This document shows positions 1 to 64,000 of a stretch of 64,000 nt of DNA, one piece after another (positions within the stretch are counted from its first letter, which is position 1; every line of letters starts with the position of its first letter). The stretch lies in the IMG/VR virus record IMGVR_UViG_3300010883_021048, positions 9,744 through 73,743 of that record; one strand, given 5' to 3'. The notes under the pieces were generated by a model that searched no databases, was not told where the DNA came from, and saw only the letters and a list, made by a program, of their open reading frames with translations. The position numbers and the translations under genes were made by a program. Origin of the DNA: a virus.

Positions 1-1746
1 AGATTTTATAGAATGTACTGTCCCTTTAGAGGTTATAATCTCTGGCAAGTTCGTTAAAATTCTTCTCCATATCTGGTTCTGCAGCTGACTCAAATTGTTT
101 GTACCTACCGACGTCACATTTTCGCCGCTAAAGAATTGGTCATAATCAGCGTTACGGAATAAGTTGGGAAGGTCGAACCCGTAATATTGGGCAAGAAAAG
201 GTAGAAATTGATCGGCTACGCTAGTGTTTGAGTCATAATCAATGTGAACCAACTCAGAAACATGGTCAATCATCATTTTTAATTCGTCGAATGTTCTAGC
301 CCACATAAACAATAGGGCAGAAATTATCTGTGGCTGACTTATGTTTGCAGCTCCAGGAACAGCGTACTTATCACTAGTCGAATTAAGACCGGTAACACTG
401 TCAGGTAGTGACGTTTCATAAGAATTATATCCCGTGGCTTTCGCCAACTCTAGATAATGCGCTGGTATAAGCTTCGTTATTAAGTTAGGATTATTCTCGT
501 CATATACCGATCCAGTTGAAAGTAGGGTGTTGTTTAACGAGATCACATCAGGATGTCCTGGAAATAACGTAGGATGGTATACGGACGCCTCGAACTCGCA
601 TAAAGTGCTGTATGGCCGGGCGGACCTCATTTCATTTCTATAATTTGATATTTTAGAGTGTAAGCTCTGTCCAGAGTGGTCAAGCGTTATATCAGAATTT
701 TGATAAGATCCTGTTGCTTCGTTAAACCTAAAATTTAACTTCAAATTTGATTCATCGTCTGTAAACAAGCTTCTCTTCGTATATCTCTGTATTTCAGGTG
801 CAGTTCTAAGACTGTGGAACATACGAAAATTATTTATCGAACCTGATAGAGTTTTAGTAGGTGTGAATGTACTACCAGCCATGCTAAAAGCTGACCCTGT
901 ACCGATCAATAAAGCGCTTCCAGCAGTGTCGATAGAATCGAAATTAAATCTATTAGATGTCCCTATTACTTTAGACCCGCTTAAGATCTTTGCAATCTTT
1001 CCAGAGGGGCTAGCGTCATATTGCATACAAAGGTGAGAAAAACGACCTTTGTTTATTACAGCATTTGCAGTTGTGTAGTTAGATCCACTTATTATAGAAA
1101 AATTAACTTCAGCGGTAGAAGTAGAGGGGCTACTTTTCAAGTAAGCGGCGTATCCAACACCTGCTGTAGATATGTGGTGAAATAAGAACTGGTCAGGCGA
1201 AGAGGTATTCGGTATGGCTATGTCTAACTCTACGAAAAAAGAGTTCTTCTTAGGATTCATAACTGTGGTTGCATTATTCTTTTTTGATATAGATGGAAAA
1301 ACAACGCCCGATTTATCTACTACTTTTATGCTCTCATTGTTACCGTGAAGAGTTAAATACCCAGTATAAGACGGGTACCGATCTAAGATATGTTTTTCAA
1401 AACCTGTTAAGCCATCTATCCATGTATCATAATCGCTTTTTGTTCCCTCAAATGGAAACTCATTAATTATTTTTTCATATGTGATGTTTATATTAGACAC
1501 AGCCGAGCTAAAGAATGTATGGTTCTCGAACCTAGAAAAGTCAACAGGCAACTGCTGCGAAGATTTTATAGGAGAACCGGGGGCATCGAACCTAAAAGAA
1601 CCTGTGACAGATGTGTCTACGACAGTAGATCCAGACATGCTAGTTAGGGTTTGATTTCTCAGTATACCTGATGAGTTCGTAAATCTTCTGACCACGCTAG
1701 GGCCAAAAAGCTTCTGGTTTTCAAATACTCTTTTTTTTCTTGACAT
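1..1746 (-). CDS. Baseplate wedge / tail protein (P2 gpI / T4 gp7-like segment plus LamG-like domain); runs off the window edge
   Basis: Not in the ORF track. ATG at 1746 opens a frame to position 1 (MSRKKRVFENQ...). Contains a LamG-like stretch (..LSGSINNFRMFH..LKLNFRFNEATG..) and a gpI-like motif (DQFLPFLAQYYGF...WRRILTNLPEIITSKGT). Lies downstream of the gp25/gp6-like genes. Confidence 0.7.
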   Translation of the reverse strand, partial: MSRKKRVFENQKLFGPSVVRRFTNSSGILRNQTLTSMSGSTVVDTSVTGSFRFDAPGSPIKSSQQLPVDFSRFENHTFFSSAVSNINITYEKIINEFPFEGTKSDYDTWIDGLTGFEKHILDRYPSYTGYLTLHGNNESIKVVDKSGVVFPSISKKNNATTVMNPKKNSFFVELDIAIPNTSSPDQFLFHHISTAGVGYAAYLKSSPSTSTAEVNFSIISGSNYTTANAVINKGRFSHLCMQYDASPSGKIAKILSGSKVIGTSNRFNFDSIDTAGSALLIGTGSAFSMAGSTFTPTKTLSGSINNFRMFHSLRTAPEIQRYTKRSLFTDDESNLKLNFRFNEATGSYQNSDITLDHSGQSLHSKISNYRNEMRSARPYSTLCEFEASVYHPTLFPGHPDVISLNNTLLSTGSVYDENNPNLITKLIPAHYLELAKATGYNSYETSLPDSVTGLNSTSDKYAVPGAANISQPQIISALLFMWARTFDELKMMIDHVSELVHIDYDSNTSVADQFLPFLAQYYGFDLPNLFRNADYDQFFSGENVTSVGTNNLSQLQNQIWRRILTNLPEIITSKGTVHSIKS

Positions 1747-1751
1747 TTATG

Positions 1752-3305
1752 TTAAACCACCATGAACGATACATCTGGAAGACTTATTAAGCGCTCTATA
1801 CCGTGATCTTTAACGAGTAGATCTGTGGTATATAGTCTGCCTTTTGCTAACCCAGATGTAAGAAAAGATATATACATACCTTCTGAATCTGTCGATACTC
1901 TCGTCGAGTTTCTTTCATTATCAAAAGGTACTACGATCTTGCCTGTATCTTTATCGACTATTCTGTAATGTATACTATCAACAACAATACTCTTTTTTGT
2001 CATAGGAAGCTTATAGGCTTTCTCAGTGACGTCGGCGTCTAGATCATCTATAAACAATCTTATGACAGCTTTTGAACCTGCCCTGTAGTTAGGTTGTGCA
2101 TTGTAGGATGATATTAAGATCCTCCTATTAGAAAAACCAGATGTCGTTCTCTTTTGCTTCGCTATTTTTATAGAGCCAGTGTAGAACCCTTTCTGTAAGT
2201 CGTTAGTTGACCAGATCTCTTTAAGCTCAACATCATCTCTAGTTGTCATAGTATTACCAAAGAACGTAGTATTAAATTCGCTTAAGTTGAATGTTCCAGA
2301 ATATATCCCTTTGGTTCCCTGACCGTCCGTTGAGCCCGTGTGTTGGGATGCTAAGACAGAGAAGGTCGTCTCATTGTTTGTACCAGATCCAGATATTAAC
2401 CGGAGTGTCAGACAGTCTGGGCCCTTTAACTCTGTTAGCGATGAGTCGCTAACTAGGTTCATCAACTCACCAGATGATAAGTTTGTTAGAAACAACGACG
2501 AAGAAACGTTTGTTTGCAAATCTATATGACGGTCTCTGATACTGTCATCCCATGTTAAAAGTATTCTAGGAGATAACAGTTTGTTCTTTGAATGTCTGGA
2601 TACAAACCTTTTTACAAATCTTGTCTTTGTATCACTCTCGTCGGATCCGCTAAATGTTAGTCTAAATCCATTGTTCGTGATATTATTAGCAAGAGAAGAT
2701 GAAACGACTTTTGTGATATCTAACTCTATGTCACCTGGGCCATCTTCGAAGTACTGAGAAGACCCAAAGTCTATTTCTGATCCACCAATGGCTCCGCTAG
2801 TGATGTAATCTATATTTGAAGAATTTAGATAGCCACCTTGTCCCGAGCCTGATATGTTCCATAATGAAGGTGATCCAGCAGTTATTGAGGCTGTAATAAA
2901 GTTTGTCGTATCAACATCTGAAAACTGGGAAGTACTTCTACCAGACCCTTCGTCAAACTTAACTGCCAAAGGGTAACCAACTATGTTAAAGTTTAAAGGG
3001 ACGGGAGTTCCGGATGGCACTTCTGTTAGTCTTAGCATGGCTTTAAAAGAAGGACTATTTATATCTAGACTCTGTGACGTTAATGGAACTAAATTAGAGT
3101 AGTCAAATTTTATTAAAATCCTAGATATTTCTTCTACAGAAGAAGTTATTCTGGTACCAGACTCTATGAACGAAGACTCGTCATAAAGTTTAAACAAATC
3201 CAGGGTACCGGCCATACCGACGTTTGCGTCTGTGGCTCTAAACTTATTTTGCAGTATCTTATTTGTTATGTAAGTGTCTGCGCTTGCTGTTAGAATATAA
3301 AACAT
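1752..3305 (-). CDS. Putative baseplate/virion structural protein
   Basis: 517-aa ORF between wedge genes; beta-rich, S/T/G-rich composition. Confidence 0.55.
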   Translation of the reverse strand: MFYILTASADTYITNKILQNKFRATDANVGMAGTLDLFKLYDESSFIESGTRITSSVEEISRILIKFDYSNLVPLTSQSLDINSPSFKAMLRLTEVPSGTPVPLNFNIVGYPLAVKFDEGSGRSTSQFSDVDTTNFITASITAGSPSLWNISGSGQGGYLNSSNIDYITSGAIGGSEIDFGSSQYFEDGPGDIELDITKVVSSSLANNITNNGFRLTFSGSDESDTKTRFVKRFVSRHSKNKLLSPRILLTWDDSIRDRHIDLQTNVSSSLFLTNLSSGELMNLVSDSSLTELKGPDCLTLRLISGSGTNNETTFSVLASQHTGSTDGQGTKGIYSGTFNLSEFNTTFFGNTMTTRDDVELKEIWSTNDLQKGFYTGSIKIAKQKRTTSGFSNRRILISSYNAQPNYRAGSKAVIRLFIDDLDADVTEKAYKLPMTKKSIVVDSIHYRIVDKDTGKIVVPFDNERNSTRVSTDSEGMYISFLTSGLAKGRLYTTDLLVKDHGIERLISLPDVSFMVV

Positions 3306-3309
3306 TTGT

Positions 3310-5154
3310 CTACCTTACTGTTACAATCAGATCCCTATTGGGATATCTTATTTCAAAAATAGAACCAGGAGGACCGACCACCATCTTTTGTATAGTATTA
3401 GCGTTAACATTAAAAGAGTTCTGTGAATACTGTCTATCTTCTATCACTCCAGTAATGTTTGCTACCTTAAAGTCAACTAGAGATATCACACCTTCACTAT
3501 TTATAATAGAGTTCATTATATCAGAAGTTGGAATTGGTTGGTCAATTTGTATATTTTTTATATCTAAAAGAGAAGCTAAATTAGCTATTATCTTTTGTGC
3601 TACTTGAGACTTGTTGGCTTCAGGATGAGCTACAACATCAACATTCACGCCTAGATTTATTATTTTAGCGTCCATTATATCATATGCATCGCTAACAGCC
3701 CTGAACTCATTTAGATAAGTTCTAAGGTTTTTCTTTAGAGTATCAGAAGACATTACCAACAAGCCTGATTTCTGTCTTGACACTATAAAGATTTGAGACG
3801 CAAGGGAATTAATAGGGTTAGGCCGTATTCCAGCTCTGTACACTCTACCAAAAGCGTTGGGTAAGGTGTATATTCTTGATATTAGATCTGACTTGGTTAC
3901 TATTCTTGACTGGCTATTTCTTGCAGCGGGTATTTGTGATCTTAGGTTCTCTAGAGTGGGTGCCCTATCACCATCCATAGCTGGTAATGGGTTTGAGACG
4001 TCTATGCTGGATCTTACTGCGCTCGCAGACTTGGCTGATGCACGAGCAGAAAACTTTAAGAAAAGCTTAGTTACAGTCCTCACCATATCTTGTCCTACGT
4101 TATGTCTAAGACCTCCGCCTGATCTATATGACACTGTCAAGACAGTATTTCTAGGGGCGATTCCAAGCGTTTGCGTTTGCATTAATTTATTTGGGTCAAG
4201 AGCAAAGCGAGCAAAAGTCTTTTTACCGTACAGCGGAATTGCCAATTCTGAAGGATCTGGTAACAGATCATTATCTGTTGTAGTTGCGTCTCCAGAGCCG
4301 AATTGTATGGTAGTTAGTTTTGTATCATAATCGTAAGAAGAGATGTACCTGTAAGGAGCGGGAATAACTTCTAGATTATAGTCTACGTTGTCAGAATCTT
4401 CAGTCACATTCGCGGTGCGCTTAAATACCGTGTCTTGAGAGAGAGATTCTACCTCGTAAAACTCATTACCATCAGAGTCCTTCACACTTACTATAGACGT
4501 CACATTTTCGTCTGGAAGTATTATCTTCCTAAAAGGTGTAGATACATTCGGTATCGGAAATTTTTCTTGTTTTCTCGCCCCAGATATAGCCAGTCCCGTT
4601 CTAACTACTACGAATGATGTAGGTATAGAAAAGTCATCAGTCTGGACTACTACAGCATCGTACAAATATTCTCCTGTAGTCTTCTTCTCAGCAAAATCTA
4701 CATCTTCTAATAAGCTGAACGGCACACCATCGTTTGAAACGAATGTAGTAGATGATAAAACTTTAGGTAATAGATCCGGATCTGGAGTTGTGTCTCCCCC
4801 TGTGGTGACGGCGGGAAGCTCAAAATATATTTTTATCATTACTACGGAAGGGCTAGCACCTCTAGCTTTAACTCCAGCATTACGCAAATGTCTTTTTATA
4901 TTTCTGTTTTCTACGGCCGTTGACCAATTTAGCTCGTTAAATTGATGATCAAGATAAAATGACATTGAGTCGCCGACGTACGCGGCCATATCGAGCAGAA
5001 GCCCTCCAAGACCTGGCTCCGTAAAGTCTTGTATTTTGTCCGAAAAGAACAGCTTCGCATGAGAATAAAGCTCATTTCTAAAAGACTGGAAATCTTTTGC
5101 CAGATAATTTCTTTTCGTCGCGTTCTTTAATTGTCTCTTTACGTTTATAGCCAT
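3310..5154 (-). CDS. Baseplate wedge protein (T4 gp6 / P2 gpJ-like)
   Basis: N-terminal NYLAKDFQSFRNEL...LLLDMAAYVGDSMSFYLD, IQFGSG, C-terminal SQSRIVTKSD; follows the gp25-like gene. Confidence 0.85.
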   Translation of the reverse strand: MAINVKRQLKNATKRNYLAKDFQSFRNELYSHAKLFFSDKIQDFTEPGLGGLLLDMAAYVGDSMSFYLDHQFNELNWSTAVENRNIKRHLRNAGVKARGASPSVVMIKIYFELPAVTTGGDTTPDPDLLPKVLSSTTFVSNDGVPFSLLEDVDFAEKKTTGEYLYDAVVVQTDDFSIPTSFVVVRTGLAISGARKQEKFPIPNVSTPFRKIILPDENVTSIVSVKDSDGNEFYEVESLSQDTVFKRTANVTEDSDNVDYNLEVIPAPYRYISSYDYDTKLTTIQFGSGDATTTDNDLLPDPSELAIPLYGKKTFARFALDPNKLMQTQTLGIAPRNTVLTVSYRSGGGLRHNVGQDMVRTVTKLFLKFSARASAKSASAVRSSIDVSNPLPAMDGDRAPTLENLRSQIPAARNSQSRIVTKSDLISRIYTLPNAFGRVYRAGIRPNPINSLASQIFIVSRQKSGLLVMSSDTLKKNLRTYLNEFRAVSDAYDIMDAKIINLGVNVDVVAHPEANKSQVAQKIIANLASLLDIKNIQIDQPIPTSDIMNSIINSEGVISLVDFKVANITGVIEDRQYSQNSFNVNANTIQKMVVGPPGSIFEIRYPNRDLIVTVR

Positions 5155-5157
5155 TTT

Positions 5158-5655
5158 TTATCCCGCAGAATATAGAATAACTTCTATATTTCTTATCTTT
5201 GTAAATAGTTTTGGAATGCTGTATCCAACAACTATACCAATTTTAGCAACATCTTTGTTATCAAAGTTTTCCACTATGGGTGAAAAAGTTTCTAAAGAAA
5301 CGTATGGCATGTATTTTCTAACAGCAGTGCTTATCCTGGTCATGGCCTCGGATTGTCCTCCCTCTTCCTGCATTTCAAAAGTAAGCTCAGCCAAATTTGC
5401 ACCAAACTTAGGATGTCCTAATCTTTCGCCATGATTAGTTAGTATCAGATTAAGAAGGTTATCGTGTAGTTGGTCAGGAAAATTATTATGCATTTCCAAG
5501 AAACTTTTTCCTGTTTCAGATAACGTTAAGGGTGTCTTTACTCCAACAGGTGGCAGCTCTGGGGTGCTTCTTGCTAATTTCTTACTTAGCTCAGCAGACT
5601 TTCCTACAGATTTAAAACTGTATACTTTTCTATTTGCATCTCTTGTTACTGACAT
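5158..5655 (-). CDS. Baseplate gp25-like (GPW/gp25) protein
   Basis: NLLNLILTNHGERLGHPKFGANL..FE...I..AVRKYMPYV signature. Confidence 0.9.
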   Translation of the reverse strand: MSVTRDANRKVYSFKSVGKSAELSKKLARSTPELPPVGVKTPLTLSETGKSFLEMHNNFPDQLHDNLLNLILTNHGERLGHPKFGANLAELTFEMQEEGGQSEAMTRISTAVRKYMPYVSLETFSPIVENFDNKDVAKIGIVVGYSIPKLFTKIRNIEVILYSAG

Positions 5656-5677
5656 ATTATATAATCACCGCCATCCC

Positions 5678-5684
5678 TAAATAT
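5678..5684 (-). promoter_or_regulatory. Putative late promoter motif ATATTTA
   Basis: ~23 nt upstream of the gp25-like ATG; the same heptamer precedes other structural/late genes (see findings). Confidence 0.45.
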
Positions 5685-5707
5685 CCTGGTGCAGAAAATA
5701 GTGGCAA

Positions 5708-5971
5708 CTATAATAGCACACCAGTACCGACTCCGATGCCAGTACCTACTACTGGCCCTACAGCACTAGCTCCAATAACGGCAGTATTAACTATAGTAAC
5801 GTTTACTATTGCTTGAGTTACATACGCATTTACTGCAGTCGCGATGTCTGACGCTAACGTGTTAATAATCGTGTCTGGACTTGCACCATCTCTTTCTCCG
5901 TCCGCTTTAGCTTTTCTAAAAGCTGCCGCTATTTGTAACTCTAAAGGTATTACTGCTACTGACAATGGCAT
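5708..5971 (-). CDS. Small spike-tip-like protein
   Basis: 87 aa, Gly/Val/Thr-rich C-terminus (GPVVGTGIGVGTG), located between the gp5-like and gp25-like genes. Confidence 0.5.
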   Translation of the reverse strand: MPLSVAVIPLELQIAAAFRKAKADGERDGASPDTIINTLASDIATAVNAYVTQAIVNVTIVNTAVIGASAVGPVVGTGIGVGTGVLL

Positions 5972-5980
5972 ATCGTTCTC

Positions 5981-7816
5981 CTATTCTCCGAATATTCTTT
6001 CTGATTGAACTGTTGAGATATTACTCTTCAAACTACCCGCTATCTCACTTTTTAGTTCGGTGACTGCTTGATTAAGCTGTATAGATGGCGCACCGTATCC
6101 TGGAGTAGTGTGAGTCAAGACTTTATCACAAAACGCGGTTAACGCGTCCATTGTGCTATGCCATAGAGTCTCTAGATCAGAATATCTAACATAAGGTTGT
6201 GAACCGCCTTCGCCAGGTCCGGCTGCGGATCCTTCGTCAGCTTCGGAACGACCGATAATAATTTTAGAACCGCTTATCTGTATAGTGCCATCTGGTAACA
6301 TCAGAAAAGCTGCCAGATCCTCGTTAGGGACACCCTCCTTAATTAATCTTATAGAACCATTGATTTCTGGAGCACCAGGTACAGGGACGTCTGGTGACAT
6401 CTTTCTTGCTATTATTCTTATTTCATCAGCCTTTGTAACAACAGCTGATGGATGATCATCCTCCCTGTTAATCAAATCATATTGACCGAAAGTTTCGCCT
6501 ATAGGACTCGGGATAGATTCACCAGGAGTATCGATAGTAAAGTTTTCGTCTACGTTAGATGAGTGAGATACTATTATTCGGGCAGCGTCAACAAAAAAGT
6601 CGGGGTCACCCTCTGTAGGATTGTCTTTTCTATTTTTTTCAGCGTTGTTTGTTTCCTGAGGATTTTTATTAACTTCCACCCACGCTTGACGACCTGTCTC
6701 AGGATTAGGAGAGTTTTTAATAACTCTTGAAGTTGGAGGTGCTGGATCTTCGCTTATCTCTGTTTTGACATCTTCGTTCAATACACGCCAGTTATATCTT
6801 CCTCGGCCGGCTACGATATCAATCACGCCCCAGGGTTGATCTTTTCTTTCATCAATTACTGTGTCGTCTTCGGTCGCATTTGACACAACACTTGTAACGG
6901 GATCATCTCCATTTTTCCACCCTCTAGATTCACCTAAGCATATCAACGTATTATTCGAGCCCTGTATTACCAGATCACCCGGACGTTTTGTGTATCGTGG
7001 AACATCTTGCCCCCTAAACTGCTTATATGCTCCGGATATGTTTACTATATCTTCATATGCAAACTCATCTTTTAGAGTATATCCCTCACCCTCTCCGGTG
7101 CCATTAGGAAAGCCAAAAATCCTATCGTCTAATTTGTCACCATTTAAATCAAACGACTCTTCGGTACCTTGTGCTTCGCCTGAGGCTGGTGGGTCACTAA
7201 TCGGCTGTTGGGGATCATCACCTGTTGCAGCATCAGCTTTTTCTTTTGATGATTTTTCAGCCGTAGATCCTACAAATTTTCTATCACCATGAGTGTAGTT
7301 TATGTCATCGACGTGATCTGGCTCCGTTATACGACACATCCAATACATGATCTTAGATGGCATGTCAGATGAGTCCGTCACCAACCAGACTTGCTCTCCA
7401 GGTTTCAGGGGCATACACAAGTGGGGTGGAAAAAATGGGTAAGCCAGTATACCGACTTCACCAACTTTTTCTTTCTCAGGTATAGTTTCTCTATTCTCTA
7501 CAGCTGCTTCTTGCTCTTCCTCTGTAGGCTTCTCTCTAGCTTCTGGCGCTTTTTTGTCCGCGCCACCAGTTATTACTCTAGCTATAATAGAGTTTCTAGG
7601 AGCCGTCTCCAACAAAGCAGGGGCGTCGATGAGCGTTTTCATTTCCTCTATATCTTCATCAGGAAATGCAGCTAAATCATAGAGTACTTCAACCACAACA
7701 GCACGTAATAATACTTGATTAGGTGGAGCTAACGCTGCAGCATCTACTGTACTGGCTACAGATGATTGTGAATTTAAGGATTCTGAAATTGCATCGGTGC
7801 CGGTATTCGCTGCCAT
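5981..7816 (-). CDS. Baseplate hub/central spike protein (gp5/VgrG OB-fold-like)
   Basis: AYPFFPPHLCMPLKPGEQVWL and KRPGDLVIQGSNNTLICLG motifs, C-terminal HTTPGYGAP; position upstream of gp25. Confidence 0.7.
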   Translation of the reverse strand: MAANTGTDAISESLNSQSSVASTVDAAALAPPNQVLLRAVVVEVLYDLAAFPDEDIEEMKTLIDAPALLETAPRNSIIARVITGGADKKAPEAREKPTEEEQEAAVENRETIPEKEKVGEVGILAYPFFPPHLCMPLKPGEQVWLVTDSSDMPSKIMYWMCRITEPDHVDDINYTHGDRKFVGSTAEKSSKEKADAATGDDPQQPISDPPASGEAQGTEESFDLNGDKLDDRIFGFPNGTGEGEGYTLKDEFAYEDIVNISGAYKQFRGQDVPRYTKRPGDLVIQGSNNTLICLGESRGWKNGDDPVTSVVSNATEDDTVIDERKDQPWGVIDIVAGRGRYNWRVLNEDVKTEISEDPAPPTSRVIKNSPNPETGRQAWVEVNKNPQETNNAEKNRKDNPTEGDPDFFVDAARIIVSHSSNVDENFTIDTPGESIPSPIGETFGQYDLINREDDHPSAVVTKADEIRIIARKMSPDVPVPGAPEINGSIRLIKEGVPNEDLAAFLMLPDGTIQISGSKIIIGRSEADEGSAAGPGEGGSQPYVRYSDLETLWHSTMDALTAFCDKVLTHTTPGYGAPSIQLNQAVTELKSEIAGSLKSNISTVQSERIFGE

Positions 7817-7819
7817 CTG

Positions 7820-8188
7820 TCAGTCCTGTATTTGCGAAAATAAATCGTCTGAATTTATCTGGCTGTATTCGCTCTCTGATTTATTCATGAGCTCCGCCAA
7901 TTTTATTAATTGATCGTTTGCCTTGTTCATACGTTCGATATATTTTGATAAGGTGGCTCCTAGAACAGCATGTTCTGTTGTTCCTTGACTCATCGCAGTG
8001 TACGCTTCTACAAAAAGAACATGAGCATTTTGACGATCAAGGTTTGCATTTTCGTATATTTCTTTCCATAGGATCTTCTTTTTCGCGTCAGCATGTTCAA
8101 TCTTTCGCAGAACATCCTCAAATCCTTTTGTCTTATTTTTTAGCTTATCGAAGTCTTGGAGCGCGCCGGAAACTTTTTCTATAGACAT
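7820..8188 (-). CDS. Hypothetical helical protein
   Basis: 122-aa ORF tightly packed in the operon. Confidence 0.6.
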   Translation of the reverse strand: MSIEKVSGALQDFDKLKNKTKGFEDVLRKIEHADAKKKILWKEIYENANLDRQNAHVLFVEAYTAMSQGTTEHAVLGATLSKYIERMNKANDQLIKLAELMNKSESEYSQINSDDLFSQIQD

Positions 8189-8197
8189 ATCATTATC

Positions 8198-8935
8198 CTA
8201 AAGCAAATCTATCAATTTGTCATCATGAACTATCTGCTTATAATGCTTTCTTATTTTTGACATTGCAACCGAAAGTTGCTTAGAGTTTAGTCCAGATATT
8301 TCTCTGATATATACGTATATCGCCCGCTTGTTTAAGAAGTCAAGGTTCTCTACGTTATTGAACACTGTCTTGATGGCGGATACACATAATACTTCATTTT
8401 GCTTCTTAACCCTTCCTTCTAGCTCATCAATAACTTTCATTATTTCGTTCTTAAAATTAGCTTTCTCTAAAACCTCGTCAGGACCGGGTATCACCTGGTA
8501 GTTCGCTATCGTGTGCTTGTCGGCGGCGCTTAAATGAGCCATCTCAGACATAGAGACATGACGGTGGTAGTTCTTTTTAGCATTTCGACATCTAATGATT
8601 AACCAGTTTTTTGCAACAACATTAAAATAAGAGAAAGCTTTTGTACCTCGTGCAGGATCCCACTTGTGTATCGTCTCATATAAGAACGCGACACAGTCTA
8701 CTTTCATGCTATTAACTGTTTCATACGGAGAATTAAATCTATAAACGTATATTAAGCTTTCAGCCAGTTGCTCAAACGCATTAGAGATATCATCTTTGTA
8801 TATTTTCTCTCTTAACGTTTTGTCTGGTTCATTCTGATACGTTTCTATAGAAGCCTGCGTATCTTTGGTGAAATACATGTTTCTTTTCGTACCAGGTTTT
8901 CTTCTGATTATTTTCTTTTTCTTTGTTATAGTCAT
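8198..8935 (-). CDS. Phage late sigma factor (T4 gp55-like sigma-70 family)
   Basis: YFTKDTQ...F..LAE.LI..Y.F...D.V.FLYE.IHKWDP.RGTKAFSYF.VVAKNWLI resembles sigma region 2 / gp55; HTH-like C-terminus. Confidence 0.75.
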   Translation of the reverse strand: MTITKKKKIIRRKPGTKRNMYFTKDTQASIETYQNEPDKTLREKIYKDDISNAFEQLAESLIYVYRFNSPYETVNSMKVDCVAFLYETIHKWDPARGTKAFSYFNVVAKNWLIIRCRNAKKNYHRHVSMSEMAHLSAADKHTIANYQVIPGPDEVLEKANFKNEIMKVIDELEGRVKKQNEVLCVSAIKTVFNNVENLDFLNKRAIYVYIREISGLNSKQLSVAMSKIRKHYKQIVHDDKLIDLL

Positions 8936-9252
8936 TATGTTTGTATCTCCGGCGCTTCGTTTTCTTCGCTCATAGAACTAGAAAGAGCATTAGCAACGTC
9001 CATCATGGCATCTCTAGATCGTGTCATATCACTTTTAAGGCGCTTTATCTCAGGGCTGTCAGAGAATAGTGGTATTGCTAGAATTTCGTCTATAGAGTCA
9101 ATTCTATTATCTATTATCTCCAAGCTGTCCTCTAGAGTATCTTGTACAGTAAGAACAAGGATGCCTGTTTTATATAACATAGATGCTAACCATGCGTTCG
9201 CTACCCCTTGAATAACAAAGAGTAGAAGTAATATTATCTCAAGAATTGTCAA
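8935..9252 (-). CDS. Small membrane-anchored coiled-coil protein
   Basis: N-terminal hydrophobic helix followed by an acidic coiled coil. Confidence 0.6.
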   Translation of the reverse strand: MTILEIILLLLFVIQGVANAWLASMLYKTGILVLTVQDTLEDSLEIIDNRIDSIDEILAIPLFSDSPEIKRLKSDMTRSRDAMMDVANALSSSMSEENEAPEIQT

Positions 9253-10420
9253 CTATGACCCCAAGCTTTCTGCTATACTCATCCATAACAGAATTAATGT
9301 TAAATAAATTATTGATTTTTTCGCTTGACTCTTTCGCCCACTTAGTAGGGAGTTCACTTGATTTTCTAAACTTTTTTACTCTCGATTTAAAGCTTTCTTC
9401 GTTAGGCTCTGCCCATCTCGCGCCTTGAACCCAAATCCTACCGTCGCACATTTGCGGAGGTACGTTGATTAGTTTAAAAGTTACATCAAGATATTTTGTA
9501 TGTTTCAAGAAGTCTAAGTGACCAGAATGACCTGTTGCTATTATTGGTAGCCCAGACGCGGCTGCGTCTAGAATAGGTAAGCCCCATCCTTCACCTCTCG
9601 TTGGCGCGCACAGTACATTAACACTCTCGTGCTTGTATAACGCACCGATCTCGTCTGGACTTAATAATCCGTGGAGAACGTGAACTCTAGGGTATTTGCC
9701 AGGTCTTATTTCTGACAATACTTGAGAAATCATCTTTTCTGTATGCGTCCTATCTTGGCATGTCATTCTTCCCATATTGGTTTTTATAATGATACCAGCG
9801 GAAGCATCGTCTTTAAGCTCTTCACATAACCACTTTAGACAATTAAATGTATTTTTCCTGTCTGTCTGTACATCATGAGAAGTAATTTGACCAAACATAA
9901 GAAAGTTAAAATCTGTTGATAGAGCGCTAAGCTTATCGTTTAATTTATCAACATCCGGTGTGATATTAAAGTTACAAGTTATCGCTTCCGGAATGCTCAT
10001 TATTTTCTGGGGATTTAGCCCTCCATTTAGGAACGCTACCTTAGAATATTCACTCGGTACTACAACTGATGTCATTTTTTCCGCAGCGGCGATCCAGCTC
10101 TGGTTGCATTTATCTGCCTCGATACCTGCGGTGACGCCTATATTAATCTCTGCTAAATTAGGATCCCACTCGTCTGGTAGCTGGACTTGTAGTGATAACC
10201 CAGTTTTTAACGAAGGATTAGGATCTTGAGACCTACTCATGATATCGCCTATGATACCCTCTTCGGCTGCTGGATCTATATGGTAGGTACACATTCCCCA
10301 TGGTACTATAGACGCGTAAACATCCCACCCTTTTTGTGATCTAGCCCATTTCCATATCTGTCTTGTATGGTTTCCGTATCCTGTTACGCTAAGTAGCGGA
10401 CCTCTTACGATAACGATCAT
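9239..10420 (-). CDS. Glycosyltransferase family 4 (GT-B)
   Basis: N-terminal GPLLSVTGYG; PTRGEGWGLPILDAAASGLPIIAT (ExxGLxxxE/D motif). Confidence 0.9.
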   Translation of the reverse strand: MIVIVRGPLLSVTGYGNHTRQIWKWARSQKGWDVYASIVPWGMCTYHIDPAAEEGIIGDIMSRSQDPNPSLKTGLSLQVQLPDEWDPNLAEINIGVTAGIEADKCNQSWIAAAEKMTSVVVPSEYSKVAFLNGGLNPQKIMSIPEAITCNFNITPDVDKLNDKLSALSTDFNFLMFGQITSHDVQTDRKNTFNCLKWLCEELKDDASAGIIIKTNMGRMTCQDRTHTEKMISQVLSEIRPGKYPRVHVLHGLLSPDEIGALYKHESVNVLCAPTRGEGWGLPILDAAASGLPIIATGHSGHLDFLKHTKYLDVTFKLINVPPQMCDGRIWVQGARWAEPNEESFKSRVKKFRKSSELPTKWAKESSEKINNLFNINSVMDEYSRKLGVIVDNS

Positions 10421-10423
10421 AAG

Positions 10424-11680
10424 CTATAACTCCGTGACGCTGTATCTTGGAACAACTCTTTCACCAGCCTTCCAGTTATTAGATAATTTTAGTAAAGATT
10501 CATGCCACATATCAATAGTTGTTTGCATTGAAAACTCAGACATGACATATTCTCTAGCCTTTATGCCTAGAGCCTTTCTTTCATTACTGCTCATTGAGTA
10601 TAATTTGTATATAGCATCGGCTGTGTCATCAAGACATACATAGTCTTCGTATATATAAGGAACAGACTGGGAACCTACTAGTGTCTTGGTTTTTATATCT
10701 AGTCCTACACCATTCTCTGTGCCGTCACGATGATCTATAACTTGTCTTGTTAAGCCACCCGTCTTGGCGGCTATAATAGGGTTTGCTACCTGCATAGACT
10801 CTAAAGTCGCAAGACCAAATCCTTCGGCATATGCTATGTTTATGCATGCATCAGATATGTTATGCATAGTGTTCATAACCTCAAAGTCAACTCTTTCATT
10901 TGAGAAAATTACGCTATTAGTAATACCTAGCATGTCAGATACCGCCAAAAGGTTAGGGCCTTCTTGATCATGAGGATCTGTGTGCATTAAAAGAGTCGTT
11001 TTATTTTTCTGGTGTGGTGTAAGCTTATCTAGAAACTTCTTCCATGCTGCCAAAACATCGGACGGTCTTTTTCTTTTTGCGTTTCTATTAACCCAAAATA
11101 ATACAAAGTTATCTTTCTTATCGTAGCCTAGCATTTTTTGCTTAGCGTGCTTAATATCATTATCTTCCATAGGATAGAAAAGATTATCAGGGAGTGCATG
11201 AGGTATGAAGTTAGTTCTTTCAGGAAACTTTTCCTTGACTATTTCATATGTCAAATAAGAATGACAATTTATTAGATCGGTTGACCTGTAGTAGTCTTCG
11301 TTATAGGCAGGAGAGGGATAGTTGTCCCAAACATGCCAATATGCAATTGGACATATCTGATGAATCTCATCTTCCATAGCCCATAACCACGTAAAGAACC
11401 TGGGATCTGTGAAGATCATCAGTATATCTGGTTTTTCTGCTGCTAAAGCGATACGTAGCATATCTGGATTACCAAAACCATCAATTGGCTTGATTATAAA
11501 ATCTGGATTAGGAGCTTGTACTTCATAATCAAGATGCTTTAAAGCGGCACCGAACTGTCTAACTGTCCAGTTGCCCTTTTCTATTAAACCATTCATCAAG
11601 AATCTTGACTGGCAACCAACACCTGACGTGCTTAGAGCGTGATCAGATAGCAGCAGTATTTTTAATTTCTTTTTATTGAT
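10424..11680 (-). CDS. Glycosyltransferase family 4 (GT-B), with probable non-canonical ATC start
   Basis: NRNAKRKR, AEGFGLATLESM motifs. The frame extends upstream of the track start (11599) through KKKLKILLLSDHALSTSGVG to an ATC at 11680, just after an in-frame TAA. Confidence 0.85.
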   Translation of the reverse strand: MNKKKLKILLLSDHALSTSGVGCQSRFLMNGLIEKGNWTVRQFGAALKHLDYEVQAPNPDFIIKPIDGFGNPDMLRIALAAEKPDILMIFTDPRFFTWLWAMEDEIHQICPIAYWHVWDNYPSPAYNEDYYRSTDLINCHSYLTYEIVKEKFPERTNFIPHALPDNLFYPMEDNDIKHAKQKMLGYDKKDNFVLFWVNRNAKRKRPSDVLAAWKKFLDKLTPHQKNKTTLLMHTDPHDQEGPNLLAVSDMLGITNSVIFSNERVDFEVMNTMHNISDACINIAYAEGFGLATLESMQVANPIIAAKTGGLTRQVIDHRDGTENGVGLDIKTKTLVGSQSVPYIYEDYVCLDDTADAIYKLYSMSSNERKALGIKAREYVMSEFSMQTTIDMWHESLLKLSNNWKAGERVVPRYSVTEL

Positions 11681-11765
11681 ATAGCGTTAACTCACATCAA
11701 AAGAATTATATCCCCATGTGTGTAATCATATTAAATGATCTACAGAAGTATATTTATCTAACATA

Positions 11766-12641
11766 TTAACCGGGACAGTTGGGCGTACTCTTAAACTCAC
11801 AGAACAAGCAAGAGTTTCTATTTTTTAAGAATATTCCTCTACGAACTGATTTTATCATGCTTCTTAGAATAGAAAGAGCGTTTTCTTCAGCCTTTGGACC
11901 GACCGACACTTTGACTAGTTCGCATGTATTATCTTTTGGAGCACCGCGCTTTAACAAAACAAACCCACATTTGACTTGCTTTGTGTCGAGATTATTTTTC
12001 TTCATCCAAAAAGACTTGTATAAAGCTATCTGAGCCCATGTTAGGATATCCCTTCGCTTCGAAGCGTACCACCCTTTATCACCAGCTGTCTTCCAGTCTA
12101 TCACATAATAGAACTCTTTACCCTTTATCTTTACTTTTAGAAGTGCGTCGATAAAGCCCTTAAAGAATATGTCATAGCCATCCACAAATTCGTACAGTTG
12201 CTCTTCCGCTGATATTACAGACCATTCATCAAACTCGCTGTCAAGAAATGAAGGTAACTCATTAAGGGAGTTCGTGGCCCACTCTAGCCATTCATCAATG
12301 TAATTATGCTTCTTAGGTCTCCAACCTTGACTAACTCTGTAATCCGCTTGAGATTTTATCCATTCTTTAGTATCAAAACCGTGAGTTTCCCACTGTGATT
12401 TTATCTGCTCTAAAACAGATGTAGTGTCCATGTCACCTGTTTTAAGAAACTTTTCTATGCCATCGTGGAGAGCAGTACCGTAAGAAAGGTATGGGCTTGG
12501 CTCATCCTTTACTATCTTGTCTATATACGTCAGCTTATGATGCCACGGACACTCTTTCCAAACGCGTACTTCAGAATATGACACATGTGGCTTGTTGGTT
12601 GGAAACTCTACTTCGCTTATTCTTTTATCTACGTTACTCAT
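11766..12641 (-). CDS. PD-(D/E)XK RecB/Cas4-like exonuclease with probable 4Fe-4S cluster
   Basis: SYSE...CP, GTALH, E...KGFIDA..VIDWKT, QIALY, C-terminal CLFCEFKSTPNC. Confidence 0.85.
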   Translation of the reverse strand: MSNVDKRISEVEFPTNKPHVSYSEVRVWKECPWHHKLTYIDKIVKDEPSPYLSYGTALHDGIEKFLKTGDMDTTSVLEQIKSQWETHGFDTKEWIKSQADYRVSQGWRPKKHNYIDEWLEWATNSLNELPSFLDSEFDEWSVISAEEQLYEFVDGYDIFFKGFIDALLKVKIKGKEFYYVIDWKTAGDKGWYASKRRDILTWAQIALYKSFWMKKNNLDTKQVKCGFVLLKRGAPKDNTCELVKVSVGPKAEENALSILRSMIKSVRRGIFLKNRNSCLFCEFKSTPNCPG

Positions 12642-12658
12642 AAATACACCTCAATGCT

Positions 12659-12687
12659 ATTATATCGCGCATAGAGTGAAAGTACAC
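12659..12687 (-). promoter_or_regulatory. sigma70-like promoter GTGTAC-N17-TATAAT
   Basis: Perfect -10 box with 17-nt spacing upstream of the nuclease gene and a GAGG RBS. Confidence 0.55.
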
Positions 12688-12720
12688 GAGTAGACATGAG
12701 GACTTTTGTAACGTTGGTTA

Positions 12721-13689
12721 TTACTTACTTTTGATAAGAGAAAGATCTGATTCGTACATCATCTCTGCAAGTTGATCTAAATCTATTGTCGATTCCCAAT
12801 CTAGAACTTTCTTTGCCTTTGAAGCATCACCTAATAATAGAGGCACTTCCTGTGGCCTGAACAATCTTTCATCAATCTTTACGTATTTGTCAACATCAAG
12901 ATCAGCTATGGCAAAAACCTTATAAAGAAACTCTTTAACAGTGTAAGTCTTACCAGTTGCTATGACATAATCATCAGGGGTTGGCTGCTGCAACATTAAC
13001 CACATCGCGTGCACATAGTCACCAGCAAATCCCCAATCTCTTTTTGCATCTAGATTTCCTAAGCGAAGCTCATTCTGTATACCGAGTTTTATTCTTGCTG
13101 CCGCTAGTGTAATCTTTCTCGTGACGAACGTTTCTCCTCTACGAGGTGATTCATGATTAAAAAGAATCCCGCTTGAGATATGCATGCCATAAGACTCACG
13201 ATAGTTTCTACAGATATTATGAGCAAACGCTTTGGCGCATGCGTAAGGACTAGCTGGCATTAGCAAGGTATCTTCGTTCTGAGGAGCCACTGGATTATCA
13301 CCAAACATCTCTGATGAGCTAGCCTGGTATATCTTTATGTCTTTATTGACAAATCTAACGGCCTCCAGTATTCTTAGGGTGCCCATAGCTATTGTGTCAA
13401 CAGTCTCTAGAGGAACATCAAATGAAACCCTTACATGAGATTGTGCGGCTAGATTATAGAATTCTCGTGGCTCATATTTTTCTAGAAGATAGTATAAAGA
13501 ACAAGGGTCATGAAGAGAATAATATTCTAGAGAGAACATCGGGTTGTTGTAGATGGCATCAACTCGCTCTGTAGATATTATACTTGTTCTCCTCTTTAGC
13601 CCAACAACCCTATATCCTTTAGATAATAGAAATTCTGCTAAATACGATCCATCTTGACCAGTTACGCCTGTTATCATTGCAGTTTTCAT
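12721..13689 (-). CDS. gmd: GDP-mannose 4,6-dehydratase
   Basis: ITGVTGQDGSYLAE, LAAQSHV, QASSSEMFG, SPYACAK, FNHESPRRGETFVTRKI. Confidence 0.97.
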   Translation of the reverse strand: MKTAMITGVTGQDGSYLAEFLLSKGYRVVGLKRRTSIISTERVDAIYNNPMFSLEYYSLHDPCSLYYLLEKYEPREFYNLAAQSHVRVSFDVPLETVDTIAMGTLRILEAVRFVNKDIKIYQASSSEMFGDNPVAPQNEDTLLMPASPYACAKAFAHNICRNYRESYGMHISSGILFNHESPRRGETFVTRKITLAAARIKLGIQNELRLGNLDAKRDWGFAGDYVHAMWLMLQQPTPDDYVIATGKTYTVKEFLYKVFAIADLDVDKYVKIDERLFRPQEVPLLLGDASKAKKVLDWESTIDLDQLAEMMYESDLSLIKSK

Positions 13690-14622
13690 TTAATTAACAC
13701 CTCTAACGTTTGGATATTCATTCTTGAACCATTCGCATGTCTTTGCTATACCTTCTTCTAGAGAAGTATATGAGTTATCATCCCATCCTATATCAAACAA
13801 TCTTTCGCTACTGCTGGGCTTACGAAATTGTCCTGTTGGCTTTGATACGTCCCAAGCTACTTCGCCAGTGTACTCAAGACAATCACAAACAATCTGCACG
13901 ACGTCTTTTATACTACATTCATTGGTCAAACCTATATTAATTGGTAGCGCCTCATTATAATTTTCCAGCATAAAGATAAGAATTTGAGCTATGTCTTCAG
14001 AGTAAGTAAATTCCCTAAGCGCGGCGCCTGTGCCCCAAAATGAAGGTACAGTATTATTTATCTTAGATTCCCAAATTTTACGTATAATCGCTGGAATAAC
14101 ATGACCTGTTTCAATACTAAAGTTGTCTTTTGGGCCGTATAGGTTATTTGGTATCGCACAAATAAAATTACATCCGTACTGTTCCCTTAACGTGCGAGAC
14201 TGGACGTCTAGCATTCTTTTTGCATATGCGTACCCGAAATTACTTTTATGTGGTGGGCCAAGATGCATCTGGTCTTCAGTCAAAGGGTACGTCGCAGAGT
14301 CAGGATATACACAGGTTGATAAAAGCGATAAGACTTTCTTGACACCACACTTACGCGATGCATCAAGAACGTTTGTATTCATTCTTATGTTTTCAGAATA
14401 AAAATCTGCGACGAAATCGCTATTACCTTTTACTCCGCCTACCCTTGCCGCAAGATGGATTACTGCATCTGGACGTGTACATGTCAACATCTCTACAGTG
14501 GTGTGATAATCTGTTAAGTCGTACTGTCCAGATCCAACTAGAGTAAAAGTATGATCGGTTCTTTTTATATTATCAAATGTAGACCCCAGCATCCCAGTAC
14601 CGCCTGTTACCAATATTCTCAT
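13690..14622 (-). CDS. fcl: GDP-L-fucose synthase / GDP-colitose synthase (ColC)-like epimerase-reductase
   Basis: TGGTGMLG, HLAARVGG, LSTCVYP, YAYAKR, PNNLYGP.DNF. Confidence 0.9.
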   Translation of the reverse strand: MRILVTGGTGMLGSTFDNIKRTDHTFTLVGSGQYDLTDYHTTVEMLTCTRPDAVIHLAARVGGVKGNSDFVADFYSENIRMNTNVLDASRKCGVKKVLSLLSTCVYPDSATYPLTEDQMHLGPPHKSNFGYAYAKRMLDVQSRTLREQYGCNFICAIPNNLYGPKDNFSIETGHVIPAIIRKIWESKINNTVPSFWGTGAALREFTYSEDIAQILIFMLENYNEALPINIGLTNECSIKDVVQIVCDCLEYTGEVAWDVSKPTGQFRKPSSSERLFDIGWDDNSYTSLEEGIAKTCEWFKNEYPNVRGVN

Positions 14623-14623
14623 A

Positions 14624-15781
14624 TTATTCCCCTATGACCGTGTTAACGATGTCACAGATGAGCTTTATAGACTTCTCAGTAAGACCTGGATGATTTGGGA
14701 CATACATACCAGATTTATCTACAATTTCAGCATTATCTAAAATGCATTTGCCGTATTCCTTTATATAGAAAGGCTGGACGCCCATGGATCTACAAAGCAT
14801 TGGTCGCACTTCTACTTTGTGAGCGATAAGCTTTTTAGCGATTTCGTCTCTCTTTGGATGTATTATGGGATAAGCAAAGTTTGAGATAAAAGAGTTTTCG
14901 CGGTACTGTGGCTTCCAATAAGAGTTTTTGATATTATCTTGGTAGATAGAAAAGTTTCTTTCGCGGAGGGCATTGACTTTATCTGCTTTATCAAGCTGGC
15001 CAATACCGATAAATGCTTGTAGATCAGTGGACCTCACATTAAAGCCGTGCATGTAGAATGTATATAACGAATCAAATTCGCTAACGTCCCACTCTTTACG
15101 TAACTCTAGTTTCTTTTTGTCAGATAAATCACGATCCCAACCGTGGTTTCGAATACAGCGCGCTGCTTGAGCAACTTCTGGATCACTCGTACAAATAACA
15201 CCACCCTCGATAGTTGATAGATGATGACCAAAATACGTCGAGAATGTTGACATTAGACCGAACGTCCCCATTTTATTTTCTGTGTATCTTGATCCGAAAG
15301 ACTCACATGTGTCTTCTAATAGAATAACATCATTGGCTTTACAGATATCTAACAACCGAGACATGTCTGGTACTAGACCAAGAACTGAAACAAACATAAC
15401 AGCAGATATATCATGAGTGCTGCAAAGCTCTTCAAAGTGATCTAGACTTATAGACAAATCTTCTAGGTTACAGTCACATAATATAGGATTAAAGCCAAGC
15501 TGCACGACGGGAGATAAGTCGGTAGCCCAAGCTAAAGCGGGAACAATGATGTTCGATCCTCTTTTAACTTTACCAGTTTCCAAGAGCACCTGAAGCATTA
15601 CAAGATTTGCAGAAGATCCAGAGTTTACAAAGATAGCTTCTTTCGTTCCAGTATACTCTGCCCACTTCTTTTCGAACTCTACGGTTAACGGGCCCTTAGT
15701 CAAGCGAGGGTAAGTTTTTAACCACTGTATGAGATCATCAATATCGCTGTTATTGATTGTGTCTTCTACTAAATTTATCAT
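14624..15781 (-). CDS. colD: GDP-4-keto-6-deoxy-D-mannose 3-dehydratase (ColD-type PLP enzyme, DegT family)
   Basis: FVNSGSSANL, EDTCES; active-site STYFGHHLSTIEGG has His in place of the Schiff-base Lys; HGWDRD lacks the E1/RfbH Fe-S cysteines; adjacent to gmd/fcl. Confidence 0.8.
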   Translation of the reverse strand: MINLVEDTINNSDIDDLIQWLKTYPRLTKGPLTVEFEKKWAEYTGTKEAIFVNSGSSANLVMLQVLLETGKVKRGSNIIVPALAWATDLSPVVQLGFNPILCDCNLEDLSISLDHFEELCSTHDISAVMFVSVLGLVPDMSRLLDICKANDVILLEDTCESFGSRYTENKMGTFGLMSTFSTYFGHHLSTIEGGVICTSDPEVAQAARCIRNHGWDRDLSDKKKLELRKEWDVSEFDSLYTFYMHGFNVRSTDLQAFIGIGQLDKADKVNALRERNFSIYQDNIKNSYWKPQYRENSFISNFAYPIIHPKRDEIAKKLIAHKVEVRPMLCRSMGVQPFYIKEYGKCILDNAEIVDKSGMYVPNHPGLTEKSIKLICDIVNTVIGE

Positions 15782-17751
15782 GTGATATCCTCGCTAGCGG
15801 TCCGGAAGAACTTGCCACCTTTTCGGCCATACCATACAACTTCACGTGAGAATAGCTTTTTATCATCGTAAATCTTGGAAGAATCAACTGTGATAGTCGA
15901 TTGACATTCTACAAGATTCGCCAGCTGTCCAGATCTAGCTTCCTCAAAAAATTGGTGAATATTGTGAGAAGTGGTAAAGCTTGTAGAAGATGGAGGTTTA
16001 AAACTAACTACTCTCATTTTTTGATATGTTATAATATCCGATATTAGCTTTTCGTCATCTTTATAGAAGGTATATTCATTCATAATGTGAGACTTAATTT
16101 CTTCATAAAATGTGTCAAGATTTTCAGAGACACGTAGATAAGAGGCTTCTTCAGGAGGCCAGGAGATATCTTCGAACCCAGGAACATACTGGTCATAGCC
16201 GCCCCCTGTAAAGACTCCGTCAATTAAATTGTCAACGTAACATAGCTCTTTTCCCAGTGTTGTATCTGGGTTATCTTCGCCATATTTCACTATGGCTTTA
16301 TAGAAGTCGCAATATTTTACTCCGAAATGATATCGAAAAACAATGGCAACAATCTGGAGCAACCCTAACAAGTGCATACTTTGGATAGCCCACGCAAACT
16401 TGTATGTCTCTTTGTAAGAGTCTCTGTTCATTGTATTCGTACCAATAACGATGGTCTCAGTTTCAGTGACTTCTTCGTCATCTTTTTTGTCAGAGTGTGC
16501 TTGAAAGATAGGAATTTTAATAAGATCTAGACCGTGTTCTTTTTGATACTTTTCTTCTCCCATCTCAGCATTAGGCATTATAGAACAATTGTACATTACA
16601 ATACCTGAGTGTTGCGAGTTGTCTAACAGCGTGTCAACACCTTCAACAAAAGACTCATAGGTTTCCCCAGGAAGTGGTAGTATAAGCTCTGTGTAGGTAA
16701 CAAGACCATTGGCTACGTACTTCTTTTGTAAGTCATTAAAGAATTTCATTTTGATATTTTTTCTCTTAATGCTTTCTAATGTTGTTTCATTAAGCGACTG
16801 CATGCTGATGCTTACGCCTTTATTCATTCCGGCATCGGAGAATATTCTTGCTAGCTCAAACACTTTATCAGTGGAGTTCTTTGTGAAGCAAACTCTGAAC
16901 TGATTTGGGTATCCTGTCTCTTTCTTTTTCTCGGCTAGTCTTAACGCGTAGTCTTTGTCTCTCGGGAATATCCCGAAGTTAGCGTCTGCTCCGAAAATAA
17001 GGTCAACTTCTTTTGATGAAAAATAATCAATCTCTGCCAAGAGCCTCTCATCGCTAAATTTTCTAACTTTTGTCGCGACGGCAGAACCCCAATCACAAAA
17101 TGTGCACTTAAATGGGCACCCACGGTTTGTTTCCCATGTTACCATCCACGAGTAATCTTTCGTCTGTAACAACCCATCGAATACACCAGTTAGATAGGGC
17201 GAAGGGATAGTGTTTAAGTCTTTTATTCTATCTCTACTCTCTCCTCTAGTACATTTGCTAGAAGACCTGTCGTGAAATGTGGTTCCAGCTATGGCAGATA
17301 AAGCTGAACGATCGTCTGGATCAAACTTCTTTAATATTTCTAAAAATGTTACTTCGCCCTCACCGTGAACTGTCATGTCAACAAAATTATTTTCTTTAAA
17401 AAATCCTTTTAGCTGGTTTGGAACTTGAGGCCCCCCGAATACTATTAGACAGTTAGGATTTTTTTCCCTTACTTTCTCTGCCAATTTTAGACTTAAGGTC
17501 CAGTTCCAGACGTAGCAAGAAACGCCGAGGACATCGGCATCGCCGATCTTTTTAACCATATCATCGAGCTTTTCGCGGATGAAGACGAAGTTGTTGAATA
17601 AAAAGTTGTCGTTTACATACGGGTCACTTTGTACGTATGACTGTAGCACACCGGCGCTGTATGGTAAATAAACTTGTGAGCCATACTTGTTATTCAGTTG
17701 TACCAGCTGTACTTTTGATCTTCTAGGCTTTTCTGTTGCTATATCAGACAA
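15778..17751 (-). CDS. Cobalamin-binding radical SAM enzyme (class B methyltransferase-like)
   Basis: N-terminal B12-binding domain (LPYSAG..Y, GVSCYVWNW, VFGGP, HGEGE), then RGCPFKCTFCDWG. Confidence 0.9.
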   Translation of the reverse strand: MSDIATEKPRRSKVQLVQLNNKYGSQVYLPYSAGVLQSYVQSDPYVNDNFLFNNFVFIREKLDDMVKKIGDADVLGVSCYVWNWTLSLKLAEKVREKNPNCLIVFGGPQVPNQLKGFFKENNFVDMTVHGEGEVTFLEILKKFDPDDRSALSAIAGTTFHDRSSSKCTRGESRDRIKDLNTIPSPYLTGVFDGLLQTKDYSWMVTWETNRGCPFKCTFCDWGSAVATKVRKFSDERLLAEIDYFSSKEVDLIFGADANFGIFPRDKDYALRLAEKKKETGYPNQFRVCFTKNSTDKVFELARIFSDAGMNKGVSISMQSLNETTLESIKRKNIKMKFFNDLQKKYVANGLVTYTELILPLPGETYESFVEGVDTLLDNSQHSGIVMYNCSIMPNAEMGEEKYQKEHGLDLIKIPIFQAHSDKKDDEEVTETETIVIGTNTMNRDSYKETYKFAWAIQSMHLLGLLQIVAIVFRYHFGVKYCDFYKAIVKYGEDNPDTTLGKELCYVDNLIDGVFTGGGYDQYVPGFEDISWPPEEASYLRVSENLDTFYEEIKSHIMNEYTFYKDDEKLISDIITYQKMRVVSFKPPSSTSFTTSHNIHQFFEEARSGQLANLVECQSTITVDSSKIYDDKKLFSREVVWYGRKGGKFFRTASEDIT

Positions 17752-18781
17752 TTGCTATCCCTTCTAGTGGAGGCGCAGTTATTTTAAAAAGACATCTTTC
17801 AGAATAAACTTCTAAAATATTTTTCCAATACTCTTCGACATTCTTTCTATTAAGATAATTTTCGATAAAATCTATACCCCTAAGAGATAAATCGTTAGCT
17901 TCTTCAGGATGACTTTCAAAGTACTTTATTATGTCTAACAGCTCATCCGCGCTTTCGCAGTATTGTATTAATCCGCTGGCTTCGGTGGAGTGCTGCCAAA
18001 ACTCTTTCTTATGTCCTTTGTCACTCAGATATATTACTATACTTCCAGTGGCCAACATGTACATCGATCTAATGGTTCCAGATCTTACATCGGTATTACG
18101 AGGGTAACCATCAGTGACTAATTGGTATCTACACTTTCCTAACAGCTCTATAGGGTTCTGATACTCTCTTCCAGTCTTGAATAATGGGTTTGTGCTTCTT
18201 TCGTGTACCAAAAATTCTGAGCTCTCCACTATCTTAACCTTAATATCATCAAAAAGAATTTTTCGATAAGGATAAATCGATCCCTTAAAGATCAAAGCGT
18301 TTTCTTTTTCTTTAAATGGCATAGTTCTTTCTCTAGAAAACTTTACGATTCTGTCCATATCATTTTGATATTCTACTTTTTTGCTATTTTCACCATTTAT
18401 TCCAGAGAAATATCCGTTAAAAAATGGAGTGGGAGCCAGTATTCTTCTTTTAACACCCCCAAACTTATCATCATCAAACATAACAAAGACAGCAGAATCC
18501 GATCCTACATCACTTTCTATTACAGTATCCATTGTGTAATATTTTAGTTCTGTATTCGGTAGGACGTAACCTGAATCTCTTAGCGCTGACAGCTGATCTA
18601 AGATATCACCATGGCGATCTTCATTAGTCAGGCCATTCATTACGTATATGACATTATCAAATATTCTTATGTGCAGAGCTTGAGCGGGATTTCGGGTTGC
18701 GGAGATCTCTTCATAGCTAATGTTATGTGGAACAATCTTTTCCGCTAGTTCTCTTAGGGATACTGTAAGATCATTATTCAT
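17744..18781 (-). CDS. CAP10/GT90-like glycosyltransferase
   Basis: PF..KENALIFKGS, KCRYQLVTDG, R..YMLATGS.V, L...I.YF..HPEEA...G..F..NYL pattern typical of GT90. Confidence 0.6.
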   Translation of the reverse strand: MNNDLTVSLRELAEKIVPHNISYEEISATRNPAQALHIRIFDNVIYVMNGLTNEDRHGDILDQLSALRDSGYVLPNTELKYYTMDTVIESDVGSDSAVFVMFDDDKFGGVKRRILAPTPFFNGYFSGINGENSKKVEYQNDMDRIVKFSRERTMPFKEKENALIFKGSIYPYRKILFDDIKVKIVESSEFLVHERSTNPLFKTGREYQNPIELLGKCRYQLVTDGYPRNTDVRSGTIRSMYMLATGSIVIYLSDKGHKKEFWQHSTEASGLIQYCESADELLDIIKYFESHPEEANDLSLRGIDFIENYLNRKNVEEYWKNILEVYSERCLFKITAPPLEGIAIV

Positions 18782-19638
18782 AGTTCAATCATACCAAAAT
18801 AATTTCTGATCAATTCTTTCGTTCGGCCCTTATATTCTTCAGAAGGATCCCTTCTGGACACATCACAATGAAGGAATGTGACGGCACACCAATTAGATTC
18901 AAAAGGATTTCTGCCATACAACATATCGTCGTGTAGCATTAAAGGCATATTTTCGTCGCCCATAGAACAATGGTTTAGCGCACCATTAAAGATAACAACA
19001 TCGGCGCTGCAATTTTTTAATGCGGCGGCTAGAAAAAGTTCATCTGTTATGGATCGGACATAGTCTTTAGACCCGTAATATTCCTCGTAGTATTCCAGTA
19101 CTTTTGTCATTACGAGTTGATTTTTTTCGTTATTACAAAATATAAACACGCCGCCGGCGTAAAAGTTATCTAGGTTTTCTAAACCAAGCATTGTCTTTGC
19201 TTGATGAAATTCCTGTATCGTCTGAGGCGTACATGCTCTTTGTTCGTATATCTCTATGTTCGGTACCCAGAAGTGTCGGGTAACACCGAAACCATCGCCG
19301 ACCTTATCACACGCTTGAGTTATGTTATTATTAGCCATCGCGGTGTCGCTATCAACGTACACACCATATTTTGTCTTTATATGCTGAGCCCCGATATACT
19401 TGTGCTTCCAGATTAAGTACCCAACTTTTTTTCCAGAATTAAAATCTATGGCATCAGGAAGATTAATAACTTCATACTCTTCATTTGATGACAGCTTATT
19501 CCCAAACTCAAGCACTAAAAAATTATAGTCACTAGATTTTGACTTTACGCTGCTGATGGACTTCTTCATATTTTCATAATGAACGTCATAACCACCAACA
19601 GTGTATATAAATGTTATTTCATTCTCTCTTGTTGTCAT
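18778..19638 (-). CDS. GT-A fold glycosyltransferase (GT8-like)
   Basis: YVDSDT DxD motif, FYAGGVFIF, TDELFL. Confidence 0.6.
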   Translation of the reverse strand: MTTRENEITFIYTVGGYDVHYENMKKSISSVKSKSSDYNFLVLEFGNKLSSNEEYEVINLPDAIDFNSGKKVGYLIWKHKYIGAQHIKTKYGVYVDSDTAMANNNITQACDKVGDGFGVTRHFWVPNIEIYEQRACTPQTIQEFHQAKTMLGLENLDNFYAGGVFIFCNNEKNQLVMTKVLEYYEEYYGSKDYVRSITDELFLAAALKNCSADVVIFNGALNHCSMGDENMPLMLHDDMLYGRNPFESNWCAVTFLHCDVSRRDPSEEYKGRTKELIRNYFGMIEL

Positions 19639-21641
19639 AAAGGATCCTCGCTTTTAACAGGCACTACTTCTTGAACTATAGATTTGTATCCACCTGTTCT
19701 CCTGCTATGCCATAAGACTTTCTTTGCCCACTCATAATTTTCCTGTATTCCAGAGCCTATAAACTCAATATCATTTTGTTCTTTTTTCAAAGCTGCCTTT
19801 TGCTCTATAACATTATGAATATTATATCCAAAAGATCTTGATTGAACACGCTCTCTAGGGTGGTTTAGTCTTGCATGCTGGTACATTAGGAGTTCTTGTA
19901 ATACCTCTTCTTCTAGAGATATCTTAAGATGGTTTATCAGAAAGTTTGTAATATCTTTTTCAAAGCTTTCATAATCTAACGCAACTTTTATCGCGGTGGA
20001 CTCATCGACACTCCAATTTATCTCAGAGACCTCAGGAACTACAATTCCCCAATGACGGTCATTTTGTAATATACTTTTCATATTATGCAAAATCAAGTGG
20101 TGCTCATCAGAAAGAAAAGACCCCTTGTCTTTATTTACATTGACATATTCAAGGAGTGAAGTGTAGAACTGCTTGTATGTAATACCTAAGTGGTTTCTAA
20201 GAAATCTAGATATAAATTGTGTGGGACCTAAGTAGTGTCCAAATATTACAAGCCATCTAAATTGGTGACCTTCAAGCCATTGTTCATGAGTAAACGTGTC
20301 TGTTTTAGTAACAAATTTAGATGTGTCTTCGCTCAACTTTCCGTCAATATGACGATGATGAAAGCGTGGCTGTGTAACAGAGACTTCTATTCCGTATTTA
20401 TTTATAAATTCCGGGCGACTGAATGGCGTATTAACAAGCGCAGTCATCAAATGGATATCAAGGTAGTTGTGATAATCTAACTCTATGATTTTACATACAC
20501 CATCGACAAATGTCTCGACTGTCTCTTCGGGAAGTCCCCATATGAGTTCAACGTAACTTGATATATTTTTGCTTTCGTACATCTCGACAAACTCTTTTAG
20601 CTTCCCGCCGTCGACATTCTTTCTTTTAACAGCTTTTAAGACATCAGCATTCATCGACTGTAGCGCGATGGTCATTCCCTTCTGGCAGCCGGCGTCTTCT
20701 AAAACTTTCGCAATTTCTAGTACTCTATCAGCTTGCCCTTTTACCCACGTAACTCTAAAAGCATGAGGGTAGCCAGTCTCTTCCTTCTTACTCTTAACGT
20801 ACAAGGAGAGATCCATATCTAAATCATAATACATACCATAATTTGAATTTGCATCAGTAATATACTCTATCTTATTCTCTGTTATCCAGTCAATTTCTTG
20901 CTTGATCTTGTCGTAATTTTTGTATACTTTAGTGTAGTACTTTTCACCAATTTCACAAAATGCACATTGAAACGGGCACCCTCTAGCAGACTCAACAATA
21001 GCGCTGTATTCTAGACCTGAATCATTTTCTGATACAAGCTTATCATAGAAACCATTAAGATAAGGACTTTCATAGCTCTTTATGTCTTTTAGTCGGCTTC
21101 GTGGAATTTGCGGATGCTGTACTTTTCCATCGAAAAAAGTTATTCCAGCTATAGACTTATAGTCGGGATTTTGTGCTAACTTTTGTTCTAGTATCTCTAC
21201 GAATGTAACTTCGCCCTCACCGTGAACCAAGATATCAACATAAGGATGATCCTCGAAAAAATTGCCTACTCTATCTGCTAGAGGTTGCTGCTGACCACCA
21301 AAAACTATTAAGCAGCCAGGATATTTTTCTTTTATACCTTTTGCTATCTTAAGATTAATGTTCCAGTTCCATATAAAGCAAGAAAAACCTATAACGTCAG
21401 GCTCATGTATTTCTGATACTATCTCTTCATGTGGTTGACGATAGTAGAACCATTTCTTTAATTCATAGTTATCGGCAACTGCTTGATTTGCAAAAGCGTA
21501 AGAAGCCACGACACCTGTTGAGTATGGCAAATATACTTGGTTCGCAAATACGTCAGACAACTCAAGCAGATACATATTTTTTTTCATGGTAGATATTTCT
21601 TTCCCATGAAGGAAGCTGTCATTAACTTCTTCTTTAGCCAC
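19635..21641 (-). CDS. Cobalamin-binding radical SAM enzyme, paralogue of 15778-17751
   Basis: QVYLPYSTG, GFSCFIWNW, HGEGEVTF, RGCPFQCAFCEIG. Confidence 0.9.
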   Translation of the reverse strand: MAKEEVNDSFLHGKEISTMKKNMYLLELSDVFANQVYLPYSTGVVASYAFANQAVADNYELKKWFYYRQPHEEIVSEIHEPDVIGFSCFIWNWNINLKIAKGIKEKYPGCLIVFGGQQQPLADRVGNFFEDHPYVDILVHGEGEVTFVEILEQKLAQNPDYKSIAGITFFDGKVQHPQIPRSRLKDIKSYESPYLNGFYDKLVSENDSGLEYSAIVESARGCPFQCAFCEIGEKYYTKVYKNYDKIKQEIDWITENKIEYITDANSNYGMYYDLDMDLSLYVKSKKEETGYPHAFRVTWVKGQADRVLEIAKVLEDAGCQKGMTIALQSMNADVLKAVKRKNVDGGKLKEFVEMYESKNISSYVELIWGLPEETVETFVDGVCKIIELDYHNYLDIHLMTALVNTPFSRPEFINKYGIEVSVTQPRFHHRHIDGKLSEDTSKFVTKTDTFTHEQWLEGHQFRWLVIFGHYLGPTQFISRFLRNHLGITYKQFYTSLLEYVNVNKDKGSFLSDEHHLILHNMKSILQNDRHWGIVVPEVSEINWSVDESTAIKVALDYESFEKDITNFLINHLKISLEEEVLQELLMYQHARLNHPRERVQSRSFGYNIHNVIEQKAALKKEQNDIEFIGSGIQENYEWAKKVLWHSRRTGGYKSIVQEVVPVKSEDPL

Positions 21642-22396
21642 TATGAATCCCTTTCAAAGACAGGTATCGGTACCATCTTATGCTTGTTGGATCTATGAAA
21701 CTTGTTATAAATTTCTAGTACTTCTCTCTCTCTGTCATTCACAGGCTCATTGTTAGGATGCTGCATAGCCCTCTCTAGCTCATTGTATGTTGCACCTATT
21801 TGGTCTTCATCTGTTCTTCCATCATCCCACAGACCGTCGGTGGGGGGTGCGGTAACTATAGAATCTAATACACCAAGTGACATTGCCATCTGTTTTACTT
21901 CTGACTTGTATAGATCAGCGATAGGAGATATGTCAACACCACCGTCACCGTACTTGGTAAAAAACCCAATCCCAAAATCTTCCACCTTGTTTCCTGTCCC
22001 AACCACTATACCGTTAGAAGTTGAAGCTATTTGGTAAAGCATCATCATCCTTAATCTTGATCGTGCATTTGCAAGGCTTAAGTCAGACGTTTCATCATCA
22101 GATAATGAAGAGCAAAACGAGTCAAACGTAGAAGTTAGATCTTTCGTTATGCTAACAACATTTTTAGAATAATTTGATAGTAGCCACTCAGCATGGTCTA
22201 TAGAGAGATCATCTTGCTTTTTTATCTGATGAATCGGAAGCCGTAATATAACAGTCTTTAATCCTGTCATCGCACAAAGAGTTGACACAAGAGAAGAATC
22301 TATACCACCAGATATTCCAACCACCAGAGCCTTTTTGTTAGCAGCCAAAGCGTATTTGCTTATCCAGCTTACTACGTCTTCTGGGGCTGGAATCAT
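21641..22396 (-). CDS. nadE: NH3-dependent NAD+ synthetase
   Basis: VGISGGIDS, NARSRLRM, GTGNKVED, FFTKYGDGGVD, PTDGLW...DEDQIG. Confidence 0.95.
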   Translation of the reverse strand: MIPAPEDVVSWISKYALAANKKALVVGISGGIDSSLVSTLCAMTGLKTVILRLPIHQIKKQDDLSIDHAEWLLSNYSKNVVSITKDLTSTFDSFCSSLSDDETSDLSLANARSRLRMMMLYQIASTSNGIVVGTGNKVEDFGIGFFTKYGDGGVDISPIADLYKSEVKQMAMSLGVLDSIVTAPPTDGLWDDGRTDEDQIGATYNELERAMQHPNNEPVNDREREVLEIYNKFHRSNKHKMVPIPVFERDS

Positions 22397-22398
22397 TT

Positions 22399-23622
22399 TT
22401 ACCCTCCTACTCTAATTACCGTTATACCATCTTGATCAGCGATATAACGGTGGGGATCGATAACAACAGATCCTTGCGGAAACGAAAAGTTTTTAAATTC
22501 TTCGTGTTTACATCCTATCAAGAAACAACTTGCAGCGAAAGCTGGCAACTCATCTCCCAATTTAGGATCATAGCTGGTCACTTCATGACCACGCTCAACT
22601 AATATATTCTCTAATAGTATAGCTGGCGAACCCAATATAAGATTGGTTTCTGGCTTAAATGATCTTCCCATTATAACCTTAGGGAGGTCATGTTCTTCCA
22701 TCAGGTCAGCTAGCCAGTCTGTTTGCTTTTCTCTACAAATCATTAAACTTTCATACCAATCGTAGCTGACATCTAACTTCCTAGCTAGCCAAGATAAAGC
22801 AATATTGTCACGAGGATGGCAACCACCACCGTCACCCATACCACCTTGCATATATTTGGTACTAATTAATCTTTCTGTTGCTAAAAATAAACCGTCCATA
22901 ACATTATCACAATTGACATTCTCTGACTTGTGCGCTACTTCCATAATGATATTCGCAAGACATATTTTCATCGTGATATAAGTGTTATAAGAAACTTTTA
23001 TCATTTCGGCTTCTTCAATCGTACACTTATAAACAGGACGGTCATGAATAGTAGCGTAGAAGTCTCTAGCTGTTTCATAGGCCCCTTGATCATCAACACC
23101 AAAGAGAACAAACTCAGGTTGTGTAAAGTCTTTTATTGTGGTTCCCATCGCGATGAAGAAAGGATTATAGCATAGCTTTACCAATGGGCTGAGAATCGGC
23201 TTTATTTCTGACCTCACAGTACCGGGAAGTACTGTGGATATTATAATAACGATTTTCTCGTTGCCTTGAGCCTCTACCTCATTAGACAGTGTGCTGATCC
23301 CGGCTTTGAGCCAGGTGTAGTCAAAATCAACTCTCTCTTCTGGAATTCTCGTGGTTCCTTCGTATTTCGGATCATGCGGAGTCTGTATCGGAACAAAGAT
23401 TATGTCTGAATTTTCTACAACTTCTTTAACACTTCCAAAATTGATGTTGTGTGTCTTTAAGAGTTCTGGTGCTCCTTCTTCTCTGTAGGGTAGCTCCTTT
23501 GTTTCTAAAATATTCTTAACATTTTCGTCTATGTCATAGCCCCAAACAGAGTGCCCTGCTTTCTCAATAGCCAGCGCACAAGGCAACCCAAGCTTCCCTA
23601 AACCAATAAAACCTACTCTCAT
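22399..23622 (-). CDS. ugd: UDP-glucose/GDP-mannose dehydrogenase family protein
   Basis: GFIGLGKLG, QTP, STVLPGT, YNPFF, AEMIK, GGGCHPRD, SFKPET. Confidence 0.9.
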   Translation of the reverse strand: MRVGFIGLGKLGLPCALAIEKAGHSVWGYDIDENVKNILETKELPYREEGAPELLKTHNINFGSVKEVVENSDIIFVPIQTPHDPKYEGTTRIPEERVDFDYTWLKAGISTLSNEVEAQGNEKIVIIISTVLPGTVRSEIKPILSPLVKLCYNPFFIAMGTTIKDFTQPEFVLFGVDDQGAYETARDFYATIHDRPVYKCTIEEAEMIKVSYNTYITMKICLANIIMEVAHKSENVNCDNVMDGLFLATERLISTKYMQGGMGDGGGCHPRDNIALSWLARKLDVSYDWYESLMICREKQTDWLADLMEEHDLPKVIMGRSFKPETNLILGSPAILLENILVERGHEVTSYDPKLGDELPAFAASCFLIGCKHEEFKNFSFPQGSVVIDPHRYIADQDGITVIRVGG

Positions 23623-23731
23623 TTTTTAAACTCCTTAAATACTCATTTTATGCTATTTAACAGATAACAGTTAAAGTTATCTTAAATCTATCTTCTAGAA
23701 AAATCTATATCCAATTATAACTGTCTTATTT

Positions 23732-24646
23732 CTATTTATCATGCTCTATCCCTTTAGCAATATAGTTTTCCTCAAATTGTCGCTGGTCTAAAGGTGGCTG
23801 GCCTCTTGAAAACATATTCATATAATATACTAACAAGCTACGATAGAATTGTTTGGCATCAATAGGATTACCATGCTGCGTACAGCCATAACTATCTGTA
23901 TATTTCATACCAAAATGGTTAATAGCTGTGGTGTGAAGCGGCCAGCGACCGGAAGATATTTCATATGTTGAATCTTCCAGCTTACATTCATTATCACTAG
24001 AAATTACACTCTCTGGTAGTTTATCCATACCAAGAATTTGTAGCGCTTGGTTAGCTTTCTCTAGAAATACTAGACTGGTTGGGTGCTGAGGAATCAGAAA
24101 CAGATTTCTTTTTCCCATATTTTCTTCTATAAAAGAGCTAATCTTGATATCTGTAACTTCTTCTTTTTGTCTAAGAATGCTTATCGTCTCTGCATGTCTT
24201 CTAGAGTATTCCCAATCTATCTTATCAGCGTCGTATAATGAAATAATATCTTCATCAGTTAAATTTTCCCTTAGACTCTCTATTACTTCTGAACCATACC
24301 ATCTTTTACAACTAGCATAGTGCGCTGCTTGAGATATCGGCCAGAAAGCAGAGTAGTATGTGTAGGGGAAAGATACCTTCTTACAGCTAGGCTTTAAAAG
24401 AGAGCCGATTGAATCCTTTACAGACGAATCAGTAGAATACTCACCGTGTCTTGCCTGTAGCGGCTGATACAGGAACAGGTCTGCTGTCTTAACGTGATCG
24501 TGATCTATCGTGTGCGCACCTTGCATGACCATCCAATTTGCGTATTGGTGTACTTCATACACTTCTTCAAATTGCTTACTTTTCTGCATGAAATTAACCA
24601 TGCCAGTGTTATGACAATTGCCCCAGAATACGGCTTTCTTCTTCAT
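23732..24646 (-). CDS. WcbI-like polysaccharide biosynthesis protein
   Basis: N-terminal FWGNCH, DLFLYQP, SFPYTY..AFWP, LFLIPQHPT. Confidence 0.65.
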   Translation of the reverse strand: MKKKAVFWGNCHNTGMVNFMQKSKQFEEVYEVHQYANWMVMQGAHTIDHDHVKTADLFLYQPLQARHGEYSTDSSVKDSIGSLLKPSCKKVSFPYTYYSAFWPISQAAHYASCKRWYGSEVIESLRENLTDEDIISLYDADKIDWEYSRRHAETISILRQKEEVTDIKISSFIEENMGKRNLFLIPQHPTSLVFLEKANQALQILGMDKLPESVISSDNECKLEDSTYEISSGRWPLHTTAINHFGMKYTDSYGCTQHGNPIDAKQFYRSLLVYYMNMFSRGQPPLDQRQFEENYIAKGIEHDK

Positions 24647-24652
24647 AAGATG

Positions 24653-25501
24653 CTACCCCTCGCTTGAATGCCGGCCATCATAATTATCATCTTTCGTAGG
24701 ATAGTAATCCCTGAACTGATGAATTAGTGGGTGCGAGGAAGATCTCCATTGTGCATGATGAAGACATTGTATTGATTCTGGATTATTTCCTTGTTCATAC
24801 CCAAGAAGACCAAAGCATACTGGTATTGTTACGTCGCCTGCAGCACCGACAGTCCAATGAGAAGATACTAAATCCCTAAAGACATCATCATTTTCTTTTA
24901 TAAACTTGTGCACGTTATTAAACGCTTCTGACTCGTAGATATAAGGCCAGCCGTAGTTGTCTACTTCAACCGCTGATGCTCCTGATACTTTCTTAAAAAC
25001 ATCATTCCAGTTCGGTGTTGTTGACCACTTAGGCCAGCTAGTGCAATAATTAACAGGCTCGCATATAAGCTTATGGTCGGTCGGCATAGTAAGCTTACCT
25101 CTGACTAAAACGTCTGTTTCCATCATAAGCATATAGGGTTTCTGCGCGTACTCTACAGCAGCTTTGTTTCTATCCAGCCAACTCATACCGGTATGATATA
25201 ACTTATCAAAATACTCTTTTTCTTTTTGGTCAATGCAGGGAGAGCCTTTTGGTGAAATTTCGTTTATTAGATACTCAGCCATCCCGGGTTTCTGGCACCA
25301 CCCGCGAGCGTCGTCTTCAATCGTTGTTTTAAGAAACGGATGCTTCTTTTCCAAATAAGAAAAATCATTTCCGCCATCAGAAACTAGATATACTGGGCAC
25401 TCTGGATAAATTGAATAAAGCTTCTCTAAAGAGTACTCTATGGCTTTACCCTCTGTGTAACACGTAAAAAACACACCAAAATCCGACATATCTAACTCCA
25501 A
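24653..25501 (-). CDS. GT-A fold glycosyltransferase-like protein
   Basis: YLVSDGG and MMETDV motifs; glycan-island context; start may be the ATG of MSDF. Confidence 0.55.
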   Translation of the reverse strand: MELDMSDFGVFFTCYTEGKAIEYSLEKLYSIYPECPVYLVSDGGNDFSYLEKKHPFLKTTIEDDARGWCQKPGMAEYLINEISPKGSPCIDQKEKEYFDKLYHTGMSWLDRNKAAVEYAQKPYMLMMETDVLVRGKLTMPTDHKLICEPVNYCTSWPKWSTTPNWNDVFKKVSGASAVEVDNYGWPYIYESEAFNNVHKFIKENDDVFRDLVSSHWTVGAAGDVTIPVCFGLLGYEQGNNPESIQCLHHAQWRSSSHPLIHQFRDYYPTKDDNYDGRHSSEG

Positions 25502-25645
25502 ATACCTGTAAATATATTAAAATAGCGTGAGCTATTTGTAATGGTTATCAATAAACCTATTATATCGTAGCAGAAGTACATGTACATACCAAAAATCAGA
25601 CACATGCCTTAAACTTAAATTGCTACAAACTAGCTTCGATAGCGA

Positions 25646-26596
25646 TCATTTGCTCATAATCTTTTCGACAGCCGGAAGATATACATTCTTAATAACGCTA
25701 GTCCATGAAAACGTCTCTGCGTACTGTCTTATTTCATGTCTCATAGATGAAGAAATTTCTGCATTTTCTTTGAGCACTGATTGTACGTAAGATGTATTTG
25801 TCATCATTCTTTCTGGAATAACATGTATAAACTCTTTGTCTAGATCTAAATTGCCGCAAGCAAACTCAGAAAGAACTAGACCCAATCCGGCAGACATGGC
25901 CTCCATGCAGACAAGAGGATGAGCTTCGCCGTCGCTGAGAAGAGCTAAGTTTGCGTATCTTGTTAGATTATCATATAAATAGTCTTTACTCCATTCTCCA
26001 AGATACATGTCGGATGAAGCATTAAACCTGCTGTCTGCAATATTTCCTGCGTAGTATAGGTCTTCTATATCTTGAAATATGTGTTGTCTTTTACGAAAGT
26101 CTACCTTTGCTAGGTACATTGAGCGATCTTTAAATTCACACTCTTCTGTGAACCTAAACAAATCGTCCCTAACTCCGTTATGCACAACGTGTATATTTTC
26201 TTTGTTGAATCCGAGTGAGGAATAAATGTTGGCTATACCAGGAGAAAGAGCAAAAATATTAACGTCTGTACTTAAGAATGTCTGTAATATTCTTCTGTAT
26301 CCCGGATCAAATCTATGGGGTTGCTCTAGATATCCATAGTGGCTCGTTATAGCTATATTATCACAATTAATATGTGGTACAATATCTATATGTTCATCGT
26401 ACTGCACGTGTACAAAGTCAGCATTAATAAGGTTTGTCTGTCTTATTATTTCATTCTTATCTCTGACATTTACAATGTGTACTTCATGACCTAAGTCTTC
26501 TAAGGAGCACCTCATATCATGAATTAATATTTCTACTGCGCCCCAACCCGTCGGTGGGATAGGCATAATCCCTGGTCCTATTATAGCAATCTTCAT
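25646..26596 (-). CDS. Glycosyltransferase family 4
   Basis: IPPTGWGAVE, HNGV, GEAHPLVCMEAMSAG. Confidence 0.85.
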   Translation of the reverse strand: MKIAIIGPGIMPIPPTGWGAVEILIHDMRCSLEDLGHEVHIVNVRDKNEIIRQTNLINADFVHVQYDEHIDIVPHINCDNIAITSHYGYLEQPHRFDPGYRRILQTFLSTDVNIFALSPGIANIYSSLGFNKENIHVVHNGVRDDLFRFTEECEFKDRSMYLAKVDFRKRQHIFQDIEDLYYAGNIADSRFNASSDMYLGEWSKDYLYDNLTRYANLALLSDGEAHPLVCMEAMSAGLGLVLSEFACGNLDLDKEFIHVIPERMMTNTSYVQSVLKENAEISSSMRHEIRQYAETFSWTSVIKNVYLPAVEKIMSK

Positions 26597-26598
26597 TG

Positions 26599-27618
26599 TT
26601 ACTGCTCCTTTTCTTTTGCTTCTTCCTGCTTTAGTTTTATCAAGCAGCTTTCACAGATACAGAAGTTGTTCTTGGCATTGCCAGTTCCGGCACCATCTAT
26701 TGAGATCGACCATTCTTGCAAAACAGTAAAATCCAACTCGCGAGTTTCAACTATACTACAATTTGCGCACACGAATGGTACCTGGATATGGTGAGCATTA
26801 AGATTCCCTATCACTGTTTCCATTGAGTCTTGGGATATATCTGGTTTCCCACCCATAAATCTTGGAAACTCTGAATGAGGCTTATCAACATGAAGCATCA
26901 TTGGAGTTAAGCCGGCGGCGGTTAGAACCTTATGCCAATGATGTTGGTCTGGCCACGCAAAGTTACAAGGTAGTGTGCGAATAAGATCATAATTTTTTAA
27001 AAACCAGCAGTTCATATGAGACTCATCATGCCAATCTGCGCACATATTTCTATTAGAATCACCATCGATCATAAGCTCAAGTTCATTGATCATTTTTTCA
27101 ACTACTGACAACTCACCTCCCCATAAGCATCCTTGATGGTAAAGTTTATCATTGAGATATGATATGCCGTATTCACCTGACTTAAGGATATTTGCGTTAC
27201 TGTCGCCCTCGACTATAAACGCGTTCCATTCTGGGTTCTCGAAATTGCCTGGGTGTTGAACTCCGACTATCGGCTTAGTACCGTCTCCGAAGATTGTATC
27301 ATAGTCTATTTTCTCTAAAGGAAACAAATCTGCATCTAGAAACAACACATCATCTATTTTTCTTTTTTTCATTTCTTCAAGAGAAGCTTTGATGAATTTA
27401 AACCTTAGTAAAGTAACAAACGGCCAGCGATGGTGAGGAATGATAGTGCGAACAACATCGTCTTTTTTAAACATATCTTCTTCTACTCTGTCACTAAATG
27501 CAAAAATAGTCTTTTCACAATCATTTAACAGATTGGATGACACTGCTTCATACCACCTCGGAAAGAAGTCTGCGTACCTGGAGGTACCAATAAACACTAA
27601 ACCTATATTCTTTTTCAT
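26599..27618 (-). CDS. Glycosyltransferase family 6 (ABO / alpha-1,3-Gal(NAc)T-like) with C-terminal Cys4 extension
   Basis: IGLVFIGTSRY, WPFVTLLRF, FLDAD, HPG, YHQGCLWGG, WHDESHMN. Confidence 0.85.
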   Translation of the reverse strand: MKKNIGLVFIGTSRYADFFPRWYEAVSSNLLNDCEKTIFAFSDRVEEDMFKKDDVVRTIIPHHRWPFVTLLRFKFIKASLEEMKKRKIDDVLFLDADLFPLEKIDYDTIFGDGTKPIVGVQHPGNFENPEWNAFIVEGDSNANILKSGEYGISYLNDKLYHQGCLWGGELSVVEKMINELELMIDGDSNRNMCADWHDESHMNCWFLKNYDLIRTLPCNFAWPDQHHWHKVLTAAGLTPMMLHVDKPHSEFPRFMGGKPDISQDSMETVIGNLNAHHIQVPFVCANCSIVETRELDFTVLQEWSISIDGAGTGNAKNNFCICESCLIKLKQEEAKEKEQ

Positions 27619-27626
27619 AAAAATTC

Positions 27627-28898
27627 CTAATTTTCGTTAGATAATGATACTTGCCAGCCGTATCTAGAGACATATTCTAAATTATTGTAGTAATCAACTA
27701 GATTTTCACAACTAAAGTCTTGTAATCTGTTCCAAAGCATTTCATTTTTTAAAAATGCAGGATTATATTTGCTACTGTCATTGCCACGAGGGTGCTCTAA
27801 GTGAACGACATATGATTTTGTCAGTCTAACAATCCGGCCACCCAGCTTTATAAAACGAAAATATCTTTCGACATCCTCTGCACCCCAAGACTTAAACTGT
27901 TCATTTTCGCCGCCGGCGGACTTGTAGAACTCAGTACGAACAAAGATACTTTGACCGTACGCAGCTGAATGCTTTATAGTATGGTCAGGATTTGCTAGCT
28001 TATAAAAATCATTCTGGAAAGTTGCTTGAATCAAAGCGCTGGAGACTTCCTTAACATCAGAATTAAAAACACGAAGCTGATAATTTCCGTTGATGGCATG
28101 CTCATAAGGATATACAACATCAGCACCCAAACTGTGTAATGCACGAAGAGAAGAATCTATGCTAGCTGTCGGTAGTATTATATCGGCATCATGATTACAA
28201 ACGTATAATGTATCGGCGAGATTAATCATCTTGTTTAAGTATCTGGTTCTATGAAAAGGCTCGCCGTCTTCTCGTAACTCGACAGTGCACTTTATTCTAG
28301 AGCGAAAGTTATTATATAGCTCGGCATCATTCGGCGTGATGACCGGACATGGGATACCTAGATTAGTTGATGGTATACTATCATCTACGTAATTAGCAGC
28401 AAACTCATAAAAGCTTAGACTGCTATTCATATCAGAAGAAAAAGAAAATAGCTGCGGAAGCTCTAGGACTTTATACATAAAGAAAGTGAAGAAATCGGAA
28501 GTAGCACAATCAAATGCAGACAGATCTACAGGAGCCGGCTCATTCATAACATCATCAAGATGTGCATGATTCTGGATATAGTTTGTTAAGTCTTCAACAT
28601 ATTGAGAATCAGATTGCTCTCGGCGAGTCCCAAACCAACCGGGCATATTATCAGCAATATTTTTTTTAGTATCACAAATATGAATGCGCAAATTTGCGTT
28701 AGTATTTAGTAAAATCCATGAAACAGTATAGGTTAGATTGTTAAATCTTTGACCACTATCACCACCGAATGGTATCATAAAGGTAAGGTTTTTGTGATCT
28801 ATTTTTTCGTCAAAACAATTCATAACGCTCAACGCTGAATCGATTCGAGGTAAGTTACAGTCTGGCGGAACGCTTTGTCCTTCAGGAAACCATGTCAT
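27627..28898 (-). CDS. GT7-C/GT2-like galactosyltransferase family protein
   Basis: FHRTRYLN, NHDADI, GGENEQFKSWGAEDVERYFR, HLEH. Confidence 0.75.
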   Translation of the reverse strand: MTWFPEGQSVPPDCNLPRIDSALSVMNCFDEKIDHKNLTFMIPFGGDSGQRFNNLTYTVSWILLNTNANLRIHICDTKKNIADNMPGWFGTRREQSDSQYVEDLTNYIQNHAHLDDVMNEPAPVDLSAFDCATSDFFTFFMYKVLELPQLFSFSSDMNSSLSFYEFAANYVDDSIPSTNLGIPCPVITPNDAELYNNFRSRIKCTVELREDGEPFHRTRYLNKMINLADTLYVCNHDADIILPTASIDSSLRALHSLGADVVYPYEHAINGNYQLRVFNSDVKEVSSALIQATFQNDFYKLANPDHTIKHSAAYGQSIFVRTEFYKSAGGENEQFKSWGAEDVERYFRFIKLGGRIVRLTKSYVVHLEHPRGNDSSKYNPAFLKNEMLWNRLQDFSCENLVDYYNNLEYVSRYGWQVSLSNEN

Positions 28899-28923
28899 TT
28901 GTTATATCCCTTATGATCATATT

Positions 28924-29736
28924 TTATGCAATTAGCCAGTGACTACAGTATATAGAACTATAGTCTTTAGGCCCGGTGAGACCAAACCAGTCTTTTGGAG
29001 CTATTATTCGTGATGAATTAGACAACCATGCTGCCCACCAACTAAATGATGAATTCGCTATAACATGTGTATCACACATTGACATCATACACATATCCTC
29101 ATATTGGTTTTTAGCATTAGAAAATGAAAACTCACTTGGCATATTTTTTTTGCACCATTCAATATCATCAGAAAAAACCATGATATGAGTGTTGTCAAAC
29201 GATGTGATGATATTATTTATGGCGATGTTATAGTAAGTTCCGTCCAGGTTTGTATGATACTCTGGTTTTTCCGAGTAGTCACCTCTTCTAACATGCACGG
29301 CACAAAGGTTCATGTCTGGGATAAGACATCTTACTTTGTCTATTTTTAAAGCAGACGCAGATCTAACATCGCTAGCGAAATCGAATTCTTTCTTAATAAT
29401 ATCTTTGTTATGTCCGAAATAACTTTCTGACTGGAAAAATCCGTGAATGTCTGTATCATCTCTAGTTAAGAATATATTAGGATCAAAAGCAAAGCTTGGC
29501 TCCCTGTATTGTCTGTCTATACTTTCCATACCAGAGGAGGAAATCACTTTGGCAGTTAATTGTGGAAATGCTTGAAGCAGCTCATATCTTCCCTTAAGCG
29601 GAAAATCAGATCTTTCAATCGAATCAGGAATAGCAAACTCAGTATCATAATGCTTGGCTAGAGACAGTAGCGTAGCATATTGAAACATTTGGTTTCCTAG
29701 TCTACCGTTTAATCCCAATCCGCTGTAGGTGTACAT
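28924..29736 (-). CDS. Alpha-1,2-fucosyl/colitosyl-transferase (GT11)
   Basis: GRLGNQMFQYA, GFFQSE, HVRRGDY, FSDDIEWC, IANSSFSWWAAWL. Confidence 0.93.
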   Translation of the reverse strand: MYTYSGLGLNGRLGNQMFQYATLLSLAKHYDTEFAIPDSIERSDFPLKGRYELLQAFPQLTAKVISSSGMESIDRQYREPSFAFDPNIFLTRDDTDIHGFFQSESYFGHNKDIIKKEFDFASDVRSASALKIDKVRCLIPDMNLCAVHVRRGDYSEKPEYHTNLDGTYYNIAINNIITSFDNTHIMVFSDDIEWCKKNMPSEFSFSNAKNQYEDMCMMSMCDTHVIANSSFSWWAAWLSNSSRIIAPKDWFGLTGPKDYSSIYCSHWLIA

Positions 29737-30533
29737 TATTTTTCACCATGATGGAGATGTCCATCTTTCTTCCATTGCCAATCGTATACTCTTTCTTCAC
29801 GATCACCAGTGATTATAGATGTTTTCTTGTATAGTTCATAATATGTATCTGCTAGCAAGAGAGGAACCCTAGCGTCATAGTCATCACTTTTCTTTTGGGT
29901 ATAATCGATTAATTTGTCAGGTAAATTAGCAAATGTAAAGTGTGGGAATGCTCGGATCCAAAGATGCAAATCTTCTGCTAGTGGAAATATCTGTTCATAT
30001 CCGCCCAATACATCTAACAACGCTCTAGAAAATATAACAGAAGGATGACAAATGGGATTTTGTCCATACATCATCATTCCTTTAATTTCGTTATTTTCTT
30101 CCGGATATGTTACAGGAACTCCAAATGTTCCAACATCTTGAGGCTTACCGTTTTCATCTAGCAAATTTATTTGAGTACCTAGCACATGTACGTCTGTGTT
30201 CTCTTTAAGATAGCTCATTTGCTTCTCTAATTTTTCTGGTAACCAATAATCGTCACCATCCTGCCTGGCTATCCAGTCGCCGGCTGCTGATCTAAGACCG
30301 GTGTTTAGCGCAGGAACAATACCAGGTTTTGAACATTTTAAAATTTTGAGACCCGGCATGTCTAAAAACTCGTTCTCTATAATCTCTATAGTGCTATCAG
30401 TGCAGTTGTTATCAACAACTATTGTTTCGAAATCTCGAAAAGTTTGATTCTTTATTGACATCAATGAACGACGAATTGTGTCTTCGCAATTGTACAGCGG
30501 GATCACTATCGATACGGCGGGGCTTGTACTCAT
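29736..30533 (-). CDS. Glycosyltransferase family 2
   Basis: VSIVIPLYN, VVDNNCTD, ARQDGDD, ICHPSV, AEDLHLW. Confidence 0.93.
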   Translation of the reverse strand: MSTSPAVSIVIPLYNCEDTIRRSLMSIKNQTFRDFETIVVDNNCTDSTIEIIENEFLDMPGLKILKCSKPGIVPALNTGLRSAAGDWIARQDGDDYWLPEKLEKQMSYLKENTDVHVLGTQINLLDENGKPQDVGTFGVPVTYPEENNEIKGMMMYGQNPICHPSVIFSRALLDVLGGYEQIFPLAEDLHLWIRAFPHFTFANLPDKLIDYTQKKSDDYDARVPLLLADTYYELYKKTSIITGDREERVYDWQWKKDGHLHHGEK

Positions 30534-32461
30534 TTTTCGTTTATGTCCCTGAATGCTTTTGGATGATTAGTGTTAATTGTTATATGCGGAACGCTACATG
30601 AGAAATCTACTTTTTCATGAAACACCCAGCCACCGAGTTCAGAACTAAGACGAGAGCTTAAAGCATCTATATCTTCATCCGTAACTTCAGACCATGGCTT
30701 ATCAAACATCACGTTGTTTTCAGAAGTATCTTCAGTGTCATGTCGATATTGACTTTTCCAAAAAGACGCCCAATGTAGTTTGTACTGCTTTATTTTTCTA
30801 GATATATCGTACCAGGAATAGTGGTGGACTGAAGGTAACTGATCTATAGCTCTTTGAAACCAATCTTGGTATGCTAGCACAGCGTTATTATTTCCTGACA
30901 ACCCGGCAGCACGAATATTGTGAGCTTGTTCGTTATAAAATCCTATGTGGGGAATTCTTTCTTTTGTTTCTGTATGGATGTAATCACATGTGTCAGTGCC
31001 TAAAGCAGCGAATATATTCCCTTCATCATCGAAACGCTGTAGCTCATTCGGAATTCCTTGTGTAATGAAATCTAGATTTCGACTTAGTCTCCATTTCCAC
31101 GGGTTAACATCCATTCTTATTTTTTCATCGCCTCCCCAATATTCAATAACGGGTAACGATACAACATCACAGTGTACAGGAAATGCCCTGAGTAGCTGAT
31201 GTACTTTTTCATAGTCGTTTTCGTGCACTACTTCATCAGCGTCCATTTGCCAACAAAAATCGCTGGTGCAATAACTTCTGGCAGTAGCCTTTAGTTTTCC
31301 ATCTGACTCGTAGGCAAAAGAAGGGTGATCGTTTAAAACAGGGTGCTGATATACTTTAAGCCTTCCGTCACCTTGAGCAGCAGACATTGCTTTTAATTCT
31401 TCCCATGTATCATCATCAGATCCACCATCCACCACTACAACTTCGTGACAGAAGCCAAGCATAGAAGTAACGGTCGCTTGCCACGGGTAGTTCATTCTGT
31501 TAGCATTTCTTACTGTCGTGTAACCGCTGACTGTTGATACATGATTTGATATGGATTTGATTGCTCTCCAGAATCGTTCTCGAGATGCGTATAAATACGA
31601 CATCATATCGATATGTACTCCAGTGAACCACTCTTCCTTTGCATGCTGTACATCATCATTAAGAATTAATTTGCAGCCTAATGCTTTTGCTTCTATAACC
31701 ATCCTGGGACATGTGTCACCACCGCGTGGCATATACACGAAACCTTCAGATGTAGAAAGCTTTTGTAGCAGCTCATCATATGGAAGACCCCAGACGACTT
31801 CGTAGTCTAGATTGTTTTTCTTACAATAGTCTTCTGCATCTTCGAATCCTTTGATCCAAGATTCTGAGCCTAATACGATCCAGCCTTTTTTATCATCTTT
31901 ATTCAAAGAATCTTTTACTGAATTCACATAGAGAAAAAAGCTTTCGTCGAATACGCTGCTTAGTACTACTGAGTCATTTTTTTCCAAAAATGGAAACCGT
32001 TCAAGATATCTTTTTTCTTGACTTTCACTCATCCACCAGAGACTCTTTGCTCCATGAAAGAACGCTGATATCATCTTACCATGAATTGACTCATGACAGT
32101 CACAGTCTTTCCCTGTTTCATTCCTGTGTTTCTCAATGCTTCTATATGCGCAGAATTTATAATCACATTCTACAATGGAATATGATAAGTTCCCTATTAT
32201 GCTGGGAATTAGGTTTGGTCTCATTGTAGAAAAATTACAAAATACCCAATGCTTATCCGATCCAGCCTTAAGAAGATTCATGCTGATATCTTTAGATTTA
32301 ATTTTTTGTACTACGATATCATTGGCCGAGGTTATCAAAGCTTCAGCTGTAAGTTCAGCTCCACCAACATAATCTTCCACGAACATATCTGAAACGAATA
32401 TAACATCAGCGTTAGTGTCAATAGACAATGTACCGGCTGTATTGAAAGGACTGTTAAACAT
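30530..32461 (-). CDS. Two-domain glycosyltransferase (N-terminal GT4-like + C-terminal GT2-like)
   Basis: GGAE...DTCPRMVIEAKALG, then EVVVVDGGSDDDT...WQMDADE. Confidence 0.8.
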   Translation of the reverse strand: MFNSPFNTAGTLSIDTNADVIFVSDMFVEDYVGGAELTAEALITSANDIVVQKIKSKDISMNLLKAGSDKHWVFCNFSTMRPNLIPSIIGNLSYSIVECDYKFCAYRSIEKHRNETGKDCDCHESIHGKMISAFFHGAKSLWWMSESQEKRYLERFPFLEKNDSVVLSSVFDESFFLYVNSVKDSLNKDDKKGWIVLGSESWIKGFEDAEDYCKKNNLDYEVVWGLPYDELLQKLSTSEGFVYMPRGGDTCPRMVIEAKALGCKLILNDDVQHAKEEWFTGVHIDMMSYLYASRERFWRAIKSISNHVSTVSGYTTVRNANRMNYPWQATVTSMLGFCHEVVVVDGGSDDDTWEELKAMSAAQGDGRLKVYQHPVLNDHPSFAYESDGKLKATARSYCTSDFCWQMDADEVVHENDYEKVHQLLRAFPVHCDVVSLPVIEYWGGDEKIRMDVNPWKWRLSRNLDFITQGIPNELQRFDDEGNIFAALGTDTCDYIHTETKERIPHIGFYNEQAHNIRAAGLSGNNNAVLAYQDWFQRAIDQLPSVHHYSWYDISRKIKQYKLHWASFWKSQYRHDTEDTSENNVMFDKPWSEVTDEDIDALSSRLSSELGGWVFHEKVDFSCSVPHITINTNHPKAFRDINEK

Positions 32462-32565
32462 ATGGCTTTACCTCACTCTAAACTATATTAGAGAGTATTC
32501 AGGTATTGTTTACGTCAACTTTTTTTGATTATTTTCTTGTACAAAGCTCGGATCGTCAGCTATTA

Positions 32566-32675
32566 TATTCTGTATTCAGTATCCCAGTAATCAGTTAATC
32601 AGTTATCTAATATACAGTTAATCTATAATCTATAATCTATAATACAGTTAATCTATAATCTATCTAGTACTATTA
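32566..32675. repeat. AT-rich low-complexity tandem repeat (CAGTTAATC / AATCTAT units; 22-bp direct repeat)
   Basis: ATACAGTTAATCTATAATCTAT at 32612-32633 and 32642-32663, plus degenerate CAGT(T)AAT units from 32585. Confidence 0.85.
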
Positions 32676-35600
32676 TCATACATAATATCCACTTAACTTA
32701 ACGCTGTAACTAAGATATCCAGCAGTTGCGTAACCGTTGGTCTGGGTAGCATCACCTGTTTGTGCATATTCATAAAATATACTGGAAGAACTATCATAGA
32801 TAACTTTATATCCCATATAGATTTTGCTACCAGTTGTTAATGTAACAGCCATGGCGCCTACACTACTCAGGTCGACATAATAAGATGTGCCTGGTTCTAA
32901 AGCGGCAATTTCCACACCAGCTTGATGATCTAGCATTTTATTTCCGCCATCGGCAAGAAGAGAGTCGCTTATATAGCTGGTGCCGGCATCGGCATTAGTG
33001 ATATAAGACTCGGTAGGCCCTACTTTAGCGATGCTTATTAAGACATCTGCTGCCGCTGTAGCGGCGGCGTTGTTGGGTCTTAGTTTATGTTCACCATGAC
33101 ATGAAACCGTCATTCCAGTAATCACAAGGTTTGCCGGGCATGCCCATCCCATGCTATTATACTGCTCAAATCTTTCAGTCGTAGAAGCGGGCTGCCATTT
33201 ATAGGTACCGCTGGTGGAACCGTTCAACGTCGTGGATTGGTTTCTAACTTCGAATCCTTTGATATTATTCCAGTATGACACGTTCTTGTCACCAGTGGCT
33301 CCTAAGTTAGAAAATAAGTATCTACGAGCAGCGCCAGCACCGGTGCCATTAGTAATTTGGTTCGAGGAGTTGTTGACTAGTATATTTAATCTGTACTCAT
33401 CTGTAGTAAATTTTTGTAATCTCTCTTTTGCAGCTGTAGTATATAACTGCACATCTTTCAACTTAGCGACGGCTGACTGAGCGTCAAGCTCTGGAGTATT
33501 ATCAAGATTAAAAGTAAATCTGGTTATGAGACCATCATCCATTGTGATTGTATCGCCATCCGCGGATAGAATAATATCACCAGCCGCGTCCAGCGTTATA
33601 TTTGTGGTTTTTGATTTAACAAAATCTGTTGATAATTTACCACCGACTATAACATCACCTACGGAATCCACTGTGGTAATCGCTATAGTACCATCAAGTG
33701 ACTTAATAACGTTATCACCTAATGTAAGCTCTCCGTCTATCTTCGTATTTCCTGAGCCGTCAAAAGTGATCCCACTCGTCGCACCAGCATCTTTTATGTT
33801 ATTACCAGCGACTGTAAGGTCACCCTCTATCTTCGTGTTCGCTGAGCCGTCAAAAGTGATTGTGTTAGCCGCGCCAGAATCTTTTATGTTGTTTCCGACA
33901 ACGGTAATGTCACCACCAACCCGTATATCATCGCTAAACATTACCATGGTTGGAGAAATTATCATCTTAACTGTTGGAGCTGCTGCGGCCGGAGCTCTAA
34001 CAAAGAATGACATAGAAGAAGGAGATTTTGCTGTACCAGTATGATTAGCTGTGGCGTTCGCTTCTATATATGCTCCAACACGCTCTGACTCCGCAGTAAG
34101 CTGTGAGTCACTGCTCCACCATTGTATTCTACCCAGCGAATCGCCTAGTACTATAGCTGGACTTGAATGAGTATTAGAACCCCAGGTTACAAGATTTAAA
34201 GTAGGAGGGTTCCACAAACCGCCGGGCTTATTAGCCACCAGAGTCAAAGAGCCTGACGGCATCTTTGTGCCTATAAGGTACTCACTGTTATCAACTTTTG
34301 GCCAACCAGCACCAGCCCCGGGTGTTGAACCAGATAGCATAATAATAGCGCCTTGGCCATCTATTCTGACTCTAGGTCTGGTAGAATTATCGTTGCCACT
34401 TTCATCATACATTCTAAAAGACATGTGTCCAGTACCAGTCGACTGCTTTTTAGACACTGTGATATTAGCAGTATGCTTGTTAGGAGTAAATGCACTAGAT
34501 ATGTCAAAAGCTAATTGTGAATATACAGTACTTCCGCCGGCAGCAGAATTACCAAGTAGTAAATTCGCCTTCGTCAAATTTGATGTAAGCTGATCTGTCG
34601 TAGCATTCGTATGCTCAATATGAAAGCTGCCAGTTGGGTCCTGTGACCTGGGCAGATTCGATGTCGGCCAGGTAGCGCCGCCACCTACACCGATTGATGT
34701 CGATGCTCCGGCTGAGTTGAATGTCATTGCCACCGTATTATCTTGGATCACACTACTACCGACAGCCGCGCCTGTGATTCTAAGTGGCTTTGTCCCATGA
34801 GGTGAAACACCCATATGCCAACCGCCCGTGTTTTGAACACCAGTGTTTGACTTAAAGTCGAGCGTGAGTATTGGAGCGTTATCAGTTACAACAGTATCAT
34901 GCCGTGAACGTAACATTACCCAAGAATTACGATTGGCTTCCGATGCGCTTACAACTAAAGACGCCGCCGGGTCATATGCATCTGTTCCAAAGCCACCACC
35001 ACCGACTCTTACAGAGCGCATGTTAGCGTCAATCATTATCGCGCCATTTTCCTGTGCTGTTGAATTCTTTCGTATAGAAAAGTCAGCCGCGGAATTGGGA
35101 CTAACAAATATACCAGGCTTATTTGTTACTGCTCCTCCACCATAATTAAATAAGATTGATGTAGTATTACCAGCGCCGTTTGCATCTAATTCAATGCCTA
35201 CTCCGCCAGTATCGGAAGACACTCTAAGCGGGTATCCAATTTGATCGGCAAGATTACCGTCAGTGGATGGACCAATTTGCACACCGTTTGGTGAATATAG
35301 TCTATTACCTGTAAACACATCACCTGTAAATTCTGCTCTGCCATTGGCACCAGATAAAACAAGGAATGCCCCCGCGGCCAATTGGTCAACGCCGGATGCG
35401 TTTGATTGGACCCTAAACTTTAAGTCTGTCCCTTGCTGATAACTACTAGTCCAATCTTGCGCAGCTACAGCTGTTATCATCGCTCCTGTATGAGGTGCCC
35501 CGGTTGCAGGACCCATTCCAGACCATATAATATCACCTATAGGATCGTGTGTCTGTATACTGGTATCATTTCTGGTTAGCTGAAACGAACTAGATCCATC

Positions 35601-35711
35601 CGCTTGATTTGCCTGTATTGAACCGGTGATGTTAAATCCACCAAGGTGCTCAATAGAGCCTGTAATGCTAGCCCCGTGAGATGAGCTTAGTAATCTTGTA
35701 AATACTGACAT
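32676..35711 (-). CDS. Tail fibre-like structural protein
   Basis: 1011 aa, G/S/T/A/N-rich, 30-aa repeats GDxTVxGNNIKDxGAxxxITFDGSxNTKI. Confidence 0.7.
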   Translation of the reverse strand: MSVFTRLLSSSHGASITGSIEHLGGFNITGSIQANQADGSSSFQLTRNDTSIQTHDPIGDIIWSGMGPATGAPHTGAMITAVAAQDWTSSYQQGTDLKFRVQSNASGVDQLAAGAFLVLSGANGRAEFTGDVFTGNRLYSPNGVQIGPSTDGNLADQIGYPLRVSSDTGGVGIELDANGAGNTTSILFNYGGGAVTNKPGIFVSPNSAADFSIRKNSTAQENGAIMIDANMRSVRVGGGGFGTDAYDPAASLVVSASEANRNSWVMLRSRHDTVVTDNAPILTLDFKSNTGVQNTGGWHMGVSPHGTKPLRITGAAVGSSVIQDNTVAMTFNSAGASTSIGVGGGATWPTSNLPRSQDPTGSFHIEHTNATTDQLTSNLTKANLLLGNSAAGGSTVYSQLAFDISSAFTPNKHTANITVSKKQSTGTGHMSFRMYDESGNDNSTRPRVRIDGQGAIIMLSGSTPGAGAGWPKVDNSEYLIGTKMPSGSLTLVANKPGGLWNPPTLNLVTWGSNTHSSPAIVLGDSLGRIQWWSSDSQLTAESERVGAYIEANATANHTGTAKSPSSMSFFVRAPAAAAPTVKMIISPTMVMFSDDIRVGGDITVVGNNIKDSGAANTITFDGSANTKIEGDLTVAGNNIKDAGATSGITFDGSGNTKIDGELTLGDNVIKSLDGTIAITTVDSVGDVIVGGKLSTDFVKSKTTNITLDAAGDIILSADGDTITMDDGLITRFTFNLDNTPELDAQSAVAKLKDVQLYTTAAKERLQKFTTDEYRLNILVNNSSNQITNGTGAGAARRYLFSNLGATGDKNVSYWNNIKGFEVRNQSTTLNGSTSGTYKWQPASTTERFEQYNSMGWACPANLVITGMTVSCHGEHKLRPNNAAATAAADVLISIAKVGPTESYITNADAGTSYISDSLLADGGNKMLDHQAGVEIAALEPGTSYYVDLSSVGAMAVTLTTGSKIYMGYKVIYDSSSSIFYEYAQTGDATQTNGYATAGYLSYSVKLSGYYV

Positions 35712-38700
35712 TAATCTTGATCCTCCAAAGGAGTTAGTCCCATTTTGTATTTTTTACCGGTCAAATTATTAACAACAACCAACATATCTGGTTCCTCATA
35801 TATAGTCCAATTACCACGATCATTTCTTAGATGAAGGTCGCCGGTATAGACATTGGCCCACCGGAAACTAGGCGACCCTAAATCGTAAGTATTATCAGCA
35901 CCCGGGTATATGCTTCCTGTAACTTCCATTCTACCGCTGGTGGTACTGACAACAACAGATCCACCAGAACTGTTATTATGCAACCTTAATTTCTTAACCG
36001 AGTCTTCTGTAAGGCCGTAGATATATCTGGAATCATCTTGAAATCTTAGCTGATTGTTATTCTCAAATCTTGCGTTTGTACCAGAGCTGCCGGCCGCGAG
36101 TCTAAACACCTCTCCAGCAGAATTATGAAATCCTAAAGTGACGTCACTCACCATTTTTATTCTACTAGCACCTGAGCTTACAGATCCGGTGACAAAATCT
36201 AGACTACCACTTAGACCTAATACAACTTTATTATTTGTGGTACCCTTTATCTGAACAGGCGGAAACTGACCATCATAAGTGTTTATTATCGCGCCGGCGC
36301 CTGGGCTTAGAGTGCCGTATGCTGATCCTTGAGGCCCAGTGCTATAAGCATGATTCAAGCTCGATAAGTAAAAGGGCATTTCAGCTCTAAGCGTACCTGA
36401 TACGTGAACATCCCCGCCGAATAGCGCTGTGGCTCTGGTTACCGGGCTTGAGCCGTCAGATCCAAGTGCACCACTGACGAAAAAGTATACATCATCTCCA
36501 ATTGCAGTTGTATGACGTGGTGGTCCAGATGAAAGTATTCCAGTATCAAAAGAGAATGAACCAGACGTCTTAACATATGAAGGCTCTCCTCCGCTTACGC
36601 TGAAGACCTCGGTGTTATCCGTAACAGATAGTGAGTTTAGATCAGTTAGTGTAACAGGTCCCGTATTATTGTCTTGGAACTTTAGATTATTCCCGTCTCT
36701 AAAAGCTCTAGTCGTCGAGTCGCTAAAGTGTATGTATGCCGTGGAAGAAGCAAGAGTTAAGTTATCTAAGTTTAGCACTCCGATGTCAGCAGTTCCGTTA
36801 ATCTTTGTATTACCAGAAACTACCAGATCTCCTGCAACTAGAGTAACACCTCTAGTGTTCGTACCTCTAGAGCTAACGGATCCGCTTAATAGTGTTCGTA
36901 CATCCCGGTGACGGGTCATAGAAAATAAGCTGTTCATCTGTGTAGCATTAGCGGCAGCCCCAAGGACTATAAATCCTTCCCTGCTTGTGCCGGCGCCGTA
37001 TTCAGCGGAAGAAGATAACAGTATTGTAGGTCCACCAACAGCCTCGTTAGAAGAAGCACTCATCATTAACAACGAAGTTGCAGGGCTCCCCGCCGCTCCC
37101 GGAACACCAGGATCGGAACCAACTTTTACACTAGCACCGCCCATGAAGAATGTGATGTCTCTATTGTCAGCTACCCCTGCAGCTGTTTTACCGTACACAT
37201 AGCTTTTGCTGTTTTTAGGGAAGTACACCACTCCTTGACTACCATCACTACGACCAACATTTAGCAATCCACCAAACCCGCCAACTGGACCTGTGATATC
37301 AACACCATTTGTATCATGTCCAGCGACTGTGTGGTTACCTAAAAATAACTTTTTATCTTGATCAATGTGAACGCCAGTGTTAACTTTAAACCTTAACGCT
37401 TCCGTTGTTATTAGTTTTATATCACCGTCGTTATTAGACATAGACATATGTGTAAGTGAACCAACTACAGATGCAGTGATTATTAGGTCAGCGCCCAAGC
37501 TCGGCAAAGAAAAACCGGCAGCTTCGATAACTACCGGCTCTGAATCAGCCAATGTAGTAACTACACCATCATTAACATCTTTTCTACCCGCGCGCCAGGA
37601 ATTATTAACGCTTCCTCTACCGAACGTAAGGGCCTGTGGAGCCACGCTAGACCCTGATGCGATAGCTATGCCACCATTACTATTGGTAGTAGTAGAACCT
37701 GACCCCATGAGGATCACAGGGTCTTCTACGCGTAAGTTCTCTACCCCTATTGAAACAGTGGAGCCAGAAACGTTTAAATCTCCTACAATGGTAACGTTTT
37801 TATTGAATGTGGCATCACCGGAACCGCTTAGGTAAATAACTGTGGCATTGCTTGCATCTTTTATTTCATTACCATTAATTGTTAGATCGCCTGCAAGGGC
37901 AGTGTTTTGACTTCCGTCAAAGGTGATTGCTGCAGCGAGCCCAGAGTCGAATATATCATTTCCGTTGACCAGCAAGTCTCCGATAACTGTGACTGCCCCG
38001 GAACTACCTAAAGTAAGGCACGCTCCACTTGCTCCCTTAATATCATTTCCTTTGACAGTTAAGTCACCTTCTACTGTAGTATCAACACCCGTAAAACTAA
38101 GCGCCAGTCCGGCAGATCCAGTAATACCATTGCTGGTTAGTGTAAAGTTTTTACCAACAGATAAGTTACCACCTACATCTAAATCACCAGGAATCGTAAA
38201 TGTTGACTCCGGTTCAATGCTTAGGTTACCAGATATGTGCAAATCACCGTCAAATAATGCTAACCCTCGGTCATTTGAGCCCTTGACTCCTCTTGATCCC
38301 GAAACGTGAAAAAAGACATCACGATTAATAGCATTACCATATGTGAAGGTGTTGGAGGCACCTGCTACATGTTTAAAAGATATAGTGCCTGTACCGTTGG
38401 AACCGAGTGTCGGGGTGGTGGGATCAGCAAGAAATAACGCTTTTCCTGTGGTGGGGTTATTAGTAAATCCCTGGATTAGTTTGTTAGGTACCCTAAGATC
38501 TCCAAGGACTGTGTCATCAACTTCTACAACACTTCTTTCAGCCCAAAGCGTTCCGCTTACGACAACGTCACCCATAAATAGAACTGAGCTGCCATCGGTT
38601 CGCCCAGTTCCGTCAATGGCAGACATATTTCTAGAACCAGATACCGCCATCCAGATATCGGTACCGACGTTAGTCAGAGATACCGAATTTCCTCCACCAT

Positions 38701-38821
38701 AGTTTGTCGCTCTAGACCCACTGTAGAAAAGTAGCCCTAAGGTTGGTTTATCCCAAGCTGTAGAACCAGAACCAACAATAGTATGTGTTCTTAGTCTGTC
38801 TGCTCTAAAATCTTTTGCCAT
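35711..38821 (-). CDS. Tail fibre-like structural protein
   Basis: 1036 aa; GDL.V.G repeats; C-terminal YDLGSPSFRWANVYTGDLHLRN.RGNWTI.E...NN.TGKKYK domain typical of myovirus fibre ends. Confidence 0.75.
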   Translation of the reverse strand: MAKDFRADRLRTHTIVGSGSTAWDKPTLGLLFYSGSRATNYGGGNSVSLTNVGTDIWMAVSGSRNMSAIDGTGRTDGSSVLFMGDVVVSGTLWAERSVVEVDDTVLGDLRVPNKLIQGFTNNPTTGKALFLADPTTPTLGSNGTGTISFKHVAGASNTFTYGNAINRDVFFHVSGSRGVKGSNDRGLALFDGDLHISGNLSIEPESTFTIPGDLDVGGNLSVGKNFTLTSNGITGSAGLALSFTGVDTTVEGDLTVKGNDIKGASGACLTLGSSGAVTVIGDLLVNGNDIFDSGLAAAITFDGSQNTALAGDLTINGNEIKDASNATVIYLSGSGDATFNKNVTIVGDLNVSGSTVSIGVENLRVEDPVILMGSGSTTTNSNGGIAIASGSSVAPQALTFGRGSVNNSWRAGRKDVNDGVVTTLADSEPVVIEAAGFSLPSLGADLIITASVVGSLTHMSMSNNDGDIKLITTEALRFKVNTGVHIDQDKKLFLGNHTVAGHDTNGVDITGPVGGFGGLLNVGRSDGSQGVVYFPKNSKSYVYGKTAAGVADNRDITFFMGGASVKVGSDPGVPGAAGSPATSLLMMSASSNEAVGGPTILLSSSAEYGAGTSREGFIVLGAAANATQMNSLFSMTRHRDVRTLLSGSVSSRGTNTRGVTLVAGDLVVSGNTKINGTADIGVLNLDNLTLASSTAYIHFSDSTTRAFRDGNNLKFQDNNTGPVTLTDLNSLSVTDNTEVFSVSGGEPSYVKTSGSFSFDTGILSSGPPRHTTAIGDDVYFFVSGALGSDGSSPVTRATALFGGDVHVSGTLRAEMPFYLSSLNHAYSTGPQGSAYGTLSPGAGAIINTYDGQFPPVQIKGTTNNKVVLGLSGSLDFVTGSVSSGASRIKMVSDVTLGFHNSAGEVFRLAAGSSGTNARFENNNQLRFQDDSRYIYGLTEDSVKKLRLHNNSSGGSVVVSTTSGRMEVTGSIYPGADNTYDLGSPSFRWANVYTGDLHLRNDRGNWTIYEEPDMLVVVNNLTGKKYKMGLTPLEDQD

Positions 38822-38870
38822 CTCTAAATCTCCATGATTCTTATAACTTTATCATCTGTGGCCAGCCGTG

Positions 38871-39230
38871 TTATGGCGACTCAGAAAGCGAGCCGCCACT
38901 GTATGTTATCGCTTCGACAGCCGGTGACACTGTTTCACCAATCTCTTTTATAGGTTTAACTGCGATAATTTTCCAAAAGAAGCTTTGCGATTCTGAACCT
39001 AAGTCTCCAGTGCCTGGTACACCGATACTTCTTAATATTTTAAACTTCCACCGATACGTATCATGCTCTAGTGTGGTTATAGTAGCGTTAACATTCGCAT
39101 ATTCGCCGAAAGGTGTAACTACTATGACAGGATAAAATGAAGGGTCAGTTATTCCTGTGTTAATAGAATATGATGCGTACATACCCGCAGCGATTGTCTC
39201 TGTACCGGTGGCTAGAATTAATTCCGACAT
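38871..39230 (-). CDS. Small putative virion/fibre-associated protein
   Basis: 119 aa, beta-rich, co-oriented upstream of the fibre genes. Confidence 0.5.
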   Translation of the reverse strand: MSELILATGTETIAAGMYASYSINTGITDPSFYPVIVVTPFGEYANVNATITTLEHDTYRWKFKILRSIGVPGTGDLGSESQSFFWKIIAVKPIKEIGETVSPAVEAITYSGGSLSESP

Positions 39231-39231
39231 C

Positions 39232-39582
39232 TTAAACCTGCATTGCCTGTAAGTGAATAATGCCAGTTATGGCAGCCGTGGTCTCTACTATAACAGTGAC
39301 AGTTTTGCCGCCGCCGGTAGGCACTGAGCTCAGCACAGCTGAACTTATCCATACATTAACATTGTTTATATCACCTAAAGGAGTTAGCGATATCGAAGGC
39401 AGCGATGAATATCTTCCTTCTAGAACGAATGTCTTACTACTTTCGTTAGCAAAGTTTACTCTTAAAGCTTCAAGAACAACTTCGCCATCGGATTTAATTC
39501 CCATGTTCGGCTGTGGTCTGAATCTTGGATAGACTTTTCTAAATCGATTCCTGTCATAGCTCTTCGTCTTTGTTGATCCCAT
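39232..39582 (-). CDS. Small putative virion/fibre-associated protein
   Basis: 116 aa; GAGG RBS and an ATATTTA motif (39599-39605) upstream. Confidence 0.55.
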   Translation of the reverse strand: MGSTKTKSYDRNRFRKVYPRFRPQPNMGIKSDGEVVLEALRVNFANESSKTFVLEGRYSSLPSISLTPLGDINNVNVWISSAVLSSVPTGGGKTVTVIVETTAAITGIIHLQAMQV

Positions 39583-39621
39583 ATTAACACCTCTTGTTTA
39601 AATATGGAGAACAAAAGTGTT

Positions 39622-40971
39622 TTAAAGAATACTAGATGCAATCGACGCGATATTAGATCTTTGTCCTTTTACTAGTTGTACGTGAGCAGACTCAGGCCGG
39701 TCTTTAAACTTATGAATAACAATAGATAGCCCGTTACTTAATCTGTCAATATAAGGCGTGTCTATCTGATCTGTATCCCCAAGTAGCACAATCTTTGAGT
39801 TCTTTCCAACACGAGTTATGATGGTCTTAAGTTCATGGATAGTTGCATTTTGTGCTTCATCAACGATTACATAAGCATCGTTAAAAGTTCTACCTCTGAT
39901 ATATGACAGCGGCGCGACTTCTAGTTCTCCACGTTCCATCATCATCTGAAAGTACGTGAAGTCTTTATCTCCCATCATACATCTAAAATTGTCCATTATG
40001 GGTGCCAGCCAAGGTGACATCTTTTCACCAACATCACCTGGTAAATATCCTAAGTCTCTACCCACAGGTTGTATCGATCGACTTATTACAATACGGTTAT
40101 ACCTTCCTTCTTGTAGTCCGTCTAGGCCAGCCATCAGCGCAACATAAGTTTTACCAGATCCAGCAAGTCCAGTTAGCGTAACTAACTCTATATCATCTCT
40201 TAATAGCGCTTCAACTGCAAATTTTTGCTCTTTATTTTTTGAACGAAAATTTGACATGGCCGATCCAGGCTCGTGCTTTAAAGCTGTTAACATTCCGGCT
40301 CTGTATATTGCTAATCCGGAGCTGCTAGAGTCTGGCACACTCAATATAACAAACTCATTTTCTTCTAGTCCTGCTATATCACCTTCGTACTCTAGCACTC
40401 CATCATCAAAGAAGATGTCCATTTCAGATTTCGTTATGTCTATATTTGCGCTACCTGAGTAATCTGCGTTATCATCCTCAAGATGATCTTTGTAGTAATC
40501 CTCAGAAGCGATTCCTAATGCATCGCACTTAACTCTTAGGTTAATGTCCTTGGTAACTACTATAAGAGGTCTCTGGTCATCACTGTTAACCTCTGACAGG
40601 CACGCTGCAAGTATCTTGTTGTCTGGTCTATCTATCTTAAGACCACTCGGAAGAGAATTAGCAGGCTCATCAATCTTTATTGTCACAGTTTGATCTTCTG
40701 CGTACTCAACAGGTACGTGCACTCCTTCATCTAATCTGCCATATTCACGAAGCTCATCTAAAAATCTGTTTACATATCTAGCTGCTTCACCGATAACTCC
40801 TGGTTTTTCTTTAAACTTATCTATCTCATCTATGACTTGAAGTGGCAAGATAATATCATTACCGTGGAAAGAATGTATAGACGCTTTGTCATACAATAAT
40901 ACACTGGTGTCTAGAACAAATCGCTTTCTATTACTACTCAAAATAAAATCTCCTTGAAAATATACTACCAT
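39622..40971 (-). CDS. phoH: PIN-PhoH (PhoH2-like) ATPase
   Basis: VLDTSVLL, DNKIL, TKDINLRVK (PIN); GLAGSGKT, LGYLPG, YIRGRT, DEAQN, GDTDQID. Likely start is the TTG at 40941 (GGAG RBS). Confidence 0.93.
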   Translation of the reverse strand: MVVYFQGDFILSSNRKRFVLDTSVLLYDKASIHSFHGNDIILPLQVIDEIDKFKEKPGVIGEAARYVNRFLDELREYGRLDEGVHVPVEYAEDQTVTIKIDEPANSLPSGLKIDRPDNKILAACLSEVNSDDQRPLIVVTKDINLRVKCDALGIASEDYYKDHLEDDNADYSGSANIDITKSEMDIFFDDGVLEYEGDIAGLEENEFVILSVPDSSSSGLAIYRAGMLTALKHEPGSAMSNFRSKNKEQKFAVEALLRDDIELVTLTGLAGSGKTYVALMAGLDGLQEGRYNRIVISRSIQPVGRDLGYLPGDVGEKMSPWLAPIMDNFRCMMGDKDFTYFQMMMERGELEVAPLSYIRGRTFNDAYVIVDEAQNATIHELKTIITRVGKNSKIVLLGDTDQIDTPYIDRLSNGLSIVIHKFKDRPESAHVQLVKGQRSNIASIASSIL

Positions 40972-40997
40972 CCGTTATAAAATAATCTCTATATGGG

Positions 40998-41321
40998 TTG
41001 GAGGTAAAGCCTGTGGGTAAAAAAATTAGTAAAAAAGATCCTTCGTTATTAAATCTAATAGAAGATGAACCAATTATAAAAAATGAAACGTGTTTTAATT
41101 TGCATAAGAGCCTGTTTACAACCTGTGAATACTCCGAATGCCGATATTGGCAAAACATGGGAGGGTCTAATCAGAACTGCGTTATTAACGCTGCGTCGCA
41201 AGGACCATTCACTCTTCAAGAAGTTGGTGACATATTCGATGTAACAAGAATGAGGATATGTCAAATAGAAAAAGCGGCTAAACAATTGTTGAAATTTTCT
41301 CTGGAAAAAGAAGATATGTGA
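40998..41321 (+). CDS. Small Cys-rich protein with sigma-70 region 4 HTH
   Basis: FTLQEVGDIFDVTRMRICQIEKAA; GGAGG precedes a GTG at 41013. Confidence 0.75.
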   Translation: MEVKPVGKKISKKDPSLLNLIEDEPIIKNETCFNLHKSLFTTCEYSECRYWQNMGGSNQNCVINAASQGPFTLQEVGDIFDVTRMRICQIEKAAKQLLKFSLEKEDM

Positions 41322-41358
41322 ACGTCTCATAATCAACTATAAGTATATACTTGAATAT

Positions 41359-41388
41359 AAAAAAAGAGAGGGGTTGCCCCCTCTCTTT
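41359..41388 (-). terminator. Rho-independent terminator
   Basis: AAAGAGAGGGG-GCAA-CCCCTCTCTTT followed by a T run, downstream of the Hc1-like gene. Confidence 0.85.
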
Positions 41389-41411
41389 AGTTTAGACAAA
41401 TGCAATTTTTT

Positions 41412-41609
41412 CTAGTCGTCAGCTTTTTGTGCCTCTAATGTAAGCTTTACAAGTCCACCAGCTGCGTTCTTGAGGTCTCTTAAACCTTTTCTTGCGCGTA
41501 CACCGGCTGACTTATTTCCATGAGCGTTCTTATGTACGTCAAGCTCAAGCTCTTCCACTAGAGACTTAAGAGCCTCCCAACTTTCTAAAATTTTTGTTGA
41601 ATCATTCAT
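41412..41609 (-). CDS. Histone H1-like (Hc1 family) DNA-binding protein
   Basis: GNKSAGVRARKGLRDLK signature. Confidence 0.8.
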   Translation of the reverse strand: MNDSTKILESWEALKSLVEELELDVHKNAHGNKSAGVRARKGLRDLKNAAGGLVKLTLEAQKADD

Positions 41610-41892
41610 TTCCTACTCCTTCGGGATATAAAATTTTGCTTTTATAGATATTATTTTCGTCTTCCCCAAGATCTTCCTGTGGGTCAACACACTTTTTAAT
41701 AGATAACATAGCGTCTCTATCTTCTAGTTCTAAAGCCAATAATCCTATTATAAGCTTAATTTGGTTTTGAGAAACACCGAACCTTAATATTTCTTGGGCA
41801 ATGTCTCTTGTTTTTTTCGAATCGTTTAACCAGTCAACGTCATCTTTTTCAACTGACTTGTTGGCATCTGTTGTATCATTGAGTAAATTCAC
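41602..41892 (-). CDS. Hypothetical protein
   Basis: 96-aa ORF with overlapping start/stop junctions. Confidence 0.6.
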   Translation of the reverse strand: MNLLNDTTDANKSVEKDDVDWLNDSKKTRDIAQEILRFGVSQNQIKLIIGLLALELEDRDAMLSIKKCVDPQEDLGEDENNIYKSKILYPEGVGNE

Positions 41893-42356
41893 TCTATAAC
41901 CTCACTTCTTGAAAAGGGTTCGATTTCAAACTTGCCTTTTCCTTTATACTTTAAAATTTTACCGGATTTTCTTCCGTCGTTAAATTCTTGTGATAAAACT
42001 ATAAAGTCCCCGATACATTCTTCTTGAATCATGAAGTTGATATGTTCATAGTCTGGTAGTTCTTTTTTATAGCTTTCCAAAATATCTCTTACAGATTCTT
42101 TTAGTTGTAATGCTATATCTTCCATCGTTAAACTTGAATTTGTTCCTTCAAAATTGTTTAGTATCTCTGAACGACAAACTTCAAGTATTCTATGAACCAC
42201 GCCACAATTGTTACATGTCACTAACTTCTCTATCGTTCTATTTTTTTCCTGTATGGAGAAAGCAATAAATTGATGGATAGGAGGATCAGTCCTGTTTTTC
42301 ATAGTTGGAAGAATACACCTACAGGTTATTAGATGTTTTATTCCGATACGATTCAT
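41889..42356 (-). CDS. Hypothetical Cys/His-rich (zinc-binding?) protein
   Basis: HLITCRC...CNNCGVVH...C. Confidence 0.6.
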   Translation of the reverse strand: MNRIGIKHLITCRCILPTMKNRTDPPIHQFIAFSIQEKNRTIEKLVTCNNCGVVHRILEVCRSEILNNFEGTNSSLTMEDIALQLKESVRDILESYKKELPDYEHINFMIQEECIGDFIVLSQEFNDGRKSGKILKYKGKGKFEIEPFSRSEVIE

Positions 42357-42358
42357 GT

Positions 42359-42574
42359 CTACATATCTTTTGTTGCGAGGATTGTATTGATGCTCCAGTT
42401 GACTGCTTCTGCTAAATCTCTATTTGTCTTTAAAGCTTGCTCTCTAGTTAACATTCCGTCGTTAACTAAGCCCGCTACAACTTCGCCAATCTTATCTGTA
42501 GATAGCTGTCGCGCTTCTGTAAACGCTTCCAGGACAACTGTCTTCGGTACTTTCTTTGTGGTCTTTCTAGTCAT
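42359..42574 (-). CDS. Hypothetical protein
   Basis: 71 aa with AGGAG RBS. Confidence 0.55.
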   Translation of the reverse strand: MTRKTTKKVPKTVVLEAFTEARQLSTDKIGEVVAGLVNDGMLTREQALKTNRDLAEAVNWSINTILATKDM

Positions 42575-42592
42575 TAGTATTCTCCTAAATGA

Positions 42593-42621
42593 ATTTTATA
42601 ACCTATCTGCTACATTGTAAA
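42593..42621 (-). promoter_or_regulatory. sigma70-like promoter TTTACA-N17-TAAAAT
   Basis: Near-consensus boxes upstream of 42574. Confidence 0.65.
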
Positions 42622-42633
42622 TGCTATTTAAGG

Positions 42634-43113
42634 TCATTTTGCATACGCATCTGCTAACCATGAAGATGCCCAAGAATCAGGCTTAACTACGCACTGATAT
42701 CCTTGTGATTTTACCCATGATGTTGCAGATGTAAATACTTGGGAAGATTTATACTTCTTATTAGGGTTGATATCGAGATGTACAAACATAAGTTCTCGAT
42801 TAAGAAATGTAGAGATCATGTTGGCCAATTGTAACGCTAGCTCTGCTTCCTTTAATAATCTAAGTTTCATATTAAGAAACAAAGATCGATTATTCTTTGA
42901 TCTAGCGAAAAAATATGTACCGCCTCTGCCGGGCTCATAAATCGCGACTACAATAGCAAATATACATTTGTCTTTTATAAAATGTGAATCACATCCAACG
43001 TGGACTTCTGATTGTAGCTTCTTATTTTTTACACGGTATAGAACTGTATCTAGGCAAAGCACATTTGAGCTAGCATCACACCACGTTAATGTGTCTAGCC
43101 TAATATTCTTCAT
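42634..43113 (-). CDS. RNase H-like YkuK (DUF458) family protein
   Basis: VHVGCDS, RLLKEAE, VHLDIN, KPDSWAS..AD. Confidence 0.85.
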   Translation of the reverse strand: MKNIRLDTLTWCDASSNVLCLDTVLYRVKNKKLQSEVHVGCDSHFIKDKCIFAIVVAIYEPGRGGTYFFARSKNNRSLFLNMKLRLLKEAELALQLANMISTFLNRELMFVHLDINPNKKYKSSQVFTSATSWVKSQGYQCVVKPDSWASSWLADAYAK

Positions 43114-44366
43114 GGCTCTAGTTCTAGTATAGCTTTGACATTATCTATGGACTTTCTATCTTGTTGCGCTCTTTTTATAGCTTTTTGCGCTTCAATTTGT
43201 GGTAGATATTCTACAGGATATTTTTCATCCATCTTAATAATACCTTGCTGCGCACATTTTGAAAAGTAAGTAAAAAATCCTGCAACCCTATCTTCTATAA
43301 GACCTTTCTCAGATTCGTCAAATTGTAAATGCAGCGATACATTCCTAGCTGACATTCTAGCTATTCTTTCAGACAAAATATCACGTACATCCGTAACTCT
43401 TTCTTTCTCTAGAAGATCTTGAAGTCTCATACGACTTCTTGTGGCTCTGAGTGATCCTTCATAATCTAGCATTATTCTAAGTGCACCATTTTTTGAGTCG
43501 TAAAAACAACTTTGTTCGCTATAATCATCTAACGCTATGCTACTTAATCTAATTCCTGTTTCATTAGACACTGGTACCACACCAGCTATAGAGCATACAT
43601 CCTTTATTTCATTTATAGAAAACAAAGAGTCTTCAAGAACAAAAGGTATAACATTCGTTTTTCCTTGCTGCCAGTTTACTAATAGTGTATTTGCAACATC
43701 ATCTGAAAACGAAGATGCAATTATAACCACTTTGCTCTTTGTGTTGTACGACGCTTCTAATATATGATGAATTTCGCTAACTTCCACGACAGCGCCGGCG
43801 ACAGGTATTATATGACAATCTTCTATATGCATCGTTGGAAAGTGGGGCTTAAAAAATTTGTCAATTTTGCATAATGTTCTAAACCCTTCGATCATTTCCG
43901 TGTAAGGTTTAAACTCTCCATATCCTAACTGCTTGGTGGATATACAACCTGTCGTACCGGCCTTGTACAGGGCCTCTAAAAGCACACCCATATTTTCCTG
44001 TAGGAACTCATCATTATTTCGCTTAAGCCCTCTGTGTAGCGTTTCTGAGCTTATCCTACTATGTACAGTTTCCAGTTTTGGACTTGTATCTGTAAGTGTT
44101 TGAAAGTAGAGAGGTAACGCAAACGGACATGTCTTGTTAATAGAGTTGATACTCGATATAAGAAGCTTATTAAGGGTTGGGGAACCTTCAAGCTCGCTAC
44201 TAAGAAATAGTCTGAATGAATCGTTCCATCCTAAACTATATATTTTAGTACTTGTTATTAGAGACTTTTCTCTGCTATCGACTCTTTTTTTGAAATCATG
44301 TATGTGGTTATATAGCTTTTTTTTTGAAGCGTCTAGCTGACAACCGATGATGATTTTATTTTGCAT
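43110..44366 (-). CDS. Highly diverged GroEL/chaperonin-like protein lacking the ATP-binding motif
   Basis: IHHILEA...VVIIASSFSDDVANTLLVN..G..NV, IKDVCSIAG and LSERIARMS resemble the GroEL apical/intermediate segments; no GDGTTT. Confidence 0.6.
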   Translation of the reverse strand: MQNKIIIGCQLDASKKKLYNHIHDFKKRVDSREKSLITSTKIYSLGWNDSFRLFLSSELEGSPTLNKLLISSINSINKTCPFALPLYFQTLTDTSPKLETVHSRISSETLHRGLKRNNDEFLQENMGVLLEALYKAGTTGCISTKQLGYGEFKPYTEMIEGFRTLCKIDKFFKPHFPTMHIEDCHIIPVAGAVVEVSEIHHILEASYNTKSKVVIIASSFSDDVANTLLVNWQQGKTNVIPFVLEDSLFSINEIKDVCSIAGVVPVSNETGIRLSSIALDDYSEQSCFYDSKNGALRIMLDYEGSLRATRSRMRLQDLLEKERVTDVRDILSERIARMSARNVSLHLQFDESEKGLIEDRVAGFFTYFSKCAQQGIIKMDEKYPVEYLPQIEAQKAIKRAQQDRKSIDNVKAILELEP

Positions 44367-44381
44367 ATTATACCGGTTCTG

Positions 44382-44666
44382 CTAGTGAACGCTAGGATCA
44401 TACTTCTTATTCTTATTTAACACTTCTTTTTTTGTTGCATTAAAAAGCTTAGATAGCGCTTGACCGAGCTCTTCTGCTTGCTCATTTAGCAATTTTGCAG
44501 TTGACTCAACCTCTTGTTGTTTTTCTTTCTTTTCTTGGATCTGTAAGGCTAATCTTACGAAAGCTATTACAGCGCTCCCACCTGCAAGAGATAGTCCCCA
44601 GGTGAGGCTTTGGAAAGATATTACTCCGGCGAACAATAAGAATAACTCTGGATAACCGACTTTCAT
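44382..44666 (-). CDS. Small membrane protein
   Basis: Two short hydrophobic segments plus a coiled coil; GGAG RBS. Confidence 0.6.
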   Translation of the reverse strand: MKVGYPELFLLFAGVISFQSLTWGLSLAGGSAVIAFVRLALQIQEKKEKQQEVESTAKLLNEQAEELGQALSKLFNATKKEVLNKNKKYDPSVH

Positions 44667-44675
44667 TTTGTCTCC

Positions 44676-46607
44676 TTAGCTGTCACGCCAGAGGTTGTTA
44701 CTAGCGTATACTAGAATCTCCTCAGCTGACTCAGCTGTATAACCATATTCGTCTATCAGCGTTTGTACCATAGAAGAATATTTTTGCTTTTGTTCATCGT
44801 CTCTAGTCTTTGACTTTGTAACGATTCTTGCTAAGTCTTTTACAGAAGTTATTAAATAGGTCTCGATGGCTTCTTTAAGTGGCTCGTATGAAGTGTAATC
44901 AACGATCTCACTTCTTCTCATTTTAGAAAACATGTATGCTGTTACATCTGCACGAAAGCCGTCTTTACCAGATCCACTAACACCGATTGTTGACTCTATA
45001 GATCTCATAAAGTTTTCATCAGGAGTCATTTCTTCGTTAGTAACCCTATCTTTCATCTTACCCTTAGTTGTATACGCTTCTGCATTATCAAGATAGTTCT
45101 CGAATATTGCTTGAGCTTGCTCTTCGTACGCCGTTATAAATGCCTTCGCGATTTCATTCTCTAGAATCTTAAGATATTCGTTTCTTACAACATTTCGAAT
45201 TAATTCAAGACATCTTTCTTGGAATTCTCTATCTACAATTTGATCCTTGACCTGTTTGATCAATGAGTCCATAATAGAGATAGGAGTAATATAAGCTTTG
45301 TCTGAGTCACTTAAAGCGTTATCAACAGCCTTCATTATAAATCTAGTTGATATACCATTCATGCCTTCTAGAGGAGCTTCATCCCTAAGATCCCTAATGT
45401 CTATTTTCTTAACTCGTCCCTTTTCAACAACTTCTTCGCCATTGTAGAGCTTGAGCTTTGTCAATAGATCACACTTTTGGCTTTCTTTGAGTCGACTTAA
45501 GATGGAGAACATCGAAGCAACCCTGATCGTGTGTGGTGCAATATGGGCTTTAAAGTTTGACCTAGACAATATCTTCTTGTAGATCTTAATCTCTTGTTCC
45601 AACTCTAACACGTAGGGTACATTAACCTTTACGACACGGTCAAGGATTGCTTCATTAGTGTGCTCGCTCTGAAAACGATTCCACTCTGATTCGTTACAAT
45701 GCGCTAAGATAACTCCATCGAAGTACAGCATGTCGTGCTTACCGGGTGACGGAACCCTCTTCTCCTGTGTCGCAGTAATTATTGTGTGGAGAAATTCAAT
45801 CTCATTCTTAAACACTTCTACGAGCTCTACAATACCTCTGTTACCAACGTTGAATGCACCGTTTAGGGATAACGCTCTAGGGTCATCTTCAGAGTATTTA
45901 TCAAGCTTAGAGATATCCTCAGAACCAATCAGTACTGAAACGTCTTGACTGTTCGCGTCCATCGGAGGAACTGATGCAACTCCTCTACGAGCTCTTTGAG
46001 AAAATGTTGTTTCAGATACCTTGAACTGCTCGTATTGTCCATCATAGTTTTCAAAGAGGAGATGTCGTGCAACTGGAGATAAGTCTCCTTCTATATGTAC
46101 ACCTAACATTTCGCCAAACTTATCTCTTAACGATCTAGGTAACAATTGCAACGGCTCACCACGCTGAGGATCTCCATCAAGGTGATAGTAGGGCTGACCA
46201 TCAAGAGACTTCTTAATGTGTTCAGTAAGCGCAGACTTTCCAGCCCCAACAGGACCCATTAGTAAAAGTACTTGTCGGCTTTCTTCACCCTTAAGAGCTG
46301 CAGAACGTAGGTATCGCATTAATTTAGCGATGACGTCCTCCATACCAAAAAACTCTTCCTGGAAATAGTCGTATGTTCTTACGTTATCCCCGTTAAAAAG
46401 CTTATGCTTACGTGGATCTGAATCTTCCATCCTTCCAACACCGAAGGACGTAATTGAATCGAATAGTCTTTTATGAGCATGATCAGCAATCTCTGGATCA
46501 TTTTCTACTAAAGCCAAGTATTCAAGGAACGTGCCCTTAAACTTCTTAGTCTTCTTTTGTTGTCTTTGCTCTTTTATTATATCTAAATAGTTGTTTTTCT
46601 TGGACAT
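44676..46607 (-). CDS. prkA: PrkA/YeaG AAA+ serine protein kinase family
   Basis: FFGMED, LLLMGPVGAGKS, DVSVLIGSEDI..L..YSEDDPRA, GNRGIVE.VEVFK, NEAILDR. Confidence 0.95.
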   Translation of the reverse strand: MSKKNNYLDIIKEQRQQKKTKKFKGTFLEYLALVENDPEIADHAHKRLFDSITSFGVGRMEDSDPRKHKLFNGDNVRTYDYFQEEFFGMEDVIAKLMRYLRSAALKGEESRQVLLLMGPVGAGKSALTEHIKKSLDGQPYYHLDGDPQRGEPLQLLPRSLRDKFGEMLGVHIEGDLSPVARHLLFENYDGQYEQFKVSETTFSQRARRGVASVPPMDANSQDVSVLIGSEDISKLDKYSEDDPRALSLNGAFNVGNRGIVELVEVFKNEIEFLHTIITATQEKRVPSPGKHDMLYFDGVILAHCNESEWNRFQSEHTNEAILDRVVKVNVPYVLELEQEIKIYKKILSRSNFKAHIAPHTIRVASMFSILSRLKESQKCDLLTKLKLYNGEEVVEKGRVKKIDIRDLRDEAPLEGMNGISTRFIMKAVDNALSDSDKAYITPISIMDSLIKQVKDQIVDREFQERCLELIRNVVRNEYLKILENEIAKAFITAYEEQAQAIFENYLDNAEAYTTKGKMKDRVTNEEMTPDENFMRSIESTIGVSGSGKDGFRADVTAYMFSKMRRSEIVDYTSYEPLKEAIETYLITSVKDLARIVTKSKTRDDEQKQKYSSMVQTLIDEYGYTAESAEEILVYASNNLWRDS

Positions 46608-46619
46608 TTTTTCCCCAAA

Positions 46620-47924
46620 TTAAATTTCAAACGGTTCATCTTCTATTATAGTGTCTAGTTTCACTACATCACCCCATAAAACACTTATGTGATGACATAC
46701 CGCATCGGCATAGTCTAGTTCAAGATCCCTACCATCATGCTCATGAATAAGACACAGTACATTCGATTCATCCACGTTATCAACCGCTATATAAGGAATA
46801 CTATTACCTCCGACCTGTTTGATTAGGTCTTCTCTAATATTTTTCCATCCTTTTTCATCTGACACGTCATCTACCTTGTACTCATCCTTGTGCAAAGAAT
46901 AACTAAACAGCTCTAATTCTTCGCAATCTTCTTGAGTTAAGTATTGTCTTATGAAGCTTTCGTCGTTTAAAGATTCTCTAGCTATGAAGCATTCTTCAAG
47001 ACCATGTCTTTCTTCAATTTTACGAAATAGGTGGAATCCTAAGTGATAGGGATTAATGGATCCAGGATGAGGTCTTACAACCTCATTATGTGTTTTAAGG
47101 AATGGGATATGCATCGATGAAGGAAGCTCGAGCTCATGCATTAATCTATAATGCCAATATGATGCCCACCCCTCATTCATTATCTTTGTCCTGATTTGAG
47201 GCATAAAGTAGTGTGCCTCCTCCTCGACAATAGATATTAACTCTCTCTGCCATTCCTCTAAATTAGGGCTATAATCTGCTATAAACGCTAGAATGTTTTC
47301 TTCTTCCTTTATAGGAACCCTATTTACATCCGGGAGCTGTGGTGCGTTATCGTGTAAGCCAGACTTTATTTCTTTGACAAGCTGCTCTCTCTGTTCTTTT
47401 TGAGGCATGTATCTGCTATATCTTCTAGGTATATTCATGGATAAAGCATGTGCTGAATCTAGTATTTTTTCAACAGCAGCTACGCCTATACTCGGATCCT
47501 CTATTAGCTTATCAACATAGCGCTTGGCGTTTCGCATTCTTAGTATAATGTTCTCTGGATGAGTATGCTGAAACGTTCTGTTATTCTTAAAGAAGTCAGA
47601 GTGTCCAATACAGTGCGCCATGATTAACACTTGTAGATACATAGGATTTTCTTCCATTAAGTAAGCTAAAGACGGATTACTGTTAATAATAAGCTCATAT
47701 GGAAGGCCCGTCTGGCCAGTGTTATACATTAAATGTTGACGTTCAAATGATTTCCCGAAACTCCAGTGGGCGTAGTGCGATGGCATACCATGATATGCCA
47801 TTGACCCGATCATCTCGAAGTAGTCGCACGTTTCGTAGGCCAACTCAAACCAGTCAAGTCCATGCTCTTTTGCCATACCACATAGTATGTCATCCCACTT
47901 TTTAATTTCTTCTAAAAATGTCAT
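46620..47924 (-). CDS. spoVR: SpoVR/YcgB family protein
   Basis: GMPSHYAHWSFGK, YELIINSNP, AHCIGHSDFFKNN, TKIMNEGWASYWH, NPYHLG. Confidence 0.95.
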   Translation of the reverse strand: MTFLEEIKKWDDILCGMAKEHGLDWFELAYETCDYFEMIGSMAYHGMPSHYAHWSFGKSFERQHLMYNTGQTGLPYELIINSNPSLAYLMEENPMYLQVLIMAHCIGHSDFFKNNRTFQHTHPENIILRMRNAKRYVDKLIEDPSIGVAAVEKILDSAHALSMNIPRRYSRYMPQKEQREQLVKEIKSGLHDNAPQLPDVNRVPIKEEENILAFIADYSPNLEEWQRELISIVEEEAHYFMPQIRTKIMNEGWASYWHYRLMHELELPSSMHIPFLKTHNEVVRPHPGSINPYHLGFHLFRKIEERHGLEECFIARESLNDESFIRQYLTQEDCEELELFSYSLHKDEYKVDDVSDEKGWKNIREDLIKQVGGNSIPYIAVDNVDESNVLCLIHEHDGRDLELDYADAVCHHISVLWGDVVKLDTIIEDEPFEI

Positions 47925-49090
47925 ACTTCACCCTTAAAAAAACTGTTAAATGCTCCCCAAATATCTTCTTTGCTAGCGATTGTAGCTGTCTTTAGTTTGT
48001 CGTTTGACATGTCGCTAAACAGCGCCCCTAAGCTAGAATCTCTAAGCCAAGCTAATCTTTCTTGTGACGGTTCAATTTCACAATAGCCATAGAATTGCAT
48101 CTTATGTAAAGACGCGTCAATGGCCTCTTTAACATTATCATTATCTGTTGGCCAGTTGTCTCCGTCAGAAGCGTGGAATGTGTATATGTTCCATGACGAA
48201 GGGTGATATCGTGAGTCTATAATATCATTGACCATCTTAATACCGGTTGAAGCTATAGTTCCACCAGAAGACCCTCTTTCAAAAAAGCTTTTTTCATCGA
48301 CTTCGTAAGCTTGCGATTCATAGGCAACAAACACAATATCAACTTTGTCGTACCTTGACCTTATAAAATGATAAAGCAAAAAGAAAAAGCTTCTTGATAA
48401 GAATTTTTTAGCAGTCCCCATAGATCCAGATATATCCATTAAGAAGAAGATTACTGCATTGGACGTCTTCTTTTCTGTCACGGCGTAGTGCTTATATCTT
48501 AGGTCTTTCTCTATATACGAAAATGATTCTTCTGAGTCTTCCGACCTCTTACCGGAAAACTCATCTTTTTTCATACGCTTTATTCTCTGTATCGCAGACT
48601 TTTTCTTGTCTAGTCGAGGACGTATACCTTTTGATCTATATCCTCTGCGCTTTATCTTCTTAGACAAAACTTGGGAATTCTTCTTCTTCTCAAAGTTAGG
48701 GAGCTTTAGATCTTTAAACAGGTACTCTGCAACCTGATCAAGTGTAAGCTCTACCTCATAAAATTCTTCGCCTGCTTCGTTTCCTGGCTTACCTGGTTTA
48801 CCTTGGCCTTTCTTTTTTTCTTTTTTGCCAATAGTCTGACCACGTTGCACATCATTATTCTCACCGGATCCAACAGAGTGTCTTCCATTATCTCCGTATA
48901 CAAACCTATATTCTTTAATTCCCCTAACGGGTATCTTAAACTTCTTCTTGCCACTTTCGCCAATTATTGATTCTTCTGCGACAATGTTATGAATACCTTC
49001 TTTAATTGCTTTTTCAATCTTTTTACGATGCCGCGCCCGATCACCTGCTGACCGGTCTGCTATCGTTTTATGTTTTTTGAATATAGACAT
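47921..49090 (-). CDS. yeaH: YeaH/YhbH (DUF444) vWA-like protein
   Basis: DRARH, IPVRGIKEYRF, DLRY, AVIFFLMDISGSM, SSGGT, WNIYTFHASDGDNW. Confidence 0.93.
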   Translation of the reverse strand: MSIFKKHKTIADRSAGDRARHRKKIEKAIKEGIHNIVAEESIIGESGKKKFKIPVRGIKEYRFVYGDNGRHSVGSGENNDVQRGQTIGKKEKKKGQGKPGKPGNEAGEEFYEVELTLDQVAEYLFKDLKLPNFEKKKNSQVLSKKIKRRGYRSKGIRPRLDKKKSAIQRIKRMKKDEFSGKRSEDSEESFSYIEKDLRYKHYAVTEKKTSNAVIFFLMDISGSMGTAKKFLSRSFFFLLYHFIRSRYDKVDIVFVAYESQAYEVDEKSFFERGSSGGTIASTGIKMVNDIIDSRYHPSSWNIYTFHASDGDNWPTDNDNVKEAIDASLHKMQFYGYCEIEPSQERLAWLRDSSLGALFSDMSNDKLKTATIASKEDIWGAFNSFFKGEV

Positions 49091-49128
49091 TCGTATCCTT
49101 GCTTATATAAGATATAACTATTCGGCCT

Positions 49129-49572
49129 CTATGTATTATAGCCATCCGCGTCCGCGGAATAAAAGTGCAATGCACTCGGTATTAAAAAATCTAGACATTT
49201 AGTACAAAAGTCATCCTTTGTTACCCACTTGAACCCAACATGTTCTATTATTCCTGTGTGGGGGTTGGCTATTATCATAGGTGTATTATCTGTGCTAGCG
49301 CAAAAGACCGATAATATACCACTCTTGTAAGGTAAAGAGTCAAACAACATGTCTGAGCCTTCGACAGTTATAGAGCATTCTTCAAAACACTCTCTTATCG
49401 CCGCTGTCAGTTCAGGCTCTCCAGGTTCTATTACTCCCTTTGGTATATCATATAGCCCATCTTCTCTGATCAAAGCCAGCATTAAAGGCTCTGGAGGTAC
49501 GGTAGACTCTTTTTTAAATAATAAGAATCCAGCTCCCTTCCTATGGTTACGTTTTACTTCTCCCATAATCAT
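49129..49572 (-). CDS. Nudix hydrolase
   Basis: PKGVIEPGEPELTAAIRECFEECSI Nudix box. Confidence 0.9.
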   Translation of the reverse strand: MIMGEVKRNHRKGAGFLLFKKESTVPPEPLMLALIREDGLYDIPKGVIEPGEPELTAAIRECFEECSITVEGSDMLFDSLPYKSGILSVFCASTDNTPMIIANPHTGIIEHVGFKWVTKDDFCTKCLDFLIPSALHFYSADADGYNT

Positions 49573-49897
49573 CCTCCAGTCTAACTACATCATCTAAGTA
49601 GTTGGTACTAACTTCAATTACCTTCACATATGACTTATCTGTTGCCCCAAACCGATGTATGGTACCTACCGGGATGTGTAATGATTGTCCTGGGAAAAAA
49701 CGGTGCTCAACGTCATTTTCGTCGTAGTTAATGAGCACGCCTTCTACAACATAGATTGTTTCTTCTTTTTTCTGGTGGTACTGCTTGGATAATCGTGCTC
49801 CAGGATTTATACAGATCAACTTACCAACATAGCTGTTAGTGTTTGCCCATATCTCTTCGTATCCCCACGGCTTATCTATTGTCTTTTTTTTACTCAC
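49547..49897 (-). CDS. Cupin (mannose-6-phosphate isomerase type II C-terminal-like)
   Basis: KPWGYE, LSKQYHQKKEET, IHRF, EVST...DDVVRLEDDYGR. Confidence 0.85.
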   Translation of the reverse strand: MSKKKTIDKPWGYEEIWANTNSYVGKLICINPGARLSKQYHQKKEETIYVVEGVLINYDENDVEHRFFPGQSLHIPVGTIHRFGATDKSYVKVIEVSTNYLDDVVRLEDDYGRSKT

Positions 49898-50378
49898 CTG
49901 TAGCTCCTACGAGTAATGATGAGCTTTGTACTTTACCTCCACCAACTCCTAAGACTACTTCACACCCAATCTGTTCACATGTGTTCCATTCTGGAATTAC
50001 CTTAGGATCGTCTCTGTCTCCGCCCTTGGTAAAATAATCTGGTTGAAACAGTAATATGGCTGCATCAACAGTTTGACAGCCATCATACCATTCTACGGCT
50101 AAGTCCACTCCACCGATCCCAGCGACAATCTCTAGTCTTTCTTTTGCGATCATAAATGGCTTTCCTTTTTTATCTATTAGGAATTGATCTCCGTTAACCA
50201 AGACAACAACTTTGCCGTTATTGTTTTGTGCCATTTCCGCGGTATGTTGTAGACATCTCAGGTGACCAATATGTAATGGATCAAACCCTCCTGATGTCAT
50301 ATAAATTTTATGACCAGATTCTTTCCACTCTTTTATTACTTTTATCGCTTCTGGATGAGGCTGAATTGTTGTGTCCAT
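49890..50378 (-). CDS. Cytidylyltransferase-like nucleotidyltransferase (TagD/RfaE-II/RibL family)
   Basis: SGGFDPLHIGH, KKGKPFM...ER, KGGDR, KVQSSS. Confidence 0.88.
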   Translation of the reverse strand: MDTTIQPHPEAIKVIKEWKESGHKIYMTSGGFDPLHIGHLRCLQHTAEMAQNNNGKVVVLVNGDQFLIDKKGKPFMIAKERLEIVAGIGGVDLAVEWYDGCQTVDAAILLFQPDYFTKGGDRDDPKVIPEWNTCEQIGCEVVLGVGGGKVQSSSLLVGATGE

Positions 50379-50399
50379 TTTAGTCTCCCTTCTTTCTCT

Positions 50400-52034
50400 T
50401 TATATTATACTGTTCTTAAAATCACTTGGAAAAAACTGCTTGTTCCTAGAATAGAATGTATCGAAATCTGAATCTAGAATATATGTAACAGCTGAATCGT
50501 CTTTTGATCTAACCGACCTACCTACAGATTGTACAATTGTTTTAGCGGTCTGTAAAGAATACCACCACTTCCACTTATTCATTTTTTTTCTGATCAGTTT
50601 ATCTCCAAGGTATGGGTATGGTACTTTACATATAATCTGAAACCGACTTAAGTCTCCCTTGAGGTCTATACCTTCCGACATCGACGGAGATATTAACACG
50701 GTAGCAGTCTTAGATTTCTTATGCTTCTCTAAAATTATATCCCTGTTATCTGATCCGTGGATTAGTAGCCTAGAGCTTCTTATATTATTCTTTAAAAAGT
50801 GTGCAACTTTGTAAGAGTGACAATGTATTATACCCTTATCATTCTTGTGTTGTTTTAGTATAGCTTTAACGGCATCCACCATTCTAGGTAATGTCTCACC
50901 GATGTTTGATGAATTCATCTTTCCGATGCCGCTATAAATAATGGGCCTGTTCTCTACAGGGAACGGAGACCTTAAGCTGATAAATGCGACTTGATCTGTA
51001 GGAATACCCACACACTCTATAAACGCATCTTTATCAAGGATAGTCGCACTCATCATGATCACTACATCTCCGTAGCTGTACAGCATTTCGTCTGCATATG
51101 GTGCGATGTCAATAGGCTTAAATTGAACTTTCTTACTAGTGTATTTATCACCCTCTATCTCGTTCATAATCCAATTATCTTTGTTGTATAGCTCTAGAAA
51201 TCTACGTACCTTACACACATGCTTATCTAGCATATCATATTTTTTAGCTATAGAAGCAAATTCACCACTCTTTATTTTGTCTTGTAATCCTACATACTTC
51301 TCTAGCATCTTGCTTAAGTGTTTGAGCTTTGAAGAAATTGTGGTCATGTATGTGTCACTAACCCACTGGATATATTGGAATTGTGTCATCCCGGTTGGGA
51401 GCCTAAAATTAAGAAAAGATTGACAGAACTTATCTGTTATTGTAATTTCAATAAACTTGCTAAGTTCAGAATCTATGTTATGCGCCTCATCGATAACCAT
51501 AACTTGCTTTGGTAATAGCTTACCAGAGTATTGCGTCTCCGCAAGGAAATAAGGGAAATTCGTAACTCCCTCCGAGCCGCCGATAAAGCTTTCCTTAGCC
51601 TTTCTATAGACACAATTAAATGAGCATGATTTCCAGAAGGAAGTACTCTTATCAGCTGTCTTTAAAGCCCTCAGGCTTTCCCCACATGAGGTCTTTCTAT
51701 TAAAGTTGCATGTATAGTTGGATGATGATTTAATAGACTTCATGGGACCCTTGAAGCCTCCAAAGTCTTTAACATACTGATCTTGCAAGATCTTCTGTGT
51801 TGTTAAAAAGTAAGATCCAGACTCTTTATTCGTCGGCGTTGTTGTATCATTATACAAACACCGAGCCACTGTCAATCCGATAGCGCTCTTACCGACCCCT
51901 GTACCGGCCTCAATGATTATAAACTTCTTACCCTCTTCTTTGATCGACCTAAGAGCGAAATCAATTGCCTCTTGTTGCTGGTCTCTAATAGAGGAATAAG
52001 GGAAAAACTTCTTAATATCTTGAGTCATGTACAT
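50400..52034 (-). CDS. DinG/XPD-family SF2 helicase
   Basis: FPYSSIRDQQ, EAGTGVGKS, Fe-S Cys cluster, IDEAH, MSAT, EGIDL, KVPYP, QSVGRSVRS. Confidence 0.92.
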   Translation of the reverse strand: MYMTQDIKKFFPYSSIRDQQQEAIDFALRSIKEEGKKFIIIEAGTGVGKSAIGLTVARCLYNDTTTPTNKESGSYFLTTQKILQDQYVKDFGGFKGPMKSIKSSSNYTCNFNRKTSCGESLRALKTADKSTSFWKSCSFNCVYRKAKESFIGGSEGVTNFPYFLAETQYSGKLLPKQVMVIDEAHNIDSELSKFIEITITDKFCQSFLNFRLPTGMTQFQYIQWVSDTYMTTISSKLKHLSKMLEKYVGLQDKIKSGEFASIAKKYDMLDKHVCKVRRFLELYNKDNWIMNEIEGDKYTSKKVQFKPIDIAPYADEMLYSYGDVVIMMSATILDKDAFIECVGIPTDQVAFISLRSPFPVENRPIIYSGIGKMNSSNIGETLPRMVDAVKAILKQHKNDKGIIHCHSYKVAHFLKNNIRSSRLLIHGSDNRDIILEKHKKSKTATVLISPSMSEGIDLKGDLSRFQIICKVPYPYLGDKLIRKKMNKWKWWYSLQTAKTIVQSVGRSVRSKDDSAVTYILDSDFDTFYSRNKQFFPSDFKNSII

Positions 52035-52049
52035 CTCCTAATCTTCCTA

Positions 52050-52078
52050 ATTTTAACAAGATCTTAAAAGATTTACAA
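52050..52078 (-). promoter_or_regulatory. sigma70-like promoter TTGTAA-N17-TAAAAT (extended TG)
   Basis: Upstream of the helicase gene with an AGGAG RBS. Confidence 0.6.
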
Positions 52079-52080
52079 CA

Positions 52081-52869
52081 CTAGTTATCTTTAAGAAAGT
52101 TGTTAATTAATTGTACAGTATCATTTGGCGAATTAACCATAAATGACCTATTCATAGTCGATAATTTTTCATAGATGTGCCAATCGTTGCCACCCTTCAT
52201 ACATTTATCCCCAGCAAAAAACACAGTATGTTCAGGGTAGTGTCTTAATGCGTAAGTTTTATCCCAGCCCTTAGGATATATGTCTAGACTAGTCGAGCCT
52301 CCTAACGCTATAGTAGCCTTCACACCCTTCATTGAACAGATATGTGTTATCGCTTCTGCGTAGTATTCTCTTATGTTATGTTTGTTATCTAAAGCAGTCC
52401 ACGCTTCTCGCTCATGAGCAGTTGCATTTCTTCCGATAGGACACCAATTTAAGAGTGATCCTCTATACTGCAAAAACGTGCCGGTGTAAGGGAGCTCTTC
52501 GTACATTGACATTATGATCAACTGATATGCCAAGCATCGTCTCAGTAATAAGGTGTGGTTTTGTGTACCTATTTCTTCTATCATGTTTGCACTAGATTGA
52601 AGCTTGAAGTCACCAGTACCCGTCGATACATATTTTTTCGTACCGTTGCAAGGCAGCAAGTCGATTCTATCACCGGGGATTCCTCCGGGTTTAAATGCTT
52701 CGCTCATTTGTTGCATTATATAGTCATAGTCAGATCCTGTTACTACACCAATCCTGTAATCCTTAGACAGCGTTTTTAAGGCATAGATTGTTTTTTGCTC
52801 TATTTGCCCCCTGACAGGTGTAAGCGTACCGTCCATGTCGAATAGAAATATTTTTTCTTTTGAACTCAT
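52081..52869 (-). CDS. Eukaryote-type (HAD IIB) phosphomannomutase
   Basis: FLFDMDGTLT, RGSLLNWCPIGR, GGSTSLDIYPKGWDKTY, FAGDK...GGND. Confidence 0.88.
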   Translation of the reverse strand: MSSKEKIFLFDMDGTLTPVRGQIEQKTIYALKTLSKDYRIGVVTGSDYDYIMQQMSEAFKPGGIPGDRIDLLPCNGTKKYVSTGTGDFKLQSSANMIEEIGTQNHTLLLRRCLAYQLIIMSMYEELPYTGTFLQYRGSLLNWCPIGRNATAHEREAWTALDNKHNIREYYAEAITHICSMKGVKATIALGGSTSLDIYPKGWDKTYALRHYPEHTVFFAGDKCMKGGNDWHIYEKLSTMNRSFMVNSPNDTVQLINNFLKDN

Positions 52870-52918
52870 TGTTTATCTTCCTGATAATTTATATTTAGCA
52901 TTATACGGGAGGTCTAAA

Positions 52919-53707
52919 TTGCGAAGAGTAAAGGAAAAACTCTCATCAATAATTTTTGGGTTAGTAATATTGGTTCTTACCCTAACCGGATGTCTAAACC
53001 TTAAGATCCCTGGTAAGATAATAAGAACTTCTAACAACGTTGTAATCAAAAAAGCGAATACTCTTTTCCCTATAGAGTCCTTTGTGATGATTAATCAACG
53101 CTTTTTGATAAGTCGGCAAGAATGTTTAGAGGGCGTGTGTGAAGATGTTGTGATCGGAACAAACGCGGGCAGTGGTTCTGGATTTATTGTTAAAAACTCT
53201 GCTAGCGAATCGTATATCATGACAGCAGGTCATGTATGTACACCCCCTCCCCCAAACTTTCAAGTAGATCCCGACTCAATAAGCGTAGCATACAATATAA
53301 AACTAAAGACTGGCTTTGGAAGAGAGTCAATGGGCGAAATTATAGCTATAGATTCTGTTAATGATCTTTGTCTACTTAAAGCCTCCGGCGGACTCGGGGA
53401 TGCTCTAGAAATTAGTGAGAATGATCTAATGCTACATGAGGAAGTATTTAATATGGCCAGTCCTGCGGGCCTAGCGGCGTCATTAGCTGTCCCCGTATTT
53501 GACGGATACTATGTAGGTAATATAGCCAACTTAAGTATATTTTCTATTCCAGCTGTCCCTGGTTCATCGGGATCGCCGATAATGACTGAGAACAACGAAG
53601 TAGTATCTTTAGTCTCCGCTGCAGCTATCAAATTTGATGAGTATGCAATCGGTCCTTCAACAAGATCAATAAGAGAATTCTTGCTGGCCTACTTACCCAA
53701 CGATTAG
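52919..53707 (+). CDS. Trypsin-like serine protease, probable lipoprotein
   Basis: TTG start at 52919 after GGGAGG; lipobox-like LTLTGC; GSGF, TAGHVC, DLCLL, PGSSGSP catalytic triad. Confidence 0.85.
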   Translation: MRRVKEKLSSIIFGLVILVLTLTGCLNLKIPGKIIRTSNNVVIKKANTLFPIESFVMINQRFLISRQECLEGVCEDVVIGTNAGSGSGFIVKNSASESYIMTAGHVCTPPPPNFQVDPDSISVAYNIKLKTGFGRESMGEIIAIDSVNDLCLLKASGGLGDALEISENDLMLHEEVFNMASPAGLAASLAVPVFDGYYVGNIANLSIFSIPAVPGSSGSPIMTENNEVVSLVSAAAIKFDEYAIGPSTRSIREFLLAYLPND

Positions 53708-53980
53708 TAGTCGTCTAATAATAGCTTCTTTAATCTTAGAGTCAAGTATACTTGTTAGCTTATTAGACAGATTGATTGCAAAAAGATTCGCCTCTTGCTC
53801 AGAGTTAAACTTTTGTAGACCAGAGTTGTATCCCAACTCATCACACGTTATGGTCACTGCTGTCGAGCCAAAGTCAGTAGGGTATATCTCTGTTGTAACT
53901 CTTTCGTCATTAAAATGACTAATAGGCTCGTTACCTAATGTTCTATAGTTGCTACCAATACCGTCTTCGTTAATGTTCAT
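53693..53980 (-). CDS. Hypothetical protein
   Basis: 95-aa ORF. Confidence 0.55.
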   Translation of the reverse strand: MNINEDGIGSNYRTLGNEPISHFNDERVTTEIYPTDFGSTAVTITCDELGYNSGLQKFNSEQEANLFAINLSNKLTSILDSKIKEAIIRRLLIVG

Positions 53981-53983
53981 AAG

Positions 53984-54235
53984 CTAGGGTCCTTCGTAGA
54001 CATGCTTTCTAGTTAGTGTATTGCATGTGTTATCAGTCGAAACCGTTATTGTGCTTCCGATAGATAGATGATCTATATTGATTACGTCAAACTCGAACTC
54101 TTCAGGAGGTCTATTACTCCCGCTATTATCTTTTACAAAAGAGTCTTGACATGCTTTTGCTTCACTCATACAGGAATAAACGCCTAGTATTCTAGATCCG
54201 TCCCATCCTTTTATCGTTAGTATTACTACTTCCAT
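53984..54235 (-). CDS. Hypothetical protein
   Basis: 83-aa ORF in operon-like packing. Confidence 0.55.
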   Translation of the reverse strand: MEVVILTIKGWDGSRILGVYSCMSEAKACQDSFVKDNSGSNRPPEEFEFDVINIDHLSIGSTITVSTDNTCNTLTRKHVYEGP

Positions 54236-54238
54236 TTT

Positions 54239-54538
54239 TCAAGCCTCTATGGAGTGGGAGTACGCTTCGCAGTATATTCGTATGGCTAGCTCTAGTGAGG
54301 ATATCTCTTTATCAACAGTAAAGTTATAACCCTCAACCCCCGCCTTAAATGAGCCGGAAGTTGATAAGACCGAAGCCATTCCTTTTATACTCTTTAAGAA
54401 CTTCAACCGATCTAGCATTTCACCAAGCTCAAAGCTCATATTAGCATTTAGCGCAAATTTCGCTAAGTTGTATTCTGCTTTTTCGAACGGTGTAAGATGA
54501 TCTATTGATTGGTCGATGCTACCAGATAACGTTTGCAC
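54239..54538 (-). CDS. Hypothetical protein
   Basis: 99-aa ORF, preceded by TGGTAC-N17-TATAAT (54576-54604). Confidence 0.55.
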   Translation of the reverse strand: MQTLSGSIDQSIDHLTPFEKAEYNLAKFALNANMSFELGEMLDRLKFLKSIKGMASVLSTSGSFKAGVEGYNFTVDKEISSLELAIRIYCEAYSHSIEA

Positions 54539-54614
54539 TGTGTTGATCCCGTTTTTAGAAATTTATTGAGTGTTTATTATACGTACGTATCGAGTGTTGT
54601 ACCAGCTAACAGAA

Positions 54615-55166
54615 TTATTTTGTGCGCTGTTGTAGCAGATAAGCATAGTTTTCATGAATGTCTACTAAGCCGGCCATCATATTATCCATACCATAAGTTA
54701 GCGAGTCTAAGTCTTCTAGAGCTCTTGCTGTGCCTTCACCAATGTTGACTAATTGCTTCGTATACTCTAGCGCTAAAGTAGCAATTCTTTCGGAAGCTTG
54801 TTCTGATGGTGACTCCCACTCATTGAGCATTAGCATAGCATCTTCAGTTATTCTTATAGGACATGCAATACTCTCATCCTGGTATACCCCAACGCCCTTC
54901 TCGATCACTCCGTCAATAGCATCTTGTACTTCATTGTAGATCTTTCCGTAAAGCTCTACGTGATCACCAGCGAAAGAGGGACCCTTAACAACATTGTGCG
55001 CGCCGTGCATCCACAGATGGTATGCTCTAAGAAATCCTACGTATACAGACAGGATCTCTGCCGGAGCTGGTGCTATGATATCTTCTAGAGCATTCATATC
55101 AATAGCTATTTCAATGCCTTGCTCTAACTGACTGCCACAAGAGTCACACGATTCCTTTAATCTCAT
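54615..55166 (-). CDS. Dps/ferritin-like four-helix protein
   Basis: H..AHNVVKGPSFAGDHVELY..IY.E....D.VIEK ... HE..AYLL pattern. Confidence 0.7.
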   Translation of the reverse strand: MRLKESCDSCGSQLEQGIEIAIDMNALEDIIAPAPAEILSVYVGFLRAYHLWMHGAHNVVKGPSFAGDHVELYGKIYNEVQDAIDGVIEKGVGVYQDESIACPIRITEDAMLMLNEWESPSEQASERIATLALEYTKQLVNIGEGTARALEDLDSLTYGMDNMMAGLVDIHENYAYLLQQRTK

Positions 55167-55489
55167 GAATCACCTTCCTGTTCCATTCTATTAAGTTTAT
55201 ATTCAAGGTAATGATATACCTTGCCAATGTTATCTGCAGCCACCGCGATTTTTGACTGTACCCATTCAGGAAGATCATCGTCGTCCATAAGCTTATCATG
55301 AAGTGATTGCGAATATCTAGCCAGCTTATCCAGCTGTGACTTAGTCATCCGACCTTCACCCTCACCATAGCCAAGATCTCTTCCACCTTGTCGATCTGCA
55401 GGTTCGCTGATCAAAACATCGCTAATAACATCTTCTAGAGATAGCTGCTCTTTAATAATTTTTCTTAGTTGTCTTTTTGTAATCTTCAT
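55163..55489 (-). CDS. Leader-array member 13 (MKITKRQLRKIIKEQ...)
   Basis: Start re-assigned to the ATG at 55489, 1 nt after the upstream stop; body EGRMTKSQL...LPEWVQSKIAVAAD. Confidence 0.8.
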   Translation of the reverse strand: MKITKRQLRKIIKEQLSLEDVISDVLISEPADRQGGRDLGYGEGEGRMTKSQLDKLARYSQSLHDKLMDDDDLPEWVQSKIAVAADNIGKVYHYLEYKLNRMEQEGDS

Positions 55490-55490
55490 T

Positions 55491-55874
55491 TTAATACCCG
55501 TATCCTGAATCTTTGGTATTTTCAATTTGATCGTGTATATTCTTGGCTAATTCTTCTTTGTCGGATGAATCCCAGCTTTCTAGATGATCATGTACTTCGT
55601 TCCATTTATCTAGAGCTTCTTGCCATTCTTTCTCATTGTAACTGAATGATTCGATCGACGGCTTCTCTTCTTCCAAGATCTCTGCTAGGGAAATAGCATC
55701 TGAATCAGAGAACCACTCCTTCTTTCCTTCGAAGCTTTTTTCAGTTGCGAATATTACTAGTGCAGGAATCTCAACACGGATAGGATCATGATCACCCTCA
55801 TATACATCTGTATCTGCTTCACACAGCAATGATTCTTTAATAATTCTTCTAAGTTGCCGTTTTGTAATCTTCAT
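55491..55874 (-). CDS. Leader-array member 12 (MKITKRQLRRIIKESLLCE...)
   Basis: Shared leader, acidic body. Confidence 0.8.
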   Translation of the reverse strand: MKITKRQLRRIIKESLLCEADTDVYEGDHDPIRVEIPALVIFATEKSFEGKKEWFSDSDAISLAEILEEEKPSIESFSYNEKEWQEALDKWNEVHDHLESWDSSDKEELAKNIHDQIENTKDSGYGY

Positions 55875-56665
55875 CTTCTTTCCCTTGGTAGACCATCGGT
55901 CCTGGATGAATACTTATTTACGGATGATGCAGACATCGCCGCTAGAGCCTCAGGGCTATTAGAGACATACCACGCGTCTTCGGCGTCGTCAAAGAAAACT
56001 TCTGACTCATCGATCATGACATCTAAAATGTCGAAGACTTCTTCTTTTGTAATGGCTAGACTAGGATCGATCATACCGTAATCACTAAGCTCTTCCATCA
56101 CATCTGCTGCGAGTTTTTCCCCACGAATCCCGGGCTGGCTATCTAGAATAAAAAGTACAGCATCCTGTATTTCACCAAAGCGTTCCTTCATGTTACCTTC
56201 TTTAAGAGATGTTACTTCCCTAACGATCTTCCTAAGCCGTCCTACCAACGACTCATTGACATCTTCTTCGTCGTCGTAGTTTGCGTCCGACTGTCGGGCG
56301 CGGTCTTCATTATAGTCATCGTCATCATCGGCGGCATCGATGATACCCTTTTGTAACTGATCTGGGAGCTTTGTCTGATCGCCCTTCAGCGCCGGGTCTG
56401 CGTTATACTTTACAGTCGCCTCAGCTTCGCTTTTTTTTTCGTTCATCCGCCGGCGGACTTCATTAACAACTATATCCAAAACTTCCTGATCGTCTATATT
56501 AGCTTCACCAGTTAGAATTTTAGAATAGTCAAGGGGCTCGACAAGATCTTCACCGCCAGCCCATGCATCTTCAACAGCCTCAACATCAGCTGGATGCTTG
56601 GGTAGATCAGCAGACTCTGCTTCTTCTCTAATAATTCGTAATAGCTGTCTTTTTGTAATTTTCAT
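55871..56665 (-). CDS. Leader-array member 11 (MKITKRQLLRIIREE...), with an internal second leader-like motif
   Basis: Shared leader; internal VNESLVGRLRKIVREVTSLKE. Confidence 0.8.
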   Translation of the reverse strand: MKITKRQLLRIIREEAESADLPKHPADVEAVEDAWAGGEDLVEPLDYSKILTGEANIDDQEVLDIVVNEVRRRMNEKKSEAEATVKYNADPALKGDQTKLPDQLQKGIIDAADDDDDYNEDRARQSDANYDDEEDVNESLVGRLRKIVREVTSLKEGNMKERFGEIQDAVLFILDSQPGIRGEKLAADVMEELSDYGMIDPSLAITKEEVFDILDVMIDESEVFFDDAEDAWYVSNSPEALAAMSASSVNKYSSRTDGLPRERR

Positions 56666-56684
56666 CTTATTCTTTCCTTAAATC

Positions 56685-57323
56685 TCAATCATACATTGGT
56701 GGTGGGGATCTATAAATCTTACGGTTCTTGAGTGTCTTACCAGCTCTCCTGGTTAGGAATTCTTCAAACCCTTTTCTCTTACCGTCGAGATCATCATTTG
56801 TGACATGAACTTCGTCGACCCCATGAGAAATTGACTGTGGTGGAGAAAGACGGATATAGTTCTTATACCGTTTCCAGCCTAGCGTCTTTAAATCATCTGG
56901 AGTGATTGACTCTCCCCACGCCTTGGACATGATCTCTAGCCAAGCCTTGTCGGGATCTGCAGCAATTGCGGCTGCATCTTTTTTAGATGATTCATCATGC
57001 CACGCATCGTTAAGATCCTCCATAAACTTAAAGACCGCGGTGGGATTCCAGCCTTCTGGAGTTACAGCGTCCGGACCCATCCACTTAACATCTCCAACTC
57101 TCTTAATCCAAGGTCTTATTGCGTCGAGATCGTAATATAGCTCGTCGGTATTAACTTCAGGATCAGCTAGTGCACCAGTAATATCATTAGTCAGTGCGTA
57201 ATTGGCAATCCTATTAAAGATATCAACATCCTCATATTCATTAACAATAATATCTTGCATCTCGGCTTCAACAAGAAGAGACTCTCGAATCATTTGTCTA
57301 AGCTGTCTTTTTGTAATCTTCAT
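56685..57323 (-). CDS. Leader-array member 10 (MKITKRQLRQMIRESLLVE...)
   Basis: Start re-assigned to the ATG at 57323. Confidence 0.8.
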   Translation of the reverse strand: MKITKRQLRQMIRESLLVEAEMQDIIVNEYEDVDIFNRIANYALTNDITGALADPEVNTDELYYDLDAIRPWIKRVGDVKWMGPDAVTPEGWNPTAVFKFMEDLNDAWHDESSKKDAAAIAADPDKAWLEIMSKAWGESITPDDLKTLGWKRYKNYIRLSPPQSISHGVDEVHVTNDDLDGKRKGFEEFLTRRAGKTLKNRKIYRSPPPMYD

Positions 57324-57327
57324 TTTG

Positions 57328-57750
57328 TTATTTCCTTGCCCTTTGGTCTCTAACATGTACATCAGGATTCAGACCAGATCCAATCTTATCATCTCTTACG
57401 TTCATAATTGTATCGGCGAGATATTGAAGCATAGCGTCTTCATTTTGTCCAACAACTTCTTTCTGCTTAGCAGAATAATTCGAGTCGTTATAAAAGTCCG
57501 CGTCCAGCCACATAGCTTCAGCACCAGCGTCCGGGTCACGAGAGTTATACTTCGTTGGATCATTCAGGTCCCGCCATATATTATACCCGGTCATTTCTAG
57601 AACTTTTTTATCAGCAGCCGTCAGTGCCCCAGCGGGACCAGGCTGCGGACCTTTATATCCCGGCATCGTGATCTTGTCGAATTCTTCATCAGATACTGTT
57701 GTAATAGCTTCTTTGATGATTCTTCTAAGTTGACGTCTAGTGATTTTCAT
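57328..57750 (-). CDS. Leader-array member 9 (MKITRRQLRRIIKEA...)
   Basis: Shared leader. Confidence 0.8.
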   Translation of the reverse strand: MKITRRQLRRIIKEAITTVSDEEFDKITMPGYKGPQPGPAGALTAADKKVLEMTGYNIWRDLNDPTKYNSRDPDAGAEAMWLDADFYNDSNYSAKQKEVVGQNEDAMLQYLADTIMNVRDDKIGSGLNPDVHVRDQRARK

Positions 57751-57760
57751 TCTTTAATTC

Positions 57761-58075
57761 CTATCGTAATAGTCTTAGTAGCGCAGCACCAGGTTCTGGT
57801 AATCCCAAAGATTCAAATACTTCTGCAACAGTAAGGATTAAAGCGCCGATCGATTCATCATTGGCCATCTCTTCATCTCCTAGATCTTCCATTGCATCAT
57901 TCATTGTCTGAGTGTATAGAGATTCCATGGCAGCTTTAACAGCGTCAATCTCGGTAATGTCTGAATACATACCTTGACTACGTCTTGTATTTTCTAAGGC
58001 ACCAGACCCTTGCTCAACGAGCTTGGTCTTCTCTTCTCTTATAATTCTTCTTAGTTGTCTTTTAGATATTTTCAT
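57761..58075 (-). CDS. Leader-array member 8 (MKISKRQLRRIIREEKTKLVEQ...)
   Basis: Start re-assigned to the ATG at 58075. Confidence 0.8.
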   Translation of the reverse strand: MKISKRQLRRIIREEKTKLVEQGSGALENTRRSQGMYSDITEIDAVKAAMESLYTQTMNDAMEDLGDEEMANDESIGALILTVAEVFESLGLPEPGAALLRLLR

Positions 58076-58076
58076 T

Positions 58077-58547
58077 TTAACCTTCATCCTCTAAAGCTTC
58101 CATTGCGGCCTGGAGAGCTTCTTGTATTCCAACGGCATCATCATCTTCCATCATACCAAGAACCCTACCAAGCTTATCATAAGCCATTTGAATTGCGTTA
58201 GGGTTTTGCTGATAGGCGACTTCCATAAACTCTTCACTGCCCGGAGCTGAATTATTATAGGCAGCAACGATCTCATCAACTTGACTTTGAACGGCATCAC
58301 CTAATCCCCCATACGCCTTCGCGAATTCAATAAGGTCCGATCCTGTTTCCGGCCGGTCCCCCCATTGTTCATTGAGGAGCTTGGTCTTCTCTTCTTTTAA
58401 TCGCCGCAGGCGATTCGCGCGAGATTTTCTACCGGCTCCGCCGGAGATCGATCCGCGTTTCCGGGAGGCATACGGTGTACCCTCGTTCCGAAGGCGTACC
58501 TTCTCTTCTCGGATAATACGTTGCAGCTTTTGTTTCGTGATTTTCAC
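58077..58547 (-). CDS. Leader-array member 7 (MKITKQKLQRIIREE...), with a duplicated leader
   Basis: GTG start; second copy NRLRRLKEEKTKLLNEQ. Confidence 0.8.
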   Translation of the reverse strand: MKITKQKLQRIIREEKVRLRNEGTPYASRKRGSISGGAGRKSRANRLRRLKEEKTKLLNEQWGDRPETGSDLIEFAKAYGGLGDAVQSQVDEIVAAYNNSAPGSEEFMEVAYQQNPNAIQMAYDKLGRVLGMMEDDDAVGIQEALQAAMEALEDEG

Positions 58548-58984
58548 GTGGATATTCCAGTGTAAACCAATCCACCTTCTTCATGCATGGCATCAGGCCA
58601 GATAGTGATCCAGTCATTATATAACGCTTCGACATCGGTATCAACAAGTCCGGTATCGATATATAACTCGCCGTTCTCTTCATCGATAATAGCAGAGGGC
58701 CCAAAAAGATCCAAGGCTTGACGATAAACATCATCACTAACAGTATCGCCAGTAGCGCTACCAGGTCCAGGCCGGCCTTGCTCTTGAATACCCGCTAAGT
58801 CAGCCCATCGAGCTTCATCAACGAAATCAAGCTTAGGGTCAGCTTCTTCATCATCACCCCAGCTCCGGGATAGAACATCCTTCTCATAGCCTTCGGTCCC
58901 TTCTTCGCCACCTGGATGGTTCGCAAGGACAGTCTTTTCTTCCATCAGCATCTTTGCTAATTGCTTTACAGTTACTTTTTTCAT
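58544..58984 (-). CDS. Leader-array member 6 (variant MKKVTVKQLAKMLMEEKTVL...)
   Basis: Start re-assigned to the ATG at 58984, which overlaps the upstream TGA (ATGA). Confidence 0.75.
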   Translation of the reverse strand: MKKVTVKQLAKMLMEEKTVLANHPGGEEGTEGYEKDVLSRSWGDDEEADPKLDFVDEARWADLAGIQEQGRPGPGSATGDTVSDDVYRQALDLFGPSAIIDEENGELYIDTGLVDTDVEALYNDWITIWPDAMHEEGGLVYTGIST

Positions 58985-59121
58985 AGGTAGTACGCTCCAA
59001 TAAGAGAACCGATTATCGCGCCTTTGGCGAAAGCGATCCATATAATTTGATAAGCGGAAAGTCCAAGACGATCCGCCATATTACTCAATAATTCTTTGTG
59101 CCATTTCGCTAAACGGGTCAT
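58981..59121 (-). CDS. 46-aa membrane peptide (not in ORF track)
   Basis: MTRLAKWHKELLSNMADRLGLSAYQIIWIAFAKGAIIGSLIGAYYL*; ATGA coupling to the next gene. Confidence 0.65.
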   Translation of the reverse strand: MTRLAKWHKELLSNMADRLGLSAYQIIWIAFAKGAIIGSLIGAYYL

Positions 59122-59126
59122 TTGAC

Positions 59127-59228
59127 TTAAGCCATCCGTGAGATAATCGTTGTATCATCCCGCTCGGAGAGCAACGGGTTGCATTCCTCACGTATAATAC
59201 TTCTTGTTAATTCTTTAGAGGCGGACAT
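59127..59228 (-). CDS. Leader-array member 5: 33-aa leader-only mini-ORF or remnant (not in ORF track)
   Basis: MSASKELTRSIIREECNPLLSERDDTTIISRMA*; ATG 1 nt after the upstream stop. Confidence 0.45.
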   Translation of the reverse strand: MSASKELTRSIIREECNPLLSERDDTTIISRMA

Positions 59229-59229
59229 T

Positions 59230-59547
59230 TCAATACTCACCATTGATTAGACGACCTTCGATATCGATGAAGACCTTTGTGATCGCATCGTTGATACCAG
59301 AGTCGACTTCGAGCACAGCATCGTTGACCATATCTTCCCAGAGATCCTTGTCCCTGGTGACATCGCTAGGGTAATCGAGACCCTCGTCAAATAGAGCAAT
59401 CATCTTTCTAAGGAAGATGTCACCAACAGCACGTGATGCCTGTTCAATGACGTCTTGGACTTCGGTCATGTCCGTCATGCTCTCCCTTAATAGGCGGGTA
59501 CGCTCTTCACGGATAATCTTCTTTAACTGTTTCTTAGATACTTTCAT
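59230..59547 (-). CDS. Leader-array member 4 (MKVSKKQLKKIIREERTRLLRE...)
   Basis: Shared leader; C-terminus DIEGRLINGEY. Confidence 0.8.
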   Translation of the reverse strand: MKVSKKQLKKIIREERTRLLRESMTDMTEVQDVIEQASRAVGDIFLRKMIALFDEGLDYPSDVTRDKDLWEDMVNDAVLEVDSGINDAITKVFIDIEGRLINGEY

Positions 59548-59562
59548 TGTGTGTAATCCTTG

Positions 59563-59877
59563 TTAAGCGTAATCGCCGTTATGCAAGCGTTCCTCGACAT
59601 CATTGAAGAGCTCGAGCATCATCTTGGCTGCACCAGAGTCAATGATGGCCTGATAATATGCGAAGCCGGCAGCAGAGATCTCTTGCTCCCACCCAGGTCC
59701 GGTGCCTTGGTATGATTCGGCGCCAACGAGATCCTCGAAAAGCTCCTGCATTGCCATGGCTACGTTCTCTTCAAGCTCAGTAGGTGTTTCACCGATTAGG
59801 GATTCACCACCTTGCTCTGATAGCTTGGCACGCTCTTCTGCAATTAGGCGTCTTATTTGTGATTTGTTTAACTTCAT
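59563..59877 (-). CDS. Leader-array member 3 (MKLNKSQIRRLIAEERAKLSEQ...)
   Basis: Shared leader; C-terminus DVEERLHNGDYA. Confidence 0.8.
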   Translation of the reverse strand: MKLNKSQIRRLIAEERAKLSEQGGESLIGETPTELEENVAMAMQELFEDLVGAESYQGTGPGWEQEISAAGFAYYQAIIDSGAAKMMLELFNDVEERLHNGDYA

Positions 59878-59879
59878 GA

Positions 59880-60146
59880 TTAGCGTCCTTGTTGGTTGTC
59901 GAGGTCTAGTACTGAATCTGCAATATCTTGTAGTTCACCAGAGAGTTCTTCTGGATCCATACCATTATTAAGGAGAAATGAAACTGCGTCGTTGATTAGC
60001 CCTAACTGTTTTGATATCTCTGTTGGGCTCATATCGTAGCGCTGCGACGTACCATCACGGTTGTAGGTCTGGGAGCCTTGCTCACTGAGGAGCTTGGTCT
60101 TCTCTTCTTTAATGATGTTACGCAATTGGCGTTTCGAAACTTTCAT
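59880..60146 (-). CDS. Leader-array member 2 (MKVSKRQLRNIIKEEKTKLLSEQ...)
   Basis: Shared leader; GAGG RBS. Confidence 0.8.
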   Translation of the reverse strand: MKVSKRQLRNIIKEEKTKLLSEQGSQTYNRDGTSQRYDMSPTEISKQLGLINDAVSFLLNNGMDPEELSGELQDIADSVLDLDNQQGR

Positions 60147-60155
60147 AGGTTACCT

Positions 60156-60620
60156 CTATCGTAATTGGTTGGCTAGTTGTCTAAGATCTTCTAGTGCGAG
60201 TCTAGCATCTTCAAGGTCTAGACCTAATTCATCGGCCATACCGGCATCGACAAGGACAGTTTCATGCTTATCCTGCCATGCTGCTATAGCTAAGGTAGCG
60301 TCATGCATCATTTCTTGTAGGTCCTTAAAGGCACCACCGAACTTAAGCGTCTGAAATGCATTCTCTTTAGGATCGGCTGAGGGGGCCGGCATCGGCTGTT
60401 CGGTTAGGTCGTTGTTATTGTTACTGTATGTACCAATGACTCTAGCGTCTTTACCGTATGACTTGGCGAAATCAGGAGTCCGGTTTGGGTTCCAGTCTGC
60501 AAAACCGATACTTCCGGCGCCGAATCGTGCTTCGTTAAGGGTTTCTTTAGATGAATCGCTAGAGAGTCTCGCGCGCTCTTCTCTAATGATCTGGCGTAGC
60601 CTTTTCTTACTAATCTTCAT
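60156..60620 (-). CDS. Leader-array member 1 (MKISKKRLRQIIREERARL...TLNE)
   Basis: Shared leader; AGGAG RBS; ATACTTA motif at 60668-60674. Confidence 0.8.
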   Translation of the reverse strand: MKISKKRLRQIIREERARLSSDSSKETLNEARFGAGSIGFADWNPNRTPDFAKSYGKDARVIGTYSNNNNDLTEQPMPAPSADPKENAFQTLKFGGAFKDLQEMMHDATLAIAAWQDKHETVLVDAGMADELGLDLEDARLALEDLRQLANQLR

Positions 60621-60691
60621 GGGGGGTGTCTCCTGAGGTTACACTCGTTAAGAGTTGACGTCATTGTTAAGTATTTCGTAACGAGCTACTT

Positions 60692-60877
60692 TTAACGCAC
60701 ATGCTTTAATTCCTTGCTCGGTGGGGGAACCTTTTGGCTCTTTTCATGCTTTACATATATGTGAAGTATGATTGCGAACGTCAATGCTGCTATTATAATA
60801 GGATAATCCCTAACGAATACCTCTTTTACTTTTTGAAATTGCTCCGAGAATTTTTTACGCTTTTTGTCATAATACAA
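60692..60877 (-). CDS. Possible small membrane protein
   Basis: Hydrophobic segment YPIIIAALTFAIILHIYV; start uncertain. Confidence 0.35.
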   Translation of the reverse strand: MYYDKKRKKFSEQFQKVKEVFVRDYPIIIAALTFAIILHIYVKHEKSQKVPPPSKELKHVR

Positions 60878-61017
60878 TTGGGGGCTCTGTGCAGTTTTAG
60901 AAAAGTCTGAGAAGTAATTTTAGGAGAAAAGGGGGTACGTGTTTCAAACTGAGTCCGAAAAAAATTTACACGAGCTAAGGCACAGCCGCCCCAGAAAAGC
61001 CCACTGAGTATGCCCAG

Positions 61018-61245
61018 AGGGGCCAGAATAGGGGCCAATTCGGCCAATTTTAGGGGCCTCTAGAGGGGCCTCCAGGGACACTTTATAGGGGCCTCCATAG
61101 GGGCCTTCTGATACATCTATATGGCCCTCTGACAAGGCCCCTCCACCAGAGCTTTCTGTAACTGCTACTGTTTCTGGTGTAACATGTAACATTTAATGTA
61201 TCAGATATGTTACACGATGATACATTTTTGATACATTTATGTTAC
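61018..61245. repeat. Iteron-like repeat region: six AGGGGCC plus an inverted copy, then helically phased TGWWWCA heptamers
   Basis: AGGGGCC at 61018, 61030, 61052, 61064, 61087, 61099; GGCCCCT at 61136; TGTAACA/TGTATCA/TGTTACA/TGATACA-type sites at 61178, 61185, 61197, 61208, 61218, 61229, 61240. Confidence 0.85.
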
Positions 61246-61650
61246 TCCTGTGAGCTCAGGGCGGACTGTGTAACCGAAGAACGACGCTGTCGCTGCTAGC
61301 CCGCAGTATAAATGTATCAGTTCGACCCGAGTAAAGTCAGCCATACCGGCTTGTTCACGAGCTGCATTAGGATCACATCCCTCTAACCAGTATTCTATAT
61401 CTTGCATTACGTTACTGACTAGCCACGCTGTGATGGTCCTGTCATTGACTGCTGCATAGTTCTCATTCCAATGTTCTATATACTTTGCTACCTTAGCATC
61501 GACTCTATCCATATAGACTTCCTTAGCACTTTCTGTTATAAGCCGCGCATGACCATGCTTCTGGTAGAATGAAGCCTTAGCAGAATGTTGATTGTTCGGG
61601 TGAACGGTTGTTTCGAAGGGATACGTTATCACCGCGTGAAGTGGAGTCAT
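61237..61650 (-). CDS. Hypothetical protein
   Basis: Likely start is the ATG at 61650 (ATGA overlap with the vWA gene stop), MTPLHAVITYPF... Confidence 0.6.
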   Translation of the reverse strand: MTPLHAVITYPFETTVHPNNQHSAKASFYQKHGHARLITESAKEVYMDRVDAKVAKYIEHWNENYAAVNDRTITAWLVSNVMQDIEYWLEGCDPNAAREQAGMADFTRVELIHLYCGLAATASFFGYTVRPELTGVT

Positions 61651-63065
61651 GCTGCCGTCCTGTCCATTGTCTTTGGCCAGCGCATCTTGATGATGACATC
61701 CTTCTTGTAGTTGGTCATCCAGTCCTGTACTGCGCCGTCGGGTGTAATCACCCAAGCACGTGGTAGACGACTCGGACCGGGGTCGCTAGCGTACCCATCC
61801 GTGAGGATGATGTAGCCATCAAAGACTCGCTTCCGCTTATTAGCATGGGCACTGGGAGCCTTGAAACAGGTACCTCCGCCCCTGGTCCGGTGTGGGGGGT
61901 GACCGTTCTTTCGCTTCCACACTGCCTTACTATCTTCGTCTACCTCAGTGTCGAAGTGGAAGTTTGTGAACTCTGTATTCTTAGCCAAGTTAGCCAACTC
62001 ACCGAAGCATAGTGCCAACTCAGCATCGCTTACCGAACCGGACTGGTCAATGTATGTAGCCACACTAGAAGTATAAGACCTCTTAGCTCCGGGGACCAAC
62101 CGACCCATGGTCGAGTGGATACGACTGTAAGAAGTAGTCCGGTTAGCTCGGCGACTGTAGCCGCAGAAGCGGTCTAAGATTTTCTGCCAAGGGACTTCAT
62201 TAACCAGTGCTGCCTTAATCTGACGCCTGAGCTCTGCAGGTACCGAACCCCATTGACCCTTTGCATCACACTCTTTAGCAGCGTTACCAGCAGCTTCCTT
62301 AATCTTGGCCTTGATGAACTCACGGTCTTCATCAGACATTTCGTCCCAGCCTTCATGGTCATCCAAGGTACCTGGGATTGTAGGAAGAGGATTACCGTCT
62401 GCATCACAGACTTCACCGTTCTCACCGATAGTAACGTCACCATCACGGAGTGCATCCGCTAGACTCTTACCACCTGGACCGGCTTGGTTTTCAATAGCAT
62501 CTTTAACTTCAGGGTCTTCCATCAACCGGGCGAAGTACCATTCGGCAGACATCTTACCTGGGAAGCTGGCGACCTTATCGGATACCAACTGGTACCGAGC
62601 CACGGCATTTTCTCCCATACGCTCCTTGTCTTCATCGGTAAGCTCCTTGAAAGCCTTGCCCGGGAATAGACCGAAGTCGGGAAGCTCACCAACCAAGTGG
62701 CTGTTAATGGCCAAGTCGGTAGCGTAGTTCCAGATGATGTGTGGCTCGTACTTACGAGTCGTAGTATGTTCGAAGATGAGGTGGAGCATTTCGTGCTTCA
62801 TGACTCCCCGGATGTGCTTACCCGGTAGAGCTGCAAGGAATGCCTTGTTGAACCACATCTTAAGATCGCCATCCTTAGCCAGAACACCAGCTGTGCGGAT
62901 ACGATCTGTTGGGACCTTGGTAACTCGGCGAAGAACCTTACCGTAGAAGGGTTCCTCTAGCATCATAGCTACAAGGTGTGGTTTGATATCAAAGGCTTTG
63001 GCAGTAGCTTCGTCAGCAAACTGAATGCCGGCTACTTCGGTGGTGGTGTTTTCGTCTTTAGCCAT
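61647..63065 (-). CDS. DUF2201-type metallopeptidase + vWA domain protein
   Basis: KHEMLHL (HExxH), WNYATDLAIN, DDH..W, IDQSGSVS MIDAS, GGGT, ILTDGY; start re-assigned to the ATG at 63065 (GGAG RBS). Confidence 0.88.
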   Translation of the reverse strand: MAKDENTTTEVAGIQFADEATAKAFDIKPHLVAMMLEEPFYGKVLRRVTKVPTDRIRTAGVLAKDGDLKMWFNKAFLAALPGKHIRGVMKHEMLHLIFEHTTTRKYEPHIIWNYATDLAINSHLVGELPDFGLFPGKAFKELTDEDKERMGENAVARYQLVSDKVASFPGKMSAEWYFARLMEDPEVKDAIENQAGPGGKSLADALRDGDVTIGENGEVCDADGNPLPTIPGTLDDHEGWDEMSDEDREFIKAKIKEAAGNAAKECDAKGQWGSVPAELRRQIKAALVNEVPWQKILDRFCGYSRRANRTTSYSRIHSTMGRLVPGAKRSYTSSVATYIDQSGSVSDAELALCFGELANLAKNTEFTNFHFDTEVDEDSKAVWKRKNGHPPHRTRGGGTCFKAPSAHANKRKRVFDGYIILTDGYASDPGPSRLPRAWVITPDGAVQDWMTNYKKDVIIKMRWPKTMDRTAA

Positions 63066-63117
63066 GTTATGAACTCCAAGGGTTTGATGGGCCGTATTCC
63101 CCATTCCTTATATTAAT

Positions 63118-63146
63118 ATTATACCATGGTTTTAAGTATTATTGCA
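63118..63146 (-). promoter_or_regulatory. sigma70-like promoter with extended -10 (TGGTATAAT)
   Basis: TGCAAT-N17-TATAAT upstream of the vWA gene. Confidence 0.6.
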
Positions 63147-63159
63147 CGATTATCTGAAA

Positions 63160-63420
63160 CTAATCATTATTTTCTTCGTCTCTAATTGACGCTCGGTACA
63201 CATCTGTCTTACCTGCCTTGGCAGTGTCTTCTAGCGTACGGTCCATTGTACCTGTAAGCTCAATGGTATCCATAATTGCTGTAATACGTGCATGAAGAGC
63301 ATCTAGCTTTTCTTTATAGCCGTGCTGGACATAACCGTCGTTTCTAAAATTGGTTGCTTCTGCGTGCCACTCTTGAATTTGAGCTAGCATATCTTTAACT
63401 GACATCTTTTTTGTGAGCAT
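63160..63420 (-). CDS. Hypothetical protein
   Basis: Likely start is the ATG at 63420 (GGAG RBS), immediately after the terminator. Confidence 0.6.
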   Translation of the reverse strand: MLTKKMSVKDMLAQIQEWHAEATNFRNDGYVQHGYKEKLDALHARITAIMDTIELTGTMDRTLEDTAKAGKTDVYRASIRDEENND

Positions 63421-63441
63421 TAATCTCTCCGGAGGGACAAT

Positions 63442-63480
63442 AAAAAAAAGAAGGGCCGGAGAACCCTCATACTCCGGCCC
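63442..63480 (-). terminator. Rho-independent terminator
   Basis: GGGCCGGAG-loop-CTCCGGCCC followed by TTCTTTTTTTT. Confidence 0.85.
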
Positions 63481-63490
63481 AACACCCGAC

Positions 63491-64000
63491 TTACTTTTGG
63501 GTTGCTCGGGCAGCATTCACTAGATCGACTACCTTCATTCCGATAGTCTTGTTCAGGGGCAACAGATTCTTCATGTTACCAGCCCTTTGGACCGCGGTGA
63601 AAGTCTGGATAAGGAATTCCCCACCCAGTGTCTCGGCGAAGGCTGCGATAGCCTTGACCTGCTTAGCCTTCCAGTTGTTCTCTTTAGAATGGTCATGGAG
63701 CTTCTCAATGATACCCGTAATCTGACTAGCAGGAGCATCCTTGACATCATCAGCTGTAATCTTACCATTCAAGATATCTTCAGCAGATACCTGGAGTTCG
63801 TAGTTGACGACGAAGTCACGGAATGCAATGGCTGCCTCCGTACCGACGAACCCAGCCGCGATAGGATAGAAGGTTGCGGGAACATTGTTACCAGCCAACT
63901 TCTCAGGAGCCATGTCCATGTGGACCATAGCATCCAACATCCGGTGCCAAGAGGCAGGAGTCGGAATGACCGTACCAGGCTCAACGTCGCTTGGCTCTAC
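63491..64000 (-). CDS. C-terminal part of a MoxR-like AAA+ ATPase (partner of the vWA protein); 5' end outside the window
   Basis: Frame open to the window edge: ...VIPTPASWHRML...AAGFVGTEAAIAFRDF; proximity to the DUF2201/vWA gene. Confidence 0.65.
   Translation of the reverse strand, partial: VEPSDVEPGTVIPTPASWHRMLDAMVHMDMAPEKLAGNNVPATFYPIAAGFVGTEAAIAFRDFVVNYELQVSAEDILNGKITADDVKDAPASQITGIIEKLHDHSKENNWKAKQVKAIAAFAETLGGEFLIQTFTAVQRAGNMKNLLPLNKTIGMKVVDLVNAARATQK

Follow-up and report, generated by a model that had tools for sequence, protein, structure and literature searches.

A shared N-terminal leader on an array of small acidic proteins from marine T4-like jumbo phages: a candidate capsid-targeting propeptide

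The window, a 64,000-nucleotide stretch of viral DNA, carries on its minus strand at 55163–60620 a run of 12 intact genes that open with a common leader peptide, together with one 33-codon remnant (ORF listing and independent translation); the intact genes start at 60620, 60146, 59877, 59547, 58984, 58547, 58075, 57750, 57323, 56665, 55874 and 55489. A preliminary description had counted 13 genes with a shared N-terminal leader. The leader is indeed present in 12/12 intact genes, and the thirteenth start, at 59228, is real, but sequence inspection shows that it opens only the remnant (59127–59228, minus strand), with the degenerate leader MSASKELTRSIIREE..LLSE.

All genes of the array are read from the minus strand. 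Leader gene 1 (60156–60620, 154 aa) begins MKISKKRLRQIIREE, and its body has homologues at four other loci. Gene 2 (59880–60146, 88 aa) has a leader of the long type, in which LSE occupies residues 20–22. Gene 3 (59563–59877, 104 aa), with the diverged leader MKLNKSQIRRLIAEE, and gene 4 (59230–59547, 105 aa) have paralogous bodies (BLAST E 8e-5), and most of gene 4 lies within a segment (59059–59481) in place of which related strains carry about 710 nt of different sequence. An ORF of 46 aa within the array (58981–59121) has no leader and a hydrophobic C-terminus, and its status is uncertain. Gene 5 (58544–58984, 146 aa) bears a variant leader, MKKVTVKQLAKMLMEE; gene 6 (58077–58547, 156 aa) starts with GTG and contains a second, internal leader-like segment at about residues 44–61. 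Related strains have only 42 nt where the window has the stretch from 58064 to 58391, which comprises the second module of gene 6 and the opening codons of gene 7. For gene 7 (57761–58075, 104 aa), the AF2 model predicts an N-terminal helix at residues 5–33, with low confidence at about residues 21–40, followed by helices at 40–65, 68–89 and 93–101, and a fold search with this model returned no match. Gene 8 (57328–57750, 140 aa) has a short-type leader, in which IIKE is followed by A, and is succeeded by gene 9 (56685–57323, 212 aa). Gene 10 (55871–56665, 264 aa) is a mosaic: it combines three cassette modules, each of which exists elsewhere as a separate leader gene, and has two degenerate leaders in its interior. 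Genes 11 (55491–55874, 127 aa) and 12 (55163–55489, 108 aa) complete the array.

The array consensus is MK[IV][TS]K[RK]QLRRII[KR]E, 14 residues long, and the looser pattern MK[IVL][TSN]K[RKSQ][QRK][LI]R.[ILM]I[RKA]E fits all 12 leaders of the window. Family statistics were computed on 436 non-redundant leader proteins gathered with a DNA search pattern that did not include Glu14. Their 14-residue N-terminus reads MKITKRQLRRII[KR]E (for short, the MKITKRQLRRIIKEE leader), a basic amphipathic helix with a net charge of +6 in residues 1–13 and a helical moment of 0.69. Positions 1–14 carry 2.5–4.4 bits each, and information collapses past position 15. Although it lay outside the search pattern, Glu14 is conserved in 97% of the proteins, and the same share accordingly have an [LIVM]xE, here I-[KR]-E, with its Glu at residue 14, against a background of 2.2%; conservation ends sharply after Glu14, and 97% of leaders thus end in I-x-E. 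In the window the motif ends at residue 14 in all 12 leaders (15/16 in the variant gene 5), and 8 of the 12 have a second [LIVM]xE by residue 30.

These second sites divide the family. In about half of its members E[KR]xxLLxE follows, bringing the leader to about 22 residues, and the distal L-x-E (residue 21/22) occurs mainly in leaders with Glu15. Residue 15, the P1' position of the candidate cut site, is Glu in 59%, which counts against the cleavage reading; among such leaders 81% have a second [LIVM]xE at residues 18–26, mostly followed by Q, A, S or G, while 77% of leaders with Ala15 have none in that interval. The earlier proposal of L-x-E as the cleavage site therefore holds in part: the distal site is found in about half of the family, but the best-conserved candidate is the I-x-E at residues 12–14, inside the leader itself.

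One could envision that the conserved element acts as DNA or RNA, either offering a site for cassette exchange by recombination or enhancing translation initiation, with the peptide incidental. The first leader codons are A-rich, and in metagenome assemblies contig breakpoints and apparent leader-to-leader joints concentrate at leaders; these joints, however, have short flanks and 85% likeness, as expected of repeats. Leaders share on average only 65% nucleotide identity, and where two of them encode the same residue, their codons differ synonymously in 53% of pairs, which indicates selection on the peptide, as had been suspected from the codons of the array. Conservation tracks amino acids over hundreds of loci, and a nucleic acid-level explanation, already disfavored, is scarcely credible.

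Scanning related large phage genomes, as the preliminary description had suggested, revealed 17–40 leader copies per genome of about 280 kb in four T4-like relatives, to one of which the window is syntenic at 35–73% amino-acid identity. Packaging would require 17–40 different cargos to share one head, which is a point against it. Worldwide, the leader occurs on 8,529 protein clusters (50% identity), almost exclusively in one uncultured marine T4-like jumbo phage lineage; INPHARED yielded a single weak match. Arrays differ between related strains by cassette replacement, and in-frame fusions of several cassettes are frequent in the family.

Beyond the leader, the proteins have little in common. 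All conservation among the 436 proteins lies within residues 1–15, and their bodies fall into 224 clusters. None of the window's leader genes matches Pfam or PHROGs, and Pfam domains are nearly absent from the cargos of the family as a whole. Enzyme cargos are likewise almost lacking, as the packaging idea predicts. The bodies are net acidic in 12/12 cases in the window and in 86% of the 436 proteins. Of the claim that the cargos are acidic and unrelated, the first half stands and the second stands for most of them: by BLAST the window bodies are mutually unrelated with the sole exception of genes 3 and 4, but some family bodies are paralogues or mosaics, and many related genes that appear leaderless have degenerate leaders.

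Upstream of the array, 54 nt from its first ATG, lies an ATACTTA box (60668–60674, minus strand), which the preliminary description had taken for a putative late promoter and which we confirm as a motif. In a relative, no 7-mer upstream of genes is more enriched than the lineage consensus of this box, ATAYTTA (ATACTTA 7 vs 0.48 expected; ATATTTA 12 vs 1.06 expected), which also precedes portal and baseplate genes there at 17–45 nt. Among 485 leader genes, 23 have the box upstream, mostly at 27–46 nt, against a background of 1.07%. In the single genome with an array after the capsid gene, however, a terminator-like hairpin separates the two, which is a point against the packaging reading. The box, common to leader arrays and portal and baseplate genes, is a candidate late-type promoter element of this lineage, its promoter role and timing being inferred.

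An ATACTTA box also precedes the neighboring gene (61647–63104, just upstream of the array), whose product has a domain match to DUF2201_N and a VWA-like domain. The leader might accordingly be a tag for this metallopeptidase/VWA protein, possibly acting with a MoxR-type ATPase in processing or remodeling that is independent of the head. The gene adjoins the array in the window, and in a relative one array is about 5 kb away from a homologue, but the link is one of adjacency alone, the relative's largest arrays (at 271–284 kb) are distant from its DUF2201 gene, and the DUF2201 family has no known specificity for I-x-E. We consider this explanation highly improbable.

Evidence of a different kind comes from the head genes of relatives. 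The head module is absent from the window's own contig (about 20% complete), and protease and capsid genes were for this reason seen in relatives only; all four complete or near-complete leader-bearing genomes of about 280 kb encode a Peptidase_S77 (gp21) protease, whose presence had been named as a check on the packaging idea, and a gp23 capsid protein. Aligned to the T4 gp23 site FLTE|A, 4/4 relatives have VL[KR]E|[AS], Leu and Glu being invariant, so that the capsid cleavage site, L-[KR]-E, and the leader share one pattern, hydrophobic-[KR]-E. Two genes past the protease, a conserved head-module protein begins MAK[IV][TS]..L..[IL][IV]KE in 4/4 genomes. The leader profile aligns with it N-terminus to N-terminus (hhalign probability 86%, E 5e-6), the genome-wide HMM search recovers it at E 0.0027, and a six-frame BLOSUM scan covering 284 kb places it (score 41) and its downstream neighbor (36) among the top three matches outside arrays, the other being a short internal ORF segment (37). 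To the second head-module protein, by contrast, the leader has only a weak hhalign match (probability 7.7%). A leader homologue on a prohead-core protein had been sought by the preliminary description, and the conserved head-module protein opens with one.

These observations bear on whether the helix is an uncleaved module for binding or oligomerization, with a phage or host partner such as polymerase, nucleoid, chaperone or the leader proteins themselves, and no packaging signal at all. The basic amphipathic character of the leader, and a helix predicted apart from the body in the AF2 model, would suit such a module. It would leave unexplained, however, why the leader is strictly N-terminal, why its conservation ends exactly at I-x-E, why it matches the cleavage motif of the capsid protein itself, why a head-module protein has a homologous N-terminus, and why the promoter-like box is common to leader arrays and portal and baseplate genes. 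This reading is therefore unlikely.

The same homology could instead mean that the leader proteins and the leader-bearing head-core protein are paralogues, the former making up an expanded set of prohead-core or scaffold accessories. Such proteins would help to build a large head and be degraded or expelled at maturation, neither kept inside it nor delivered as effectors. Their acidic, helical or disordered bodies are scaffold-like, and the T4 core also contains small acidic proteins, e.g., gp67. Yet the scaffold-like protein preceding the capsid gene (pI 4.46) has 5 [LIVM]xE per 100 residues, and scaffold-like and core proteins together have 4–5.5, as compared with 2.2, equal to background, in the bodies. 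Relative to the expectation from composition, [LI]xE occurs in family bodies at 1.00x, [LI]xD at 1.40x and Ex[LI] at 1.33x, and the [LI]xE log ratio is −0.33 (CI −0.45 to −0.23), as compared with −0.07 for the remaining genes at the same loci and +0.07 for the relative's other genes; this relative depletion, which argues for survival over degradation, is family-wide, is not apparent among the window's 12 proteins taken alone, and has an interval overlapping that of small acidic neighbor genes (−0.32 to −0.09), many of which have degenerate leaders. Moreover, structural scaffolds would not be expected to show such extreme diversity (436 proteins in 224 clusters; 8,529 clusters worldwide) or to be swapped as cassettes between strains. 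We judge an accessory role of this sort quite unlikely.

The nearest known counterpart is in T4, where the capsid targeting sequence (CTS) of the internal proteins was reportedly described by Mullaney and Black in 1996. It is present on IPI, IPII and IPIII, as well as on Alt, and is removed by the prohead protease gp21 (PMC9026906, PMC3012670). Like the leader, the CTS is a short N-terminal peptide on otherwise unrelated, fast-evolving proteins and ends in (I/L)-x-E, and T4 has in common with the leader-bearing relatives both the gp21-family protease and the conserved site of gp23 cleavage. The two leader classes, with candidate sites at Glu14 and about residue 22, match the T4 internal-protein propeptides of 10–19 residues (PMC9026906), although lengths here reach 22. 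The resemblance has limits. By inspection of the consensus, the strongly basic, 14-residue leader agrees with T4 MKTYQEFIAE only in M1, K2 and the terminal I-x-E; T4 has about 3–4 such genes rather than 17–40 per genome; and its internal proteins are basic where the bodies here are acidic. The acidic bodies, and a leader unlike the CTS beyond MK and I-x-E, were counted against a capsid-targeting reading. In further contrast to the CTS, a conserved head-module protein carries the leader too, several cassettes are often fused in frame, and the leader system is known from sequence alone.

Other systems are more distant. T4 gp67 (PF17634) and gp68 are small prohead core proteins encoded beside the protease, as is the leader-bearing head-module protein, and gp67 consists of a helix followed by an acidic tail, its LIKEEK resembling the leader's IIKEEK. 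Homology to gp67 was nevertheless unsupported: the GP67 HMM had no match in five genomes (G000–G004) at E <= 10, the 97-aa head-module orthologues aligned to gp67 with an hhalign E of 0.28, and BLASTP gave a match over 11 residues alone (E 0.045). In phiKZ-like and SPN3US-like jumbo phages, ejection or inner-body proteins are processed by the prohead protease (PMC5694885, PMC7411985). These too are large phages with many head proteins, whose propeptides are trimmed by a T4-related protease at a Glu-containing motif, but their lineage and head architecture differ from those of the leader-bearing phages. We know of no single common N-terminal leader on their packaged proteins. The cargo-loading peptides of encapsulins, which direct diverse cargos inside an HK97-fold shell, are short terminal peptides as well, but they are usually C-terminal, are not removed by a protease and are non-viral, so the resemblance is only functional.

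We thus favor, with a probability of roughly 0.58, the reading of the leader as a propeptide of the T4 capsid-targeting type that loads diverse small proteins into the head and is then clipped off. The idea of capsid targeting with release by a protease is partly supported, in that every sequence-level prediction open to test came out positive. Under such a scheme, the basic helix would dock each protein onto the strongly acidic prohead scaffolding core, probably through the same contact as the conserved head-core protein with the homologous N-terminus. The gp21-family prohead protease would then cut after Glu14 of I-[KR]-E, or after the second L-x-E at residue 21/22, freeing diverse, fast-turning-over small acidic proteins that would remain inside the head. 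Ejection with the DNA is their most likely later fate and the least supported step. As a broader and tentative proposal, with the odds somewhat against it, this lineage may have turned a head-core docking helix of its own assembly protein into a general label, by which 17–40 different, rapidly exchanged proteins per genome are packaged into the capsid, trimmed by the prohead protease and injected.

The T4 CTS is the textbook case of selective protein loading into a virus head and the basis of T4 protein-delivery vectors. To our knowledge, only a handful of proteins, from cultured coliphages, are known to have it. The leader described here would represent a different tag with the same logic, on thousands of protein families of abundant uncultured ocean phages. 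If this is true, it would supply a sequence rule for listing packaged, and probably injected, proteins from metagenomes, so that the packaged effector and anti-defense arsenal of uncultured phages would be readable straight from sequence, with a large pool of candidate anti-defense factors; the in-frame multi-cassette fusions would be protease-resolved polyproteins; engineering would gain a second, orthogonal loading tag; and the origin of such tags would lie in the N-terminus of a head-core protein.

We favor, with a probability of roughly 0.58, the reading that the leader is a capsid-targeting and cleavage propeptide of the T4 type with a new sequence, carried by 17–40 genes per genome and either derived from a head-core protein or shared with one. 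ORF listing and translation confirmed that neighboring genes of the window share this N-terminus in a tightly packed array (55163–60620, minus strand), where 12 intact genes encode proteins of 88–264 aa beginning MK[IVL][TSN]K[RKSQ][QRK][LI]R.[ILM]I[RKA]E. The preliminary description had counted 13, but the one starting at 59228 (minus strand) is only a remnant, 33 codons long, whose leader is degenerate; a 46-aa ORF without the leader (58981–59121, minus strand) also lies within the array. The bodies, which had been called acidic and mostly unrelated, are acidic in net charge in all 12 cases, but g59547 and g59877 (genes are named by start coordinate) form a BLAST-related pair, the only one. 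No Pfam or PHROGs family was found for ten of the 12 proteins (all except g55874 and g55489). Same-residue codon pairs in the leaders differ synonymously in 53% of cases and mean leader-leader nucleotide identity is 65%, which bears out the earlier proposal that selection acts on the leader peptide, not on the leader DNA; the same figures argue against an element working at the DNA or RNA level, an explanation we find hardly credible.

Leader statistics were taken over 436 non-redundant leader proteins. Each of positions 1–14 holds 2.5–4.4 bits of information, position 15 holds 1.7 bits, and later positions hold less than 1. Glu14, which lies outside the search pattern, is conserved in 97%, so that 97% of leaders have an I-[KR]-E with its Glu at residue 14; the background frequency of [LIVM]xE in the bodies is 2.2%. 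The proposal that the leader runs on to an L-x-E site holds for most leaders with Glu15, since 81% of these have a second [LIVM]xE at residues 18–26 (most often 22) followed by Q, A, S or G, whereas 77% of those with Ala15 lack one. The leader helix is basic (net +6 over residues 1–13) and amphipathic, and AF2 of g58075 (with five homologues; mean pLDDT 80.9) gave an N-terminal helix at residues 5–33, a low-confidence stretch at about residues 21–40 and three further helices after residue 40. A homologous-protein search with g58075 returned 5 matches only, and Foldseek of its model against BFVD and PDB gave no match at E < 0.4; PDB sequences gave only noise when searched with the profiles of the leader and of the head-core protein, and the ESM Atlas gave only unnamed viral clusters with scores below 0.9. 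Such a helix might serve in interaction and stay uncleaved, which seems doubtful to us beside the architecture of the leader, a short N-terminus ending in I-x-E. In this the leader agrees with the internal proteins of T4, whose N-terminal propeptides of 10–19 residues target them to the core and for which the I and E of I-x-E are the processing determinants (PMC9026906, PMC3012670).

BLAST clustering divides the 436 bodies into 224 groups, 171 of them with a single member, and in metagenome contigs from related strains 59059–59481 is swapped for ~710 nt of other sequence and 58064–58391 for 42 nt. Many unrelated contigs align over the ~42-nt leaders only, which accounts for depth spikes and short-flank joints; leader-to-leader joints, with short flanks and 85% likeness, were rejected as proven recombination and are best read as repeat artefacts. 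Two to four leaders occur in 134 of the 154 database proteins examined. Because the internal leaders usually retain their Met, after a translated stretch resembling a ribosome-binding site (..E[SNG]K/M), these multi-leader proteins are in-frame fusions of adjacent cassettes, and g56665, a mosaic of three modules, is one of them. In some leader genes (at loci L055 and L070, and in ~11 other leader copies) ATA (Ile) stands in place of the expected ATG; two of them have no canonical start, since a stop lies only one codon upstream, and such copies reflect either non-canonical initiation or fresh pseudogenes.

Among 150 long leader proteins, a Pfam domain of any kind was present in only ~7 (LRV/HEAT, Zeta_toxin/AAA_33, DUF5824 twice, DEK_C, weak Mu-like_Pro and weak PepSY), and Pfam found none in the ten longest. 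The tag is therefore not common on ordinary enzymes; equal frequency on enzymes, which the preliminary description had set against its own proposal, is not what we found. By Pfam, a 541-aa leader protein is of the LRV/HEAT-repeat kind (L072:7832–9454, minus strand), and one leader protein in the alignment is Zeta_toxin/AAA_33 P-loop kinase-like. Relative to the expectation from composition, [LI]xE occurs at 1.00x in 426 bodies, as compared with 1.40x for [LI]xD, 1.33x for Ex[LI] and 1.34x for Dx[LI]. The log ratio of [LI]xE to [LI]xD enrichment is −0.33 in leader-protein bodies (−0.45 to −0.23, locus-block bootstrap), −0.07 in other genes of the same loci (−0.14 to −0.01) and +0.07 in other genes of G001, the complete 284 kb relative (−0.02 to +0.16); in small acidic neighbor genes, a set contaminated by degenerate-leader genes, it is −0.20 (−0.32 to −0.09). 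Because Asp at the cleavage position blocks processing in T4 (PMC9026906), selection against internal cleavage would be expected to leave such an asymmetry. The [LI]xE depletion is a trend of the family as a whole; the 12 proteins of the window do not show it by themselves. Candidates for truly leaderless cargo homologues were set aside; most had degenerate leaders or were cut by locus ends.

A gp21-like protease, as a protease-released cargo system would suggest, is encoded in all four ~280 kb relatives (Peptidase_S77), together with a gp23-type capsid protein. The T4 gp23 maturation site FLTE/A aligns with VL[KR]E/[AS] of the relatives, Leu and Glu being invariant, and the capsid site of the relatives is thus hydrophobic-[KR]-E, the same as the leader end. 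The head genes of G001 run portal, 274-aa, protease, 134-aa, 153-aa, 97-aa, 190-aa, 209-aa, 543-aa and capsid, the 543-aa protein before the capsid gene being scaffold-like and very acidic (pI 4.46). The 153-aa protein begins MAKITKRMLKGIVKE, an N-terminus kept by its orthologues in the other three genomes, and when the four orthologues are aligned with the leader profile by hhalign, leader residues 2–26 fall on residues 3–27 (probability 86%, E 5e-6), so that a leader-like start is indeed carried in the head module, where the preliminary description had suggested looking. This protein was also recovered by a genome-wide leader HMM search (E 0.0027), and when all of G001 was scanned in six frames with BLOSUM scores, it and the 97-aa protein took two of the top three places outside the arrays, the remaining one going to a segment within a short ORF; taken on its own, the 97-aa protein matches the leader weakly (hhalign probability 7.7%). 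AF2 of the 153-aa protein is confident for the N-terminal helix only, with low confidence for the rest, as expected of a core protein. PHROGs and Pfam gave nothing useful for a relative's head-module proteins, and homology of leader or head-module proteins to T4 gp67 was rejected. One might also picture the leader proteins as expendable scaffold paralogues that share this start, an unlikely reading in our judgment; in contrast to the bodies, the scaffold-like protein, the protease, the 274-aa protein and the 153- and 97-aa core proteins contain 4–5.5 [LIVM]xE per 100 residues. In one relative, a leader array begins 72 nt after the capsid gene, with a terminator-like hairpin between. A complete relative, G003, has gp23-type capsid genes in tandem, two full-length copies whose N-termini are identical (L116/L118, ~176.3–180.2 kb).

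The most enriched 7-mer in the upstream gaps of G001 is ATACTTA (7 observed vs 0.48 expected), and the variant ATATTTA occurs there 12 times vs 1.06 expected. In the structural region of G001, ATAYTTA stands 17–45 nt ahead of genes that include portal and one of the baseplate module; its sites in the window (5684, 25515, 39605, 41346, 60674 and 63139, minus strand) lie 10–54 nt before six gene starts, among them those of the array (60620) and of the orthologue of that baseplate-module gene (5655). Over all loci, 23 of 485 leader genes have it at a distance of up to 80 nt, for the most part 27–46 nt from the start, as compared with 1.07% of random windows. The earlier suggestion that ATACTTA is a putative late promoter is consistent with its position before array, portal and baseplate-module genes, but its late role is one we infer from the genes it accompanies, and on that basis ATAYTTA would be a candidate late-type promoter consensus of the lineage. 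It differs from the T4 late box TATAAATA, which is not used upstream of genes here. Boxes containing TATAAT, often (G)ATATAATA(G), recur in the upstream gaps at 12641, 25501, 32461, 52869, 54538 and 63104 and may represent another class of promoter, either middle or like those of host sigma-70. When the array was scanned for sigma-70 promoters and for terminators, neither exceeded shuffles. Just upstream of the array, a gene for a DUF2201_N putative metallopeptidase and VWA-like protein (61647–63104, minus strand) has its own ATACTTA box 35 nt upstream, and its G001 homologue lies ~5 kb from a leader array; that the leader is a tag for this neighboring system appears very unlikely. Directly downstream of the array, a 183-aa gene (54615–55166, minus strand) has a weak PDB match to Dps/Dlp ferritin-like proteins (E 0.005–0.007) and no Pfam match at E 0.001; its G001 homologue (604–1092) likewise adjoins a leader array.

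The window makes up most of its IMG/VR contig, which is 73.7 kb long and has a rated completeness of ~20%. Its large genes all lie on the same strand; among them are genes for a T4-type baseplate wedge protein, PrkA, SpoVR, PhoH-PIN and a helicase, as well as sugar-nucleotide and glycosyltransferase genes. It is syntenic with 115–173 kb of G001 at 35–73% protein identity, the PrkA (AAA_PrkA + PrkA) and SpoVR pair (43110–49090, minus strand) being kept with adjoining genes at 52–73%. The capsid protein of G001 is nearest to those of uncultured huge phages, Flavobacterium phage immuto, Microcystis phage Mel-JY01 and Rhodothermus phage RM378, none of them reaching 48% identity; the lineage is a distant uncultured branch of the T4-like phages. 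Parts of the array were found in seawater metagenomes of numerous studies, and no RNA dataset was among those listed. In IMG/VR, a degenerate DNA pattern covering leader residues 1–12 occurs in 104 stretches, and among the 80 listed most are on contigs of 170–293 kb, often in several copies; an HMM over those loci found 587 leader ORFs beginning at a start codon (508 unique proteins). The genome-wide profile search that had been proposed earlier found the leader 11 times in the contig of the window and 40, 17, 32 and 26 times in the four ~280 kb relatives, and the profile matched 8,529 proteins at E ≤ 0.001 among 1.84 billion cluster representatives. Among cultured or deposited phages, a leader-alone query of the phage database gave one weak copy, in an uncultured 484 kb record, and neither the array nor the one gene queried had a match in that database by blastn or tblastn. 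No description of the leader turned up in the literature searched, jumbo-phage papers included, nor did any paper contain its motif strings.

Prokaryote genomes (596 Gb) have just 8 stretches with the DNA pattern, all of them on MAG contigs of inconsistent taxonomy, which are probably mis-binned phage, and host inference from them was dropped. One contig of the "Methylococcaceae TMED69" MAG, NHDW01000006.1 (305,838 bp; L141, L145, L146), has at least 7 leader genes and is probably a whole phage genome of the window lineage that was wrongly binned with bacteria. A "Halobacteriovorax" MAG contig and a leader-bearing IMG/VR viral contig are both 101,404 bp long and are probably the same sequence.

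Ejection of the leader proteins, with any effector role, is speculative. As a capsid-targeting propeptide, the leader would dock diverse proteins in the prohead and be cleaved off, and the bodies so tagged would be retained in the head.
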